Notes under the pieces: generated by a model | The model's input: only the letters and a program-made list of their open reading frames with translations | The model's database searches: none | Told to the model about the DNA's origin: nothing | Assembly: GCA_964014485.1 (NCBI GenBank) | Contig: CAXHAT010000032.1 | Coordinates: 1-50,602, forward strand | Reading direction: 5' to 3' | DNA length: 50,602 nt | Origin: an uncultured Deferribacteres bacterium | GTDB lineage: Bacteria; Zhuqueibacterota; Zhuqueibacteria; Zhuqueibacterales; Geothermadaptataceae | Position numbers and translations under genes: made by a program | Shown here: one piece after another, positions 1-50,602 of the stretch | Numbering within the stretch: position 1 is the first letter of the stretch | How the letters are laid out: the number at the start of each line of letters is the position of its first letter

Positions 1-47
1 CTTCAACAGGAAGAATTTCTGTGTTGTGATTGGTGCGTAACATCAGG

Positions 48-1082
48 TTAAAACTTGCCGTCGCGGGTTTCGAACTTTGTTGGTTTTCCGAGGGTGGGGA
101 GATCTTTCTTAATCCAGTCCGCCGTCCAGGAGATCATCTGCGAAACATCGACCCGCGGCAGACCGAATTTGGCTTTACAGATTGTTGCATTGCTGATGAG
201 CGCGTCCTCTGCTTCTGTACCGGTGAAGCGCGGTTTGCACCCAAGAGCGTCGCCTAGTTGATTTGCGAGTGAGCGCAGGGGCAGTATTTCGGCGCCGGTG
301 ACGTTGAGTACGGCGGGAGGGGAAGTCGCGTGAAAAAGCGAGCGCAGGGCAATCTCGTTCGCTTCTCCCTGCCAGATGATGTTGACATATCCCATCGAAA
401 GGTCAATTTTCTCGCCGGAGACAATCTTTTGAGCAAGATCGCAAAGGACGCCATAGCGCAGGTCAATGGCATAGTTGAGACGGTACAGAACCATCGGCGT
501 TCCATTTTGCCGGCTGAAGTACTCAAAGATTCGCTCGCGCCCTAGAACGGATTGTGCATATTCGCCAATGGGGCCAACCGGACTTTTCTCTTGACTTCCC
601 CCTTCGGAAACAAGAGAGAGTGGATAGACATTGCCGGAGGAAAACGCCACAATTCTCGCTTTCGCATAGCGCCGGGCAACGAGTCCAGGTAAAAAACTGT
701 TGATTGCCCAGGTTGTGGCTTCCTGAGAAGAAGTGCCAAACTTGGTTCCAGCCAGATAGAGAATGTTCTCCGCGTCAGGAAGGGCTTCAAGAGCGCCTTC
801 CCTCATCAGGTCGGCGGAAACGACTTCGATACCGTGCTGTTCCAGGGTCTGTCGTGCACGCGGATCGCTAAATCGGGAGACGCAAATGACTTTTGCGCCG
901 CTGCCCGATGCAGCGAGCGCCCGTTGCGCCAGTATTGCCAAAGTCACCCCCATCTTGCCGCCGGCGCCCAGCAGAAGCAGATCACCTTGTAAACGCTCCA
1001 TCGTTCGCTTGAGCCGTTCGCTTGGACGGGTCATGAAAGTTTCTAAGGCTTCAACCGACTCGAAGTTTTCCGGAAGCTGCAT
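48..1082 (-). CDS. NAD-dependent epimerase/dehydratase family protein (extended SDR)
   Basis: 344-aa ORF; Rossmann motif LLLGAGGKMG; FSSGNVYP and YAQS motifs. Confidence 0.85.
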   Translation of the reverse strand: MQLPENFESVEALETFMTRPSERLKRTMERLQGDLLLLGAGGKMGVTLAILAQRALAASGSGAKVICVSRFSDPRARQTLEQHGIEVVSADLMREGALEALPDAENILYLAGTKFGTSSQEATTWAINSFLPGLVARRYAKARIVAFSSGNVYPLSLVSEGGSQEKSPVGPIGEYAQSVLGRERIFEYFSRQNGTPMVLYRLNYAIDLRYGVLCDLAQKIVSGEKIDLSMGYVNIIWQGEANEIALRSLFHATSPPAVLNVTGAEILPLRSLANQLGDALGCKPRFTGTEAEDALISNATICKAKFGLPRVDVSQMISWTADWIKKDLPTLGKPTKFETRDGKF

Positions 1083-1149
1083 TATGCTGGATTCCTGTTG
1101 GTGGAAATCCCGGAATCAGGAAAGCTGTAGGGCATGTTGTTCCTCAGGA

Positions 1150-1830
1150 TTATGGATGCGCGAGAAATTTCGTCCGTGAATTGTTTGCCTTCCAAAGACG
1201 CCATCTTGTCGTCGTAGAAGCGGACTCGGGAAGAAACCGATCCTTCCAGGCGCCGCTAATGCAGGTCAGGCCGTCGGTTCCTTCGAGGTGGTACCAGAGA
1301 CTTTCCGTCTCCAAATCATAAAGGACAAAAGTATTGCGATAGGTCCAGCCGCTCGCGGCAAGCGTCAAGACCTGATTGTCAATTTCTCGACTGTACACGG
1401 CAGTCAGGCCGACGAGCGGTCAGTAAGCCGGAGCGACATGCGTCTCGCCGAAGGTCTCATTCGACACTTCGTGAAAGCTCATCTCGAACAGCGGATAAGC
1501 CCGCGCTTCGCCATTCAGTGAAACGCCAAGTACAAGAAAATCATCGTCATCCCGCGGGTAATTCGGCGATCCGGGAAGCAGAAAATCTGGAAAAATGAGC
1601 GGTGGAATTGCGTGCTTGCCCAGACCATACTGAAAGTCTCTGGCGATGAAGTTATACGTCTTCACGGCATGAGTTACATCCCAGCTTTGACCCGCAAGGT
1701 CCGTGATGAAAATCTTGTCGGCAACACGCTCAACCTCCTGTGGTGATTCAGGGGAGGTAGAAGAAGTTGTACAGCCCTGGTAAACCGCCAAGAAGAGAAT
1801 GAAGAATCGTCCGCCATTTTTGACTTTCAT
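1150..1830 (-). CDS. DUF3179-family probable selenoprotein/lipoprotein, about 226 aa, with in-frame UGA (Sec) at 1420-1422
   Basis: Track ORFs 1420..1830 and 1150..1398 are in the same frame, joined by TGA plus 7 sense codons: H-V-A-P-A-Y-[TGA]-P-L-V-G-L-T-A-V-Y-S-R. The TGA sits at the first Cys of the DUF3179 YCPLC motif. DUF3179 motifs lie on both sides (GEARAYP..HEVSNE; SGWTYRNTFVLYDLETESLW). Lipobox-like YQGC near the N-terminus. Confidence 0.8.
1385..1419 (-). promoter_or_regulatory. Candidate bacterial SECIS hairpin immediately 3' of the UGA
   Basis: Minus strand GACTG-ccgtgta-CAGTC stem-loop starts 14 nt after the UGA, with a possible lower CTC/GAG pairing. Confidence 0.5.
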
Positions 1831-1951
1831 GGAAAGGCCCTTCGCTGTGTTAACGTTTGTTGGGTAAAACGCCCAATTCGGAAAGGGTTATTCCAAAGCC
1901 GACTGTTAACCGAAGCAATTGCCGCCTTGTTCGTTTGAGCGGGTTGAAGCG

Positions 1952-2139
1952 CAATGTCACTAACTTTTGCTCGGTCACGCTCAGACAAACTGAAGTTTGA
2001 ACTACAAACCACACAGCATGCTTCTACTCTGAGCGTGAAGAAAGCACTGTCGTTTGTAGTTCAAGCTTCAGCTTGCCTATTTGCCGTAGTCGTTGTCCGT
2101 GCTTCTTGAACTCAAAATCACCAAAAGTTAGTGACATTG
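1952..2139. mobile_element. MITE-like element (188 bp) with perfect 18-bp terminal inverted repeats enclosing a REP-like doublet
   Basis: CAATGTCACTAACTTTTG (1952-1969) / CAAAAGTTAGTGACATTG (2122-2139). Inner inverted pair 1984-2009 / 2052-2077. Flanks GGTTGAAGCG / GGGTGAAGCA match 8/10, a possible decayed target duplication. Confidence 0.7.
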
Positions 2140-2167
2140 GGGTGAAGCATGGTCACATCCGTCTGAT

Positions 2168-3025
2168 TTAAAGTCGGTAAAACGCAATTGCATTGTCGTG
2201 AAAGAGTTTCTGCTGATTTGCTGACGAAGCATTTGCATCAGTCTGTCGGAGGGTTTCCACCCATCGGGCATAGGTCGAAGCCTGAACGGCTACGGGCCAA
2301 TCGCCGCCGAACAGAATGCGGTCCCAGCCGAAGCGCCTGATGACTTCATCGATATAGGGCTGAAGATCCTGTGCCGTCCAGTTTTCGAAGTCTGCTTCGG
2401 TCACAAGACCAGAAATTTTACACCAGGTGTTTGGCAAATCGGCAAATTGCTTGAGCAGGTCGCGCCAGGGCGTCTGGATTCCTTCCTTTATAAACGGTTT
2501 GCCAATATGATCCAAGATGAAGCGCACCTCCGGGCACTGCTGAACAAGACGAATGGCGTTACTGAACTGGTCGTCACCTTTCAAGCAGAATTCGAAGTGC
2601 AGATCAAAATCGGCAAGAAGTCTGACGCCCTCCAGGAATTCAGGCGCAAGACAAAATGCGGGATCGTCTTCAAACTGAATGATCCGCCGAACGCCCTTTA
2701 TGAGCGGGTTTTGTGCCAGCGCGGCTACTTCCTGACTCGCCTTTTCGCCCTTTTCCAAAGGCGCCCACGGCACAATCCCCTGAATTCGCCGATCGTGCAG
2801 CGCCAATTCGGTAACCCAATCCGCTTCCTGACGATATTGGGCAAAATCAACTTCGCACTGCAGGAAGACCATCTTGTCGATGTTGAGTCCTTCTGTCGCC
2901 AGATTGTAGTCGTCCAGCAGGTAGGGGCGATTGAGAATCGGTATATCCTGCAACCAGGGATAGTTCAGGGCGTCCGGATCCCAAAGATGCAGGTGAGTGT
3001 CGACGATCGGAAGACTGTCAGGCAT
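2168..3025 (-). CDS. Amidohydrolase family protein, sugar-lactone (L-fuconolactonase-like) hydrolase
   Basis: IVDTHLHLW, ILDHIGKP, KISG and FGGDWPV motifs; start placed at MPDSLP (3025) to avoid overlapping the SDR gene. Confidence 0.85.
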   Translation of the reverse strand: MPDSLPIVDTHLHLWDPDALNYPWLQDIPILNRPYLLDDYNLATEGLNIDKMVFLQCEVDFAQYRQEADWVTELALHDRRIQGIVPWAPLEKGEKASQEVAALAQNPLIKGVRRIIQFEDDPAFCLAPEFLEGVRLLADFDLHFEFCLKGDDQFSNAIRLVQQCPEVRFILDHIGKPFIKEGIQTPWRDLLKQFADLPNTWCKISGLVTEADFENWTAQDLQPYIDEVIRRFGWDRILFGGDWPVAVQASTYARWVETLRQTDANASSANQQKLFHDNAIAFYRL

Positions 3026-3038
3026 GATTCGATCCTTT

Positions 3039-3785
3039 CTATTTTGCGAGGTAGCCGCCATCGACGACCAGATCGCTCCCGGTCATGAACGAAGCATCGT
3101 CACTTGCTAGGAAGGCCACGGCTGACGCGACTTCTTCAGGCTGGCCTTGACGGTTGAGGAGATGCATTGCCGAAGCCCGCTTGTTTTCTTCTTCCAAATC
3201 GAGACCAAGATCGGCACACGAATTGACGAAGGCTGAAGTGTAAATATAGCCTGGGCAGATCGTGTTGACGCGAATCCCGTGCGGCGCCAGATCCTGCGCC
3301 CAGCATTTTGTCAGCCCGCGAATTGCAAATTTTGTCGCGTTGTAGGTCGCGAAATTGGCCTGGCCGACGAATCCGCTCACTGAAGAGAAATTGATGATGC
3401 TGCCGCCGCCGAGCTTTTGCATTTGCGGCGTGAGATACTTCGCCATCAGAGAAGTGCCGGCAATGTTGACCTTGCAGATGTCGACCCACTCTTCCGCACT
3501 TGCTTCCACGCCTTTGAAAATAAAGTGCGCCGCACTGTTCACCAGAATCGACGCCAGTCCAGTTTCATTCTCAATTTTCCTGCACACTTCCTGGACAGCG
3601 GGTTCTTTCTGAATGTCGACCTGAAAGTAATGCGCACCGATTTCAGAAGCCCGGTCTTTCTCATCCTCTTTGAGATCAAGTACAGCGACTTTGCAGCCCT
3701 CTTCGACGAGACGAACTGCAGAGGCAAATCCTAAATCCCCCAATCCGCCGGTGATGACGGCGACTTTTCCTTGCAAACCACGCAT
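3039..3785 (-). CDS. Short-chain dehydrogenase/reductase
   Basis: TGGLGDLG, LVNSA, YNATK (YxxxK), IRVNTICPG, VDGGY. Confidence 0.92.
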   Translation of the reverse strand: MRGLQGKVAVITGGLGDLGFASAVRLVEEGCKVAVLDLKEDEKDRASEIGAHYFQVDIQKEPAVQEVCRKIENETGLASILVNSAAHFIFKGVEASAEEWVDICKVNIAGTSLMAKYLTPQMQKLGGGSIINFSSVSGFVGQANFATYNATKFAIRGLTKCWAQDLAPHGIRVNTICPGYIYTSAFVNSCADLGLDLEEENKRASAMHLLNRQGQPEEVASAVAFLASDDASFMTGSDLVVDGGYLAK

Positions 3786-3807
3786 TGTCTGCCTCTAAAG
3801 TATTTTT

Positions 3808-4836
3808 TTATTGAAAAGATGACGGCGCCAGAACCGCTTTGACGTCGCCGGCGCCAGGATCCAGCATACGGCGAAAAATGTCGACGCCCTGATCAAGCGG
3901 ATAGGTTGAAGTCCATGATTCCACCTCGACTAAACCCTCGCACATGAGTCTCAGAGCTTCTTGTAGATCCGAGAGGGTCGCGGCATAACTGCCAAGAACA
4001 GCTTTTTCCGGCAGGGTGAGTGCATACGAGTTAAGCGACATCGCATCCCCATGCAAGCCGATCCACACAGCGCTGCCACCGGGGCGTGTGCATTCGATTG
4101 ACAGCGCTTTGGTTTGCGCTGAGCCAACGGCGTCGACGACGACGTCCACACCCTCTCCGGACGTCAGCTCGCGAACGACTTCACTCACGTTGTCCTCGTC
4201 GGCTTGTATCGTCGCAACTGCGCCCAGTTGCCTGGCTAGTTTCAGGCGATCTGGAAGAAGATCACTGACAAAGACCACGGCCTGACGAAGCGTTTGCAGC
4301 GTTTGCTGGCACATGAGGCCAATGGGGCCGGCGCCCAGCACCAGTGCTGATTGAATCTGCTGATGTGCCGTGAGCCGCACCACGTGAACACCATTGCCCA
4401 GCGGCTCTGCCAGGCAGGCGGCCTGGGCTGAGAGTTCGCTCGGCCAGGGAAGAAGCGACGCAACCGGTACGTTGACATAGTCGGCAAATGCGCCCTGTCG
4501 ATGCATGCCGAAGATCTGTCGTGTCTCGCACAAATGCGGTCTGCCGCCAAGGCAGCGCACACAAGACCCGCAGGAAACCAGGGCATTGCACACAACATTT
4601 TCGCCAATTTCAAAATTTGAAACGCCTGCACCAAGCTCGATAATCTGGCCGCAGAACTCATGTCCCATGATTTTTGGCGGTTGCCGGCGCGGGCTATGGT
4701 TACGAAACCCTTCCAGCTCACTCCCGCAAATCCCGCAGGCGGCAACGGCCAGCACCACTTCTTCGGCGGCTGCTTCGGGCTTTGGTTCTTCGGAGATGAC
4801 GAGTTCGTCAAAGGCGGAATAGAGCAGAGCCTGCAT
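3808..4836 (-). CDS. Zn-dependent sugar/polyol dehydrogenase (MDR superfamily)
   Basis: GICGSE, MGHEFCG, structural Zn site CGSCVRC...C, GAGPIG; start placed at MQALLY. Confidence 0.9.
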   Translation of the reverse strand: MQALLYSAFDELVISEEPKPEAAAEEVVLAVAACGICGSELEGFRNHSPRRQPPKIMGHEFCGQIIELGAGVSNFEIGENVVCNALVSCGSCVRCLGGRPHLCETRQIFGMHRQGAFADYVNVPVASLLPWPSELSAQAACLAEPLGNGVHVVRLTAHQQIQSALVLGAGPIGLMCQQTLQTLRQAVVFVSDLLPDRLKLARQLGAVATIQADEDNVSEVVRELTSGEGVDVVVDAVGSAQTKALSIECTRPGGSAVWIGLHGDAMSLNSYALTLPEKAVLGSYAATLSDLQEALRLMCEGLVEVESWTSTYPLDQGVDIFRRMLDPGAGDVKAVLAPSSFQ

Positions 4837-4895
4837 TGGTAATCCCTTGTATGTGGCCAAGCGCGGTGCTAAGGCAAGTTAAGAGAAAGCTGTTT

Positions 4896-5035
4896 TTTGA
4901 CAGGATTAACACGATCAACGGGATTGTTGAGCTCATTTCTGATCGCAAACCGACCGGAATGAGTTTTATGGACGAAGGGGAGCAGATCGCCATGCATATT
5001 TTTTCAATCGTGTTGATCCAGTCAATACTGTCAAA
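4896..5035. repeat. Inverted doublet of the GACAGGATTAACAGGATT-type repeat
   Basis: 31-bp arms 4896-4926 and 5005-5035, 25/31 complementary, each made of about 9-nt subunits. Confidence 0.65.
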
Positions 5036-5051
5036 GAAATAAAACCGCGCC

Positions 5052-7163
5052 TTAGGCTCCAATCCGCGTCACGATCCAGAGGAGCAGAATGATGAGCCCG
5101 ACCAAAACCCAGGTGCCAAAGAAGCCCAGATAATCCATCTTTTGGGGTTTGTGGATCTCAAAATGCGACCACGGAAAGAGTTTGCGATCTTCGAAAGTGC
5201 TCATGCTTTTTGCATTTTGCGTAATCGCCTGCACATCTTCCTCGGGCGTTGCCTGGACGGGCGTATGGATTTTCGCATAGAAGTAATCGAGTCGATCTTT
5301 GCGGTTGGGCCTCGTAAAATAACTGACAATGAAAAGGAGAATGAATGGGAAAATCGCATCGAACAGGAAGCGCCAGGCGACTAAATTGGCCTTGCTTGAC
5401 TGGCTAAAGTCGAAACCAATCAAACTGAGCACCCAGAGCTCGGCATTAAAGCGCCCATAGCCCAGAAGCGGTGAGTTGGGATCTTCTGCATCCTGCCGCG
5501 CGATATTGTCAAAGAAGATGGCGTATTTCGGCACGACCCGGTCTTTTGTAATTGTCTCTCCAACTTTCGTTGCCAGGCCCGCTTCAACGTCCTCCGGGAG
5601 CGCCCGGGTTTCGATCCTGAGTGTACGTTCTACTGTTTGCTTCAGGAACGCCGGGTTGCTCCGCGCCCAATCCATGTTTTCAAAAACATTCGGCAGTACG
5701 GCGATTACAAGAATACTGAGCACAACCTGAACATAAACGGCCGTGCGGGTTACACGGCGCCAGAGGAAGCCGAGCCAAATCGCTGCGCCAAAAATGCCGG
5801 GTACAGTAATCGCGTATTTGAAAAGCTGCAACAAATCAGACACAAACATGGCGACAAAGACGCCGCCAAAAATGATGAAGATCACCGCAATTCGGGCAAC
5901 CCAGATGTAGTGCTTTTCGGACTTGTCGGGGAAGTAGGGCTTGTAGAGCTGATTGACAACCAAGGCCGAAATCGCCATCGCGGCTGCATCGAGGGTGGAC
6001 ATGCTTGCGGCAAGGACGCCGATCATCATAATGCCAATGAAGCCAGGGCTCATTAAATTTCTTGTCATGTGTCCCCAAGCCAGATCGGGATCGCTGAGTT
6101 GTCCTGAGTAGAGTCCGATTGCGATCAGGCCTGCAAGAGCCCAGAAAATCATCATCAAGCGTTTGAACATCATGCCGGCGATGTTGCCAAATCGCGCGGT
6201 TGCTTCATCTTTTGCCGCGCCGGCGACTTGCATGTTGTGGGCAACGGCAACTATCGAAACGAGGTTAGCAATGGCCATTGCGGCAATCGTATACCAGGCG
6301 TATTCGCTCAGGGCGTCCGCTCCAAAAAGCCAGAACATGTGTTCGGGGACTTTATCGTGCAGCCCGGAAAATCCACCGATTGCGTAGAGTCCAAACGGCA
6401 CGAGCAGCATTGAAAAAAATACCATCAAAATACCCTGGAGCGCGTCCGTTACCGCGGCGGCTTCGAAGCCGCCAAGCAAAACATAGGCGCAGACACAAGC
6501 GGCGTAAATGAAGTAGAAGACGACGGGGTCGGTATAGGAGATAAAGGCATTGAGGCGACCTTGATTGTTCAGAGCCTGCAATTCTTCATAGCGATTCTGT
6601 TGCGCCTCTGGCAATTCTTGGGCGAGATAAGCCTTGTTGAGCTGGTTGTACTCGCTGTACTGTTCTACACTGAGACGTTCTTCTGCGGTAAATTCTTCCG
6701 CGGGCTTTGGCGTGAGCGCCATGAAAGTTTTTGCTGAGACCAGGTAGCCCATCGCGCCGCCGAGAAGAGAGAGTGCAATACTAAAGATGGCAAAACCCAC
6801 AGCCAACCCATGGCTGTTAAACCGTTCATGGAAATAATCGCCAATCGTCGTCAAACGGACGCGGCGAAACAGGAGAGCGGTGAACCAATAAAAAGGCGTC
6901 AAAAACAGAACGATGTACTGAATCCACATGCCGGCAATACCTTGCCTGTAGATTTCCCGAGTAACGCCGGCCGCCTGGCTCGCATCGGTGGCGGAACCAA
7001 AGCTCAAGAAGAACTGGTAGAGCTTCCCCATGTTTCTTCCGGCAAGAAAGAACTCCTCGGTGCCGGTCATTCTTTTGCTGATCCGAACGGCGACCCAGAA
7101 GATTGCGACAAAATAAAGGAGAATCAAAATTGCGTCTAAAATATGCAATCCTAAAAGATACAT
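5052..7163 (-). CDS. Sodium:solute symporter (SSS) family transporter
   Basis: EEFFLAGRNMG, TIGDYFHERF, GGFEAAAVTD, GVLAASMST; many TM segments; start placed at MYLLGLH. Confidence 0.9.
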   Translation of the reverse strand: MYLLGLHILDAILILLYFVAIFWVAVRISKRMTGTEEFFLAGRNMGKLYQFFLSFGSATDASQAAGVTREIYRQGIAGMWIQYIVLFLTPFYWFTALLFRRVRLTTIGDYFHERFNSHGLAVGFAIFSIALSLLGGAMGYLVSAKTFMALTPKPAEEFTAEERLSVEQYSEYNQLNKAYLAQELPEAQQNRYEELQALNNQGRLNAFISYTDPVVFYFIYAACVCAYVLLGGFEAAAVTDALQGILMVFFSMLLVPFGLYAIGGFSGLHDKVPEHMFWLFGADALSEYAWYTIAAMAIANLVSIVAVAHNMQVAGAAKDEATARFGNIAGMMFKRLMMIFWALAGLIAIGLYSGQLSDPDLAWGHMTRNLMSPGFIGIMMIGVLAASMSTLDAAAMAISALVVNQLYKPYFPDKSEKHYIWVARIAVIFIIFGGVFVAMFVSDLLQLFKYAITVPGIFGAAIWLGFLWRRVTRTAVYVQVVLSILVIAVLPNVFENMDWARSNPAFLKQTVERTLRIETRALPEDVEAGLATKVGETITKDRVVPKYAIFFDNIARQDAEDPNSPLLGYGRFNAELWVLSLIGFDFSQSSKANLVAWRFLFDAIFPFILLFIVSYFTRPNRKDRLDYFYAKIHTPVQATPEEDVQAITQNAKSMSTFEDRKLFPWSHFEIHKPQKMDYLGFFGTWVLVGLIILLLWIVTRIGA

Positions 7164-7535
7164 GGGGCGTCTCACAATTTCATTGAATCGACGGATATGA
7201 GCGTGTCGATAGTGTACACGGGGAAGAATATGGGCTGAAAAAAGCCACGCCAAAGGCGCCGTTCAAAGCTGAAAATGACCAGCTCAATGCAGTTTAACCA
7301 GCTGTGCCGAATCTGCGATGTTTTAATTCAGATCGTGCAAAGAAATTTGTTATACTTTCGTTACTTTTTACAACCATCTTTGACCGGACTTGAGTGTACT
7401 CGAAACCCGATAAGTATTTACTTCTTATAGGTTTCGTGTTTTCTGCAGAGTGATCCAGTACCCAGCGAAAGACCGCCCTGCATTTGTTTAATCCGTCATC
7501 AGAATTGTAGATCTTTCCTGTCAGATACAAAACTC

Positions 7536-7597
7536 AGGAGGTCTCTATGACTTGAATCGCTACTCCCCTCTGGATACCGCTATCCACCAGTTTTTTT
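7536..7597 (+). promoter_or_regulatory. Possible leader/attenuator: SD, Met-Thr-stop minigene, then hairpin and T-tract
   Basis: AGGAGGT (7536-7542); ATG ACT TGA (7547-7555); TGGATA-ccgc-TATCCA (7571-7586); T7 (7591-7597); all upstream of the TonB receptor SD (7651-7657). Confidence 0.35.
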
Positions 7598-7663
7598 AAG
7601 AATTTTCCCAGATTTCGTTTAATTCACACCAACTGCTGAAAGTGTGACCAAGGAGGTTACCAG

Positions 7664-10600
7664 ATGAGGAAATCTCGAATCGCTCTGATGCGGGCAACAC
7701 AACTTGCACTCGTGTTGATGTGCATGTGTTTTGCCACCCTTGCATTCGGGCAGACGAGCGGAAAGATTGCCGGTACAGTAACAGACAAAGGCTCCGGCGA
7801 CGCGTTGCCAGGCGTGAACGTGCAGATTGAAGGAACGAACCTCGGCGCCAGTACGGACTCGGAAGGTCGTTATTTCATTTTGAATGTTCCTCCGGGCTTG
7901 TACTCAGTCAAAGCTTCTTTTATTGGCTACAAGGCGCAGCGAACAAATGACGTCAAAGTCAGCGTAGGCCAGACGGCCACCACCAATTTCTCTCTTGAGA
8001 CCACGATTATTGAAGGTGAAGAAGTTGTCGTCACGGCAACGAGACCTTTAATCGAGCCAGACCAGACCGTTTCGGTCTCTACCTACAGCTCAACCGAGCT
8101 GAACAACTCTCTCCCTGTTGCAAAAGTCACGGATATTCTTGAAACATCGCCAAGCGTCTATCGCGGATATATCCGGGGCGGCGCACGCTACGAAACGAAA
8201 TTTATCGTCGATGGCGTTGACGTCAACGATAGCTATTTTTCTTCCGGGCAAGGCGCATACGGCGGCGAGTCGGGCGATACCTACTTCAGTAACCGACCGA
8301 CGGACAACAATGATAACACAGGCTTGACGCAGGATGGGCAGACGCTGGCGGAAGTTCAGGTTTTTGCGGGCGTTTTTAATGCTGAGTATCCTTCCGCCAC
8401 TGCAGGCGTCGTCAACATCGTAACGAAAGAAGGCGGACGAGATTTTAACTTTAGTTTTTACAACCGGACTCTCATGAACTCAGGCAAATCTCACGCCGGA
8501 CGGAGTGTCTACTGGGATGCACCAGCTTACCTTGCCGAGCGCGATGAGAAGCTGAATTCTGGAAACGAAGCGCTCGTCGAGCGCGGTAATCTCTTTACCT
8601 GGACGCCTGATCGAGCAAGAGAACTTTACAATTACGATCCGGCTGATTCTTCAAGTCTGAGTCGGTCCCACGAAAACAGCTTTACCTTAAGCGGTCCACT
8701 TGGCTCGAAAGGCGGCTTCTTTTTGGCAGGAAACTATAGTCAGAATGATGGCGCTCTGCCTTTCGAAAGAACCAAGCGGATTGGCGCAAGCCTTAAATTG
8801 CACTACAATTTGTCTCCCACCCAGAAGCTGGTTGCGCGGACGGATTTCAAAGACGGCGGCGAGTTATTCAATTTCGTCAACACGAAATACAATCCTCGCT
8901 TTAAGTACTACCTTGAAGGTGCTCCACGATACAAAGACTTGAGTTCTGTCGGGTTTATCAAGTACACCAACGCATTGAACTCCAAGACCTTTATCGAGAT
9001 CCAGGCGTCCAACACCAGTTTCCGAAACCGTGTCGGTTTTCCCGATGACAACGGCAATGGTATTCCAGAATTAGGCGAAAGTGGAGACTTTATCGAATTT
9101 GCTGATATCGACGAATACATCAAGTATGTCGGCGGCAACGGAAACTTTGGCACGGAGACAGGCTTTGTCTTCGGGGATACAACCCGGACGCAAAGAGTCT
9201 TCTTTTCCTCAACTTTGAACCCCGCCGGTTTTCAGAGACTGAATCAGGCCGAATATGACGTCCTCGGCTATGGGACCAACGGGTTCTATATTACCTCTTA
9301 TCCAATCGCTCTCTATCAGGATTTTAAGCGTTCTAAGACAACGTTTAAAGCGGATGTGACGAGCCAGGTCAATTACAGCAATCTCGTGAAGGCCGGAATT
9401 AGCTTTTCAGTCCACGACATTGACGTCAATTCTCTGGAATCTGAACTGGGTGGTTCGGGCACAGCTTATCCCACCTCGCATTTTCATGTGAACCAGTACA
9501 ATTTCAAGCCAAAAGAAATTGCCATCTACGCGCAAGACAAGATCGAGTTCGTTCAGGGACTGATCGTCAATGTCGGCGCGCGCATCGATGGTTTTGACAA
9601 CGATACGCAGCGCTTTATCAACGATTTCGATCCTCTTGACGAAGTTCTCGAAGGCGGAGAACTGGTTTCTCGTACGCCCAAGCGGGGGGACGACGTGGGC
9701 TTTAACTTCTTCTTTAGCCCGCGCGTTGGTGTTGCCCACCCGGTCACAGATCGCCTGAAGATGAGTTATTCATTCGGACGCTTTTTCCAGTATCCGAACT
9801 TTGAAACCATCTATCGCGATTATAACTTTACCGATTACGCCGCTTCGCCAACGACCCGAACAGTCAATCCAGACCAGGATCCAATTCGGTCTACAAACTA
9901 TGAAATTCGCACTGAATGGTCATTTGCCGATAACTTCCTGATCACAGGAACGGCCTATTATCGTGATGTGTCGAATACCTCTTCACGTGCGATGACCTTG
10001 ACAACGGCTGAAGGCGTTGGTCTCACTTTCAATACCACTTGGGGCTATTCCGATTCTCGTGGTATTGAGGTTGAATTGACCAAGCGCCCAAGCGATTGGT
10101 TCCTCGGAAGTTGGGGCGGTCGTTTGGCCTATGCACATTCGTATATCAAACAAGCCGTTGCTTCCGGCTCGGATCCAACGATTCGAACCAACTTCAACTC
10201 GGCTGTCGACAGTGTGAATTATGCTGAGCTGCCCTTTGATGATCTTGATCGTTTTCCTTCGCGGGAACGAAATGTCCTCGTGACTCAGGGCGGTACAAAT
10301 ATCCTGGCCGGCGGTTATGATCGACCACACCGCTTGACGGGAACTTTGCAGTTGTTTTTCCCCGCCGATTTTACAGCGACTTTCATTGGTGAATGGTCCA
10401 GTGGTTTTTATTATATCGAGACTGAAAACCCTAACAACGACCCGTTCTTTAGTAGAAATGACAACCTTGGAATTGGACCCTCGACTTCATTTATCAATGC
10501 TCGTCTTTCGAAATTCCTCGACTTCGGAGCAACCGGCTTGGAACTGTTCCTGGAAGCACGGAATCTCTTCAATTTCACGAATATTCGGGGTATTTCAAAC

Positions 10601-10798
10601 GGCGGCCTGCCTGGGGCGCCAATCGAGCTTGAACGCGAGATTTGGGAGCAGGGCAGACCCGACGGAGACGGTGGTCGATTGACTGAACCTGAATCCGATC
10701 CTGAAGGTATTTTCGCACAGCCGACTGACCTTTTTGGCCGTTTGTTTTACGAAAATTTACGTGAGATCTATTTCGGTATCAAGTTCAATTTTAAATAG
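7664..10798 (+). CDS. TonB-dependent receptor with N-terminal carboxypeptidase-regulatory-like domain
   Basis: Signal peptide; GKIAGTVTD..LPGVNVQIEGT..GASTDSEGRYFILNVPPG; EVVVTATR; plug motifs (VDGVDVND, GVVNIVTKEG); FSPRVGVA; C-terminal barrel strand YFGIKFNFK; strong SD. Confidence 0.92.
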   Translation: MRKSRIALMRATQLALVLMCMCFATLAFGQTSGKIAGTVTDKGSGDALPGVNVQIEGTNLGASTDSEGRYFILNVPPGLYSVKASFIGYKAQRTNDVKVSVGQTATTNFSLETTIIEGEEVVVTATRPLIEPDQTVSVSTYSSTELNNSLPVAKVTDILETSPSVYRGYIRGGARYETKFIVDGVDVNDSYFSSGQGAYGGESGDTYFSNRPTDNNDNTGLTQDGQTLAEVQVFAGVFNAEYPSATAGVVNIVTKEGGRDFNFSFYNRTLMNSGKSHAGRSVYWDAPAYLAERDEKLNSGNEALVERGNLFTWTPDRARELYNYDPADSSSLSRSHENSFTLSGPLGSKGGFFLAGNYSQNDGALPFERTKRIGASLKLHYNLSPTQKLVARTDFKDGGELFNFVNTKYNPRFKYYLEGAPRYKDLSSVGFIKYTNALNSKTFIEIQASNTSFRNRVGFPDDNGNGIPELGESGDFIEFADIDEYIKYVGGNGNFGTETGFVFGDTTRTQRVFFSSTLNPAGFQRLNQAEYDVLGYGTNGFYITSYPIALYQDFKRSKTTFKADVTSQVNYSNLVKAGISFSVHDIDVNSLESELGGSGTAYPTSHFHVNQYNFKPKEIAIYAQDKIEFVQGLIVNVGARIDGFDNDTQRFINDFDPLDEVLEGGELVSRTPKRGDDVGFNFFFSPRVGVAHPVTDRLKMSYSFGRFFQYPNFETIYRDYNFTDYAASPTTRTVNPDQDPIRSTNYEIRTEWSFADNFLITGTAYYRDVSNTSSRAMTLTTAEGVGLTFNTTWGYSDSRGIEVELTKRPSDWFLGSWGGRLAYAHSYIKQAVASGSDPTIRTNFNSAVDSVNYAELPFDDLDRFPSRERNVLVTQGGTNILAGGYDRPHRLTGTLQLFFPADFTATFIGEWSSGFYYIETENPNNDPFFSRNDNLGIGPSTSFINARLSKFLDFGATGLELFLEARNLFNFTNIRGISNGGLPGAPIELEREIWEQGRPDGDGGRLTEPESDPEGIFAQPTDLFGRLFYENLREIYFGIKFNFK

Positions 10799-10846
10799 AT
10801 CGCCACGCTCCGTACACAGCATTTAGAAATCAATTGAGGAGAAACT

Positions 10847-13426
10847 ATGCTTTCCAGAGAAAGAATAAAGATGCTTGTCGGTATTTTGGCGATGCTGCTC
10901 TTTATGGTCATCGCCTCGACCGCCGAGCGCCCAAAAGGCAACGGCGTCATTGTCGCGGGAAATACCTGGGGGACTTACCGGCCGCCTCATGTCCCGGATA
11001 GTCACCCAAGAAATCGTTACGTTGAAGACTTTCAAACGCGTGGCGATAACACAACCGCCAACGGCAACTGGATTTTCTTCCAGTCGCGCATGGTGACGAG
11101 TCAGCTCTTCGGCAACCCTGCCTTTAGCTGGCCGTTTGGGAAAAACATCGTCGATTGCTGGGGCGGCGCCCTTGCAGCAACGATCTACGATCCTCGCGCC
11201 GAATTTGCTTCGGTAAACGGAAATAACTATGAAGCGCCTCCCGTCGAAGCGCTCGATCTGAACTATTCCTCTTTGCGCTATGGTTCGAATATTCCGGGGG
11301 CCGGAGATCCATCACGCGATTACGTGAACCCTGGCGGCAAGGCTGGCGGCGGCGCGATATTTACCGATGATCGTAAGGCAATCGCCTACTATGAAGCAGG
11401 CTGGCCTACGAATGTCGGCGTCGATGTGAAGCTGAAAGTCTATTCCATCACGACCCCCTGGGGCCATTTGGATGACAATCATCTCGTTGAAGTTGAATTC
11501 TACAATACGGGCGTCCAGGATCTCGACAACGACGGCAATGTCGATTTCACCGATCAGAAGATTCACTCTCTCGTCATGAACTACTACGGTGAGCCTTGGT
11601 TCATGATGATGCGTCCTGCCGGTAATCGTGGATACAATACGGGCGGCTATCGTCCTGCTGCACACGATGCGACTCCGGATGAGAATGGTTCTCCCTGGGC
11701 CTACTCAATGCACAGCTTCGGTGCAAGAAACAGTGCCACGGAAGCTGATCCCGGGATTGGTAATCAGTCTCCCGCCACGGGTTGGTACAATGATATCGCC
11801 TACGGCTACACTTTTGTCGGCGCAAAGTCGATCGACGAAAATGGCAATATGGTCGGCGACAAAATGCTGTCCTTCAAAAATTCTTCAGGTGAGCAGGTTG
11901 TTCATCCTACAGGCGAAGGAGTTCGGCGTGGATGGTTTCAGACAAATACCAATACCGAATCCACTGGCGGTACTTTTTCAGCGCGCAACATGCATCTCCT
12001 GGGCGCCGGCTCGTTCTTCACCGATGGCGGGAAAAGCCGTTCTCGCGCCCAATTGGATCTGACGCCAAATCCAAATCTGTTCGCCTCTGGCGATTTGGAA
12101 GACCTGACGACTTTCATCGTGAAAGATGATCCGTCCTCGTGGATGATGCCTGACGGCGCGTACGAGTTCTCGACGCCTGTCTTCGATTACAATGGGATCG
12201 CGATTCCCAATGGTAACCCGATTGCCGAATCCGGCGGCAGACCGCTGCATATCGATTACATCCATGAAGGCACGATCTCCGAGAACAATTTCAACGACGT
12301 CATGCAGGCCGGTTTTGGCCCGTTTGATCTGGAAGTTGGCGAGCGGATGCGCGTTTATTTCGTACGTGCGCAGGGATTTCGTCCAAAGCAGTTGCGCGGT
12401 GCGATCAAGGCTGGTCGTATGATGGTTGAAGCCATTAGTAACAGTCCTGACGGTAGTCTGCCTGATCCTGGTGCACCTGCTGTTCCGGATATTCGTGTAA
12501 CTGGCTCGGTCAATGTGAAGCCGCTCATTATGTTCGACGACGTGGCGGATGCGGATGGCTACAAGATCTACCGATCCAAAGCCTGGCCTCTTTTCGACCC
12601 GACGACGGAAGGCCTGATGTATGAAGGCGTGTATTGGAAGACGATGACGCCTGGTGAGGAGAATAGACCGCAGTCGGATCCAATCAATCCGCTTCTCACA
12701 GACCATACGCTGATTCGCCCGCGAAATGGCGAGCACTGGGGACCCTATTCCCTCGTAAAGGTCATCAGTTCAAGTGAACTGGAGAACTTCCGCAATCCTC
12801 GTACTCAGGATGCAGGTCAGTATCCTTATGCTTATGAAGACAGCGAAGATGCGTTTACGCTGCCTGGTCAGACGTTCTACTATTATGTCGCCTCCTTTAA
12901 AAACCAGAGAGCCAATGCACCTTACGATCAATTGGAAGATGGTTCCGTATCCTGGATTGAGAGCGGCAAGGTGAATGTCAACGGCCGCGACGGCTTCTGG
13001 CAAAATACCTGGCACAATACGACGCGCTACGCGTTCTTTCCTGATGAGCAGGACTCAGAAGCACTCCAAGCGGTTGGCGCCGCGTATACCCTTGTTTCGC
13101 CAACCGTCGCCCCGGCGGAACTCGAATTGGAACGTGCGAAAATTGTCGTGCGGCCAAATCCATACAAGCGACTTGCTTTCCACGATGTTGGCACCGAAAG
13201 CAAGATCCTTTTCGCGAATTTGCCACAGCAGGCAACGATTACGATTCTGGACATCTCCGGGCAAATTGTTGACAAAATCGACTACACTGCTCCAACGGCT
13301 GAGAACGGAACCTATTTCTGGGACATGTTCTCGAAGGATGGAACGCGTGTAGCAAGTGGCGTCTATATCTGGGTCGTCGAGCATGATCGCGGCGCGGAAA
13401 AAGGCACGTTGGCAATCATTCGATAA
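10847..13426 (+). CDS. Large secreted protein with T9SS-type (Por secretion tail/FlgD-Ig-like) C-terminal domain, function unknown
   Basis: Signal peptide; C-terminus VVRPNPY..ILFANLP..TITILDISGQIV..WD..DGTRVASGVYIWVVE..GTLAIIR; DLDNDGNVDFTD Ca-binding-like motif. Confidence 0.8.
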   Translation: MLSRERIKMLVGILAMLLFMVIASTAERPKGNGVIVAGNTWGTYRPPHVPDSHPRNRYVEDFQTRGDNTTANGNWIFFQSRMVTSQLFGNPAFSWPFGKNIVDCWGGALAATIYDPRAEFASVNGNNYEAPPVEALDLNYSSLRYGSNIPGAGDPSRDYVNPGGKAGGGAIFTDDRKAIAYYEAGWPTNVGVDVKLKVYSITTPWGHLDDNHLVEVEFYNTGVQDLDNDGNVDFTDQKIHSLVMNYYGEPWFMMMRPAGNRGYNTGGYRPAAHDATPDENGSPWAYSMHSFGARNSATEADPGIGNQSPATGWYNDIAYGYTFVGAKSIDENGNMVGDKMLSFKNSSGEQVVHPTGEGVRRGWFQTNTNTESTGGTFSARNMHLLGAGSFFTDGGKSRSRAQLDLTPNPNLFASGDLEDLTTFIVKDDPSSWMMPDGAYEFSTPVFDYNGIAIPNGNPIAESGGRPLHIDYIHEGTISENNFNDVMQAGFGPFDLEVGERMRVYFVRAQGFRPKQLRGAIKAGRMMVEAISNSPDGSLPDPGAPAVPDIRVTGSVNVKPLIMFDDVADADGYKIYRSKAWPLFDPTTEGLMYEGVYWKTMTPGEENRPQSDPINPLLTDHTLIRPRNGEHWGPYSLVKVISSSELENFRNPRTQDAGQYPYAYEDSEDAFTLPGQTFYYYVASFKNQRANAPYDQLEDGSVSWIESGKVNVNGRDGFWQNTWHNTTRYAFFPDEQDSEALQAVGAAYTLVSPTVAPAELELERAKIVVRPNPYKRLAFHDVGTESKILFANLPQQATITILDISGQIVDKIDYTAPTAENGTYFWDMFSKDGTRVASGVYIWVVEHDRGAEKGTLAIIR

Positions 13427-13479
13427 ACACGGAACCGTAAATGCATAAACGCATTTTCCAATTTGTAAGGAGTTCGCTA

Positions 13480-14502
13480 ATGCGTAGATATGGTTATTTG
13501 ATCATTGCGGTTTCCATGTTTGGCCTTTTGGGCTCAGGAACCGTAATGGCGCAGGAAAACAAGACGGGGCTTACCGGCGCCAATTTTCTGAAAATTGGTG
13601 TTGGTGCACGTCAGGTTGGACTTGGCTCAGCCGCTACGACAATATCCGACGATCCGCATATGATGTTTTGGAATCCGGCAGGTATTGTCAACATGGCTTC
13701 AGATGGCGGGAAAACACAGGTTGCCATGACGCACAATCAGTGGCTGCTTGAAATGCAGCACAATGCTTTTGCGTTCACTCGCGATCTTGGCAGCATTGGT
13801 ACATTGGGAATTGGCGTGGTTCACATTGGTCTCGGCGACATTGTCGCTGACCGTGACGTCGCGCCGACTCCGGCTTTGGCGAACCAGCAGGCAGATCTGG
13901 CCACTGGTGCGACATTCAACTTCTATGATCTGGCTGTCAATGTGACGCTGGCGCATCAATTTACCGAGCGCTTGTCTCTCGGTGCGAGCGTCAAGTTCAT
14001 CAGCGAGAAGATCGACGATCTTACCGCGAATGCAATTGCCGGTGATTTCGGTGTGATTTATGACACCGGCTGGCAAGGACTGCGTCTTGGCGCCAGGATG
14101 AGCAATCTCGGCTCCGATCTTTCATTCTATGATGACGCAGGTACAGAGCCTGTGCCGATTCCGCTGATTTTCTCCTTTGGCGCCTCATTCGATATTGCCC
14201 GCCAGGCTGATTCGCGTCTCGTGGCGCTCCTCGACGCCAACAAGCGTCAGGATAGCAAGCAGCTCTATTTCGGCGGCATGGAATGGCGACTGATGGAGCA
14301 GTTTTCTCTTCGTGGCGGCTATAAGTTCGGGTTCTCGAACGACAAGAACAAAGCGGGTATCAACTCGACCGATGAAGGACTCTCCTTCGGCGGCGGCGTG
14401 AATGTGCCCTTTGGCAACGCACGCGTTCAGCTTGACTACGCTTTTACCCAATTTAACCTCCTCGATGATACACACAGATTCTCCTTCTCCATCTCCTTCT
14501 AA
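13480..14502 (+). CDS. PorV/PorQ-like (UPF0164) outer-membrane beta-barrel
   Basis: GANFLKIGVGARQVGLGSA, MFWNPAG, LRGGY, C-terminal HRFSFSISF; SD AAGGAG before ATG 13480. Confidence 0.85.
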   Translation: MRRYGYLIIAVSMFGLLGSGTVMAQENKTGLTGANFLKIGVGARQVGLGSAATTISDDPHMMFWNPAGIVNMASDGGKTQVAMTHNQWLLEMQHNAFAFTRDLGSIGTLGIGVVHIGLGDIVADRDVAPTPALANQQADLATGATFNFYDLAVNVTLAHQFTERLSLGASVKFISEKIDDLTANAIAGDFGVIYDTGWQGLRLGARMSNLGSDLSFYDDAGTEPVPIPLIFSFGASFDIARQADSRLVALLDANKRQDSKQLYFGGMEWRLMEQFSLRGGYKFGFSNDKNKAGINSTDEGLSFGGGVNVPFGNARVQLDYAFTQFNLLDDTHRFSFSISF

Positions 14503-14522
14503 CAGGTTAATTGGTTAAACGC

Positions 14523-14576
14523 AAACGGAGTCCCGGGATCGCTTCGCTAATGGAGTGTGACCGGGATTTCTGTTTT
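14523..14576 (+). terminator. Putative intrinsic terminator after the PorV-like gene
   Basis: TCCCGG (14531-14536) pairs with CCGGGA (14561-14566), with inner wobble pairs, followed by TTTCTGTTTT. Confidence 0.45.
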
Positions 14577-14642
14577 GAATCATTTGTCATTTTCGTTGCC
14601 CCTTATTTGCCTCTGTCAATTTCCTTGATATTATTTATCCAT

Positions 14643-16538
14643 ATGCATATCCGAACACAGTCCAAATCATCTTCTGTCACGCGGCTTACTGTTCTAGCAG
14701 CCATTCTGCTTCTCCAGCTTAAGTCTCCCAAACTTGCCGCGGCACAGGATTTCAGACCGGCTTCCGCCCCTTCCGGCTTGGAACGCGCGTATTTCGGGCA
14801 TGGGGCTGCTGTTGCAGATTATGACAATGACGGCTGGCTGGACGTCTATCTTGTCTCCAAGACGCCCTATAGCCGAACCCTTGCCGGCTCTGCCAACATG
14901 CTGTTCCGGAATCTGGGTGACGGTTCCTTCAAAGATATGGCGGAGTTTGCCGGAGTCCGCGGTACGAGAGATACCACCCGGATGGCAAATAGTGAAGTTA
15001 TTCTGAATTATGGCGCAACCTGGGCAGATTATGACAATGATGGAGACGCCGATCTCTTTCTGACCAACAAGGGAACCAATGTGCTTTACGAAAACCTCGG
15101 CGACGGCATTTTCGCGGATATGACCGCAGATGCGGGGCTGAATCTACATTTCCGTGAAAGCACCAGTGCCGCCTGGTTCGACTATGATCGAGACGGTGAC
15201 CTTGACTTGCACATCAGCAATTATCAGCAGTATGGCGTGATCCCCAGTTCAGATAATGTGCTCTATGAAAATCAAAACGATGGGACATTTATCGACGTAA
15301 CCGATATAGCTGGCGTCCAGGGTGGAGGATTCGGCAGCGCGGATATGGGTTTTTCCGGGATTACGTACTGCACGCTCGTTCTCGATGCAGACCTCGACGG
15401 GTGGCCCGACCTCTACCAAGTCAACGATTTCGGCTACAACGTCCTTTTTATCAATCAAAAAAATGGGGCGTTTGTCGAAGCGACGGCAGCATATGGTCTG
15501 GAAGACAGCGGGCATGGTATGGGAGCGACGCTCGGAGACTTTGACAACGATGGTCTCCTCGATGTTTATCTCACCAATATCGCAGATGATCTGGAAGAAG
15601 AGTGGAGCCCTCTGTTTCGGCGCACGGGCAGTGGAACTTATCAGGACGTGACAAAATCGACAGGCACGGGGATAACAAATTGGGCCTGGGGGTGCGAGTT
15701 TCTCGACTACGATCTCGATGGCGACTTGGACATTTACGTGGTCAACGGCAATCTTGGCAATGACTATCGGAACTACTTTTTTCGCAACGAAGGCAATGGG
15801 GCGTTCGCAGATATCAGTGAGTTAAGCGGGACGGACAGCGATGAAGAAGCCCGCGGCCTCGCTGTCGCAGATTTTAACAACGATGGGCGCCTGGATATGT
15901 TCGTCGCGAACTGGCGCGCTCCCGCCCAACTTTATCTTAACCACACGACAACGGGGAGTTACCTGAAGGTAAACCTGATTGGTCAAACCAGCAACAGAGA
16001 TGCGTATGGCGCCATCGTGCGCCTGGAAGCTGAAGGGCAAAAGCTGATGCGCGTCAACGACGGCGTCGAATTTCTGGGGCAGTCGAAGACGCCATTACAT
16101 TTCGGCTTGTCCACTGCTCAGAGCATCAACAGGATGACCATTGAATGGCCTTCCGGGCAAGTCCAGACGCTTGATGACTTAGCCGTGAATCAAACCGTGA
16201 CCATCGTTGAAGGGCAGGGCATAGTGACCGCACTGGATTCTGAAAACCCGCCTGCGCCCGGCGCTTTCGCTTTGCACAATCCTTCACCGAATCCTGTCAG
16301 ATCGCTGGTTACCTTGAGATTTTCTCTCCCCAAGCCGGGTTACACGTCGCTGGTCATTTATGATCTGCTCGGGCGTCAGGTGCGTCGGCTGGAGGAGAAA
16401 CAGCAGCCCGCCGGTCTGAACTCAGTACGCTGGGACGGGCGTGATCAGCAGCGGCGCCTCGTGCCAGAGGGCGTCTATTTTGCCCGACTGACCTTTTCGG
16501 GCGCAACCCAACATCAGAAACTGATCGTTCTTAGATGA
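14643..16538 (+). CDS. FG-GAP/VCBS repeat + ASPIC/UnbV (CRTAC1-like) protein with T9SS-type C-terminal domain
   Basis: Seven DxDxDGxxD repeats; SNRDAYGAIV..LHFGL..IEWPSG (ASPIC/UnbV); NPSPNP..IYDLLGRQVR..WDGRD..GVYFARL..KLIVLR; start placed at ATG 14643. Confidence 0.88.
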   Translation: MHIRTQSKSSSVTRLTVLAAILLLQLKSPKLAAAQDFRPASAPSGLERAYFGHGAAVADYDNDGWLDVYLVSKTPYSRTLAGSANMLFRNLGDGSFKDMAEFAGVRGTRDTTRMANSEVILNYGATWADYDNDGDADLFLTNKGTNVLYENLGDGIFADMTADAGLNLHFRESTSAAWFDYDRDGDLDLHISNYQQYGVIPSSDNVLYENQNDGTFIDVTDIAGVQGGGFGSADMGFSGITYCTLVLDADLDGWPDLYQVNDFGYNVLFINQKNGAFVEATAAYGLEDSGHGMGATLGDFDNDGLLDVYLTNIADDLEEEWSPLFRRTGSGTYQDVTKSTGTGITNWAWGCEFLDYDLDGDLDIYVVNGNLGNDYRNYFFRNEGNGAFADISELSGTDSDEEARGLAVADFNNDGRLDMFVANWRAPAQLYLNHTTTGSYLKVNLIGQTSNRDAYGAIVRLEAEGQKLMRVNDGVEFLGQSKTPLHFGLSTAQSINRMTIEWPSGQVQTLDDLAVNQTVTIVEGQGIVTALDSENPPAPGAFALHNPSPNPVRSLVTLRFSLPKPGYTSLVIYDLLGRQVRRLEEKQQPAGLNSVRWDGRDQQRRLVPEGVYFARLTFSGATQHQKLIVLR

Positions 16539-17869
16539 GACCACTCACGCTAAGTCTCCTTCTGTTTTGGTGCTTCTTGGTGGCTTGTCGCCATGAGCAA
16601 CCTCTCACGATCGATTCATCAGACCCTGCCGCTGACCTGCCTAAACTCACTTTGTTAACGGATCCGACTGTTTGTGCAACCTGCCATCCAACGCACTACG
16701 AGGAATGGCAAGGATCAATGCACGCGTATGCCGCGGTTGACCCGGCATTCATCAAAATGCAAAAATTGGGACAAAAAGAAACGAATGGACAGGTCGATCA
16801 GTTTTGTGTGCAGTGTCATTCTCCCATTGTGAGTAAGCTGGGGCTCGCTCCCGTAAATTACGAAAATGAGGATTTACCTCCAATTGGCCTTCACGGGGTC
16901 TCTTGTCAAGCCTGTCACAGGATCAGCCACGTGCTCGAAGCTCGGAACGCCAGTTTCGAATACGATTCGAGCTCGGTTATTTTCGGCCCCCTGCGCCAGC
17001 CTGTAGCAAATACATACCATACTTCAGAATACAACGCGATATTCGAGACCAGCGAGTTGTGCGGCGCGTGCCACAACGTCGTCAATCCGCGTGAGATTAA
17101 GATTGAGAACACCTTCGATGAATGGCTTCAGAGCCCGGCGGCTGCTGCAGGCCAGACTTGTCAGTCCTGCCACATGCCGTCCTATGAAGGCCAGGCTGCC
17201 GTAGATGGACCTACACGAGAAGTGCATCGGCATTTTTTTGTGGGCGTCGATGTCGCTCTAATCGATTTCCCTGACCGGGAACGCCAGCGCCGGATGGTTG
17301 AATCGCTGCTCCAATCCGCAGCCGAAATATCAGTGAATCCGGCACGCCAGGCGAGGCGCAACGATTTCTTGCCAATCGAAGTCATGATTACCAGTAAAAC
17401 CGCGGGACATCATTTGCCCTCTGGCGCCACGGCAGACCGTCAGATGTGGTTGTCCGTTAAAGTCAGCGATGCAGCTAATGGGCGGGTCTTCTACGAATCT
17501 GGCGGCTTGGACGCGAACGGAGATCTGATGGATCGCCACAGTGAGCTCGCCCCGGACGCCGACACAGATCTTGCTCTGTACAATCAACAAATGGCCGGCC
17601 GGGATGGGGAAGACGTCTTCTTTTCCTGGCAGGCGTATGCTGAGAGAACGATAACGATTCCGCCTTTGGCCACGGTTCGCCCGAAATACGTCGCTTTTAT
17701 CCCCCAGGATGCTGGCGACTCCCTTCGAATTGAAGTTGCCTTGCGCTTTCGCACCTTTCCGCCGTTCTTGCTGCGAAAACTGGGATTACCCGATTTGGCG
17801 GCCGCCGTGCCTATCGTCGACATGGCCACGCGTTCTTTCACCATGCCCATTGTAAAAGACGGATCGTAG
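16535..17869 (+). CDS. Multiheme (5 CxxCH) cytochrome c lipoprotein, c554-like, with Ig-like C-terminal region
   Basis: CATCH, CVQCH, CQACH, CGACH, CQSCH; lipobox LVAC; AGHHLPSG motif; ATGA overlap with the upstream gene. Confidence 0.88.
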   Translation: MRPLTLSLLLFWCFLVACRHEQPLTIDSSDPAADLPKLTLLTDPTVCATCHPTHYEEWQGSMHAYAAVDPAFIKMQKLGQKETNGQVDQFCVQCHSPIVSKLGLAPVNYENEDLPPIGLHGVSCQACHRISHVLEARNASFEYDSSSVIFGPLRQPVANTYHTSEYNAIFETSELCGACHNVVNPREIKIENTFDEWLQSPAAAAGQTCQSCHMPSYEGQAAVDGPTREVHRHFFVGVDVALIDFPDRERQRRMVESLLQSAAEISVNPARQARRNDFLPIEVMITSKTAGHHLPSGATADRQMWLSVKVSDAANGRVFYESGGLDANGDLMDRHSELAPDADTDLALYNQQMAGRDGEDVFFSWQAYAERTITIPPLATVRPKYVAFIPQDAGDSLRIEVALRFRTFPPFLLRKLGLPDLAAAVPIVDMATRSFTMPIVKDGS

Positions 17870-17903
17870 TTTGGACGCTCAACAGAAACGAAAGATTGAA
17901 TAG

Positions 17904-18103
17904 TATTACAACGTTAAGTCTTCCGGATCGCGCAATAAAAGAGTCGTTCTCGTTCCAATGCTTTGCGTTGGAATGCAGCTTCCGGCGCTTTGCGCCGGTT
18001 CATTCAGGTTTAAAATAGTGCGGACGGAACCGGCGCAAAGCGCCGGAAGCTGCATGACCACGCGAAGCATGGTCACGAGAATGTTAGACTTAACGTTGTA
18101 ATA
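17904..18103. mobile_element. MITE-like element (200 bp) with perfect 18-bp TIRs, 4-bp ATAG target duplication and a REP-doublet core
   Basis: TATTACAACGTTAAGTCT (17904-17921) / AGACTTAACGTTGTAATA (18086-18103); ATAG on both sides (17900-17903, 18104-18107); inner perfect 29-bp inverted repeat 17973-18001 / 18027-18055. Confidence 0.8.
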
Positions 18104-18127
18104 ATAGTTAACCCAGGTGATATTGAA

Positions 18128-18910
18128 ATGACTCAGTTCCTGAAACCCGCCCTATGGGCGGCCGGAGTTTTAATCGGCGGCGTCATCCTCGTCACGCTCT
18201 GGCGGGAAAATGTGGTCGATGCTCCGGCGATGGCTGGCGCCCCTCAGGTGGATTCCGTGCGTGTAATGACTTCGGATCATCAGAATCTGGCGGCTCGACT
18301 GTTCTTGCCCAGATCAGAGTCCGGGAACCTGCCTGGAGTGGTCTTTCTTGGGCCTTATCTGGAATCGAGTCGGCTGTATGATGATTGCGCCAGGCTATTT
18401 GCTTCACGAGGGCTCGCTGCGCTCGTTGTGGATGTGCGGCATTCGGGTGAATCCGTTCAGACAGATTCGCCGGGAGACGCTCAGCAAGAGTTTGCAAATC
18501 TTGACAATGACGCGACCGCTGCCTTGAATTTTCTCGCTGAACATCCGCGTGTGGACAAACAAGCACTTGGGATATTGGGAAGCGTTATTTCAGGCCGAGC
18601 TGCTGTGATGAGCAGCCGCAACCGCGAAGACGTCCGCGCAATCGCCTTAGTCTCAAGTCTACTGGATGGTGAGGCAAAAGACGCGATAAAGAGCCGGGCT
18701 GATCGACCGATTAACGTCATTGTGAGTATGCAAGACGCCCTCGCCGCAGGGCAAGCTCGCGAAATCTACGATTTGTGCGAGCACCCTGGAAAGCATATCG
18801 AAGTCTACGTCAATGCAGGAGAAGGCGCGACGCTCTGGACACTGCCTTTGCGCGACGAACTGGCGGCAATGCTGGCGGACTGGTTTACAAAACATTTGAC
18901 GACAAATTGA
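18128..18910 (+). CDS. Membrane-anchored alpha/beta-hydrolase-fold protein (dienelactone hydrolase-like), catalytic residues apparently missing
   Basis: N-terminal TM helix; VDVRHSGES, AALNFLAEHPRVD, LGILGSVISG, YVNAGEG. Confidence 0.7.
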   Translation: MTQFLKPALWAAGVLIGGVILVTLWRENVVDAPAMAGAPQVDSVRVMTSDHQNLAARLFLPRSESGNLPGVVFLGPYLESSRLYDDCARLFASRGLAALVVDVRHSGESVQTDSPGDAQQEFANLDNDATAALNFLAEHPRVDKQALGILGSVISGRAAVMSSRNREDVRAIALVSSLLDGEAKDAIKSRADRPINVIVSMQDALAAGQAREIYDLCEHPGKHIEVYVNAGEGATLWTLPLRDELAAMLADWFTKHLTTN

Positions 18911-19088
18911 TTTAGTGTTCGTCTGATAATAACTTCCCGAAGCTCGCTCAGCTTTGCGTCGGATTTGCCCGAAAAAAACTGATGAATGGCTGGTCATTCA
19001 GAAGCTTTTTTCGGACAAAGACGGCGTGAAGATGAGATGAAATCCGGGAAGTTATTATTAGACGAGCCCTTAGTGTTCGGGCAATCAT

Positions 19089-20474
19089 ATGAAAACCTAC
19101 TTCAAATTCCTCGTCTCAGCTTTGTTGTTTTTAGCGTCGATATCTACCGTCTTCGCTCAGACGACCAACAGACCACTTCGACTGTCATTTGATATCGCTC
19201 ATTTTCATGAACAGGTCTCTGCTGATTCCGCCGCACCTCCTGTCCGGCTCGAAATGTATCTGGGGGTTGATCGAGACGGGCTTTTTTATCGTCCGGCGCA
19301 GCATTTAGCCATCGCCTCCTATGCGATTACTGTCACTTTGGAGCGAGAGGACGAAAAGACGGTTGTTTACGAGCTTGCAGAGACCGACACTGTTTCCCGT
19401 GGAGCTCAATCAAAACCCGGGCAGCAGTTCGTCTACGCCTCGGCGCTGTACGGCTTTTCGGGCGACTATAAATTGGAAGCCGAATTGCGGGACTTGAATG
19501 CTTCACGAACAACGCATCAACGGCAGTTTATTCGAGTCCCGCCGCCGTCGGATTCCCTGACCCTGGGCGATATTCAGTTTGCCATGCAGATTGCGAAATC
19601 GACAAATGAACAGGGAATGTTCAACAAAAGCGGATTGCAAGTTATCCCCAATCCGCGCCGTGCTTTTGGAGACGGCCTTGCCAGGCTTTCCGCCTATACA
19701 GAAGTTTACCATCTCCTTTATGATACACAGTCACCAGGGCGCTACAAGGCCAATTATCTCATCCTGGACCAAGCGGGTGAATTGCTCTATCGCATTCCAG
19801 GAAGATGGCGAAACAAAACCAAATCACATGCGGCGCTTTACACTTCGTTCGATTTGGCGGAATTGAAGACCGGGCGCTATCGCTTTGGGGTCGAGGTTAT
19901 CGATGAGCAATCGGGGCGGGAAACGATGGCTTCCGAAGAGTTTACCGTCTTTCGTAAACAGGAAGCGCTCGCGGAAGCCCGAGACAGCGAACGTCGTTTG
20001 TATGCGGACAAAGACCGGGATTGGCTGAAGGCCTATTTCGAGCAAATCAAGTATATTGCTTCGAAAGAAGAACGGGAGATATTTGGTCAGTTAAAACTCA
20101 GTGGGCAAAGAGAATTTATCACTCAGTTCTGGGCGCGCCGTGACCCAAGCAGCGGTACGCCAAAAAACGAATTCAAAGAAGATTATATTTTGCGCCTGGC
20201 CCAGTCAAAAGTCAACTTCTCCATCCGAGGTTCAGATGGCTGGAAAACAGATCGCGGGCGTGTGCTTCTGACGTACGGCGCTCCAGATTTCATTGATAAG
20301 GAACACGCCAATCCTGGAATCAATTCGCATGAGATTTGGCATTATGAGACGTTAGACGGCGGCTCCAAATTCTATTTTGTCGATGTAGCTGAGGACAACA
20401 CGTTTCAGTTGGTTCACTCCACTTATCGGAAGGAACGGCAGAATCAGAACTGGGAAGAATTCCTCTTTAGATAG
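19089..20474 (+). CDS. GWxTD domain-containing protein
   Basis: Signal peptide; FWARRDP..KNEFKEDY; DGWKTDRGRVLLTYGAPD; EIWHY. Confidence 0.88.
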   Translation: MKTYFKFLVSALLFLASISTVFAQTTNRPLRLSFDIAHFHEQVSADSAAPPVRLEMYLGVDRDGLFYRPAQHLAIASYAITVTLEREDEKTVVYELAETDTVSRGAQSKPGQQFVYASALYGFSGDYKLEAELRDLNASRTTHQRQFIRVPPPSDSLTLGDIQFAMQIAKSTNEQGMFNKSGLQVIPNPRRAFGDGLARLSAYTEVYHLLYDTQSPGRYKANYLILDQAGELLYRIPGRWRNKTKSHAALYTSFDLAELKTGRYRFGVEVIDEQSGRETMASEEFTVFRKQEALAEARDSERRLYADKDRDWLKAYFEQIKYIASKEEREIFGQLKLSGQREFITQFWARRDPSSGTPKNEFKEDYILRLAQSKVNFSIRGSDGWKTDRGRVLLTYGAPDFIDKEHANPGINSHEIWHYETLDGGSKFYFVDVAEDNTFQLVHSTYRKERQNQNWEEFLFR

Positions 20475-20527
20475 CGGGTTAAGTACGTGTACAATAAAAT
20501 CTATCGTTTTTGAACTGTTGTTTTTAT

Positions 20528-20672
20528 CCTGAATAATTCACAAGCGTCATTCTCGCGCAGGCGCACGCACGATAAAGACGATTTGAGTTATCCACAACCT
20601 TTTGATCGCGCCTGCACGGGTATGACATTTCTGGAGTTTGGGCGTAAATTGATGGTTTGTGAATTATCCAGG
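20528..20672. mobile_element. MITE-like element (145 bp) with IS1380-like ends and a GTCATTCCCGC-type repeat doublet core
   Basis: CCTGAATAATTCACAA (20528-20543) / TTGTGAATTATCCAGG (20657-20672) match 15/16; flanks TTAT/TTAA; inner pair 20546-20564 / 20608-20626 matches 16/19. Confidence 0.65.
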
Positions 20673-20703
20673 TTAATCGATGACTCGTAAAAGATTGGAG
20701 TGA

Positions 20704-22896
20704 ATGAAATTGAAACAACAAAAATTTAACCATGTCGACTATCTTTGGGATGAGGAGGCCGCGGCAAAACTAGATTTAGTGGAAAGACTGGTTTACCGTT
20801 CTAACATACTCGGCCAGGATCAGCGTATCACCAACACGGGGGGCGGCAATACTTCTTCGAAACTGGAGATGCAGGAACCGCTGTCGAGTGAAAAAGCGGA
20901 GATTCTTTGGGTGAAAGGCTCGGGCGGGGATCTGCGTACTTCGAAAAAAGAGAACTTTGCCTCGCTCTATCAGGAAAGCTTGATCGCTCTGCAAAAATTC
21001 TATGATGCAGCGGACGAAAAAGGGGTCAAGACGGAAATAGAAGACGAGATGGTCTCGATGTATCCGCACACGACCTATAATTTGAACCCGAGAGCCAGCT
21101 CAATCGATACGCCGCTCCATGCGTTTATTCCGTTTAAGCACGTGGATCATATGCATCCGAATTCCGTCATTGCCATTGCCGCCGCCCGAAATTCAAGAGA
21201 ACTGACGGAAAAAGTCTTCGATGGGGAAATCGGCTGGGTCAAGTGGCAACGCCCCGGTTTTGACCTCGGGCTTGTCATGGGAGAAGAGTGTAAGAAAAAT
21301 CCTGCGCTTAAAGGTCTCGTGATGGGACAGCACGGTCTGATTAACTGGGCCGATGACGACAAAGCGTGCTACGATTTGACGATCGCGCTCATCGAAAAAG
21401 CGGCGGAGTACATCGCGTCTCGTGATAAGGGAGACAAAACTTTTGGCGGCCAGAAGTTCGACGCGCTCTCAGCAGAGCAGCGGGATGCTGTGCTGTTTGA
21501 AATTCTGCCGAAGCTGCGCGGCATGGTTTCGCAGCAAAACAAATTTATCGGCACGGTACAATGCGATGAATCCATTCTTCGCTTTGTGAATAGTCACGAC
21601 GCACCGCGGCTTGCTGAACTGGGAACGTCCTGCCCCGACCATTTTCTGCGCACCAAAATCAAGCCGCTCTATGTTGAATGGAATCCACAAAAAGAAGATG
21701 CTGCCGCCCTGCTGGAAAAACTCAGTGCGGGTTTGGCGCAATACCGCGGGGACTACGCAGCTTACTACGATGCGTGCAAACGTCTGGATTCTCCGCCAAT
21801 GCGCGACCCGAATCCGACGGTCATTCTGATTCCGGGAATCGGCATGATCGCCTGGGGTAAAAATAAGAGCGAATCGCGTGTGACCGCCGAGTTCTACAAT
21901 TGCGCGGTAGAAGTCATGCGTGGCGCGGAAGCCATCGACGAATACATAGCTCTTCCGCGTCAGGAGGCTTTTGATATCGAGTACTGGGCGCTGGAAGAAG
22001 CTAAATTGCGCCGGATGCCCCCTGAGAAGGAATTCGCCCGTGATATTGTTGTTGTTGTCGGCGCCGGCAGTGGCATTGGCAAGGCCGCGGCGCATCGGGT
22101 TGCCAAAGAAGGCGCCCAGGTCGTTTGCGCCGACCTTGATCTTGCAGCCGCGCAAAGAACGGCAGCAGAATTGACACAAGTTTACGGCCAGGGGATCGGT
22201 GTGGCCGGAAGCGGAATTTCAGCGTGCGGTCCTGCGATTGCCCTCGCTGTCGACGTCACTCGACGCGAGAGCATTCGCAGGATGTTCGAACAGATTCTCC
22301 TGGCCTATGGCGGTATTGACCGGGTTATCCTGACAGCTGGGATTTTTGTGCCGCCGGACAGATCAGGCGCCATCCCGGACAAAAAATGGGGTCTGACTTT
22401 TGACGTCAACGTCACCGGTGCGTATCTGATAGCAGATGAAGCAAAGGAGATCTGGCGGGCGCAGGGCTTGAAAGGCAGTCTGGTATTGACGACGAGTGTG
22501 AACGGTCTCGTCTCGAAAAAGGGCTCGCTGGCATACGACACGAGTAAAGCCGCCGCCAATCATCTGGTGCGTGAACTGGCGATAGAACTGTCGCCGTTGG
22601 TGCGTGTCAATGGACTTGCTCCTGCCACTGTTGTGGAAGGCAGCAGCATGTTTCCCCGCGATCGCGTCATCAGCTCATTGACGAAATACGAAATCCCGTT
22701 CTCGGAAGAGGAAGGAACGGAAGAATTGCGTGCCAAACTTGCTGATTTTTATGCGCAACGGACACTCACAAAGACCCCAATTGCGCTTGAGGACCAGGCC
22801 GAAGCAGCCTATCTCCTCGCCAGCGACAGACTCGGCAAGACGACTGGGCAAATGCTTCCGGTAGACGGTGGATTACATGAGGCGTTCGTAAGATAA
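20704..22896 (+). CDS. rhaEW: Bifunctional rhamnulose-1-phosphate aldolase / short-chain dehydrogenase
   Basis: YRSNILG..TNTGGGNTSSK, VKGSGGDL, SIDTPLH..VDHMHP, GTSCPDHFLRTK, FDIEYWALEEAKL, followed by an SDR domain (GAGSGIG, YDTSK). Confidence 0.92.
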   Translation: MKLKQQKFNHVDYLWDEEAAAKLDLVERLVYRSNILGQDQRITNTGGGNTSSKLEMQEPLSSEKAEILWVKGSGGDLRTSKKENFASLYQESLIALQKFYDAADEKGVKTEIEDEMVSMYPHTTYNLNPRASSIDTPLHAFIPFKHVDHMHPNSVIAIAAARNSRELTEKVFDGEIGWVKWQRPGFDLGLVMGEECKKNPALKGLVMGQHGLINWADDDKACYDLTIALIEKAAEYIASRDKGDKTFGGQKFDALSAEQRDAVLFEILPKLRGMVSQQNKFIGTVQCDESILRFVNSHDAPRLAELGTSCPDHFLRTKIKPLYVEWNPQKEDAAALLEKLSAGLAQYRGDYAAYYDACKRLDSPPMRDPNPTVILIPGIGMIAWGKNKSESRVTAEFYNCAVEVMRGAEAIDEYIALPRQEAFDIEYWALEEAKLRRMPPEKEFARDIVVVVGAGSGIGKAAAHRVAKEGAQVVCADLDLAAAQRTAAELTQVYGQGIGVAGSGISACGPAIALAVDVTRRESIRRMFEQILLAYGGIDRVILTAGIFVPPDRSGAIPDKKWGLTFDVNVTGAYLIADEAKEIWRAQGLKGSLVLTTSVNGLVSKKGSLAYDTSKAAANHLVRELAIELSPLVRVNGLAPATVVEGSSMFPRDRVISSLTKYEIPFSEEEGTEELRAKLADFYAQRTLTKTPIALEDQAEAAYLLASDRLGKTTGQMLPVDGGLHEAFVR

Positions 22897-23042
22897 ACAA
22901 GCTTCCTGGCCGGAGTGAAAATGCCGAACAGAGGGCGGGTGCTCAATTGGCTGAAACGCAGGTTGCACTCTAGACCTGTCTCTACAAATTAGAACGCCGT
23001 CGCCTTGGTTGTGCTTTTGATGCGCCAACACCATCGCTGACT

Positions 23043-23270
23043 CTAGCTGATGAAGTAAAAAATAAAGCGGGGGATGAACCCGTGTTCTCGATGCTGGAGA
23101 TCAAGTTGGCGCTTAGCGCGGATATTCTCAGCCAGCCAGGACTTGACGATTTTCCTTTCGATCTTTTGACAAGTACAAATTGAGGAATTCGTATTCGCGT
23201 GTTCCTTTGTTGTAAAATCCAGAAACAGGCTTATCTTGCCGCTCTTGAGTTTTCGGAGTTTGACGCTCAT
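23043..23270 (-). pseudogene. Truncated, frameshifted N-terminal (arm-binding) fragment of a tyrosine integrase
   Basis: MSVKLRKLKSGKISLFLDF; a shifted frame then reads YNKGTREYEFLNLYLSKDRKENRQVL; back in frame LAENIRAKRQLDLQHREHGFIP; no catalytic domain follows. Confidence 0.75.
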
Positions 23271-23479
23271 GATAGATGCTCGTTTGTTACTCGATGCTTC
23301 TATGCCAGAAACGTAACAAACGAATCACAAAAAACAACAGGGATTCTCAAAAGAACGAAGAACATTGAAAGAAAAGAACAGGACGATGAGTCTATCTCAA
23401 TAAGAAACAGTCTACATTGTTGTTCTTACTTTCTCATAGCTTATAATAAAGGATTTTCCTTCAATCCAATATGCCGGTT

Positions 23480-24142
23480 TTAGTAAATCACATGAATCCG
23501 CTTTGAGAAAATCTTGAAAGCTCTCAGCAGATCGTAACGTTGAAAACCAGCCTTTTCCATTTCGGACTGAGAAGTGAATTGAGCAAGCAGCTTGCTTACA
23601 ATAATCCTGCTGAATCCTCGCTTGTGAAAAGCGTTTGCCGCAGAAACAAGCAGATATTTTGAAAACCCTCTCCCTCTAAATTCCGGCAGAATAGTCAAGC
23701 CATACAGATAGACTTCTCCCGGCTTAACGTTCACCCAAACGCCAGTGTCCGGCGAAAGCATCGGTTTAAAGCCCGCATGGATGTAGCCGACTTCTTTCCT
23801 TCCGATATAGATCGTCGTCAAAGTTTCGCCCGGATGCAATTCGGCAAGCGACGCCAGTTCTCCGGGAACGGCGACTGAGCCGTCGAAAGTTTTTGCGTGA
23901 AGTGCAGGTAAATCCGGCAAATCCGGCAGGCGGTTGGCGTCATCACAGTCGTAGAATTCGACGACCTTGTATGAAAATATCGGCTTGAAAACCGCTTGAA
24001 CCGCAGCAGTGAGCTTTTCAAGAACTGGGGGCGAACCGGCAGCTCTTGGATTGCGCACTTTTTGTTTCGCCCAATTTATTGCCGGCGTTTTTTGCGCGGC
24101 GCCTAAAAAAGTTTCTCGTTTAACTGCTTTTGTCGCTTCCAT
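23480..24142 (-). CDS. GNAT family N-acetyltransferase
   Basis: EVYLYGLTILPEFRGRGFS acetyl-CoA motif; EKAGF. Confidence 0.75.
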   Translation of the reverse strand: MEATKAVKRETFLGAAQKTPAINWAKQKVRNPRAAGSPPVLEKLTAAVQAVFKPIFSYKVVEFYDCDDANRLPDLPDLPALHAKTFDGSVAVPGELASLAELHPGETLTTIYIGRKEVGYIHAGFKPMLSPDTGVWVNVKPGEVYLYGLTILPEFRGRGFSKYLLVSAANAFHKRGFSRIIVSKLLAQFTSQSEMEKAGFQRYDLLRAFKIFSKRIHVIY

Positions 24143-24234
24143 GATATACTCGCCTGATTTCCTTAAGAATCTAGCTTTTGCTGAACTTCTGTGATATGAT
24201 GAATTGGTCGTTTAGGAAAGTGTTTTATAAACTT

Positions 24235-24250
24235 TCAATTTCCATGCCAA
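24235..24250 (-). promoter_or_regulatory. Possible sigma54 (-24/-12) promoter for the GNAT gene
   Basis: Minus strand TTGGCATGGAAATTGA; spacing is correct but the -12 box is TTGA rather than TTGC. Confidence 0.3.
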
Positions 24251-24629
24251 GCTTGCTCTGCTTCTACGGTGTTAAAAAACAAAGTTTTGTCAAATCTGGA
24301 TAAAATTCGTTATATAAAGAAGTGGTCGATTATTGACCGCACTGTATCGAAACGAGACGGTTTCAAATTTTTGAATAGACGAAGCGGCGAACCTTGCGTT
24401 TAACAAGTGTGTCGAATGCAATGCTTTTCGACAAGCGTCATTGAAAAGGCGCCAGGAGACGAACGCGCCGAGATTTCGCAAGTAGTCCAGCTTCAACTTC
24501 GCGGCTCGACTCGCGCCAAAGGTCATGTGTCGCATTATACATCCAGACATGCGCTTAACATGAGTTAATTTACGCTGAACGATAGCAAAGATTTTACTCC
24601 GTCGTCTACCACCAAAACCGGATTACATT

Positions 24630-25655
24630 TTGAAACCAAAAACAAAAATTTACCTTCGTTGGGCTTTGCAGCTCTCCTTTCTCTTTCTAACATTGATTCA
24701 TTTTTTGAGCTGTGAATCAAATTTCCAGTTCGAAGTTCCTGACAATGAAGGCATGCGCTGGTTCAAAGGGAACACGCACGCGCACACGACGAACAGCGAC
24801 GGCGATTCGCCGCCGGAATATGTGGCGCAATGGTACAAAGATCACGGCTATCAATTTCTTGTCCTTTCCGACCATAATTTCTTCACCGACCCTGCTGCGT
24901 TCGTTTCGCTTGTCGATTCGAGCTTTCTCTTGATCGCCGGAGAAGAAGTGACCTCGGAATTTGAGAAGAAACCAGTTCATGTCAACGGCCTCAATTTGCC
25001 GGGCCTGGTCGAGCCGCAATCTGACAGCACGCTGGTCGGCACGATTCAAAAAAACGTCGATGCGATTCGCGCCGTGGAAGGCGCGCCGCACATCAACCAC
25101 CCGAATTTCCGCTGGGCTTTTCATCAGCGAGAGCTTTCTCAAGTTCAAAACTACAATTTGTTGGAAATCTACAATGGTCATCCGATGGTGCACAATTTCG
25201 GCGGCGGCGAGTGGCCGGGGATGGAGCAAGTTTGGGATCATCTACTTTCAGCGGGACAAAAAGTCTACGGGATTGCCGTTGATGACGCGCACAATTTTCA
25301 GACGGAGTTTTCAAAGGACGATTCCAATCCGGGGCGCGGCTGGGTCGTCGTGAAAGCGAATTCTCTGGACGCTTCAGAGATTATCGCCAACCTTGAAAAG
25401 GGGTGGTTTTACGCCAGTACCGGCGTAGTTCTGGAAGAGATCAAGATTCAGCCCAAAGCGTTGGAAATCCGAATTTTTGAAGACGGAGACTTTAAATACC
25501 AAACGGAATTCATTGGCGAGGGCGGGGAGATTTTGGCGAGAAGCGCGGAAAATCCGGCGATCTTTGAATTGCGCCGAAGAGAAAAATATGTCCGAGCGAA
25601 AATCATGGATTCCGGCGGTTCAGTCGCCTGGGTGCAACCCGTGTTTGTGCGGTAG
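24630..25655 (+). CDS. PHP-domain (CehA/McbA-like) metallohydrolase, probable lipoprotein
   Basis: WFKGNTHAHT..SDG, LSDHN, INHP, EIYNGH, VDDAH; FLSC lipobox; TTG start. Confidence 0.85.
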   Translation: MKPKTKIYLRWALQLSFLFLTLIHFLSCESNFQFEVPDNEGMRWFKGNTHAHTTNSDGDSPPEYVAQWYKDHGYQFLVLSDHNFFTDPAAFVSLVDSSFLLIAGEEVTSEFEKKPVHVNGLNLPGLVEPQSDSTLVGTIQKNVDAIRAVEGAPHINHPNFRWAFHQRELSQVQNYNLLEIYNGHPMVHNFGGGEWPGMEQVWDHLLSAGQKVYGIAVDDAHNFQTEFSKDDSNPGRGWVVVKANSLDASEIIANLEKGWFYASTGVVLEEIKIQPKALEIRIFEDGDFKYQTEFIGEGGEILARSAENPAIFELRRREKYVRAKIMDSGGSVAWVQPVFVR

Positions 25656-25657
25656 CC

Positions 25658-26671
25658 TTACGAGATATTTGTGGTTTCGATCATACGCGCTCGCAGCAAT
25701 TCAAAAAATTCCAAAATTGCATAGTCCATCCAACGCCGATTGCCGAGCGGCGTTTTATTCTGGCTGAGAAATCCCAAATGCCCGCCGCCGCGCGTCAAAA
25801 TGACTTTGACGGCGGGGTTTTCCGGCAGCCCCTGATAAATCGTTCCAGGAATAAACGGGTCGTCGTCGCTGGCGAGAACGAGCGTCGGCGTTGCAATTCC
25901 CGCCCAGAACTGCCTGGCGTTGCATTTTTCGTAATAATCTTCGGCGGAAAAAAAGCCGTTCAACGGCGCAACGACGTGCTCGTCGAAATCATACAATCGC
26001 GGGAAGCGAGGAACATTCACTTTGGGGAAATCCGGGAAGTCCGTTTGCCGTTCGCGCAGGGCCTTCATTAATTTTCTGGAAAAGCGTTTGTCATAAATGC
26101 GATTTTTTCGTTCACGCAGTTTTTGGGAACAGGTCGAAAGATCAATTGGCGCGCACACGGAAACGGCTCCTGCTAATTGCGCCGGAATGGGCTGTTTCTT
26201 CTCCCCCAACAATTTCAACAACATGTTGCCGCTTAAGGAAAAGCCAACAGCAAAAAACGATTCTCCGGAAAATTCTCGCGCAACAAATTGTGAAATCGCG
26301 CTAACGTCTTCGCTGCGCCCGGAATGATAAAGGTTTTTTGCCAGACCTCGCCCTTCTCCTGCGCCGCGATGATTCACACAAAGAACCCGCCAATTTTTCG
26401 CCAAAAACATCGCGGCAACGCGCTGAATGTAGCTCGAATCGGCGTCTCCGCTCAAGCCGTGCAAAAGAACGACGTTTCCGACGGGATTTACCGGATTGTA
26501 ATCACGCAGCAAGAGAACGTCGCCGTCGTTAAGAACAATTTGATGACGCTTACACGGCGAATTGGTTTTTGCATTAAAAAAGTAATAGGAAAGAATGGTT
26601 TGCAGATTACCCGTCGGCGCGAATCGCGCGGGCGAAAAAGCAGGCGTTACGTCAAATTGCACTTTGTTCAT
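25658..26671 (-). CDS. YheT-family alpha/beta hydrolase
   Basis: GNLQTI, LHGLSG, YHSGRSED, GFSLSG (Ser), DDPF (Asp), GGHLGF (His). Confidence 0.88.
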   Translation of the reverse strand: MNKVQFDVTPAFSPARFAPTGNLQTILSYYFFNAKTNSPCKRHQIVLNDGDVLLLRDYNPVNPVGNVVLLHGLSGDADSSYIQRVAAMFLAKNWRVLCVNHRGAGEGRGLAKNLYHSGRSEDVSAISQFVAREFSGESFFAVGFSLSGNMLLKLLGEKKQPIPAQLAGAVSVCAPIDLSTCSQKLRERKNRIYDKRFSRKLMKALRERQTDFPDFPKVNVPRFPRLYDFDEHVVAPLNGFFSAEDYYEKCNARQFWAGIATPTLVLASDDDPFIPGTIYQGLPENPAVKVILTRGGGHLGFLSQNKTPLGNRRWMDYAILEFFELLRARMIETTNIS

Positions 26672-26850
26672 TAAATGGCTTCAGATGAGATTATGGACGA
26701 TCGACGGCGTTCTTCCGATCAATGCTGTTTTGAATATGGAGGATGTTTGCCTATTTTTTGCGTATTGTTCTTACTCGCAGTATCAAAGAAAAATTCACGA
26801 TTTATACAAAGCAAAATTTCCAGATTGCAACTTTAAGGCGCTTGTAAATA

Positions 26851-27339
26851 ATGTCTGTTCGTTCTTCTTCTCAAAAAACCCCTGAGATTGTGGTAGGCTG
26901 GCGAGAATGGGTAAGTTTGCCGGAGTTAGGAATTCCAGCGCTTAAGGCCAAGATTGACACCGGAGCACGAACGTCAGCGCTCCATGCTTTTGAGCTTGAA
27001 GCGTTTCGCCAAAACGGTGTTGAGTACGTACGTTTCAGCCTGCATCCGCTTCGAAAAAGGCAAAATTTGGTTTTTACGTGCGTTGCGCCGGTGAAAGACA
27101 AAAGAACCGTCACAGATTCCGGCGGGCATAAAGAGTCGAGGTATGTGATCGAAACGCCGGTTCATCTTGGAAACGAAGAATGGCCGATTGAAATGACGCT
27201 CACAAGCCGTGATTCAATGCTGTTTCGCATGCTTCTCGGGCGCACGGCGATGCAAGACAGAATCGTCGTCGATCCCGGCGCTTCATACTTGACTGGCCGT
27301 GCACTCGCGAAAACGTATCAAACAAAGAAAGAAAAATGA
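26851..27339 (+). CDS. RimK-associated putative ATP-dependent zinc protease / retropepsin-like protein
   Basis: [29 protein letters not shown]; directly upstream of rimK. Confidence 0.88.
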
Positions 27340-27349
27340 GGAGGCGTTT

Positions 27350-28255
27350 ATGAAAATCGGGGTTTTGTCTCGCAGGCCGTCACTCTATTCAACAAGACGA
27401 CTTGTCGAAGCGGCGGAAGAGCGCGGACACCAGGTTCGGGTGATTGATACGCTCAAATGTTATATGGACATCACGTCACACCGGCCGTCGATACACTATA
27501 TGGGTGAAAAGCTTGAAGGCTATGACGCCGTTATCCCTCGCATCGGCGCTTCTATCACGTTTTATGGCACCGCCGTTGTCAGACAATTTGAAATGATGGG
27601 CGTTTACACCGTAAACGAATCCGTCGCGATCAGCAGGTCGCGCGACAAACTTCGCAGCCTGCAGCTTCTTGCACGCAGAGGCATTGGTCTTCCAGTGACA
27701 GGCTTCGCCCACGCGACGCAGTACACCGAAGACTTGATCAAGTTGGTTGGCGGGGCGCCGCTGGTGGTTAAGCTTCTGGAAGGCACGCAAGGCGTGGGCG
27801 TTGTTCTTGCGGAAACGACGCAAGCGGCGGAAAGCGTTATCGAAGCCTTTCGGGGCTTAAAGGCGAACATACTTGTGCAAGAGTTTATCAAGGAAGCGGG
27901 CGGCGCCGACCTGCGGTGTTTTGTCGTTGGCGGAAAAGTCGTCGCGGTTATGAAGCGGCAAGGCAAAGAAGGCGAGTTTCGTTCAAATCTGCATCGCGGC
28001 GGCACGGCGAAACTCGTCAAGATTACACCGGAAGAACGGAGCACGGCTGTACGGGCGGCTAAGATTATGGGACTCAACGTCGCCGGCGTCGATTTGCTGC
28101 GCTCAAATCACGGACCCGTGATTATGGAAGTTAATTCCTCGCCCGGACTCGAAGGCATTGAAACGGCAACGAAAAAAGACGTTGCAGGGATGATCACCGA
28201 GTTTATTGAAAAAAACGCCAAGACAGGACGAAACCGAACCAGGGGAACCGGCTGA
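27350..28255 (+). CDS. rimK: Ribosomal protein S6--L-glutamate ligase
   Basis: [66 protein letters not shown] before ATG 27350. Confidence 0.96.
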
Positions 28256-29286
28256 TGCAAGAGCCTTTCGAAATAGGCGGCATTACTATTCAGCCCGGCG
28301 AAAGAAAAACGATTGATCTGCATGTCGCCCGACTTTACACCCATGCAGAGCTAAATCTGCCTGTGCAAGTTATTCACGGAAAAAAAGCTGGGCCGCGCTT
28401 ATTCGTTTCCGCCTGCGTTCACGGTGATGAAATAAACGGCATGGAAATTATTCGCCGCTTGTTGCAGATGAAAACCGTCTCGCGAATTAATGGGACGCTG
28501 ATCGTCGCACCTATCATTAATGTTTACGGGCTGATTATGCAAAGCCGCTACTTACCGGATCGCCGTGATCTAAATAGATCGTTTCCGGGCCTGGAGAAGG
28601 GATCGTTGACCGCCAGGCTGGCCCACACTTTCACAAATGAAATCTTGGCGAAATGCACCCACGGAATCGATCTTCACACAGGCTCGAATCATCGTACGAA
28701 CCTGCCGCAAATTCGAGCCAAACTCTCCGACCCGGAAACCGTGCGTCTCGCAAAGGCTTTCGGAGCGCCGGTTATCCTGAACGCCGGGCTGCGGGACGGT
28801 TCGCTGCGAGAATCCGGCATGGCGAAAAACGTTCCCGTGCTCTTGTACGAGGCGGGCGAAGCCTTGCGGTTTAATGAATTCGCCGTTCGCACCGGCTTAC
28901 GGGGCGTTCGCTCCGTTATGCGAACAATCGGGATGATCTCAATCTCTCGTAAAAGGAAATCGATTTTGCCGGTTATTTCTCACAAGAGCTCATGGCTGCG
29001 CGCGCCCAAAAGCGGCGTTTTGACGCTTAAAACGCGCCTGGGGGAGTTTGTTAAAAAAGGCGACTTTCTGGGATCGCTCTCAGACCCGTTTGGGGAAAGT
29101 GTCGAAGATATCGTCGCAACGGACGCGGGGATGGTTATTGGGCTCTTAAAACTGCCCTTGGTTTATCGCGGGGACGCCGTTCTTCACATTGCGCATTTCG
29201 ACAAAGACACTCCTGTTGCTGAAACGATAGAAGCGTTTGAAGAACACCTTGAACTAAGCGAATTTTCAGAAAATCTTTACGGATAG
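28255..29286 (+). CDS. Succinylglutamate desuccinylase/aspartoacylase family (M14) protein
   Basis: HGDEING, DLNRSFPG, IDLHTG, YEAGE; coupled to rimK. Confidence 0.92.
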   Translation: MQEPFEIGGITIQPGERKTIDLHVARLYTHAELNLPVQVIHGKKAGPRLFVSACVHGDEINGMEIIRRLLQMKTVSRINGTLIVAPIINVYGLIMQSRYLPDRRDLNRSFPGLEKGSLTARLAHTFTNEILAKCTHGIDLHTGSNHRTNLPQIRAKLSDPETVRLAKAFGAPVILNAGLRDGSLRESGMAKNVPVLLYEAGEALRFNEFAVRTGLRGVRSVMRTIGMISISRKRKSILPVISHKSSWLRAPKSGVLTLKTRLGEFVKKGDFLGSLSDPFGESVEDIVATDAGMVIGLLKLPLVYRGDAVLHIAHFDKDTPVAETIEAFEEHLELSEFSENLYG

Positions 29287-29349
29287 AGTCAGAGTCGAGC
29301 GGGAATTTCGAATTATCGTTTCTAAGCTGTAATTGCCGCCGAGCAGAGT

Positions 29350-30369
29350 CTAAAAATTTATTTGCATGTTGATGAGTAATTGATGGTGTTTGAAAACCCG
29401 ATCGTCAGGATCAAAAACGTAGTTGATCTGTAACTTCGCCGTGCTGGTCGGCCAATGATTGTAACCCAAAATGAACAAATCGCGGCTTTCCGTGTTGCCA
29501 AAATTCATATAATCCCACCGCAGCAGCATCTGGTTTTTCTCGTCCAAATTATGCGCGCCGGTTAAGTGAAAACCCCAAGGATTTTCCGGGGCGCTTTGCG
29601 GTTGCGACTCTTTCAGTCGCGCGCGGATAAATTCGCCGCTCAAAAAGCCTCTCGCGGACGACCATCGAAAATCGCCGCCATACAAGAGACGTTTCCCGTT
29701 CGAATAGCCTAGAATATTCACAGAACCATCTTTGCTATAGGCTGCGTTCAAGCCGATCTCAATCGGTTTTTGGGATTCGTTGCGGTTGGGGAAAAACGCC
29801 CACCGCGCGACATACAAGAATGCGTTGTTGTCGTTTAGATTGCCGCCGAAATTATCACCGTTAAAAATTCCGGCGCTGTAAGTCGCACCGCCGTTTGCCA
29901 GATTTCCGTGCGCCTGCACGCCAAGCTGCCGTTTCAATGCCAGCAAATTCACAACCTGCGGGCGTTTCACAAAATCGGTTTTCGAAGCTGAGACCAAAAA
30001 ACTCCCGCTGAACGGCGCCTTGAAAAGCCCGGCGTCGATCCCAAAATTTGAAGAAACGCGGTAAGAAGCGCGGGCGTCAACAATCGCCGTGGATTTGGTG
30101 AAATCCGCGTGGAGAAAATAGCTAAATCCGCCGTCGAGAGCGCCCCTGATATTGACGCGCATTTTGGAAATGCTGAACCCGCTCTTGCCGCTGAAACTCC
30201 GCTCCGATTGAAAGTCTCCAACCACCTGCAACAACGCGCCAAAACTCAAGGCTTCCGTCTTGAAATTCTCTTTTAGTTGCTCCCACTTTGGTTCGTCCTG
30301 CGCTTGCGAGCTCGCGTATTGCAGAGAAAGAAGGAGAACAAAAATAGAAAATGGTTTTAGGCGAATCAT
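29350..30369 (-). CDS. Outer-membrane porin (phosphate-selective porin O/P-like)
   Basis: Signal peptide from MIRLKP; GLFKAPFS, RQLGVQ, YSAGIFNG; C-terminal Phe (MQINF). Confidence 0.75.
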   Translation of the reverse strand: MIRLKPFSIFVLLLSLQYASSQAQDEPKWEQLKENFKTEALSFGALLQVVGDFQSERSFSGKSGFSISKMRVNIRGALDGGFSYFLHADFTKSTAIVDARASYRVSSNFGIDAGLFKAPFSGSFLVSASKTDFVKRPQVVNLLALKRQLGVQAHGNLANGGATYSAGIFNGDNFGGNLNDNNAFLYVARWAFFPNRNESQKPIEIGLNAAYSKDGSVNILGYSNGKRLLYGGDFRWSSARGFLSGEFIRARLKESQPQSAPENPWGFHLTGAHNLDEKNQMLLRWDYMNFGNTESRDLFILGYNHWPTSTAKLQINYVFDPDDRVFKHHQLLINMQINF

Positions 30370-30409
30370 GTTGCGGACTCCCCAATTTTGTTGATTAAGG
30401 CGGCGATGT

Positions 30410-31402
30410 TTATTTCCCAGGCTTAAGCCAAAAAAGGTCAATTGCAAATCGCAGCTCATCCGCGATCTGCTCCCGACGATAGCCCGTTTGCAGAGCGAAT
30501 CGCAGATTACGCCAGGAAAAGCTGTAACGACCGACTCCGGCGGTGAAAATTTTATTGTCCACATGTCCGCCGAGATTCTGCGCCCAACCGGCGCGGATCA
30601 TCAGCCACCAGAAAATGTTTGTCTCGCCGCCGGTAAACATGCGCACCGGCGTGTCTTCGTGAAGCGCCGGCTGCAGATCGAACGCGACGCGTACGTTGCG
30701 GCTGATGTAGGCCATGCCGAATTTGAGTTTGGAAGGGATGCGCTGCGAGTAGCGCCCGTTTGCCGAAGAATTCCATCGAAACGTGCCGAAAGCGTCTTTC
30801 CAGACTGCGCCGACGCGCCACTCGCTATGCTGGAAAAAATACCCCAAGTCCACGCCAAAGCCGCCGCCGCCGCCGGTAATCCGATCTTCGCCGCCGTCAA
30901 CATTGTCGCCGAACGAGGCAACGCGCGTTTTGACAGTGACGGAAAAAGCCATGTCATCGACAAACTTTTGCCGGGCAAGGGAAGCGGGAAGAATTTTGTT
31001 TGCCCGGATGGCGCCGCCAACTCCCAGGGTTGTTTCGCTCAACAAGGCGTCTCCAACTTGCTGCACGCTGAGCCCCCAAACGCCTGGGCCGTAAGGATAG
31101 ATCGCGCCGATGTAAGTCGCCGGGACGACGCCGAAAATCTTGGTGGTTGTGGCGGAAAGCGCCGCGAATCTTGAAAAGCCCGCCGCCGCCATGTTGTGCT
31201 CAACGGCGTTGCCGTCATTGGAAAGCGCCGAAGAAGCTCCGCCCATGCTTGCGGGACGTACGCCGAGGTTCAACTCCGCAAACGCGCCTGCGATATTGGA
31301 AAATTGCTGTGCAGTTAAGGAATGTGATAAGCCGGTTAAAATGTACCAGAAAAACACTTTCCAAGCCAATGAGCGGTTCTTTCTTCTCACTTCAATTACC
31401 AT
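30410..31402 (-). CDS. Second PorV/PorQ-like outer-membrane protein
   Basis: GAFAELNLGVRPASMGGA..ALSND..HNMAA, GFGVDLG, IRAG; start uncertain. Confidence 0.65.
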   Translation of the reverse strand: MVIEVRRKNRSLAWKVFFWYILTGLSHSLTAQQFSNIAGAFAELNLGVRPASMGGASSALSNDGNAVEHNMAAAGFSRFAALSATTTKIFGVVPATYIGAIYPYGPGVWGLSVQQVGDALLSETTLGVGGAIRANKILPASLARQKFVDDMAFSVTVKTRVASFGDNVDGGEDRITGGGGGFGVDLGYFFQHSEWRVGAVWKDAFGTFRWNSSANGRYSQRIPSKLKFGMAYISRNVRVAFDLQPALHEDTPVRMFTGGETNIFWWLMIRAGWAQNLGGHVDNKIFTAGVGRYSFSWRNLRFALQTGYRREQIADELRFAIDLFWLKPGK

Positions 31403-32487
31403 TTTAGTAGAATTTTTTCTACCCTGTCTATGTCAAGTTGAGTATTGACGTCTAACCCGCTCTCTCGAACAACTCCAACCAAGGCCACCTTGTGGCTAAA
31501 CGTGACGTACCATGTTGACGTTTCCCCGCTTTTGCTTGTGATGCGAATCTTCAAATGTAGCTTGGAAGACTTTTCTTCGCTAATTTTCTCTAACAATTCG
31601 ATATACTGAAGTTGTTGGAGCAAGATTTTCCCTGCTTGTGATTCATCGCCAGAGAGTTCTTTTCTTAAGTTGAGATCATGATGATGTCCATGAAAAGAGC
31701 CAAATCCCCTATATACATGAAATATTATTGGTTCAGGAGAACCAGAAACAAAAATTAATGCACCTCCTGCGGGAGTTGAATCAAAAATTTTCTGATACTT
31801 TTTTTGCATATCTTCAACGGACATAGGCGATCTAAACTTATCGAGAAATGTTTGTCTTCTCTTGCCAATGTCAAAGTTTGAACTATCTCCCTCACTGCCG
31901 GGGGCGACGGGTTTAGAAACATTTGTGCTTCGTCCTTGTTCATGGCGAGCGTTACTTGAGCGAAGTTGCTCTTCGAGCTTCTGTTTTTGCAAATTAAGCT
32001 TTTTTACTTCGGCCTGAAGTCTAACGTTTTCTTGTTTCAGTTTTTTATTTTCATTCTTTAACTCTTCGAAGTTTATCCCCCCTAAGATCTTCGTTATATT
32101 TTGAATCGAATTTTCGTTTTCAAGATTTGTTGCCTGTAACCCCCTTAGAAATGGAGGCAGAGCATTTATTTCAAACCCACGCATCAAAAGTGGGATTAAG
32201 CGCCTTGAACCCGGTTGGTAATAAAGGTCTTGAAATGCTTGATACTCCATTTTTACCCATTTTGACGTCATGGAGTTGTTTGAGCACACAAGTAAAAAAT
32301 GTTTACTGTTTTCTAGGCTGGTTTCTATGACTTCACGCCATCCGCTGCCAGAATCTTCTTTTAAGGATTCGGTAGACCAAAATACACGTAATCCGTTGGT
32401 GCTGAGCTCTTGCCAAATAGGCCTTACAAAGTCAATATCCTCTTTGGCAAAACTGATAAATACGTCGTAATCGAATACATCTTGCAT
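31396..32487 (-). CDS. TIR domain protein (TIR + coiled coil + unknown C-terminal region)
   Basis: YDVFISFAKED, LRVFW, SKWVKME (catalytic Glu position), IPLL..LPPFL; leucine heptads LKNENKKLKQENVRLQAEVKKL; visibly AT-richer than neighbours. Confidence 0.85.
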   Translation of the reverse strand: MQDVFDYDVFISFAKEDIDFVRPIWQELSTNGLRVFWSTESLKEDSGSGWREVIETSLENSKHFLLVCSNNSMTSKWVKMEYQAFQDLYYQPGSRRLIPLLMRGFEINALPPFLRGLQATNLENENSIQNITKILGGINFEELKNENKKLKQENVRLQAEVKKLNLQKQKLEEQLRSSNARHEQGRSTNVSKPVAPGSEGDSSNFDIGKRRQTFLDKFRSPMSVEDMQKKYQKIFDSTPAGGALIFVSGSPEPIIFHVYRGFGSFHGHHHDLNLRKELSGDESQAGKILLQQLQYIELLEKISEEKSSKLHLKIRITSKSGETSTWYVTFSHKVALVGVVRESGLDVNTQLDIDRVEKILLKW

Positions 32488-32761
32488 AAATTAGATTTTC
32501 CCTCTCTGGATGACTAACATAACAATCGTCTCTTCGAAAACTGCGATATGATTCTTGAATCGCCTAACGAATATCAATCCTTGCTTCCGAGTTAATTTAT
32601 TTTTTAAGCGGGCTTTTCAAACAAAAACGTTCCAGAGAAACCTACAGGGACGTTCTTGTTTGCGTCTTGGGCGGGAACTCGAGTGAAATGCGTCTCAGCG
32701 ACTGAAGCCAAAATCGAAAAGTCAGTTGGAGAAACAGGCCAATCGGAAAGCTGGGTAGCGC

Positions 32762-33613
32762 TCAGCCTATGCTCCGTAAGTTCTTTTCAATTTCTTGCCA
32801 ACGTTTTGTAGCCAATTCGCTAGTTTGGCCTCTCCGGGCAAACGAGAAGCTTTGCCACGCTTTGTGCGGCGCTTCCACCCGCATCATGCCTTCATCAAGG
32901 CGGCTGGCCAACGTTTGCATAGCTTCGAGAAAACGCGGGTCGCGGTGCGCTTTTTTGTAGTGGGAGAGAACATGCACATAATAGAAAAGATTGTACCGAA
33001 GAAAAGGGTTCTCCACTTTGAGAAACCGTGAGCCAATCCCAAACACGCAAGGGCCGAGCGGCTCTTTGGCTTCCCAGTGCCGAAGCAAGAATTCCACGCC
33101 TCGATTCAAGGCCGAGACGTCCCTTTGGCTATTGTCGCGAAATCGAAACGCGTCCAGCACGTAGAGCGTGGTTCCCGGGTTGCTCGCATCAGTTTCCGGC
33201 GATTTGCCAAGTTTGACTGTTGCACATCGCCAGCCTCCGTCGCCCGATTGAATTTCCAGAAACCAATGAAAGATTTTTTCTGATCGCGCACCTTCTTGAA
33301 CGCCGAGCCTTCCAAATGCGGCGGCAATCCTTCCCGCCATGCAAGGCAGTCTGGAACTCTTTTTGGCGTACCTGAACGAGCCGTCAGGGTTTTGATAACT
33401 CATGATGAAGTTGACGGCATTCTGAAGCGCCGGGAATTCTTGAGTCGTCGCGCCCAATTCACCCAGCACGTTCAAAACGTCAATTGTAGAAAAACCGGCC
33501 GGTGCATGAATGTCTCCGTCTTTACGCGACCAAAACGGGCCGCCGTTTTCACGCTGACGTTCGAAAAGGGTTTGAATTTCTTTTGCCCATTTGTTCCGTT
33601 TTTTCATCACCAT
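32762..33613 (-). CDS. Prenyltransferase/squalene-oxidase repeat (alpha/alpha toroid) protein
   Basis: Repeated QxxDGx(F/W) motifs (QNPDGSF, QSGDGGW); FGIGSRF..YNLFYY. Confidence 0.7.
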   Translation of the reverse strand: MVMKKRNKWAKEIQTLFERQRENGGPFWSRKDGDIHAPAGFSTIDVLNVLGELGATTQEFPALQNAVNFIMSYQNPDGSFRYAKKSSRLPCMAGRIAAAFGRLGVQEGARSEKIFHWFLEIQSGDGGWRCATVKLGKSPETDASNPGTTLYVLDAFRFRDNSQRDVSALNRGVEFLLRHWEAKEPLGPCVFGIGSRFLKVENPFLRYNLFYYVHVLSHYKKAHRDPRFLEAMQTLASRLDEGMMRVEAPHKAWQSFSFARRGQTSELATKRWQEIEKNLRSIG

Positions 33614-33710
33614 ATTTGCGGTCTGTTTGCTTTTGGTGATTTACCGGGACTGCGTCGGGACGATCATGAGTTTCCGAGCTCCGAAAAGAATGACGCAGGA
33701 GCTTCCTTCA

Positions 33711-34343
33711 TCATTCCGGCTTCTGTTCTGCGCCGAGAATCGTTCCCAATTTGGTTCTCATTTTTCCAGCGAGCTTGCTTAGACGGCCCGCAACATTCTT
33801 GCGATCGTTCATATATTGCAAAAACCACTCTGCGATAATTTTTTGATCGGCGGCCAATTGTGCGTTGCCGGGATCGGCAATTTTGCGGTATTGCTCCGAA
33901 ATGTCGGTGATTTTCTGCTCGACATAAACAAGCTGACTCACCCCCGTCGAAAATTCTGTTATCGTGAGATATAGCTCAAGATCATAAACGTCGAGGTTCT
34001 GCGTTTTTAGCGCATCGTTAAAGGCTTCGACCGGGTATTGCGGCGAAATGTAGCGGAAGTTGCCGAAGTATGGGATCGTCCCCTGGGCGAGCTTATCGCT
34101 GAATTCCTGGTTATAGCTATTGTGCCAGAGCACTCTGTCGGCGAACTTCTTTTCATACAATTCGGCGGCTTGCTGCAAAATCGAAAAAACTTTCAAGCGC
34201 CGCGCTTCGAACGCCCGATCTTTCTGGTATTGATCGATGCTGAAGGCGAGATAAACTCCCGCAGCGACGATTATCAGCTCGAGTATCACGCGAAAATAGT
34301 TGATTTCACGAATCCAGGAATTCAAATGTTTGGTGTTGTTCAT
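33711..34343 (-). CDS. Hypothetical membrane-anchored helical protein (DUF6090-like)
   Basis: ELIIVAAGVYLAFSIDQY N-terminal anchor followed by a helical region. Confidence 0.6.
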   Translation of the reverse strand: MNNTKHLNSWIREINYFRVILELIIVAAGVYLAFSIDQYQKDRAFEARRLKVFSILQQAAELYEKKFADRVLWHNSYNQEFSDKLAQGTIPYFGNFRYISPQYPVEAFNDALKTQNLDVYDLELYLTITEFSTGVSQLVYVEQKITDISEQYRKIADPGNAQLAADQKIIAEWFLQYMNDRKNVAGRLSKLAGKMRTKLGTILGAEQKPE

Positions 34344-34385
34344 ACGTTGAATTTAAAAAGCATTTTCCAATATTTTTTTGAGATT

Positions 34386-34658
34386 ATTCACTGCCTGACA
34401 CTTTTTCTATCGGCTTCCAAAGCTGGTGAAAAAGGCCGGAATTGTCATACTGGAAACGCGATAAATTTTCAACCGCCCCTGACGGGACTCGACAAGAAAC
34501 AAAACGTCGTCTTCCCCGGAAGTGAACTTCCGGGCTGCTTTCGACCGACCCTGCGAGGCTTTTAAAACAGCTTCTAACAAAGATTCTAATAAAACGATAA
34601 TTCGAAGCCTCCTCGCCAGGCCTAAACGGCTATTTGTAAGAAGTGTCAGGTAGTAAAT
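34386..34658. mobile_element. Degenerate MITE-like element (about 270 bp) with imperfect TIRs and internal REP-like hairpins
   Basis: ATTCACTGCCTGACACTTTTT (34386-34406) versus the reverse complement of 34638-34658 (ATTTACTACCTGACACTTCTT), 18/21; internal perfect hairpin CCCGGAAGT-ga-ACTTCCGGG (34515-34534). Confidence 0.55.
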
Positions 34659-34669
34659 GCAGTTTGCGA

Positions 34670-35710
34670 TCAGTTAGCCTGCTTTGCCAACAGAATGCAA
34701 CGAATTATCTGATTAACTTCAGCCCAGGTTTTTGACCATTCAGCGCGATGAACGATGATCGTTTCGATTTCTGGGAAAATATACAGCGCGTGTCCTGATC
34801 CTCCTCTTGCCGCCGCCATTTCATAATGCAGAAATTCAGAAGGCTTTGCAATCCACCACATGTAGCCATACCCCCACTCAGGGCCGGCGTCTGAGTACGG
34901 AACAAATGACCGTTCGATCCATGAACTGGGTATGATTTGAGCGTCGTTCCAACGACCGTTTCTCAAATAAAGCAAGCCGAATCTAGCAAGATCACGAGCA
35001 GACATCTCGAAATGATAAGCGGGGTGTATCGATTGGTCGCGCTCGTAGTAATACAGAGTATTTTCAGCGGAGAAATCTTGCATCTGCAACGGCGTCGCGA
35101 AACGTTCAGCAATAGCCTGAAAGACGTCTTCCCCGGTAAGCTGAATGAAAATCGTTCCAAGCGCGTTGAAGTCCCAGTTGTTGTAGTAGAAGAATTCGCC
35201 CGGCGAATAACTGCCTCGTTCAGGCCTTAGTGATTTTGCACGATCGGACTGAGCGGCGGCCGTGTGGTATACCCCTGATCTTGATTGGAGAAGCTGCTCG
35301 ACCGTGGCTGTTTTTTCTACTGAGGTCAAACCGTGAAGATCGTCAATTCCGAGTGAATCGACCGTCGCTTGTAAGTCGATAATCCCTTTCTCTACAAATA
35401 TGCCGTAAAGCCCGCTCAGGAAACTTTTGCGAACAGAACGAACGATTTCATTCTTGTCAACATCCCCCCATTTATCCACAACAACGCCTCGGTCGACGAT
35501 AAAAACAGCATCTGATCCCAAACGTAACGAGAGATTTTTCGCTTCCCGCAGTTTGGGCGCTGACCATCCCAGAGCGCCCGGGAATGGGGCTTCCTGCCAG
35601 GCCGCTTCAGGGTAGACTGCGCCATCGTTCAATCCCGCCGGATCGAACGCTTGTTTTTCGCAGTTGTGAAAGAAGAGCGCAGTAAAAAGTATGAAACTCA
35701 GTTTTTTCAT
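34670..35710 (-). CDS. Serine hydrolase, beta-lactamase/AmpC-like family (lipoprotein)
   Basis: SVRK (SxxK), YYNNWDFNALG (YxN), SARDLARFG, ARGGSG; FHNC lipobox-like. Confidence 0.88.
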   Translation of the reverse strand: MKKLSFILFTALFFHNCEKQAFDPAGLNDGAVYPEAAWQEAPFPGALGWSAPKLREAKNLSLRLGSDAVFIVDRGVVVDKWGDVDKNEIVRSVRKSFLSGLYGIFVEKGIIDLQATVDSLGIDDLHGLTSVEKTATVEQLLQSRSGVYHTAAAQSDRAKSLRPERGSYSPGEFFYYNNWDFNALGTIFIQLTGEDVFQAIAERFATPLQMQDFSAENTLYYYERDQSIHPAYHFEMSARDLARFGLLYLRNGRWNDAQIIPSSWIERSFVPYSDAGPEWGYGYMWWIAKPSEFLHYEMAAARGGSGHALYIFPEIETIIVHRAEWSKTWAEVNQIIRCILLAKQAN

Positions 35711-35846
35711 TTTGAAATGTTCGCTTACGTTTTTTCAAAACAATCGATGGAGTTGCGAATCAACGGCAGGTCATTGTACAGGAAACCAAGAGCGTCTGTT
35801 TCGATAGCCTTGCGGTCAGCGCGACGCCGATGTTAGACTGCGGATT

Positions 35847-36935
35847 CTATTCTATGCTTGAGGTTAGGTCAGCTATGCGATTTGTAAGTCCTCGAAATTG
35901 TCGGTTTCTCACTCTGGGACCATAGTTCCACCAAAGTCCTCTGCGCAAACCAGGCTCGCCGGTATCGACGCGATTGACGACGACAAGTTTTCTATTCGGA
36001 TCAACTAACAATTTTTGACCGCCGGTGCCGCTGGCCATGTAAGAGCCGTCTCCGATTGTCCACCACATAAACCCATAGCCAAATCGCCCGGCTTCGGAAT
36101 ACGTGGCCGTGCTTGCCGATACCCAATCGCGCGAAATGATCTGTTTGCCGCCCCAGGCTCCATCGTTCAGGAACAACATGCCGAATCTCGCTAAATCACG
36201 CGCCGATATCCAGAAGCGATAAGCCGGGAAATCGGATTCTTCGGAATAGGTATACCTTACATCCTCAATGCGAAAGTCCTGCATACCGATAGGCTCTGCA
36301 ATCCATTCTTTAAACGCTTCTCCCAATTTTAGCGCAGTAACCCGCTCGAAAATACCGCCAAGTGCGTTGAAGCTCCAATTATTATAAAAAAAGAAGGTCC
36401 CAGGAGCATGTGCGTGTCTTTCCGGGCGCCCTTCTTCCATATCCGCTTTGACGGAGTTGCGGTAGACGCCGGATTTAGATTTCAACAGATCGACGATGCG
36501 CGCTTGCTTTTCTTGAGGTGAAAGCGGCGGATTCTTGTCATCGACGCCCAAGTCAGCCAATGTGCTGTTCGTGTCGATCAATCCTTTTTGGAACGCGACG
36601 CCGTAAAGTGCAGAGACCAAACTCTTGCGCACTGAATGTCCGCTGATGCGTTTGTCTGTTTTGCCCCATTCAACGATGAGTCGATTATTCTGGATAGCTA
36701 TAACGGCCGTTGTCTTCAAGCTGTCTGCAAATTTGCGTATGTTTTCGAGTTCGGCCGGAGGGATTTTAATGGCAGGCGAAAATACGGATTGGCGTGACTG
36801 GGCTTTTGCGACGTCAACAAGAGGCGCTCCTTCGATTAAACTTCTGTTCGAAAGATACACGCCAAGTCCGATCAGAAATACCCCGAAAAGAAACATGACA
36901 AGGACGGCGATCATTCGTTTCAGCCATTTGGCCAT
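35847..36935 (-). CDS. Serine hydrolase, beta-lactamase/AmpC-like family (paralog of the neighbouring gene)
   Basis: SVRK, FYNNWSFNALG, SARDLARFG, ASGTGGQ; N-terminal TM helix. Confidence 0.88.
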   Translation of the reverse strand: MAKWLKRMIAVLVMFLFGVFLIGLGVYLSNRSLIEGAPLVDVAKAQSRQSVFSPAIKIPPAELENIRKFADSLKTTAVIAIQNNRLIVEWGKTDKRISGHSVRKSLVSALYGVAFQKGLIDTNSTLADLGVDDKNPPLSPQEKQARIVDLLKSKSGVYRNSVKADMEEGRPERHAHAPGTFFFYNNWSFNALGGIFERVTALKLGEAFKEWIAEPIGMQDFRIEDVRYTYSEESDFPAYRFWISARDLARFGMLFLNDGAWGGKQIISRDWVSASTATYSEAGRFGYGFMWWTIGDGSYMASGTGGQKLLVDPNRKLVVVNRVDTGEPGLRRGLWWNYGPRVRNRQFRGLTNRIADLTSSIE

Positions 36936-36975
36936 TTTGCTTCCCTCTAAGATTCAATCGCGCAATCTAATGTTC

Positions 36976-37587
36976 TCAGAACGCTTTCGTCATTCGATAG
37001 AAGCGCAATCCTGAAATGGGCAAGCGCTTTGGCCATTGCGATTCGACGGTCATCCCGCGGCGTTCGTAGAAACGTCGAGCACGCTCATTCTTCGCGGAAA
37101 CGTCGAGAACGAGTCGCCCTGACCCACTGGCGGCGCCGCGCTCTTCAATGAAATCTAGTAAAATTGACCCAATGCCTTTGCCGTCAAGTCCCTTGTCGAC
37201 CGCGATGGCTTGCAGGTAAAAATCGCCGTCAGCGATGGAGTCAATAATTCGCATAATTGGTGCGAACAAGATGGAAATGATCTTCATTCGCAAATTAAAC
37301 CTTCCTGCCGCTATCTTCAGAGGCTGATCTGAGGCGAGATGATGTTGTTCGGCTGTATAGCCCAAAACCATCCCCACGATTGTCTTGTCATGTTCGGCAA
37401 AGGTCACGTTTTGGTATGACAGGTCATGGTTTGGTTGGATGAATGCTTCGGCGACTATTTCTACAGCATTGCGCCCAAGCCAAAAACGAAAGAAACCTTC
37501 GGCTGATCTGTCGAGCAAGGCGGCAAATGACCGTCCTTCATCAAGATCGGCGTTTGCAGCTCTAAGGATTATCTCGTCTTGATGCAT
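36976..37587 (-). CDS. GNAT family N-acetyltransferase
   Basis: FYLQAIAVD..DGKGIGS, LDVSAKNERARRFYERRG; start placed at MHQDE (37587). Confidence 0.85.
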   Translation of the reverse strand: MHQDEIILRAANADLDEGRSFAALLDRSAEGFFRFWLGRNAVEIVAEAFIQPNHDLSYQNVTFAEHDKTIVGMVLGYTAEQHHLASDQPLKIAAGRFNLRMKIISILFAPIMRIIDSIADGDFYLQAIAVDKGLDGKGIGSILLDFIEERGAASGSGRLVLDVSAKNERARRFYERRGMTVESQWPKRLPISGLRFYRMTKAF

Positions 37588-37663
37588 GATAGTTGTTTCC
37601 GACTTAATGACGGCGTTTAAAGCGGAGTAACTGAAGCCCCGAAACGCGTATCCAGACTCAATG

Positions 37664-37679
37664 TCAGGACATGTCCTGA
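37664..37679. promoter_or_regulatory. Perfect 16-bp palindrome, possible transcription-factor operator
   Basis: TCAGGACATGTCCTGA, about 77 bp upstream of the GNAT start. Confidence 0.3.
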
Positions 37680-37991
37680 ATCTGCCAACCTTTAATGGGA
37701 GAAAAAGCGGTCTAAACAAACCAGACCATCTCTGTAGCGTTTGGTTCGTAATTTTGCTCGGGCCTGGTCGAGTATTTTCGGCTTTGACGGGGCGGGGTTT
37801 TGAGTTCGAACGGAAGTCATGCGCTCCCAAACGGGCAAAGTCACTTCTCTTATTTTTTGATTCAAAGTAGCGCGACAAGCATGGTTTGTCAAGGTAAACT
37901 TTTTAGCCAAATTGTTATTCGGCTAAACGATGCGACTTGATTACGAAGTGAGTCTGAAAACACCCGCTCCTACTTTTGTATTTGGCTCACT

Positions 37992-38015
37992 GGCGACGAT
38001 AAATCGCCGCACTCC
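37992..38015 (-). repeat. REP-like palindrome with 5' GGAG tetranucleotide
   Basis: Minus strand GGAG-T-GCGGCGAT-tt-ATCGTCGC; a half REP GTAGGAGCGGG lies at 37963-37973. Confidence 0.5.
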
Positions 38016-38075
38016 GCGAAGAAGTTGCCCAGAGATGATTTTGCAGTGTGAGCGCGAAAAACTGAAGGACAGAAA

Positions 38076-39251
38076 TTACTTCTCAATTTGTAGCAAAAAG
38101 GCGTGCAAGTAACGTCCTTCGGGATGATAAATATTGATGGGATGATCTGGGGAATGGCCGCGTTCGAGCAGGATTTTGGCGGAGACGTTTGCGTCCGTTG
38201 CGGCGGCGAAGAGGACTTTTTGGAAGAGATCGGGGGAGATGTGCTGGGAGCAGGAGCAGGTGAAAATCAGGCCGCCTGAATTGAGCCGTTGCATGGCTTT
38301 CATGTTCACGTCCTTGTAAGCGCGTGAGGCGCGGCCCACGTCCCGGCGGTGCTTGGCAAAGGCCGGCGGATCGAGAACGATCATGTCGTACGTGGCGTCA
38401 TTTTCGCGCAAGTACTGAAACATGTCCGCTGCGACAAACGCCGCGTCGTCAACGGCAAAATCGTTCAAAGCCATATTTTTCCTGGCAATTTCCAGCGCCG
38501 GTTTGGAAGAGTCTACGCTGACGACTGAACTTGCACCGCCTTTCAATGCTGCGACTGTGAAGCCGCCGGAATACGCGAAGCCGTTGAGAACGGATTTGTC
38601 CTGCGCCAACGTTTTCGCCAACGCACGATTGTCCCGCTGATCCAGAAAAAAGCCCGTCTTTTGCCCGCCGCTAACATCCGCCAAAAAGCGCATGCCGTTT
38701 TCGAGAATCTCAACGTTTTCACTGACCTCGTCGCCTGACAAAGTTTGGCGAATCGTCGGCAGTTTTTCCTCGCGCCGGTGCTGGCTGTCGGAGCGTTCAA
38801 AAATCGTGACTGGGCTGAATTCATTCTTGAGAAAATTGACAATTTCCGAGCGAAAGTTTTCAATGCCGGCGTTGCTGAAGCCGACGACAAGCGTGTCGGC
38901 ATAACGGTCAATAATCAGCCCCGGCAAGCCGTCGCCTTCCGCATTGATCACACGGTAGGCGTTGGTTTCGCCTTGAATCATGCTTTTTCGCAGACGTACG
39001 GCTTCGGCGATTCTGCCGCAAATGAAATCGGCGTCGACCGGCTCGTCTTGCCAGCGAAACAGGCGTGTGCAAATCTGAGAGTGTTTTGAGTAGAAGCCGC
39101 GAGCGAGAAACGCATCTTTTTTGGAAAAAACAGCGACTTCCGCGCCGGTCTGCGCTTCGCCTTCGAGGCGTTCCACGGCGCCGCTGAAGATCCACGGATG
39201 GAATTTACGAACTGATTTTTCGCGGCCTGGTTTTAGATAGATTTTTAGCAT
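38076..39251 (-). CDS. rlmI: 23S rRNA m5C1962 methyltransferase (RlmI-like)
   Basis: PUA-like N-terminus (HPWIFSGAV), INAEGDGLPGLIIDRY, GQKTGFFLDQRDNR, VLDPPAF, FTCSCS, DHP..PEGRYL. Confidence 0.92.
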   Translation of the reverse strand: MLKIYLKPGREKSVRKFHPWIFSGAVERLEGEAQTGAEVAVFSKKDAFLARGFYSKHSQICTRLFRWQDEPVDADFICGRIAEAVRLRKSMIQGETNAYRVINAEGDGLPGLIIDRYADTLVVGFSNAGIENFRSEIVNFLKNEFSPVTIFERSDSQHRREEKLPTIRQTLSGDEVSENVEILENGMRFLADVSGGQKTGFFLDQRDNRALAKTLAQDKSVLNGFAYSGGFTVAALKGGASSVVSVDSSKPALEIARKNMALNDFAVDDAAFVAADMFQYLRENDATYDMIVLDPPAFAKHRRDVGRASRAYKDVNMKAMQRLNSGGLIFTCSCSQHISPDLFQKVLFAAATDANVSAKILLERGHSPDHPINIYHPEGRYLHAFLLQIEK

Positions 39252-39376
39252 TTTTTAGCTCTTTTGAGATTTTTGGTCTTTGGGCGCCTCGCCGCGAATT
39301 GTCTGCTATGGCAGCGCTTTGTTTGCCCGTAATCAAAAAAAGATTTCTTCAGAATGACATTTGGGACGGGCTGATT

Positions 39377-42300
39377 TTAAAGGAAAAGGCTTTCGATGTC
39401 GCTGCGGGTCAGGTTTTTGAAAAAGGCTTGGTCCGTTGTGATGAGTTGGTCGACGAGGTCTTTTTTGCGATCCTGCAGTTCAAGCACTTTTTCTTCGACG
39501 GAGTTTTTAGTGATCAGCTTGTAAACAAAAACATGCTTGTCCTGGCCAATGCGGTGCGAGCGATCCGTCGCTTGGATTTCAACCGCCGGATTCCACCAGG
39601 GGTCGTAGTGAATGACGTAGTCGGCGGCGGTTAAGTTTAATCCTGTGCCGCCCGCGCGCAGACTGATCAGGAACGCTTTGACGTCTTTATTTTCTTGAAA
39701 ATTATTGACGCGCTGCTCTCTGTTTTGCGTGCTGCCGTCGAGGTATTCATAGACAATGTCGTTCTTTTCCATGAGGCCGCGCAACAACTTGAGCATTTTT
39801 ACAAATTGTGAGAAAACAAGAACTTTGTGGCCTTCGGAAAGAATGATCTCCAGGCGGCTGGCCAATAAGTCAAATTTTCCTGAATCGCGCTCTTCAGCGT
39901 CGATGAGCATGGGGTGACAGGCAATTTGGCGCAACTTGATCAAGCCTTCCAAAACAGTAAAACGGCTATTATTGAGACCGACTTTTTCGATTTCCTTGAT
40001 GATGGCCGCGCGATAGTAATCCCGCCAGTAATTGTAGACTTTCTCTTGTTCCGGCGACATGCGAGCGTACAAAATGCTCTCGGTTTTTGGCGGTAAATCG
40101 AGTTCAACTTGTTCTTTGCGCCGACGGAGAATGAACGGAAAAACAAGGCGCTGAAGCAAATCCGCCGCTTTGGCGTCCTGCCTGTTTTCTATGGCGTTGG
40201 CAAAGCCGCGCTGAAAATAGCGCTGCGTCCCAAGCAGGCCTGGATTCAAGAAAGTCATCTGCGACCACAGTTCGAGCGTCCTGTTTTCCACCGGCGTTCC
40301 TGTCAGCGCCAATCGATGACCCGCTGTTAAAACGCGCGACGCTTTCGCCGTTTGCGAGCCTGGATTTTTGATGTTTTGCGATTCATCCAAAATGGCGTAG
40401 TGAAACCGAAAATCTTTCAGGAATTCAATATCGCGGCGGAGAACGCCGTAGCTGGTCAAAATAATATCGTATTCTTCAAAGCCAACACAATCTCGCTGGC
40501 GCTCAACGCCGGTGTGTCGCAGGATTTTGAGCGTGGGGCCGAATTTTTCAACCTCGCGCTCCCAGTTGAAAATCACCGAAGTCGGCGCGACGATCAGGCT
40601 GGTGATTTTGTCATGCTTGCTCTTTTCGTGCAAAAGCAAGGTGATGGTTTGCACGGTTTTTCCAAGCCCCATGTCGTCCGCCAGGCAGCCGCCGAACGCA
40701 TGGTTTTGCAGGAAAATCATCCAGTGGAGACCCGATTTTTGGTAAGGGCGGAGCTCTCCTTGCAGCTCATCAGGAACGGGAACTGCTGGAATTCCAGAGA
40801 AATTTTTTAAACGCTGAACAAATTTTTTGTACCCGGAGTCCGTGTGCTGAGCGTCAGCCTCGGCGGCAAGCAGATCAATGAAGGTGGCGTGACACTTTGC
40901 GATTTGCATTGTGTCGTCTTCCCCGATCGTTTCGCTTAGTTGCATCAAATGTTGGAAGCGCCGGAGCCATTCATCGGGGATTTTTACCGTTGAACCGTCG
41001 TTAAGCAGGACGTACGGAACGCCGGCTTTGAGCGCTTTCCTGAGCTGGCTTAATGAGACGCGCACGCCGTCAAAATCGACGATCAACTTAAAGTCAAACC
41101 AATCGATGCGCGATTTGACTTCAATTTCTACGTTTGGCGTTGCTCGCCGAACTTTGACGTGCTCCAGCTCATTTTCGCCAATAATATCAAAACCCGCGTC
41201 GATCAAAGTCTGCACTTTTTCGATCATCCAGTCGAGCGAGTCGTCCGGCTTAACAGCAAAAACGCCGTGTTTGACATGCTGGGCTCCGGTGTCTTCAAGC
41301 AGCTTGAGGCTTTCTTGTTCCATCCTTTGATCGCGCTGGATGCGCAAGATTCCCGCTCCTTGCTCTCGCGGTTTAAAACTGTGTTTTGAGAAGGCCATTT
41401 GATCAAATTCAAAATCGCCGTAAGAAAAGCGCAGTTCGGTTTCCAAGCGCCCGGCAAGTTCACGGAGATAAAGGCGCGGGACGCCAATGGTTTTGTAGTC
41501 TTCAACCGGGATGTCTTCGTGAATCGTCAGAATTTGTGCGAATTCCGGATTGTCCTGAACCGATTGCATGAAATCGGGGAATTCCGCGTTCGGCACGCTA
41601 AGCTCAAACAGTTTCTGTTGAAAGGGAAAAATGAGCGCAGGATCGGTCGGCTCTTCAAGCTGGATCAGGGTTTCGCCTCTGAGCAGCCAGATTGGATCCT
41701 TGGTCAGCAGCAGATGGTCTTCATTGATCTCTTCTCGGATTCCAGCCCATTTTAAGACCGGGCGACATTCAACGGCGCCTGATCTTAGCTCAGTTCTGAA
41801 TTGCACCACGCCTTTTTCAGGGCTGATGCGAATAGGTTCTTTAAAAACGTCTTGTTCTCTTTCAAGGTAGACTTTGCTGCCGCGCAAGAGGTCAAAAAGC
41901 AAGCCGCAATCATCGCCCATTTCAAAAAATGATTGTCTGGGATGGGCCAGGCGCGCCGCGTTGCCCGAAGCGGGCGCGGGACGCAATCGGTGGCCAAGAA
42001 AGGAAACCGCGAAACGTTCCTGCTCAGTTAATGAGAGCTTTTCGTCGGCTTCTTTGGCGTCAGACATTCGCGTTAGGCGACCGAGCGTGCCGTCTCTTTT
42101 TACGAAGGCTTTTTTGACGTAAAGATTCCAGTAGCTTTTTTTGGCTTCGAGAAAAAACACCACCGTCCAAATCGATTGCAGCGCTTCGCGCTCGGGGACG
42201 ATTTTTTTGACAAAGCTCTCCCAAGGCTTCAAACGGCGAACGGTCGCTCGATTGGGTCGCGAAATTGAGGAAAGGTTCAAACCGCCGGCTTTGGACGGCT

Positions 42301-42658
42301 GACTGCCGTTATTTTGAATTTGATGTTCGTTTTGCCTTTCCAGTGCAAACCCAAGCGCGGCGCTGTGCTTGCAGACGCCTTCGCCGGAATATTCGCAGTT
42401 GCAAACAAAGGTTGGTTCGCCGTCATCGGCTTCAGGGAAAAAATCAACGGTGTACGTCTTTTGTCCAAGCACGTGCGCCCGTATTTTTTCCTGTGTTTTT
42501 TGGACGATTTTGACCCGCTCCGCTATAAAATAACTTCTGCCGAGGCTGAAATTTTCTTTCGTCGCGAGCTTTTCCAAAACGGCCCTAGTAAGGCGATTTT
42601 CTGCGAGGCTCAAAGCGTCACATCCTTTCCATTTTGCAATATGCGGTGAATTTGGCAA
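39377..42658 (-). CDS. SWIM zinc finger + SNF2-family helicase/ATPase
   Basis: SWIM CNC..CKH; LRPYQ, LADDMGLGKT, DESQ, ALTGTPVEN, SLRAGGTGLNLT, DPWWNP, QATDRSHRIGQ; start uncertain. Confidence 0.92.
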   Translation of the reverse strand: MPNSPHIAKWKGCDALSLAENRLTRAVLEKLATKENFSLGRSYFIAERVKIVQKTQEKIRAHVLGQKTYTVDFFPEADDGEPTFVCNCEYSGEGVCKHSAALGFALERQNEHQIQNNGSQPSKAGGLNLSSISRPNRATVRRLKPWESFVKKIVPEREALQSIWTVVFFLEAKKSYWNLYVKKAFVKRDGTLGRLTRMSDAKEADEKLSLTEQERFAVSFLGHRLRPAPASGNAARLAHPRQSFFEMGDDCGLLFDLLRGSKVYLEREQDVFKEPIRISPEKGVVQFRTELRSGAVECRPVLKWAGIREEINEDHLLLTKDPIWLLRGETLIQLEEPTDPALIFPFQQKLFELSVPNAEFPDFMQSVQDNPEFAQILTIHEDIPVEDYKTIGVPRLYLRELAGRLETELRFSYGDFEFDQMAFSKHSFKPREQGAGILRIQRDQRMEQESLKLLEDTGAQHVKHGVFAVKPDDSLDWMIEKVQTLIDAGFDIIGENELEHVKVRRATPNVEIEVKSRIDWFDFKLIVDFDGVRVSLSQLRKALKAGVPYVLLNDGSTVKIPDEWLRRFQHLMQLSETIGEDDTMQIAKCHATFIDLLAAEADAQHTDSGYKKFVQRLKNFSGIPAVPVPDELQGELRPYQKSGLHWMIFLQNHAFGGCLADDMGLGKTVQTITLLLHEKSKHDKITSLIVAPTSVIFNWEREVEKFGPTLKILRHTGVERQRDCVGFEEYDIILTSYGVLRRDIEFLKDFRFHYAILDESQNIKNPGSQTAKASRVLTAGHRLALTGTPVENRTLELWSQMTFLNPGLLGTQRYFQRGFANAIENRQDAKAADLLQRLVFPFILRRRKEQVELDLPPKTESILYARMSPEQEKVYNYWRDYYRAAIIKEIEKVGLNNSRFTVLEGLIKLRQIACHPMLIDAEERDSGKFDLLASRLEIILSEGHKVLVFSQFVKMLKLLRGLMEKNDIVYEYLDGSTQNREQRVNNFQENKDVKAFLISLRAGGTGLNLTAADYVIHYDPWWNPAVEIQATDRSHRIGQDKHVFVYKLITKNSVEEKVLELQDRKKDLVDQLITTDQAFFKNLTRSDIESLFL

Positions 42659-42894
42659 GCTTGTAATATACAGCGCGACCTTAAGAATTCCAAATAAATC
42701 TCCTCATTCATGAAAAGCCCGAAATTGACATGCCTTTTAGGGGGCTAACTCTTGAGCTTTGAGCGCGATCAGTACCGAGCGGTGACAATGATTTTGCTTC
42801 CTCAGCTTTTGGCTCTTCAAAACGAAAAAACCTGGGCCCGTTGCATTTAACCGACATTCCGCACATGAGCTTTGTAGATAGGGACAATTTTTTC

Positions 42895-42997
42895 TCTCAT
42901 TAGCGCCGTCCTTCCTGCTCCCATCGCACTTGCGCGGCGGGGAAGAGAAATAGAGCGATTTTATCAAACCCCGGTTTTCAAGCCGGGGCTAATGAGA
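42895..42997. repeat. Degenerate REP-like inverted doublet
   Basis: TCTCATTAGC (42895-42904) / GCTAATGAGA (42988-42997), with hairpin CCCCGGTT..AGCCGGGG (42969-42988). Confidence 0.45.
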
Positions 42998-43006
42998 TCC
43001 AAAATC

Positions 43007-43032
43007 AAATAAGCCGCCATATTCCTGGCGGC
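43007..43032 (-). terminator. Putative intrinsic terminator after the YfhO gene
   Basis: Minus strand GCCGCCA-ggaata-TGGCGGC followed by TTATTT. Confidence 0.45.
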
Positions 43033-43113
43033 GAAAAAGCGTCGGATAGTGATGGACGGAATGTTTGGAAACCCCCATTCTGATTGTTTCGCTTCTTTCC
43101 TGAATCACTCAGG

Positions 43114-45693
43114 CTAAGTTGGCGAGTCTTTTTTTCTGCCGAAGAAAATCAGCGCCCCAACGATGAGCGTGCTCAGAATACTCAAAACCAGGCCAAAATT
43201 AAAACCGCTCGAAGAAAATTCGAAAACGATCTCGTGCTCACCCGCGGGCACGGCCACGGCGCGGAAAGCGTGATTGGCTTGCAAAATATCAGCGTCTTCG
43301 CCGTCAATTTTTGCGTGCCAGCCCGGCGGAAACCATGTGTCGGAAAGCACAAGCATTTGCGGTTTTTGCGCCGAGGTTTTCACGCGGATTTCGTGCAGGT
43401 TGTAATTCAAAACTTCTGACGTTGCCGTTGAATCGGGTGTCGGTTTTGGGGACGGCTCTTCGTAAAGAATAACGCTTTCGCGCGGATTGACTGCGCCGGT
43501 AGCGAGTGCTGTGACGGCTTGTCGTCCGCCGTCCATTTTTTGGTAATTTCCCACCAGCCAGGCGCGCGGCAAAACGCTAGTATTTTCATATACTTGCATC
43601 GGAAACTGCTGCCGCCCAAGGCTTTGCTGGACTTGCCCCTTCAAACGCATCGTCGGCTCGGGAATCGGGTAAGGTGAAAGCAGGTATTTGATATTCATCA
43701 TGTCGAGCAAGTTCTGGTGCGCAATGCGTGTGCGCGGGGCAATTTGACCGTCGGGAACCGGCTCGAGACGCTGGCCGCTGGCGCGATAATATTTCGCCAT
43801 GTAGCCGCCCAAAATTTGTGTGCCGTCGAGCAAATCCTGGTAGACGCGCGGCTTTGCGGCGTGATACCCGCCGACGCTTTGCAGACCTTGAGCCGAGAAG
43901 CGGTTCTCCCCGGAGAGCCCAAGACCTCCGGCCCGAAAATCCACCGGAAAAATGCGATACGCCGACTTATCGTCCGCCAGAAGTTTTGCCAATTGATCGT
44001 CCTCGAGATAACGCTCAAGTGCAACGTCGTCCTGCGGTTCGTTTATTTTGCTGTTGACGATCCAAAGATCGACGACTGTGATCAGCAAGACGAGCGCGGC
44101 AAAAGTTTTCGGCTGCATTTTGCCCTGTTGTACGCGATGCAGCAAGAGCAGTCCGCCGGCGACAAAAAACGCGATCAACCAGACGTCCTTGAGCAGCATA
44201 TCAAAACGCATTTGGTTAATTTGCGCCATCGCCGAGGGAGCGAAGCGTGCGGGAGCTTGCGCGTACTGACTTTGCATGAACGAGAAAAAACCGGATTGGG
44301 CGATGGTAAGAATTAGCGCTATGCCAAGCACCGCCAGCGAAGCATAAAGAAACGTGGGTTTCGCGCCCTTTTCACGACTCTTTTTCTTTTCAGAAGACTC
44401 GGTATTCCGAGCCATCAGTTTTTGCAGGCCAAGACCGGCAAGCACGGCGAAACTCATTTGGACGATGACCAGAATCATCACCGGCACGCGGAACTTGTTG
44501 AACATCGGGAAGACGTTGTAGAAAAATTTATAGACCGGCGAAAAGTTTTTGCCGAAGGAAATGAGCAAAGCGAGAAAAATGACGATCCCCAGAAACCAGA
44601 CGAACGGTTCTTTTCGTCCAGCCACAATCGCGAAAATTCCAAGCAGGAAAATGAGAATGCCCATGTAGTGCGGGTAGTCGGTGAACGGCATCGTGCCCCA
44701 GTAAGTGCTGCCGCCGTAGCCGTAATATGACGGGAAAATAAAAGTCATCATTTCACCGCTGGAAAACGACCACTCCGTCGCGTAATCAAAGCCGACGCCA
44801 TCTTCGTCCGCCTGTTCGGCAAAAGCGGAGGCGGAGCCGCGAATGGAGTGCGGCGTGTATTCGAGAATTGGCAGGTAGAGCATGGCGGCCATGCCAAATC
44901 CCAGCGCCAGCACCGCCGCAAATCGTCCGGCGATTTTGCCAAGCTCCCCGGTCTGCTTCTCACGGATTTTCTGGATGACGGTGAAGACGAGAAATGCGCC
45001 GAGCAGCATCCAGGTGTAATAAACGATTTGCACATGCCCGCGCTGGAATTGCAGGCCGAGAAACAGCGCCGTGAGTCCGAGATTGCCCCAGCCCCCGCGC
45101 TCAAAAAGGCGGTTGATCGACCAAAAAGCGAGCGGCATGTAAGCTGCGGTCATCAATTTCGAGCCGTGACCGTGAACTTCCATCGAGATGAGATGGGTGG
45201 TGAACATGAATGCAAATCCGCCAAGCAGCGCCGGTAAAAATGACGCGCCTCGGTCGCGCAAAATCAGGAAAATGCCGATGGCGGCGAAAGGATAATGTAA
45301 AACGTGCAGCAAAGCAGGCGGCGGTTCGGCGATGAGGTAAAACAGATTAAAAGGGAGCTGCGGCAAATAGACAAAGGGCGTGAAAATCAGGCTGGCGTAG
45401 GACGGCATGCCGCCGAAAACATAAGGCGTCCAGAGCGCGTGAACGCCGTCGCCGCGCAACGCTTGCCACAGCGGTTTCGAGAGCGCGGCGGGCGCCATTG
45501 CGTCCGGCGTCATGTAGGTTTTGCCGAGAAAAATGACTTCGTGGTAAAAAATAAAAATGAATATTGCGTACAAACTCAGCGCCGCGAGAACGGGATGATT
45601 TCTTCCCCATGCAAAAAGCGCGTTGTCTTCAATCCACGGCGTTTGCCGCTGAATTTTCGGAGCGGGTTGTTTGTTTTTTTTACGTTTGGCCAT
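43114..45693 (-). CDS. YfhO-family polytopic membrane protein (putative GT-C glycosyltransferase)
   Basis: LWTPYVFGGMP, GHVQIVYY, YWGTMPFT..YMG, FNKFRVP, LPRAW, LVLSDTWFPPGW.A.IDG, ANHAFRAV.VPAGEHEI. Confidence 0.88.
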   Translation of the reverse strand: MAKRKKNKQPAPKIQRQTPWIEDNALFAWGRNHPVLAALSLYAIFIFIFYHEVIFLGKTYMTPDAMAPAALSKPLWQALRGDGVHALWTPYVFGGMPSYASLIFTPFVYLPQLPFNLFYLIAEPPPALLHVLHYPFAAIGIFLILRDRGASFLPALLGGFAFMFTTHLISMEVHGHGSKLMTAAYMPLAFWSINRLFERGGWGNLGLTALFLGLQFQRGHVQIVYYTWMLLGAFLVFTVIQKIREKQTGELGKIAGRFAAVLALGFGMAAMLYLPILEYTPHSIRGSASAFAEQADEDGVGFDYATEWSFSSGEMMTFIFPSYYGYGGSTYWGTMPFTDYPHYMGILIFLLGIFAIVAGRKEPFVWFLGIVIFLALLISFGKNFSPVYKFFYNVFPMFNKFRVPVMILVIVQMSFAVLAGLGLQKLMARNTESSEKKKSREKGAKPTFLYASLAVLGIALILTIAQSGFFSFMQSQYAQAPARFAPSAMAQINQMRFDMLLKDVWLIAFFVAGGLLLLHRVQQGKMQPKTFAALVLLITVVDLWIVNSKINEPQDDVALERYLEDDQLAKLLADDKSAYRIFPVDFRAGGLGLSGENRFSAQGLQSVGGYHAAKPRVYQDLLDGTQILGGYMAKYYRASGQRLEPVPDGQIAPRTRIAHQNLLDMMNIKYLLSPYPIPEPTMRLKGQVQQSLGRQQFPMQVYENTSVLPRAWLVGNYQKMDGGRQAVTALATGAVNPRESVILYEEPSPKPTPDSTATSEVLNYNLHEIRVKTSAQKPQMLVLSDTWFPPGWHAKIDGEDADILQANHAFRAVAVPAGEHEIVFEFSSSGFNFGLVLSILSTLIVGALIFFGRKKDSPT

Positions 45694-45807
45694 TGGTTTT
45701 GATTCTTATGCTCAGGTTGAATTAAGGCAATAAAGCTTTCTGCTCCCGCATCACAGGCTGTTGCGCAAGTGTTTGCCCTCCTTGCGCCCTTGTTTTTGTG
45801 CCTGTCA

Positions 45808-46020
45808 TTATGCTCTTGCTTCCCCGGCGAACTTTTTTTTCACGGAGCTTTTTGCCGAAACCCCATTTTTGCTGTTTTTCGCAAAAGAAATGATTTTTTT
45901 CCCGCAGAGTTTTTGGCGCTTTTGATACTCTTGTACAATTGCGTATATATCATAATCGAATTTCGCTGCATGTTCCTGACGAATTTGATGAATTTCTTCA
46001 ATAATCGGATCATTCCACAT
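45808..46020 (-). CDS. Small protein, putative antitoxin partner of the PIN protein
   Basis: MWNDPIIEEIHQIRQEHA..FDYD motif; start overlaps the 3' end of the PIN gene. Confidence 0.65.
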   Translation of the reverse strand: MWNDPIIEEIHQIRQEHAAKFDYDIYAIVQEYQKRQKLCGKKIISFAKNSKNGVSAKSSVKKKFAGEARA

Positions 46021-46498
46021 TGTCTTGCTCTCCAGGTAGTTCTTCAGGGGTACAGATAATCGGCGGTTGATAACTGTTCTGAAGGATTACTTTTTCGATT
46101 ACCGCCCGCATCTGCGCATTAGCTATATGCTTGCAATTCCATGTAATCAAAAATTCCATGCCGTGGACAGCGGCGACGGCGATATGTAAAGCGTCTTCTG
46201 TCGCCTTTTTCGGCAAGCACCTGCCCATAATTAACTTTCCAGCCAACTCAGCCGCTTCATTGTTCACGTCAAGTAACTGAATTTCTTTTAATGCTCGAAT
46301 CCTTTTTGTCGCCGCATTCGAATCACCGGCGCTAGCTTCCTCATGCACGATCATTGAAGTGTAAAGATCGTAGGCTGAACGCTGATTATCCCACCAATCT
46401 TGGGTGATTTCTTGATGCGCGGCTACAATCAAATCGCGACTTATTCGTGCTGTATAATAACTGATGACACTCGTCTCAATATACGCTTTCGGTTTCAT
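46010..46498 (-). CDS. PIN-domain (VapC-like) toxin
   Basis: AYIETSVISY, EDALHIAVAA, LITWNCKHIAN, IICTPEEL. Confidence 0.85.
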   Translation of the reverse strand: MKPKAYIETSVISYYTARISRDLIVAAHQEITQDWWDNQRSAYDLYTSMIVHEEASAGDSNAATKRIRALKEIQLLDVNNEAAELAGKLIMGRCLPKKATEDALHIAVAAVHGMEFLITWNCKHIANAQMRAVIEKVILQNSYQPPIICTPEELPGEQDNVE

Positions 46499-46648
46499 GA
46501 GAACAACGCCTAAGCATATCTAATGAAATGATATTTTCTTTTTGCTTTTACGAGGGCGCGCCAAGGTAACGCTTTCGCTCGCTCAGAGAGCAAGCGACAT
46601 TGTACAACGCAATATAACGCCAGACAAGTTTATGTACTCCGATGAAGT

Positions 46649-47197
46649 TCAGTCAATCCCTTTTTTCAAGTATGTTTCATAGCCTTCCAACAACCCTTCT
46701 TCACTGTTTATCAAATTCTCCAAAAGCAACAAAAATACTTTCTTCGTTTCAGCATCAGTCGAAATGGCGTTATCGGAGCCGTAGTCTATCAATTTTTCGG
46801 TCTTTATTCTTAAGTATTGTTTCGCATTTTCGATCTCCGTCATCTGCGATATAACTTCAAAATCTATCAGCTCCAGCTTCGAATTGAGAACCGACCTCCA
46901 CGAGGTATTCTTCACCGTTGGAATTTGAACGCCGTTCGCCTTATTCACGACTTCAATTAAAGGAATGCTGTCATCGGCGGAATAGAATTCTAACGTATCA
47001 GCCAAAGCGTATTGTTTTTCCAGCACTTCTTCAAATTCTTGCTTATTCGCTTTCATCTCCTTTTTGATTGAAGCCAAAACCCGCTTGACAAATCGTTCGT
47101 CGTCTACTCCGTCCTTCCAGTCGTTAATAAACAGTGCGATCAAAACGCCCAAAATGACTGGGATCATATCAACAAGCAGCTTTTGCAATGTTTTCAA
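46649..47197 (-). CDS. Hypothetical membrane-anchored protein (DUF6090-like)
   Basis: DMIPVILGVLIALFINDW anchor followed by a helical region; TTG start. Confidence 0.6.
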   Translation of the reverse strand: MKTLQKLLVDMIPVILGVLIALFINDWKDGVDDERFVKRVLASIKKEMKANKQEFEEVLEKQYALADTLEFYSADDSIPLIEVVNKANGVQIPTVKNTSWRSVLNSKLELIDFEVISQMTEIENAKQYLRIKTEKLIDYGSDNAISTDAETKKVFLLLLENLINSEEGLLEGYETYLKKGID

Positions 47198-47232
47198 GAG
47201 TTAATCAACCTTTTTTCTTGCAAAGAAAAGAG

Positions 47233-48300
47233 TCATTGACCGCCCAAAGCTTCCGCGACCGCGCGGCCCAAGTCACGCGTCGTTGCCGTTCCGCCCATAT
47301 CCGGCGTTAAATGTTGCGCTTTGCGTAAAACGGTCTCAATCGCACGCATGATATCGTCGTGCATGTTCGTATAGCCAAGATGCTGCATCATCATCGCTCC
47401 CGCCCAGATCGCGCCGACGGGATTGGCGATTCCTTGACCGGCGATGTCCGGCGCCGAGCCGTGAACCGGTTCGAACATTGAAGGAAAAGTTCTTTCCGGA
47501 TTTATGTTTGCCGACGGTGCTATGCCAATCGTGCCCGTGCAGGCGGGCCCCAGGTCGGAAAGAATGTCGCCAAACAGGTTGGAGCCGACCACCACATCGA
47601 AATGCTCCGGCATGCGCACGAAATGAGCCGTCAAAATGTCGATATGAAACTGTTCGACGGTGATTTCGGGATAGTTTTTTGCGATTGCTTTTACCCGACT
47701 GTCCCAGAAAGGCATGGTGTGAAAAATACCGTTTGATTTTGTTGCGGAAGTCAGACGCTTGGCCGGGCAGCGTTTTGCCAGTTCAAACGCATATTTGAGA
47801 ATGCGGTCAACGCCCTGGCGCGTAAACATGCTGACTTGCGTGACCGCTTCCCGATCCGTGCCTTCATATTGCACGCCGCCGATTGAGGAATATTCGCCTT
47901 CCACATTTTCGCGTACCACCCAAAAGTCGACGTCTCCCGGCTTTTTGCCAGCGAGCGGGCACGGAACGCCCTCAAACAGCCTAACCGGCCGCAGGTTCAC
48001 ATATTGATCAAACGCTCTTCGAATCGGAATAAGTAAGCCCCAAAGCGAGATATGATCCGGCACGCCCGGATAGCCCACAGCCCCAAGATAGATGGTGTCA
48101 AATCGGCGCAACTTTTCCAAGGCGTCTTCCGGCGCCATACGTCCCGTCTTATGAAATGTCTCGCAGGACCAGTCAAACTCGATCCACTCAAAGCTGACGT
48201 CGTACGCCTTGCCGCTGGATTCCAAAACTTGAATGCCTTCAGGTATGACCTCTTTGCCGATACCGTCGCCGGGAATAACAGCGATTTTTACTACTGCCAT
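47233..48300 (-). CDS. dmlA: Tartrate dehydrogenase / D-malate dehydrogenase (decarboxylating)
   Basis: IAVIPGDGIGKEV, VPDHISLWGLL, SATKSNG..MPFWD, NLFGDILSDLGPACTG, FEPVHGSAPDI. Confidence 0.9.
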   Translation of the reverse strand: MAVVKIAVIPGDGIGKEVIPEGIQVLESSGKAYDVSFEWIEFDWSCETFHKTGRMAPEDALEKLRRFDTIYLGAVGYPGVPDHISLWGLLIPIRRAFDQYVNLRPVRLFEGVPCPLAGKKPGDVDFWVVRENVEGEYSSIGGVQYEGTDREAVTQVSMFTRQGVDRILKYAFELAKRCPAKRLTSATKSNGIFHTMPFWDSRVKAIAKNYPEITVEQFHIDILTAHFVRMPEHFDVVVGSNLFGDILSDLGPACTGTIGIAPSANINPERTFPSMFEPVHGSAPDIAGQGIANPVGAIWAGAMMMQHLGYTNMHDDIMRAIETVLRKAQHLTPDMGGTATTRDLGRAVAEALGGQ

Positions 48301-48340
48301 ACGAGTATAGATTTAGAGCAATTGTCGAAAATAGATTCTG

Positions 48341-48415
48341 GACAGGATTACAGGATTCAAGTCTTGCAAAACGAACCTAAAAAATCTTGTGAATCCTGTT
48401 TATCCGGTCAAAAAA
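48341..48415. repeat. Second copy of the GACAGGATT-type inverted repeat element
   Basis: GACAGGATTACAGGATT ... AATCTTGTGAATCCTGTTTATCCGGTCAAA. Confidence 0.6.
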
Positions 48416-48429
48416 CAAATGGCGCAAGG

Positions 48430-49125
48430 TTAACATCCGAGTTGTTCGGCGAGATGAATAATGCTTTTTGCGTGCAAGGTATTTTCTGGCTTTGCTGAAA
48501 CGTCTTTCGCGTTTTGTCGGCCAAATTCGAAAGGTCTTTCGATGTATGCCGTTGCCAAACCGCAGTCCCGCGCCGCCGCTAAATCGTAATGGTGCGCAGC
48601 AACCATCATAACTTCTTCCGGGGCCAGATCAAAGATATTTGCAACGCCCAGGTAGACTTCCGGATCAGGCTTGTACTTTCTGAAAATCTCTGCTGACAAA
48701 ATACAGTTCCACGGCAAGCCTGCTCGTTTTGCCATGTTGGTCAAAAGCCCGATCCCGCCGTTTGAGAGCGTGCAGATGGTGAATTTTGATTTCAGCCTCG
48801 TGAGTCCTTCCGCTGAATCGGGGCAAGGCGCCAATCGATGCCAAACTTTGTTGATGTGTTGTTTTTGTTGTTCGGTGAGATTTGTGATGTTGAACCGTAA
48901 CAGGATTTCATCGAGGATGAGGCGGTGCAAATCATCAAGGACAGTCCAGCCGAGCTTCCCGGATCGTACTTTTTGCATGGCCGGTTTATAACCCTGTCTC
49001 CATGCCAAGGCAAATTCATCACCATTGACGTCCAAATTGAGTTGATCTATTTCGTGCGCTATCGAGCCGTGCCAATCGACAACCGTCCCGAACACATCGA
49101 ATGCGAGTACCTTGATCTTTTTCAT
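48430..49125 (-). CDS. Haloacid dehalogenase type II
   Basis: AFDVFGTVVDW, TLSNG, YKPDPEVY, MVAAH.YDL. Confidence 0.9.
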   Translation of the reverse strand: MKKIKVLAFDVFGTVVDWHGSIAHEIDQLNLDVNGDEFALAWRQGYKPAMQKVRSGKLGWTVLDDLHRLILDEILLRFNITNLTEQQKQHINKVWHRLAPCPDSAEGLTRLKSKFTICTLSNGGIGLLTNMAKRAGLPWNCILSAEIFRKYKPDPEVYLGVANIFDLAPEEVMMVAAHHYDLAAARDCGLATAYIERPFEFGRQNAKDVSAKPENTLHAKSIIHLAEQLGC

Positions 49126-49226
49126 GTAGTCATATTTTTTGATAGAATTCGGTTATCGATTTCCAACGGCAATTTAACCAGCAAGGCTAGGAGAGATGGT
49201 TTGGTTAGGCAATTTTTTTGATTTTA

Positions 49227-50252
49227 TCAATGCGCAGGCGCGTCGGCGCGCGCTACGACAATGTCTCTACTCTTGATGACCCGGTCCACCCGATGCGCCA
49301 AACGATCGTAGGGCGGTTCATTGAAAACGCTCAAATCGGAGGCGGATTCCACCAGATCGATCATCTCCGAGCGCGGAAATCGCGTCGATTCCCATGAGAA
49401 AACAAGCGTTCCGCCGGGCAAAAGCAAATTATCCCAAACTGGGAGCGCTTCATACAACAAGTTGTGCAGGCCGCCTTTGTGTTGAATGCCGTAGGGTAAG
49501 TCCGCGACAATAAAATGTGGTCTTTTAAAGCTTGAAATCAGTTGCCCGGTTTGCGCGATTTCACCCTTGGCCAAAATACAGCGGGCGAATGATTCTTCGC
49601 CAAGAGCAAAATCCCAGCGACTCGCTTTTAATTTTTTTAAGCGTTCTTCTTTCAAGCTGAAGTGGATGCGCCGCTCCTGCAAAAATTGCTTCAGAAAGAC
49701 CGCGGTTGAATGAATGCTTTTCTTATTTTGCTCAAGTCCTGCGGCTTCGGCTCCCAAAACCAATGCAACAAACAGCGTTGTTCCGCCTCCTGCAAGCGGA
49801 TCAAACACGCGCAAATCCGTCCAGGGCTGTGTCGAAAAATCGCTGCTGAACCTGGCAAGGTTGCACATAAAATGGGTGAACAATTCGTTGGTCTTGCCTA
49901 GGTAGCGCCGCGTTGTGATGAGTTCGGCAGGAAGTTTTGGCGAGAAGCAGGCGTCGATGGGGCGCAAGAACGGGCCGTCGAATTCTCCCAGACGATCATA
50001 GTGCAAAAAGTAAGCGCTGCTCATCGCGAGAAGCGCCAACTCATTGATTTGCCGTTCCTCCAGTTTTTCGTCCAGTGTGCATTTTAGATACTGTTGATTG
50101 CCGAGCTTGACCGGCTCGATTGAAACGAGTTTTTTCTCTAATGGGCTTAGCTTCAGTTCGTGAGGCGCGAGAGTGCTGGCCAAGGCGGAGTATTGGGCGC
50201 TCCGTTGCGGGGCGATTTGCGCTAGAAGCGTTGTCATCGAATCAGGACTCAA
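49227..50252 (-). CDS. SAM-dependent methyltransferase (Trm11/RNA methylase-like)
   Basis: YLGKTNELFT, VFDPLAGGGTT, IVADLPYG; true start may be ATG 50237. Confidence 0.8.
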   Translation of the reverse strand: MSPDSMTTLLAQIAPQRSAQYSALASTLAPHELKLSPLEKKLVSIEPVKLGNQQYLKCTLDEKLEERQINELALLAMSSAYFLHYDRLGEFDGPFLRPIDACFSPKLPAELITTRRYLGKTNELFTHFMCNLARFSSDFSTQPWTDLRVFDPLAGGGTTLFVALVLGAEAAGLEQNKKSIHSTAVFLKQFLQERRIHFSLKEERLKKLKASRWDFALGEESFARCILAKGEIAQTGQLISSFKRPHFIVADLPYGIQHKGGLHNLLYEALPVWDNLLLPGGTLVFSWESTRFPRSEMIDLVESASDLSVFNEPPYDRLAHRVDRVIKSRDIVVARADAPAH

Positions 50253-50601
50253 TGCTTTTCACAGCAACCGGCACGCCGTTAAACGCAGCGTTGCCGGAGA
50301 GTTCGTCGATGAAGCGGTCGTCGGTCAAATCGTTGGCGCTGGCTCCGGCGTGGGCCTGCGCCGTTTTGAGTTGTACGCCTTCGCGATTGTGCCCCCAGCC
50401 GTGCGGCACGCTGACCACTCCCGGCATCATGTCATCATTAAATTCCGCCGGCAATTGCACCGCGCCGACTCTGGATGACACTTCAACCAACGCGTTTTCG
50501 GCAATATCGCGTTTCTCCGCGTCTTGTGGATGGATCATGAGCGTACAGCGATTTTTGCCCCGCACCAATCGTTCGCTGTTGTGCATCCACGAATTGTTGC
50601 T
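50242..50601 (-). CDS. Molybdopterin oxidoreductase, C-terminal dinucleotide-binding domain (partial; runs off the window)
   Basis: SNNSWMHN, IHPQDA, VSSRVG, PGVVSVPHGWGH, NDLTD. Confidence 0.85.
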   Translation of the reverse strand, partial: SNNSWMHNSERLVRGKNRCTLMIHPQDAEKRDIAENALVEVSSRVGAVQLPAEFNDDMMPGVVSVPHGWGHNREGVQLKTAQAHAGASANDLTDDRFIDELSGNAAFNGVPVAVKSIES

Positions 50602-50602
50602 G

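What the first reader, a model, noticed from the sequence alone, without database searches (positions are those of the whole stretch)
1150..1830. Hidden selenoprotein: DUF3179 gene read through an in-frame UGA with a SECIS-like hairpin
Seen: two track ORFs form one frame interrupted only by TGA at 1420-1422 (VAPAY-U-PLVGLTAVYSR), with a GACTG/CAGTC hairpin 14 nt downstream. Known: DUF3179 proteins carry a YCPLC-type motif at this position and Sec-containing members exist. Inference: this is a Sec-containing exported lipoprotein that lacks the second Cys (U-P-L-V), so a single-selenol active site. Standard pipelines would call it a pseudogene or two ORFs.
Basis: partly seen in the sequence, partly recalled or inferred. 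Interest (0 to 1): 0.75.

Follow-up and report, generated by a model that had tools for sequence, protein, structure and literature searches.

The report
Selenocysteine-containing DUF3179 lipoprotein gene
A gene that looks cut in two by a stop codon is really one gene in which that stop codon is read as the rare amino acid selenocysteine, as in almost all of its close relatives; the protein family was already listed as containing such members, so this is a sound but fairly ordinary find.

Summary
On the minus strand, 1830..1150 is one 226-codon frame broken only by TGA at 1420-1422. The GACUG/CAGUC hairpin starts 14 nt after it.

The read-through protein matches Pfam DUF3179 (E 1.4e-30). Of 165 homologous proteins, 73 have Cys at this column and 72 end there. 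In DNA of 91 related gene copies from 78 genome loci, the codon is TGA in 88, with conserved protein on both sides.

The hairpin is conserved and covaries: 97.3% of cells are paired and 4 of 6 pairs change on both sides. Silent codon positions are frozen only inside it. TGA is an ordinary stop elsewhere in the window, ending 12 of 35 long ORFs.

So this is a selenoprotein gene that gene callers cut short. It is a single-repeat, lipoprotein-type branch of DUF3179. This branch lacks the CxxC second Cys but usually carries a distal Cys190, so "single selenol" is not established.

DUF3179 is already listed as a prokaryotic selenoprotein family (PMC9312934, PMC13188914), so this is a new member of a known kind. 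Selenocysteine machinery could not be checked in the source genome. The biochemical function remains unknown.

The parts
1150..1830 (-). Complete read-through coding sequence: 226 codons plus the TAA stop, encoding a single-repeat DUF3179 selenoprotein
   Evidence: translation with TGA=U. (PF11376, 107.2 bits against a cut-off of 27; residues 73-224 match profile positions 2-148 of 292). (aligns end to end with uninterrupted 215-261 aa homologs).
1771..1830 (-). N-terminal signal peptide ending in Cys20 (MKVKNGGRFFILFLAVYQGC), the putative lipoprotein signal and lipidated Cys
   Evidence: Read directly from the sequence. A Cys after a hydrophobic leader is found at the equivalent place in 79 of 88 related copies, and 48 of 88 fit a loose lipobox pattern. 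The window's own box, Y-Q-G-C, is not canonical. No signal-peptide predictor was available.
1420..1422 (-). In-frame UGA, inferred selenocysteine codon (residue 137)
   Evidence: The same column is Cys in 73 of 165 homologs, and 72 of 165 end there. The codon is TGA in 88 of 91 gene copies in related genomes, with TGT, TCC and CGC once each.
1388..1406 (-). SECIS-like hairpin: stem U-GACUG / CAGUC-G around a 7-nt loop CCGUGUA, with 19 nt between UGA and the loop
   Evidence: 97.3% of cells paired; 4 of 6 pairs change on both sides; pair 28/42 is GC 60, AU 14, GU 10. (third codon positions inside the hairpin are conserved in 82-87 of 88 sequences, against at most 63 of 88 outside it). Loop bases G34 and U35 are invariant. 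The stem has decayed in the Cys (TGT) paralog even though its amino acids are the same.
1261..1263 (-). Cys190 (TGC) in the LTCISG motif, a candidate partner thiol for Sec137
   Evidence: Nearly invariant in the short-form alignment A2. Present in 68 of 88 Sec copies. Found in 21 of 29 short forms against 3 of 59 long forms. Among Cys137 homologs it is present in 2 of 47 with the CxxC second Cys and 12 of 26 without it. Spatial closeness to residue 137 was not measured.

Best explanation
The stretch 1830..1150 on the minus strand is one gene for a 226-residue protein, not two.

Shown by comparison:
- The UGA at 1420-1422 stands where relatives have Cys.
- It is itself conserved as UGA in nearly all close relatives.
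- It is followed at a fixed distance by a conserved, covarying stem-loop whose loop holds an invariant G-U.

Inferred from the established bacterial pathway:
- SelB, carrying Sec-tRNA(Sec), binds this hairpin as the ribosome reaches the UGA.
- Selenocysteine is then inserted instead of termination.

The product is a single-repeat form of the DUF3179 domain; the usual long form is a tandem duplication. It has a lipoprotein-type signal peptide, so it most likely sits outside the cytoplasm, anchored to a membrane (inferred).

Sec137 replaces the first Cys of the family's C-P-L-C motif. In this branch the second Cys is gone, and a distal Cys190 is usually present.

My best guess at chemistry is an extracytoplasmic redox site, or a metal- or chalcogen-binding site. 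Sec137 would be the reactive nucleophile. Cys190, where present, would form a selenenyl-sulfide with it. This last step is inference only and I put it at roughly one in three. The confidence below is for the selenoprotein-gene reading.
For: - **One frame, one internal stop:**
- **Family:** DUF3179 at E 1.4e-30.
- **Protein homologs:** of 165 homologs, 73 have Cys at the column and 72 end there.
- **DNA of relatives:** TGA is the codon in 88 of 91 copies from 78 loci. The loci were fetched by a peptide pattern in the C-terminal half, so not by the TGA itself.
- **Downstream frame:** it stays open for a median of 90 codons. Pro follows the TGA in 87 of 88 copies, and Val at +8 is present in 88 of 88.
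- **Hairpin:** covariation, and silent-site conservation confined to the hairpin.
- **Cys paralog:** the one Cys (TGT) paralog encodes the same peptide but has lost the stem. It scores 30.7 bits against 46-84 bits for the UGA copies under the model built from them.
- **TGA elsewhere:** it ends 12 of 35 long ORFs in the window, including a full-length Iso_dh match. The organism therefore does not read TGA as sense in general.
- **Literature:** DUF3179 is listed as a selenoprotein family with motif UxxC/T (table rows read in PMC9312934, and PMC13188914).
- **Machinery in the lineage:** selA, selB and selD are reported in KSB1 genome bins, one of the lineages holding the closest relatives (passage in PMC9012183).
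- **Spacing and shape:** 19 nt to the loop, a 7-nt loop and a 5-6 bp stem fit the published bacterial SECIS model (Fig. 2 legend of PMC13188914).
- **Lipoprotein leader:** family pattern.
- **Single repeat:** 21 long-form proteins match the query twice.
Against: - No selA, selB or selD is seen among the 35 long ORFs.
- No tRNA-Sec is found in the window or in the 78 related loci. The machinery in this genome is therefore untested.
- The window's hairpin is weak: -5.4 to -5.8 kcal/mol, against the model's -7.5 kcal/mol or lower. It is not in the window's minimum-energy fold, and single-sequence z-scores are unremarkable.
- The conserved G is at loop position 3, whereas the published model asks for position 1 or 2. 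It would fit only if C32-G36 closes the loop into a triloop.
- No Rfam family matches.
- Two homologs show Trp at the column.
- An eight-member clade has Gln, Asp, Glu or Arg there, so the residue is dispensable for some relatives.
- Twenty of 88 Sec copies lack Cys190.
- Nothing here shows selenium in the protein.
Confidence: 0.88

Rival explanations
1. UGA at this site is decoded as some other amino acid, not selenocysteine. Candidates are Trp, Cys or Gly, inserted by a suppressor tRNA or by local near-cognate read-through.
For: Two homologs from short contigs (P0003 and P0004) carry Trp at the column. No selenocysteine machinery is visible in the window. The base after UGA is C in at least 90% of copies; as I recall, this is a weak termination context.
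Against: TGA ends 12 of 35 long ORFs in the window. The uninterrupted homologs have Cys in 73 cases, not Trp. None of the 91 DNA copies has TGG. The two Trp rows sit inside Sec clades, which is what a gene caller using a TGA=Trp table on a short contig would produce. A conserved, covarying hairpin at SECIS distance has no role in simple suppression.
Confidence: 0.05
2. There are two separate translated ORFs. The first ends at the UGA, and the second restarts at the in-frame GUG 21 nt downstream, which lies in the hairpin loop. This would be termination-reinitiation or a split gene.
For: The GUG is present in 87 of 88 distinct sequences. The ORF listing starts the second ORF there. Gene callers produce exactly these pieces (P0002; 72 proteins ending at the column and 3 starting just after it).
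Against: The seven codons between UGA and GUG are conserved as protein: P in 87 of 88, L in 83, L in 81 and A in 77. They align with C-P-L-x-x-L-x-A of uninterrupted homologs. The AlphaFold model runs through the junction as one strand, residues 130-137, with block-mean pLDDT of 98 over residues 121-150. I saw no conserved ribosome-binding motif in that interval (alignment).
Confidence: 0.03
3. The gene is a pseudogene, or the TGA is a sequencing or assembly error.
For: A single in-frame stop is what a fresh nonsense mutation or a base error looks like. The reads could not be examined.
Against: The same codon at the same column is TGA in 88 of 91 copies across several phyla, with both halves conserved and open.
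Confidence: 0.02

Closest known systems
DUF3179 (PF11376) selenoproteins, listed with motif UxxC/T in reviews of prokaryotic selenoproteomes (PMC9312934 Table; PMC13188914 Table). Both attribute the family to Zhang & Gladyshev 2007, PMC1976440.
   Same: Same Pfam family. Sec sits at the first Cys of the family's C-P-L-C motif. UGA is followed by a stem-loop inside the coding region.
   Different: - The motif here is U-P-L-V. Position +3 in the relatives is V, I, A, E or R, not C or T.
- The protein is a single repeat of about 226 aa, matching profile positions 2-148 of 292, with a lipoprotein-type leader and a distal Cys190.
- I read only the table rows of the two reviews. I also read the outline and section 12 of the 2007 paper, which uses older names (OS_HP1 and others) and never the name DUF3179. 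I could not tell which of its families this is, nor whether short forms were included.
Canonical long-form DUF3179 proteins (about 300-400 aa, C-P-L-C)
   Same: Homologous domain. Shared conserved residues include R110, Y112, G161, W162, D172, S177 and W179.
   Different: - Long forms contain the domain twice (21 proteins match the query twice).
- Long forms keep CxxC (47 of 88 rows).
- Long forms have Ala at position 190 (36 of 59 long rows).
- No member has a known function or a solved structure.
Bacterial SECIS elements, as in E. coli fdhF, and the consensus model quoted in PMC13188914 Fig. 2
   Same: The stem-loop lies within the coding region just after UGA. It has 19 nt to the loop (the model allows 16-37), a 7-nt loop (3-9) and a 5-6 bp stem (4-16). 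The loop holds an invariant G-U; from memory, G23 and U24 of fdhF are the SelB contacts.
   Different: - The G is at loop position 3, not 1 or 2.
- The window's local hairpin energy, -5.4 to -5.8 kcal/mol, misses the -7.5 threshold.
- The loop sequence CCGUGUA is almost invariant across several phyla. That is more sequence conservation than the generic model implies.

Membership tests
Pfam DUF3179 (PF11376) | Score above the curated gathering threshold | tested here: met
   107.2 bits against a cut-off of 27, E 1.4e-30.
Pfam DUF3179 (PF11376) | Full-length two-repeat architecture (292-position profile) | tested here: not met
   Only profile positions 2-148 are matched. Long forms match the query twice. 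The window protein is a single-repeat form, as are its 215-261 aa relatives.
Bacterial selenoprotein gene | In-frame UGA aligned with Cys in homologs, with conservation on both sides | tested here: met
   Of 165 homologs, 73 have Cys at the column and 72 end there. TGA is the codon in 88 of 91 DNA copies, with conserved flanks.
Bacterial selenoprotein gene | SECIS stem-loop downstream of UGA: spacing 16-37 nt, loop 3-9 nt, upper stem 4-16 bp | tested here: met
   Spacing 19 nt, loop 7 nt and stem 5-6 bp, supported by covariation. Model constraints are from PMC13188914.
Bacterial selenoprotein gene | G in the first two loop positions, and minimum free energy of -7.5 kcal/mol or lower | tested here: not met
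   Energy: not met for the conserved hairpin, which is -5.4 to -5.8 kcal/mol in the window; the family mean is -6.4 and the best is -8.9 kcal/mol. The 45-nt stretch as a whole folds at -10.2 kcal/mol, but into another structure. Loop G: inconclusive. The invariant G is at loop position 3; it would be at position 2 of a triloop if C32-G36 pairs.
Bacterial selenoprotein gene | selA, selB, selC and selD present in the same genome | not testable with these tools
   None are in the 50.6-kb window or in the 78 related loci (tRNA scan only). The source genome is not available. A passage in PMC9012183 reports selA, selB and selD in KSB1 bins.
Bacterial selenoprotein gene | Selenium actually incorporated at the UGA | not testable with these tools
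   Needs 75Se labelling or mass spectrometry.
Bacterial lipoprotein | Signal peptide with a lipobox ending in Cys | tested here: inconclusive
   The window has a charged start, a hydrophobic run and Cys20, but the box Y-Q-G-C is not canonical. Of the 88 relatives, 79 have the Cys and 48 fit a loose lipobox pattern. No dedicated predictor was run.

The most novel reading that the evidence does not exclude
This may be a distinct, almost obligately selenocysteine-using branch of DUF3179.

- TGA is the codon in 88 of 91 copies, and several copies often occur per genome.
- The proteins are membrane-anchored and extracytoplasmic, in KSB1, Calditrichota, Latescibacterota and neighbouring phyla.
- The fold has no relative in the Protein Data Bank.
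- The CxxC partner cysteine has moved to a distal strand, giving a Sec137...Cys190 selenenyl-sulfide.
- The SECIS loop CCGUGUA is nearly invariant across phyla, which would point to an unusually strict or unusual SelB-RNA recognition in these lineages.
Probability: 0.3. Interest if true: 0.5.

Novelty: new member of a known kind. Interest (0 to 1): 0.35.

Why it matters
**Annotation.** This gene and dozens of relatives are stored in public protein sets as truncated fragments of about 130-160 aa. Seventy-two of the 165 homologs examined end at the Sec column, and the window's own product is stored as the 136-aa P0002. Reading them through restores a family of about 226-aa proteins.

**Biology.** It adds a well-supported, nearly always-Sec branch to a domain of unknown function. 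That branch probably lies outside the cytoplasm, and it occurs in poorly studied phyla. It also gives a compact, strongly conserved SECIS variant, with covariation, that could be used to train selenoprotein finders.

It does not open a new category. DUF3179 is already on the list of selenoprotein families, and the function stays unknown.

Tried and rejected
- **General TGA reassignment (code 4 or 25).** Rejected, because TGA ends 12 of 35 long ORFs, including full-length domain matches.
- **Other selenoprotein genes in the window.** A scan for TGA with at least 50 open codons before and at least 40 after gave many hits in non-coding frames. None lay at the end of another called gene (one search checked). 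Sec close to a C-terminus would be missed.
- **RNA searches.** Rfam gave no match at gathering thresholds over the whole window, nor at E<=1 over 1100-2300. ARAGORN found no tRNA-Sec in the window or in the 78 loci.
- **NCBIfam.** No family matched.
- **Solved structures.** Nothing was found by sequence (best E 0.33). Nothing was found by fold: Foldseek of the pLDDT 92.6 model gave 0 matches at E<=0.001, with best E 0.17 and TM at most 0.2.
- **ESM Atlas.** Run with the natural Cys homolog P0010, it returned only DUF3179 clusters.
- **Gene neighbourhood.** The most frequent neighbour is a protein of about 310 aa with no Pfam family and a signal peptide, found in 22 loci. It has no relative in the window, so no conserved partner could be assigned to the window gene.
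- **Homodimer test.** The idea was that a single repeat might pair up to mimic the two-repeat long form. A run with the natural Cys homolog P0010 gave no verdict, with score 0.00. This is neither for nor against.
- **Covariance model.** A model of the UGA-plus-hairpin region found its 89 training sequences, the Cys paralog (30.7 bits) and two weak hits (17.2 and 14 bits). There is no second copy in the window, and it gave no evidence about other gene families.
- **Not possible.**
  - Model coordinates are not returned, so the Sec137-Cys190 distance is unknown.
  - The supplement of PMC9012183 (Table S7) was not read.

Full report
**1. The observation**

The gene lies on the minus strand. Translating 1830..1150 gives 226 residues and a final TAA. 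The single internal stop is TGA at + strand 1420-1422, in the context ...GETHVAPAY-U-PLVGLTAVYSREIDNQ....

Under table 11 the frame appears as a 136-aa ORF (1420..1830) and an 82-aa ORF that starts at a GTG (1150..1398). The first of these is already in the public protein set as a separate 136-aa protein, P0002.

After the UGA come 14 nt, then GACUG, a 7-nt loop CCGUGUA, and CAGUC. These lie at + strand 1405-1401, 1400-1394 and 1393-1389. A U.G pair (1406/1388) can extend the stem.

Taken alone, this hairpin is unremarkable.
- Fold z-scores are -1.9, -0.3 and -0.5.
- The hairpin itself is worth only -5.4 to -5.8 kcal/mol.
- It is displaced in the window's minimum-energy fold by a window-specific CGGC/GCCG pairing.

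**2. What the protein is**

The read-through protein matches Pfam DUF3179 (PF11376) at 107.2 bits, E 1.4e-30. Only profile positions 2-148 of 292 are covered. No NCBIfam model matches.

A word-indexed search found 18 relatives. An exhaustive HMMER search found 4777 at E<=0.001, of which the best 150 were listed.

Long-form DUF3179 proteins of 300-420 aa match the query twice; this was seen in 21 proteins. The usual family member is therefore a tandem duplication, and the window protein is a single-repeat form. Its closest relatives are the same, at 215-261 aa and 30-57% identity.

The N-terminus, MKVKNGGRFFILFLAVYQGC, looks like a lipoprotein signal. A Cys after a hydrophobic leader occurs at the equivalent place in 79 of 88 related copies, and 48 of them fit a loose lipobox pattern. 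The window's own Y-Q-G-C box is not canonical, and I had no dedicated predictor.

An AlphaFold model built on a 57-row alignment is confident, with mean pLDDT 92.6 and pTM 0.84. It is mostly beta-strand. It has no relative among solved structures:
- by sequence, the best E is 0.33;
- by fold, there are 0 matches at E<=0.001, the best E is 0.17, and TM is at most 0.2.

**3. The column of the UGA**

I compared 165 homologous proteins with the query.

| Residue aligned with position 137 | Number of proteins |
|---|---|
| Cys | 73 |
| Protein ends at or just before this column | 72 |
| Ser | 4 |
| Gln | 3 |
| Protein begins just after the column | 3 |
| Trp | 2 |
| Asp | 2 |
| Does not cover the column | 2 |
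| Thr, Glu, Arg, Gly | 1 each |

A protein set cannot show Sec, so I fetched DNA. A scan of one genome per species used a peptide pattern from the C-terminal half, [YFH]DxE[TS][EGS]S[LM]W[YF]. It is therefore blind to the codon in question.
- The scan matched 147 stretches, of which 130 were confirmed as relatives.
- The best 80 were kept, giving 78 loci.
- All are metagenome-assembled genomes. They are titled candidate division KSB1, Calditrichota, Latescibacterota, Krumholzibacteriia and Gemmatimonadota, with a few others.
- The best identity is 59-63%, so the window's own genome is not in that collection.

Walking back from the C-terminal match to the column found 91 gene copies on the matched strand. 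The codon is TGA in 88, and TGT, TCC and CGC in one each. None has TGG.

In the 88 TGA copies:
- the frame stays open for a median of 90 further codons;
- the next residues are conserved as protein (P 87/88, L 83/88, L 81/88 at +5, A 77/88 at +7, V 88/88 at +8).

Ten loci carry two or three Sec copies in tandem. Several genomes contribute several loci (contig names).

**4. The hairpin**

I aligned 60 nt around the UGA from the window and the 88 copies. There are no gaps.

For the stem at columns 26-31 with 39-44:
- 97.3% of cells form a standard pair, against 18-55% when the partner is slid by 1-3 columns;
- 4 of 6 pairs show changes on both sides;
- 0 of 500 column shuffles reach the observed pairing, covariation score or count of double changes.

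The clearest pair is 28/42, with GC 60, AU 14 and GU 10. Here an Ala/Thr codon change on one arm goes with a silent AGC/AGU change on the other. The window has the A-U version.

Two sequences carry GGGUG...CACCC and two carry GGCCG/CGCCG...CGGUC/CGGCA. These are compensated changes at other stem positions.

Third codon positions inside the hairpin are held in 82-87 of 88 distinct sequences. Outside it the commonest base reaches at most 63 of 88 at the positions I tabulated (columns 3, 6, 15, 18, 21, 24, 45, 48, 51 and 54). Column 9, the Tyr codon before the UGA, is the exception at 82.

Loop positions G34 and U35 are invariant.

The single Cys (TGT) paralog encodes the same L-T-A-V-Y-S-R peptide, but silent changes have broken its stem. 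It scores 30.7 bits under a covariance model on which the UGA copies score 46-84 bits. Those copies are the training set, so they match by construction. This is one example only.

Against the published consensus for bacterial SECIS elements (Fig. 2 legend of PMC13188914, read as passages):
- The spacing of 19 nt, the 7-nt loop and the 5-6 bp stem all fit.
- The requirement for a G in the first two loop positions is met only if C32 pairs with G36, leaving a CGU triloop.
- The window's local energy misses the -7.5 kcal/mol limit. Across the family the mean is -6.4 kcal/mol, and the hairpin is in the minimum-energy fold of 68 of 89 sequences.
- The same review says that a subset of predicted bacterial SECIS elements does not satisfy the model.

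From memory, not from a call: the loop G-U recalls the G23/U24 contacts of SelB on the E. coli fdhF element.

**5. Alternatives**

- **General reassignment of TGA is excluded.** TGA ends 12 of 35 long ORFs, including one with an end-to-end isocitrate/isopropylmalate dehydrogenase match.
- **A pseudogene or an assembly error is excluded** by the conservation of TGA itself.
- **Termination followed by restart at the loop GUG is unlikely.** The intervening codons are conserved as protein and align with uninterrupted homologs.
- **Decoding as another amino acid cannot be excluded by computation.** The two Trp rows, P0003 and P0004, come from short contigs and sit inside Sec clades in the tree; one is in a clade with 98% support. 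That fits a gene caller having applied a TGA=Trp table.

**6. Selenocysteine machinery**

None of the 35 long ORFs of the window matches SelA, SelB or SelD families. No tRNA gene is present in the window, and no tRNA-Sec is found in the 78 loci. This is expected for 50 kb and is no evidence either way.

A study of KSB1 genome bins reports selA, selB and selD in all clades but one (passages of PMC9012183). Its supplementary table was not read.

**7. The active site**

Long forms have C-P-L-C in 47 of 88 rows, whereas short forms have [C/U]-P-L-[V/A/I].

The short forms, however, carry a Cys at position 190 in the LTCISG motif.
- It is nearly invariant in alignment A2.
- It is present in the window (TGC at 1263-1261).
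- It is present in 68 of 88 Sec copies; the others have Gly (13), Ser (6) or Ala (1).
- Among Cys137 homologs, Cys190 goes with absence of the CxxC partner: 12 of 26 without it, against 2 of 47 with it. Fisher's p is 3e-5, not corrected for shared ancestry.

This suggests that the partner thiol moved, rather than vanished. Three cautions apply. I could not measure the distance, because no coordinates are returned. A fifth of the Sec copies lack Cys190. One eight-member clade (Gln/Asp/Glu/Arg) has lost the residue at 137 altogether.

In the tree, Cys forms are scattered among Sec forms. Nine changes are needed, of which at least four are forced by well-supported branches. Sec and Cys have therefore interchanged repeatedly.

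**8. Function**

Nothing is known for any DUF3179 member. The full-text library holds the name in three papers only: two reviews that list it in a table, and one gene table. A search for the accession added one unrelated preprint, of which I saw only the search listing.

The neighbourhood is not informative for the window. Its flanking genes are an epimerase-like and an amidohydrolase-like gene. The commonest neighbour in relatives is a signal-peptide protein of about 310 aa with no Pfam family, found in 22 loci, and it is absent from the window.

My working model is an extracytoplasmic, membrane-anchored redox or metal/chalcogen-binding protein with Sec137 as the nucleophile. This is inference from three things: the Cys/Sec exchange, the CxxC ancestry and the leader peptide.

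**9. Novelty and verdict**

DUF3179 is already listed as a prokaryotic selenoprotein family with motif UxxC/T. Both reviews credit Zhang and Gladyshev 2007. The section of that paper I read lists its new families under older names and never uses the name DUF3179.

This gene is therefore a new member of a known kind, in a branch with several distinguishing features:
- a single repeat;
- a lipoprotein leader;
- no CxxC;
- a distal Cys;
- Sec in 88 of 91 copies;
- a near-invariant SECIS loop.

I found no description of this branch in the searches named above.

Its interest score of 0.75 is too high for a family already on the list.

Noticed in passing
window 1952-2139 (intergenic, upstream of the DUF3179 gene): A nested palindrome of about 188 nt. 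It has perfect 18-nt terminal inverted repeats (1952-1969 / 2122-2139), an inner 42-nt inverted repeat at 81% (1983-2024 / 2037-2078) and an 11-nt one (1975-1985 / 2028-2038). The terminal repeat occurs nowhere else in the window, and there is no Rfam match. It could be a miniature transposable element or a large regulatory hairpin.
   Followed up: partly
window 7664-17869: A run of cell-surface genes: a TonB-dependent receptor-like protein with a CarboxypepD_reg domain, two proteins with FlgD_ig-type C-terminal domains, a PorV-like protein, an FG-GAP/ASPIC protein and a multihaem cytochrome. This fits an organism of the Bacteroidota-related group that uses type IX secretion.
   Followed up: no
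window 31396-32487, 39377-42658 and 46010-46498: A TIR-domain protein, a 1093-aa SNF2-family helicase with the bacterial SNF2-associated domain, and a PIN-domain protein. These may be defence or toxin-antitoxin related. They were not examined.
   Followed up: no
window 29350-30564 and 30410-31402 (minus strand): Two long ORFs overlap by about 155 nt. The first has a partial phosphate-selective porin match and the second has no Pfam match. This may be a frameshift or a wrong start.
   Followed up: no
related loci, e.g. L001 10684-11649, L005 10752-11681, L012 10684-11640: A protein of about 305-335 aa, with a signal peptide and no Pfam family, lies next to the Sec-DUF3179 gene in 22 loci, on either strand. 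It has no relative in the window. By eye it looks like an outer-membrane beta-barrel; this was not tested.
   Followed up: partly
L003, L004, L023, L025, L026, L027, L049, L050, L054, L071 and L002: Tandem arrays of two or three paralogous DUF3179 genes, most of them with TGA. L002 pairs a Sec copy with a Cys copy, and L023 has two Sec copies plus a Ser copy. Several genomes also contribute three or four separate loci.
   Followed up: partly
L020 11689-12735; also L031 and L054: A radical SAM protein with a DUF3641 domain lies about 1.3 kb downstream of the Sec-DUF3179 gene in three Latescibacterota loci. No link was tested.
   Followed up: no
proteins P0026, P0028, P0029, P0031, P0032, P0044, P0057 and locus L077: A well-supported clade (95% SH-aLRT, 8 rows) of short-form DUF3179 proteins has Gln, Asp, Glu or Arg instead of Cys/Sec at the column. 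Most members still keep Cys190. This branch must work without the reactive residue.
   Followed up: partly
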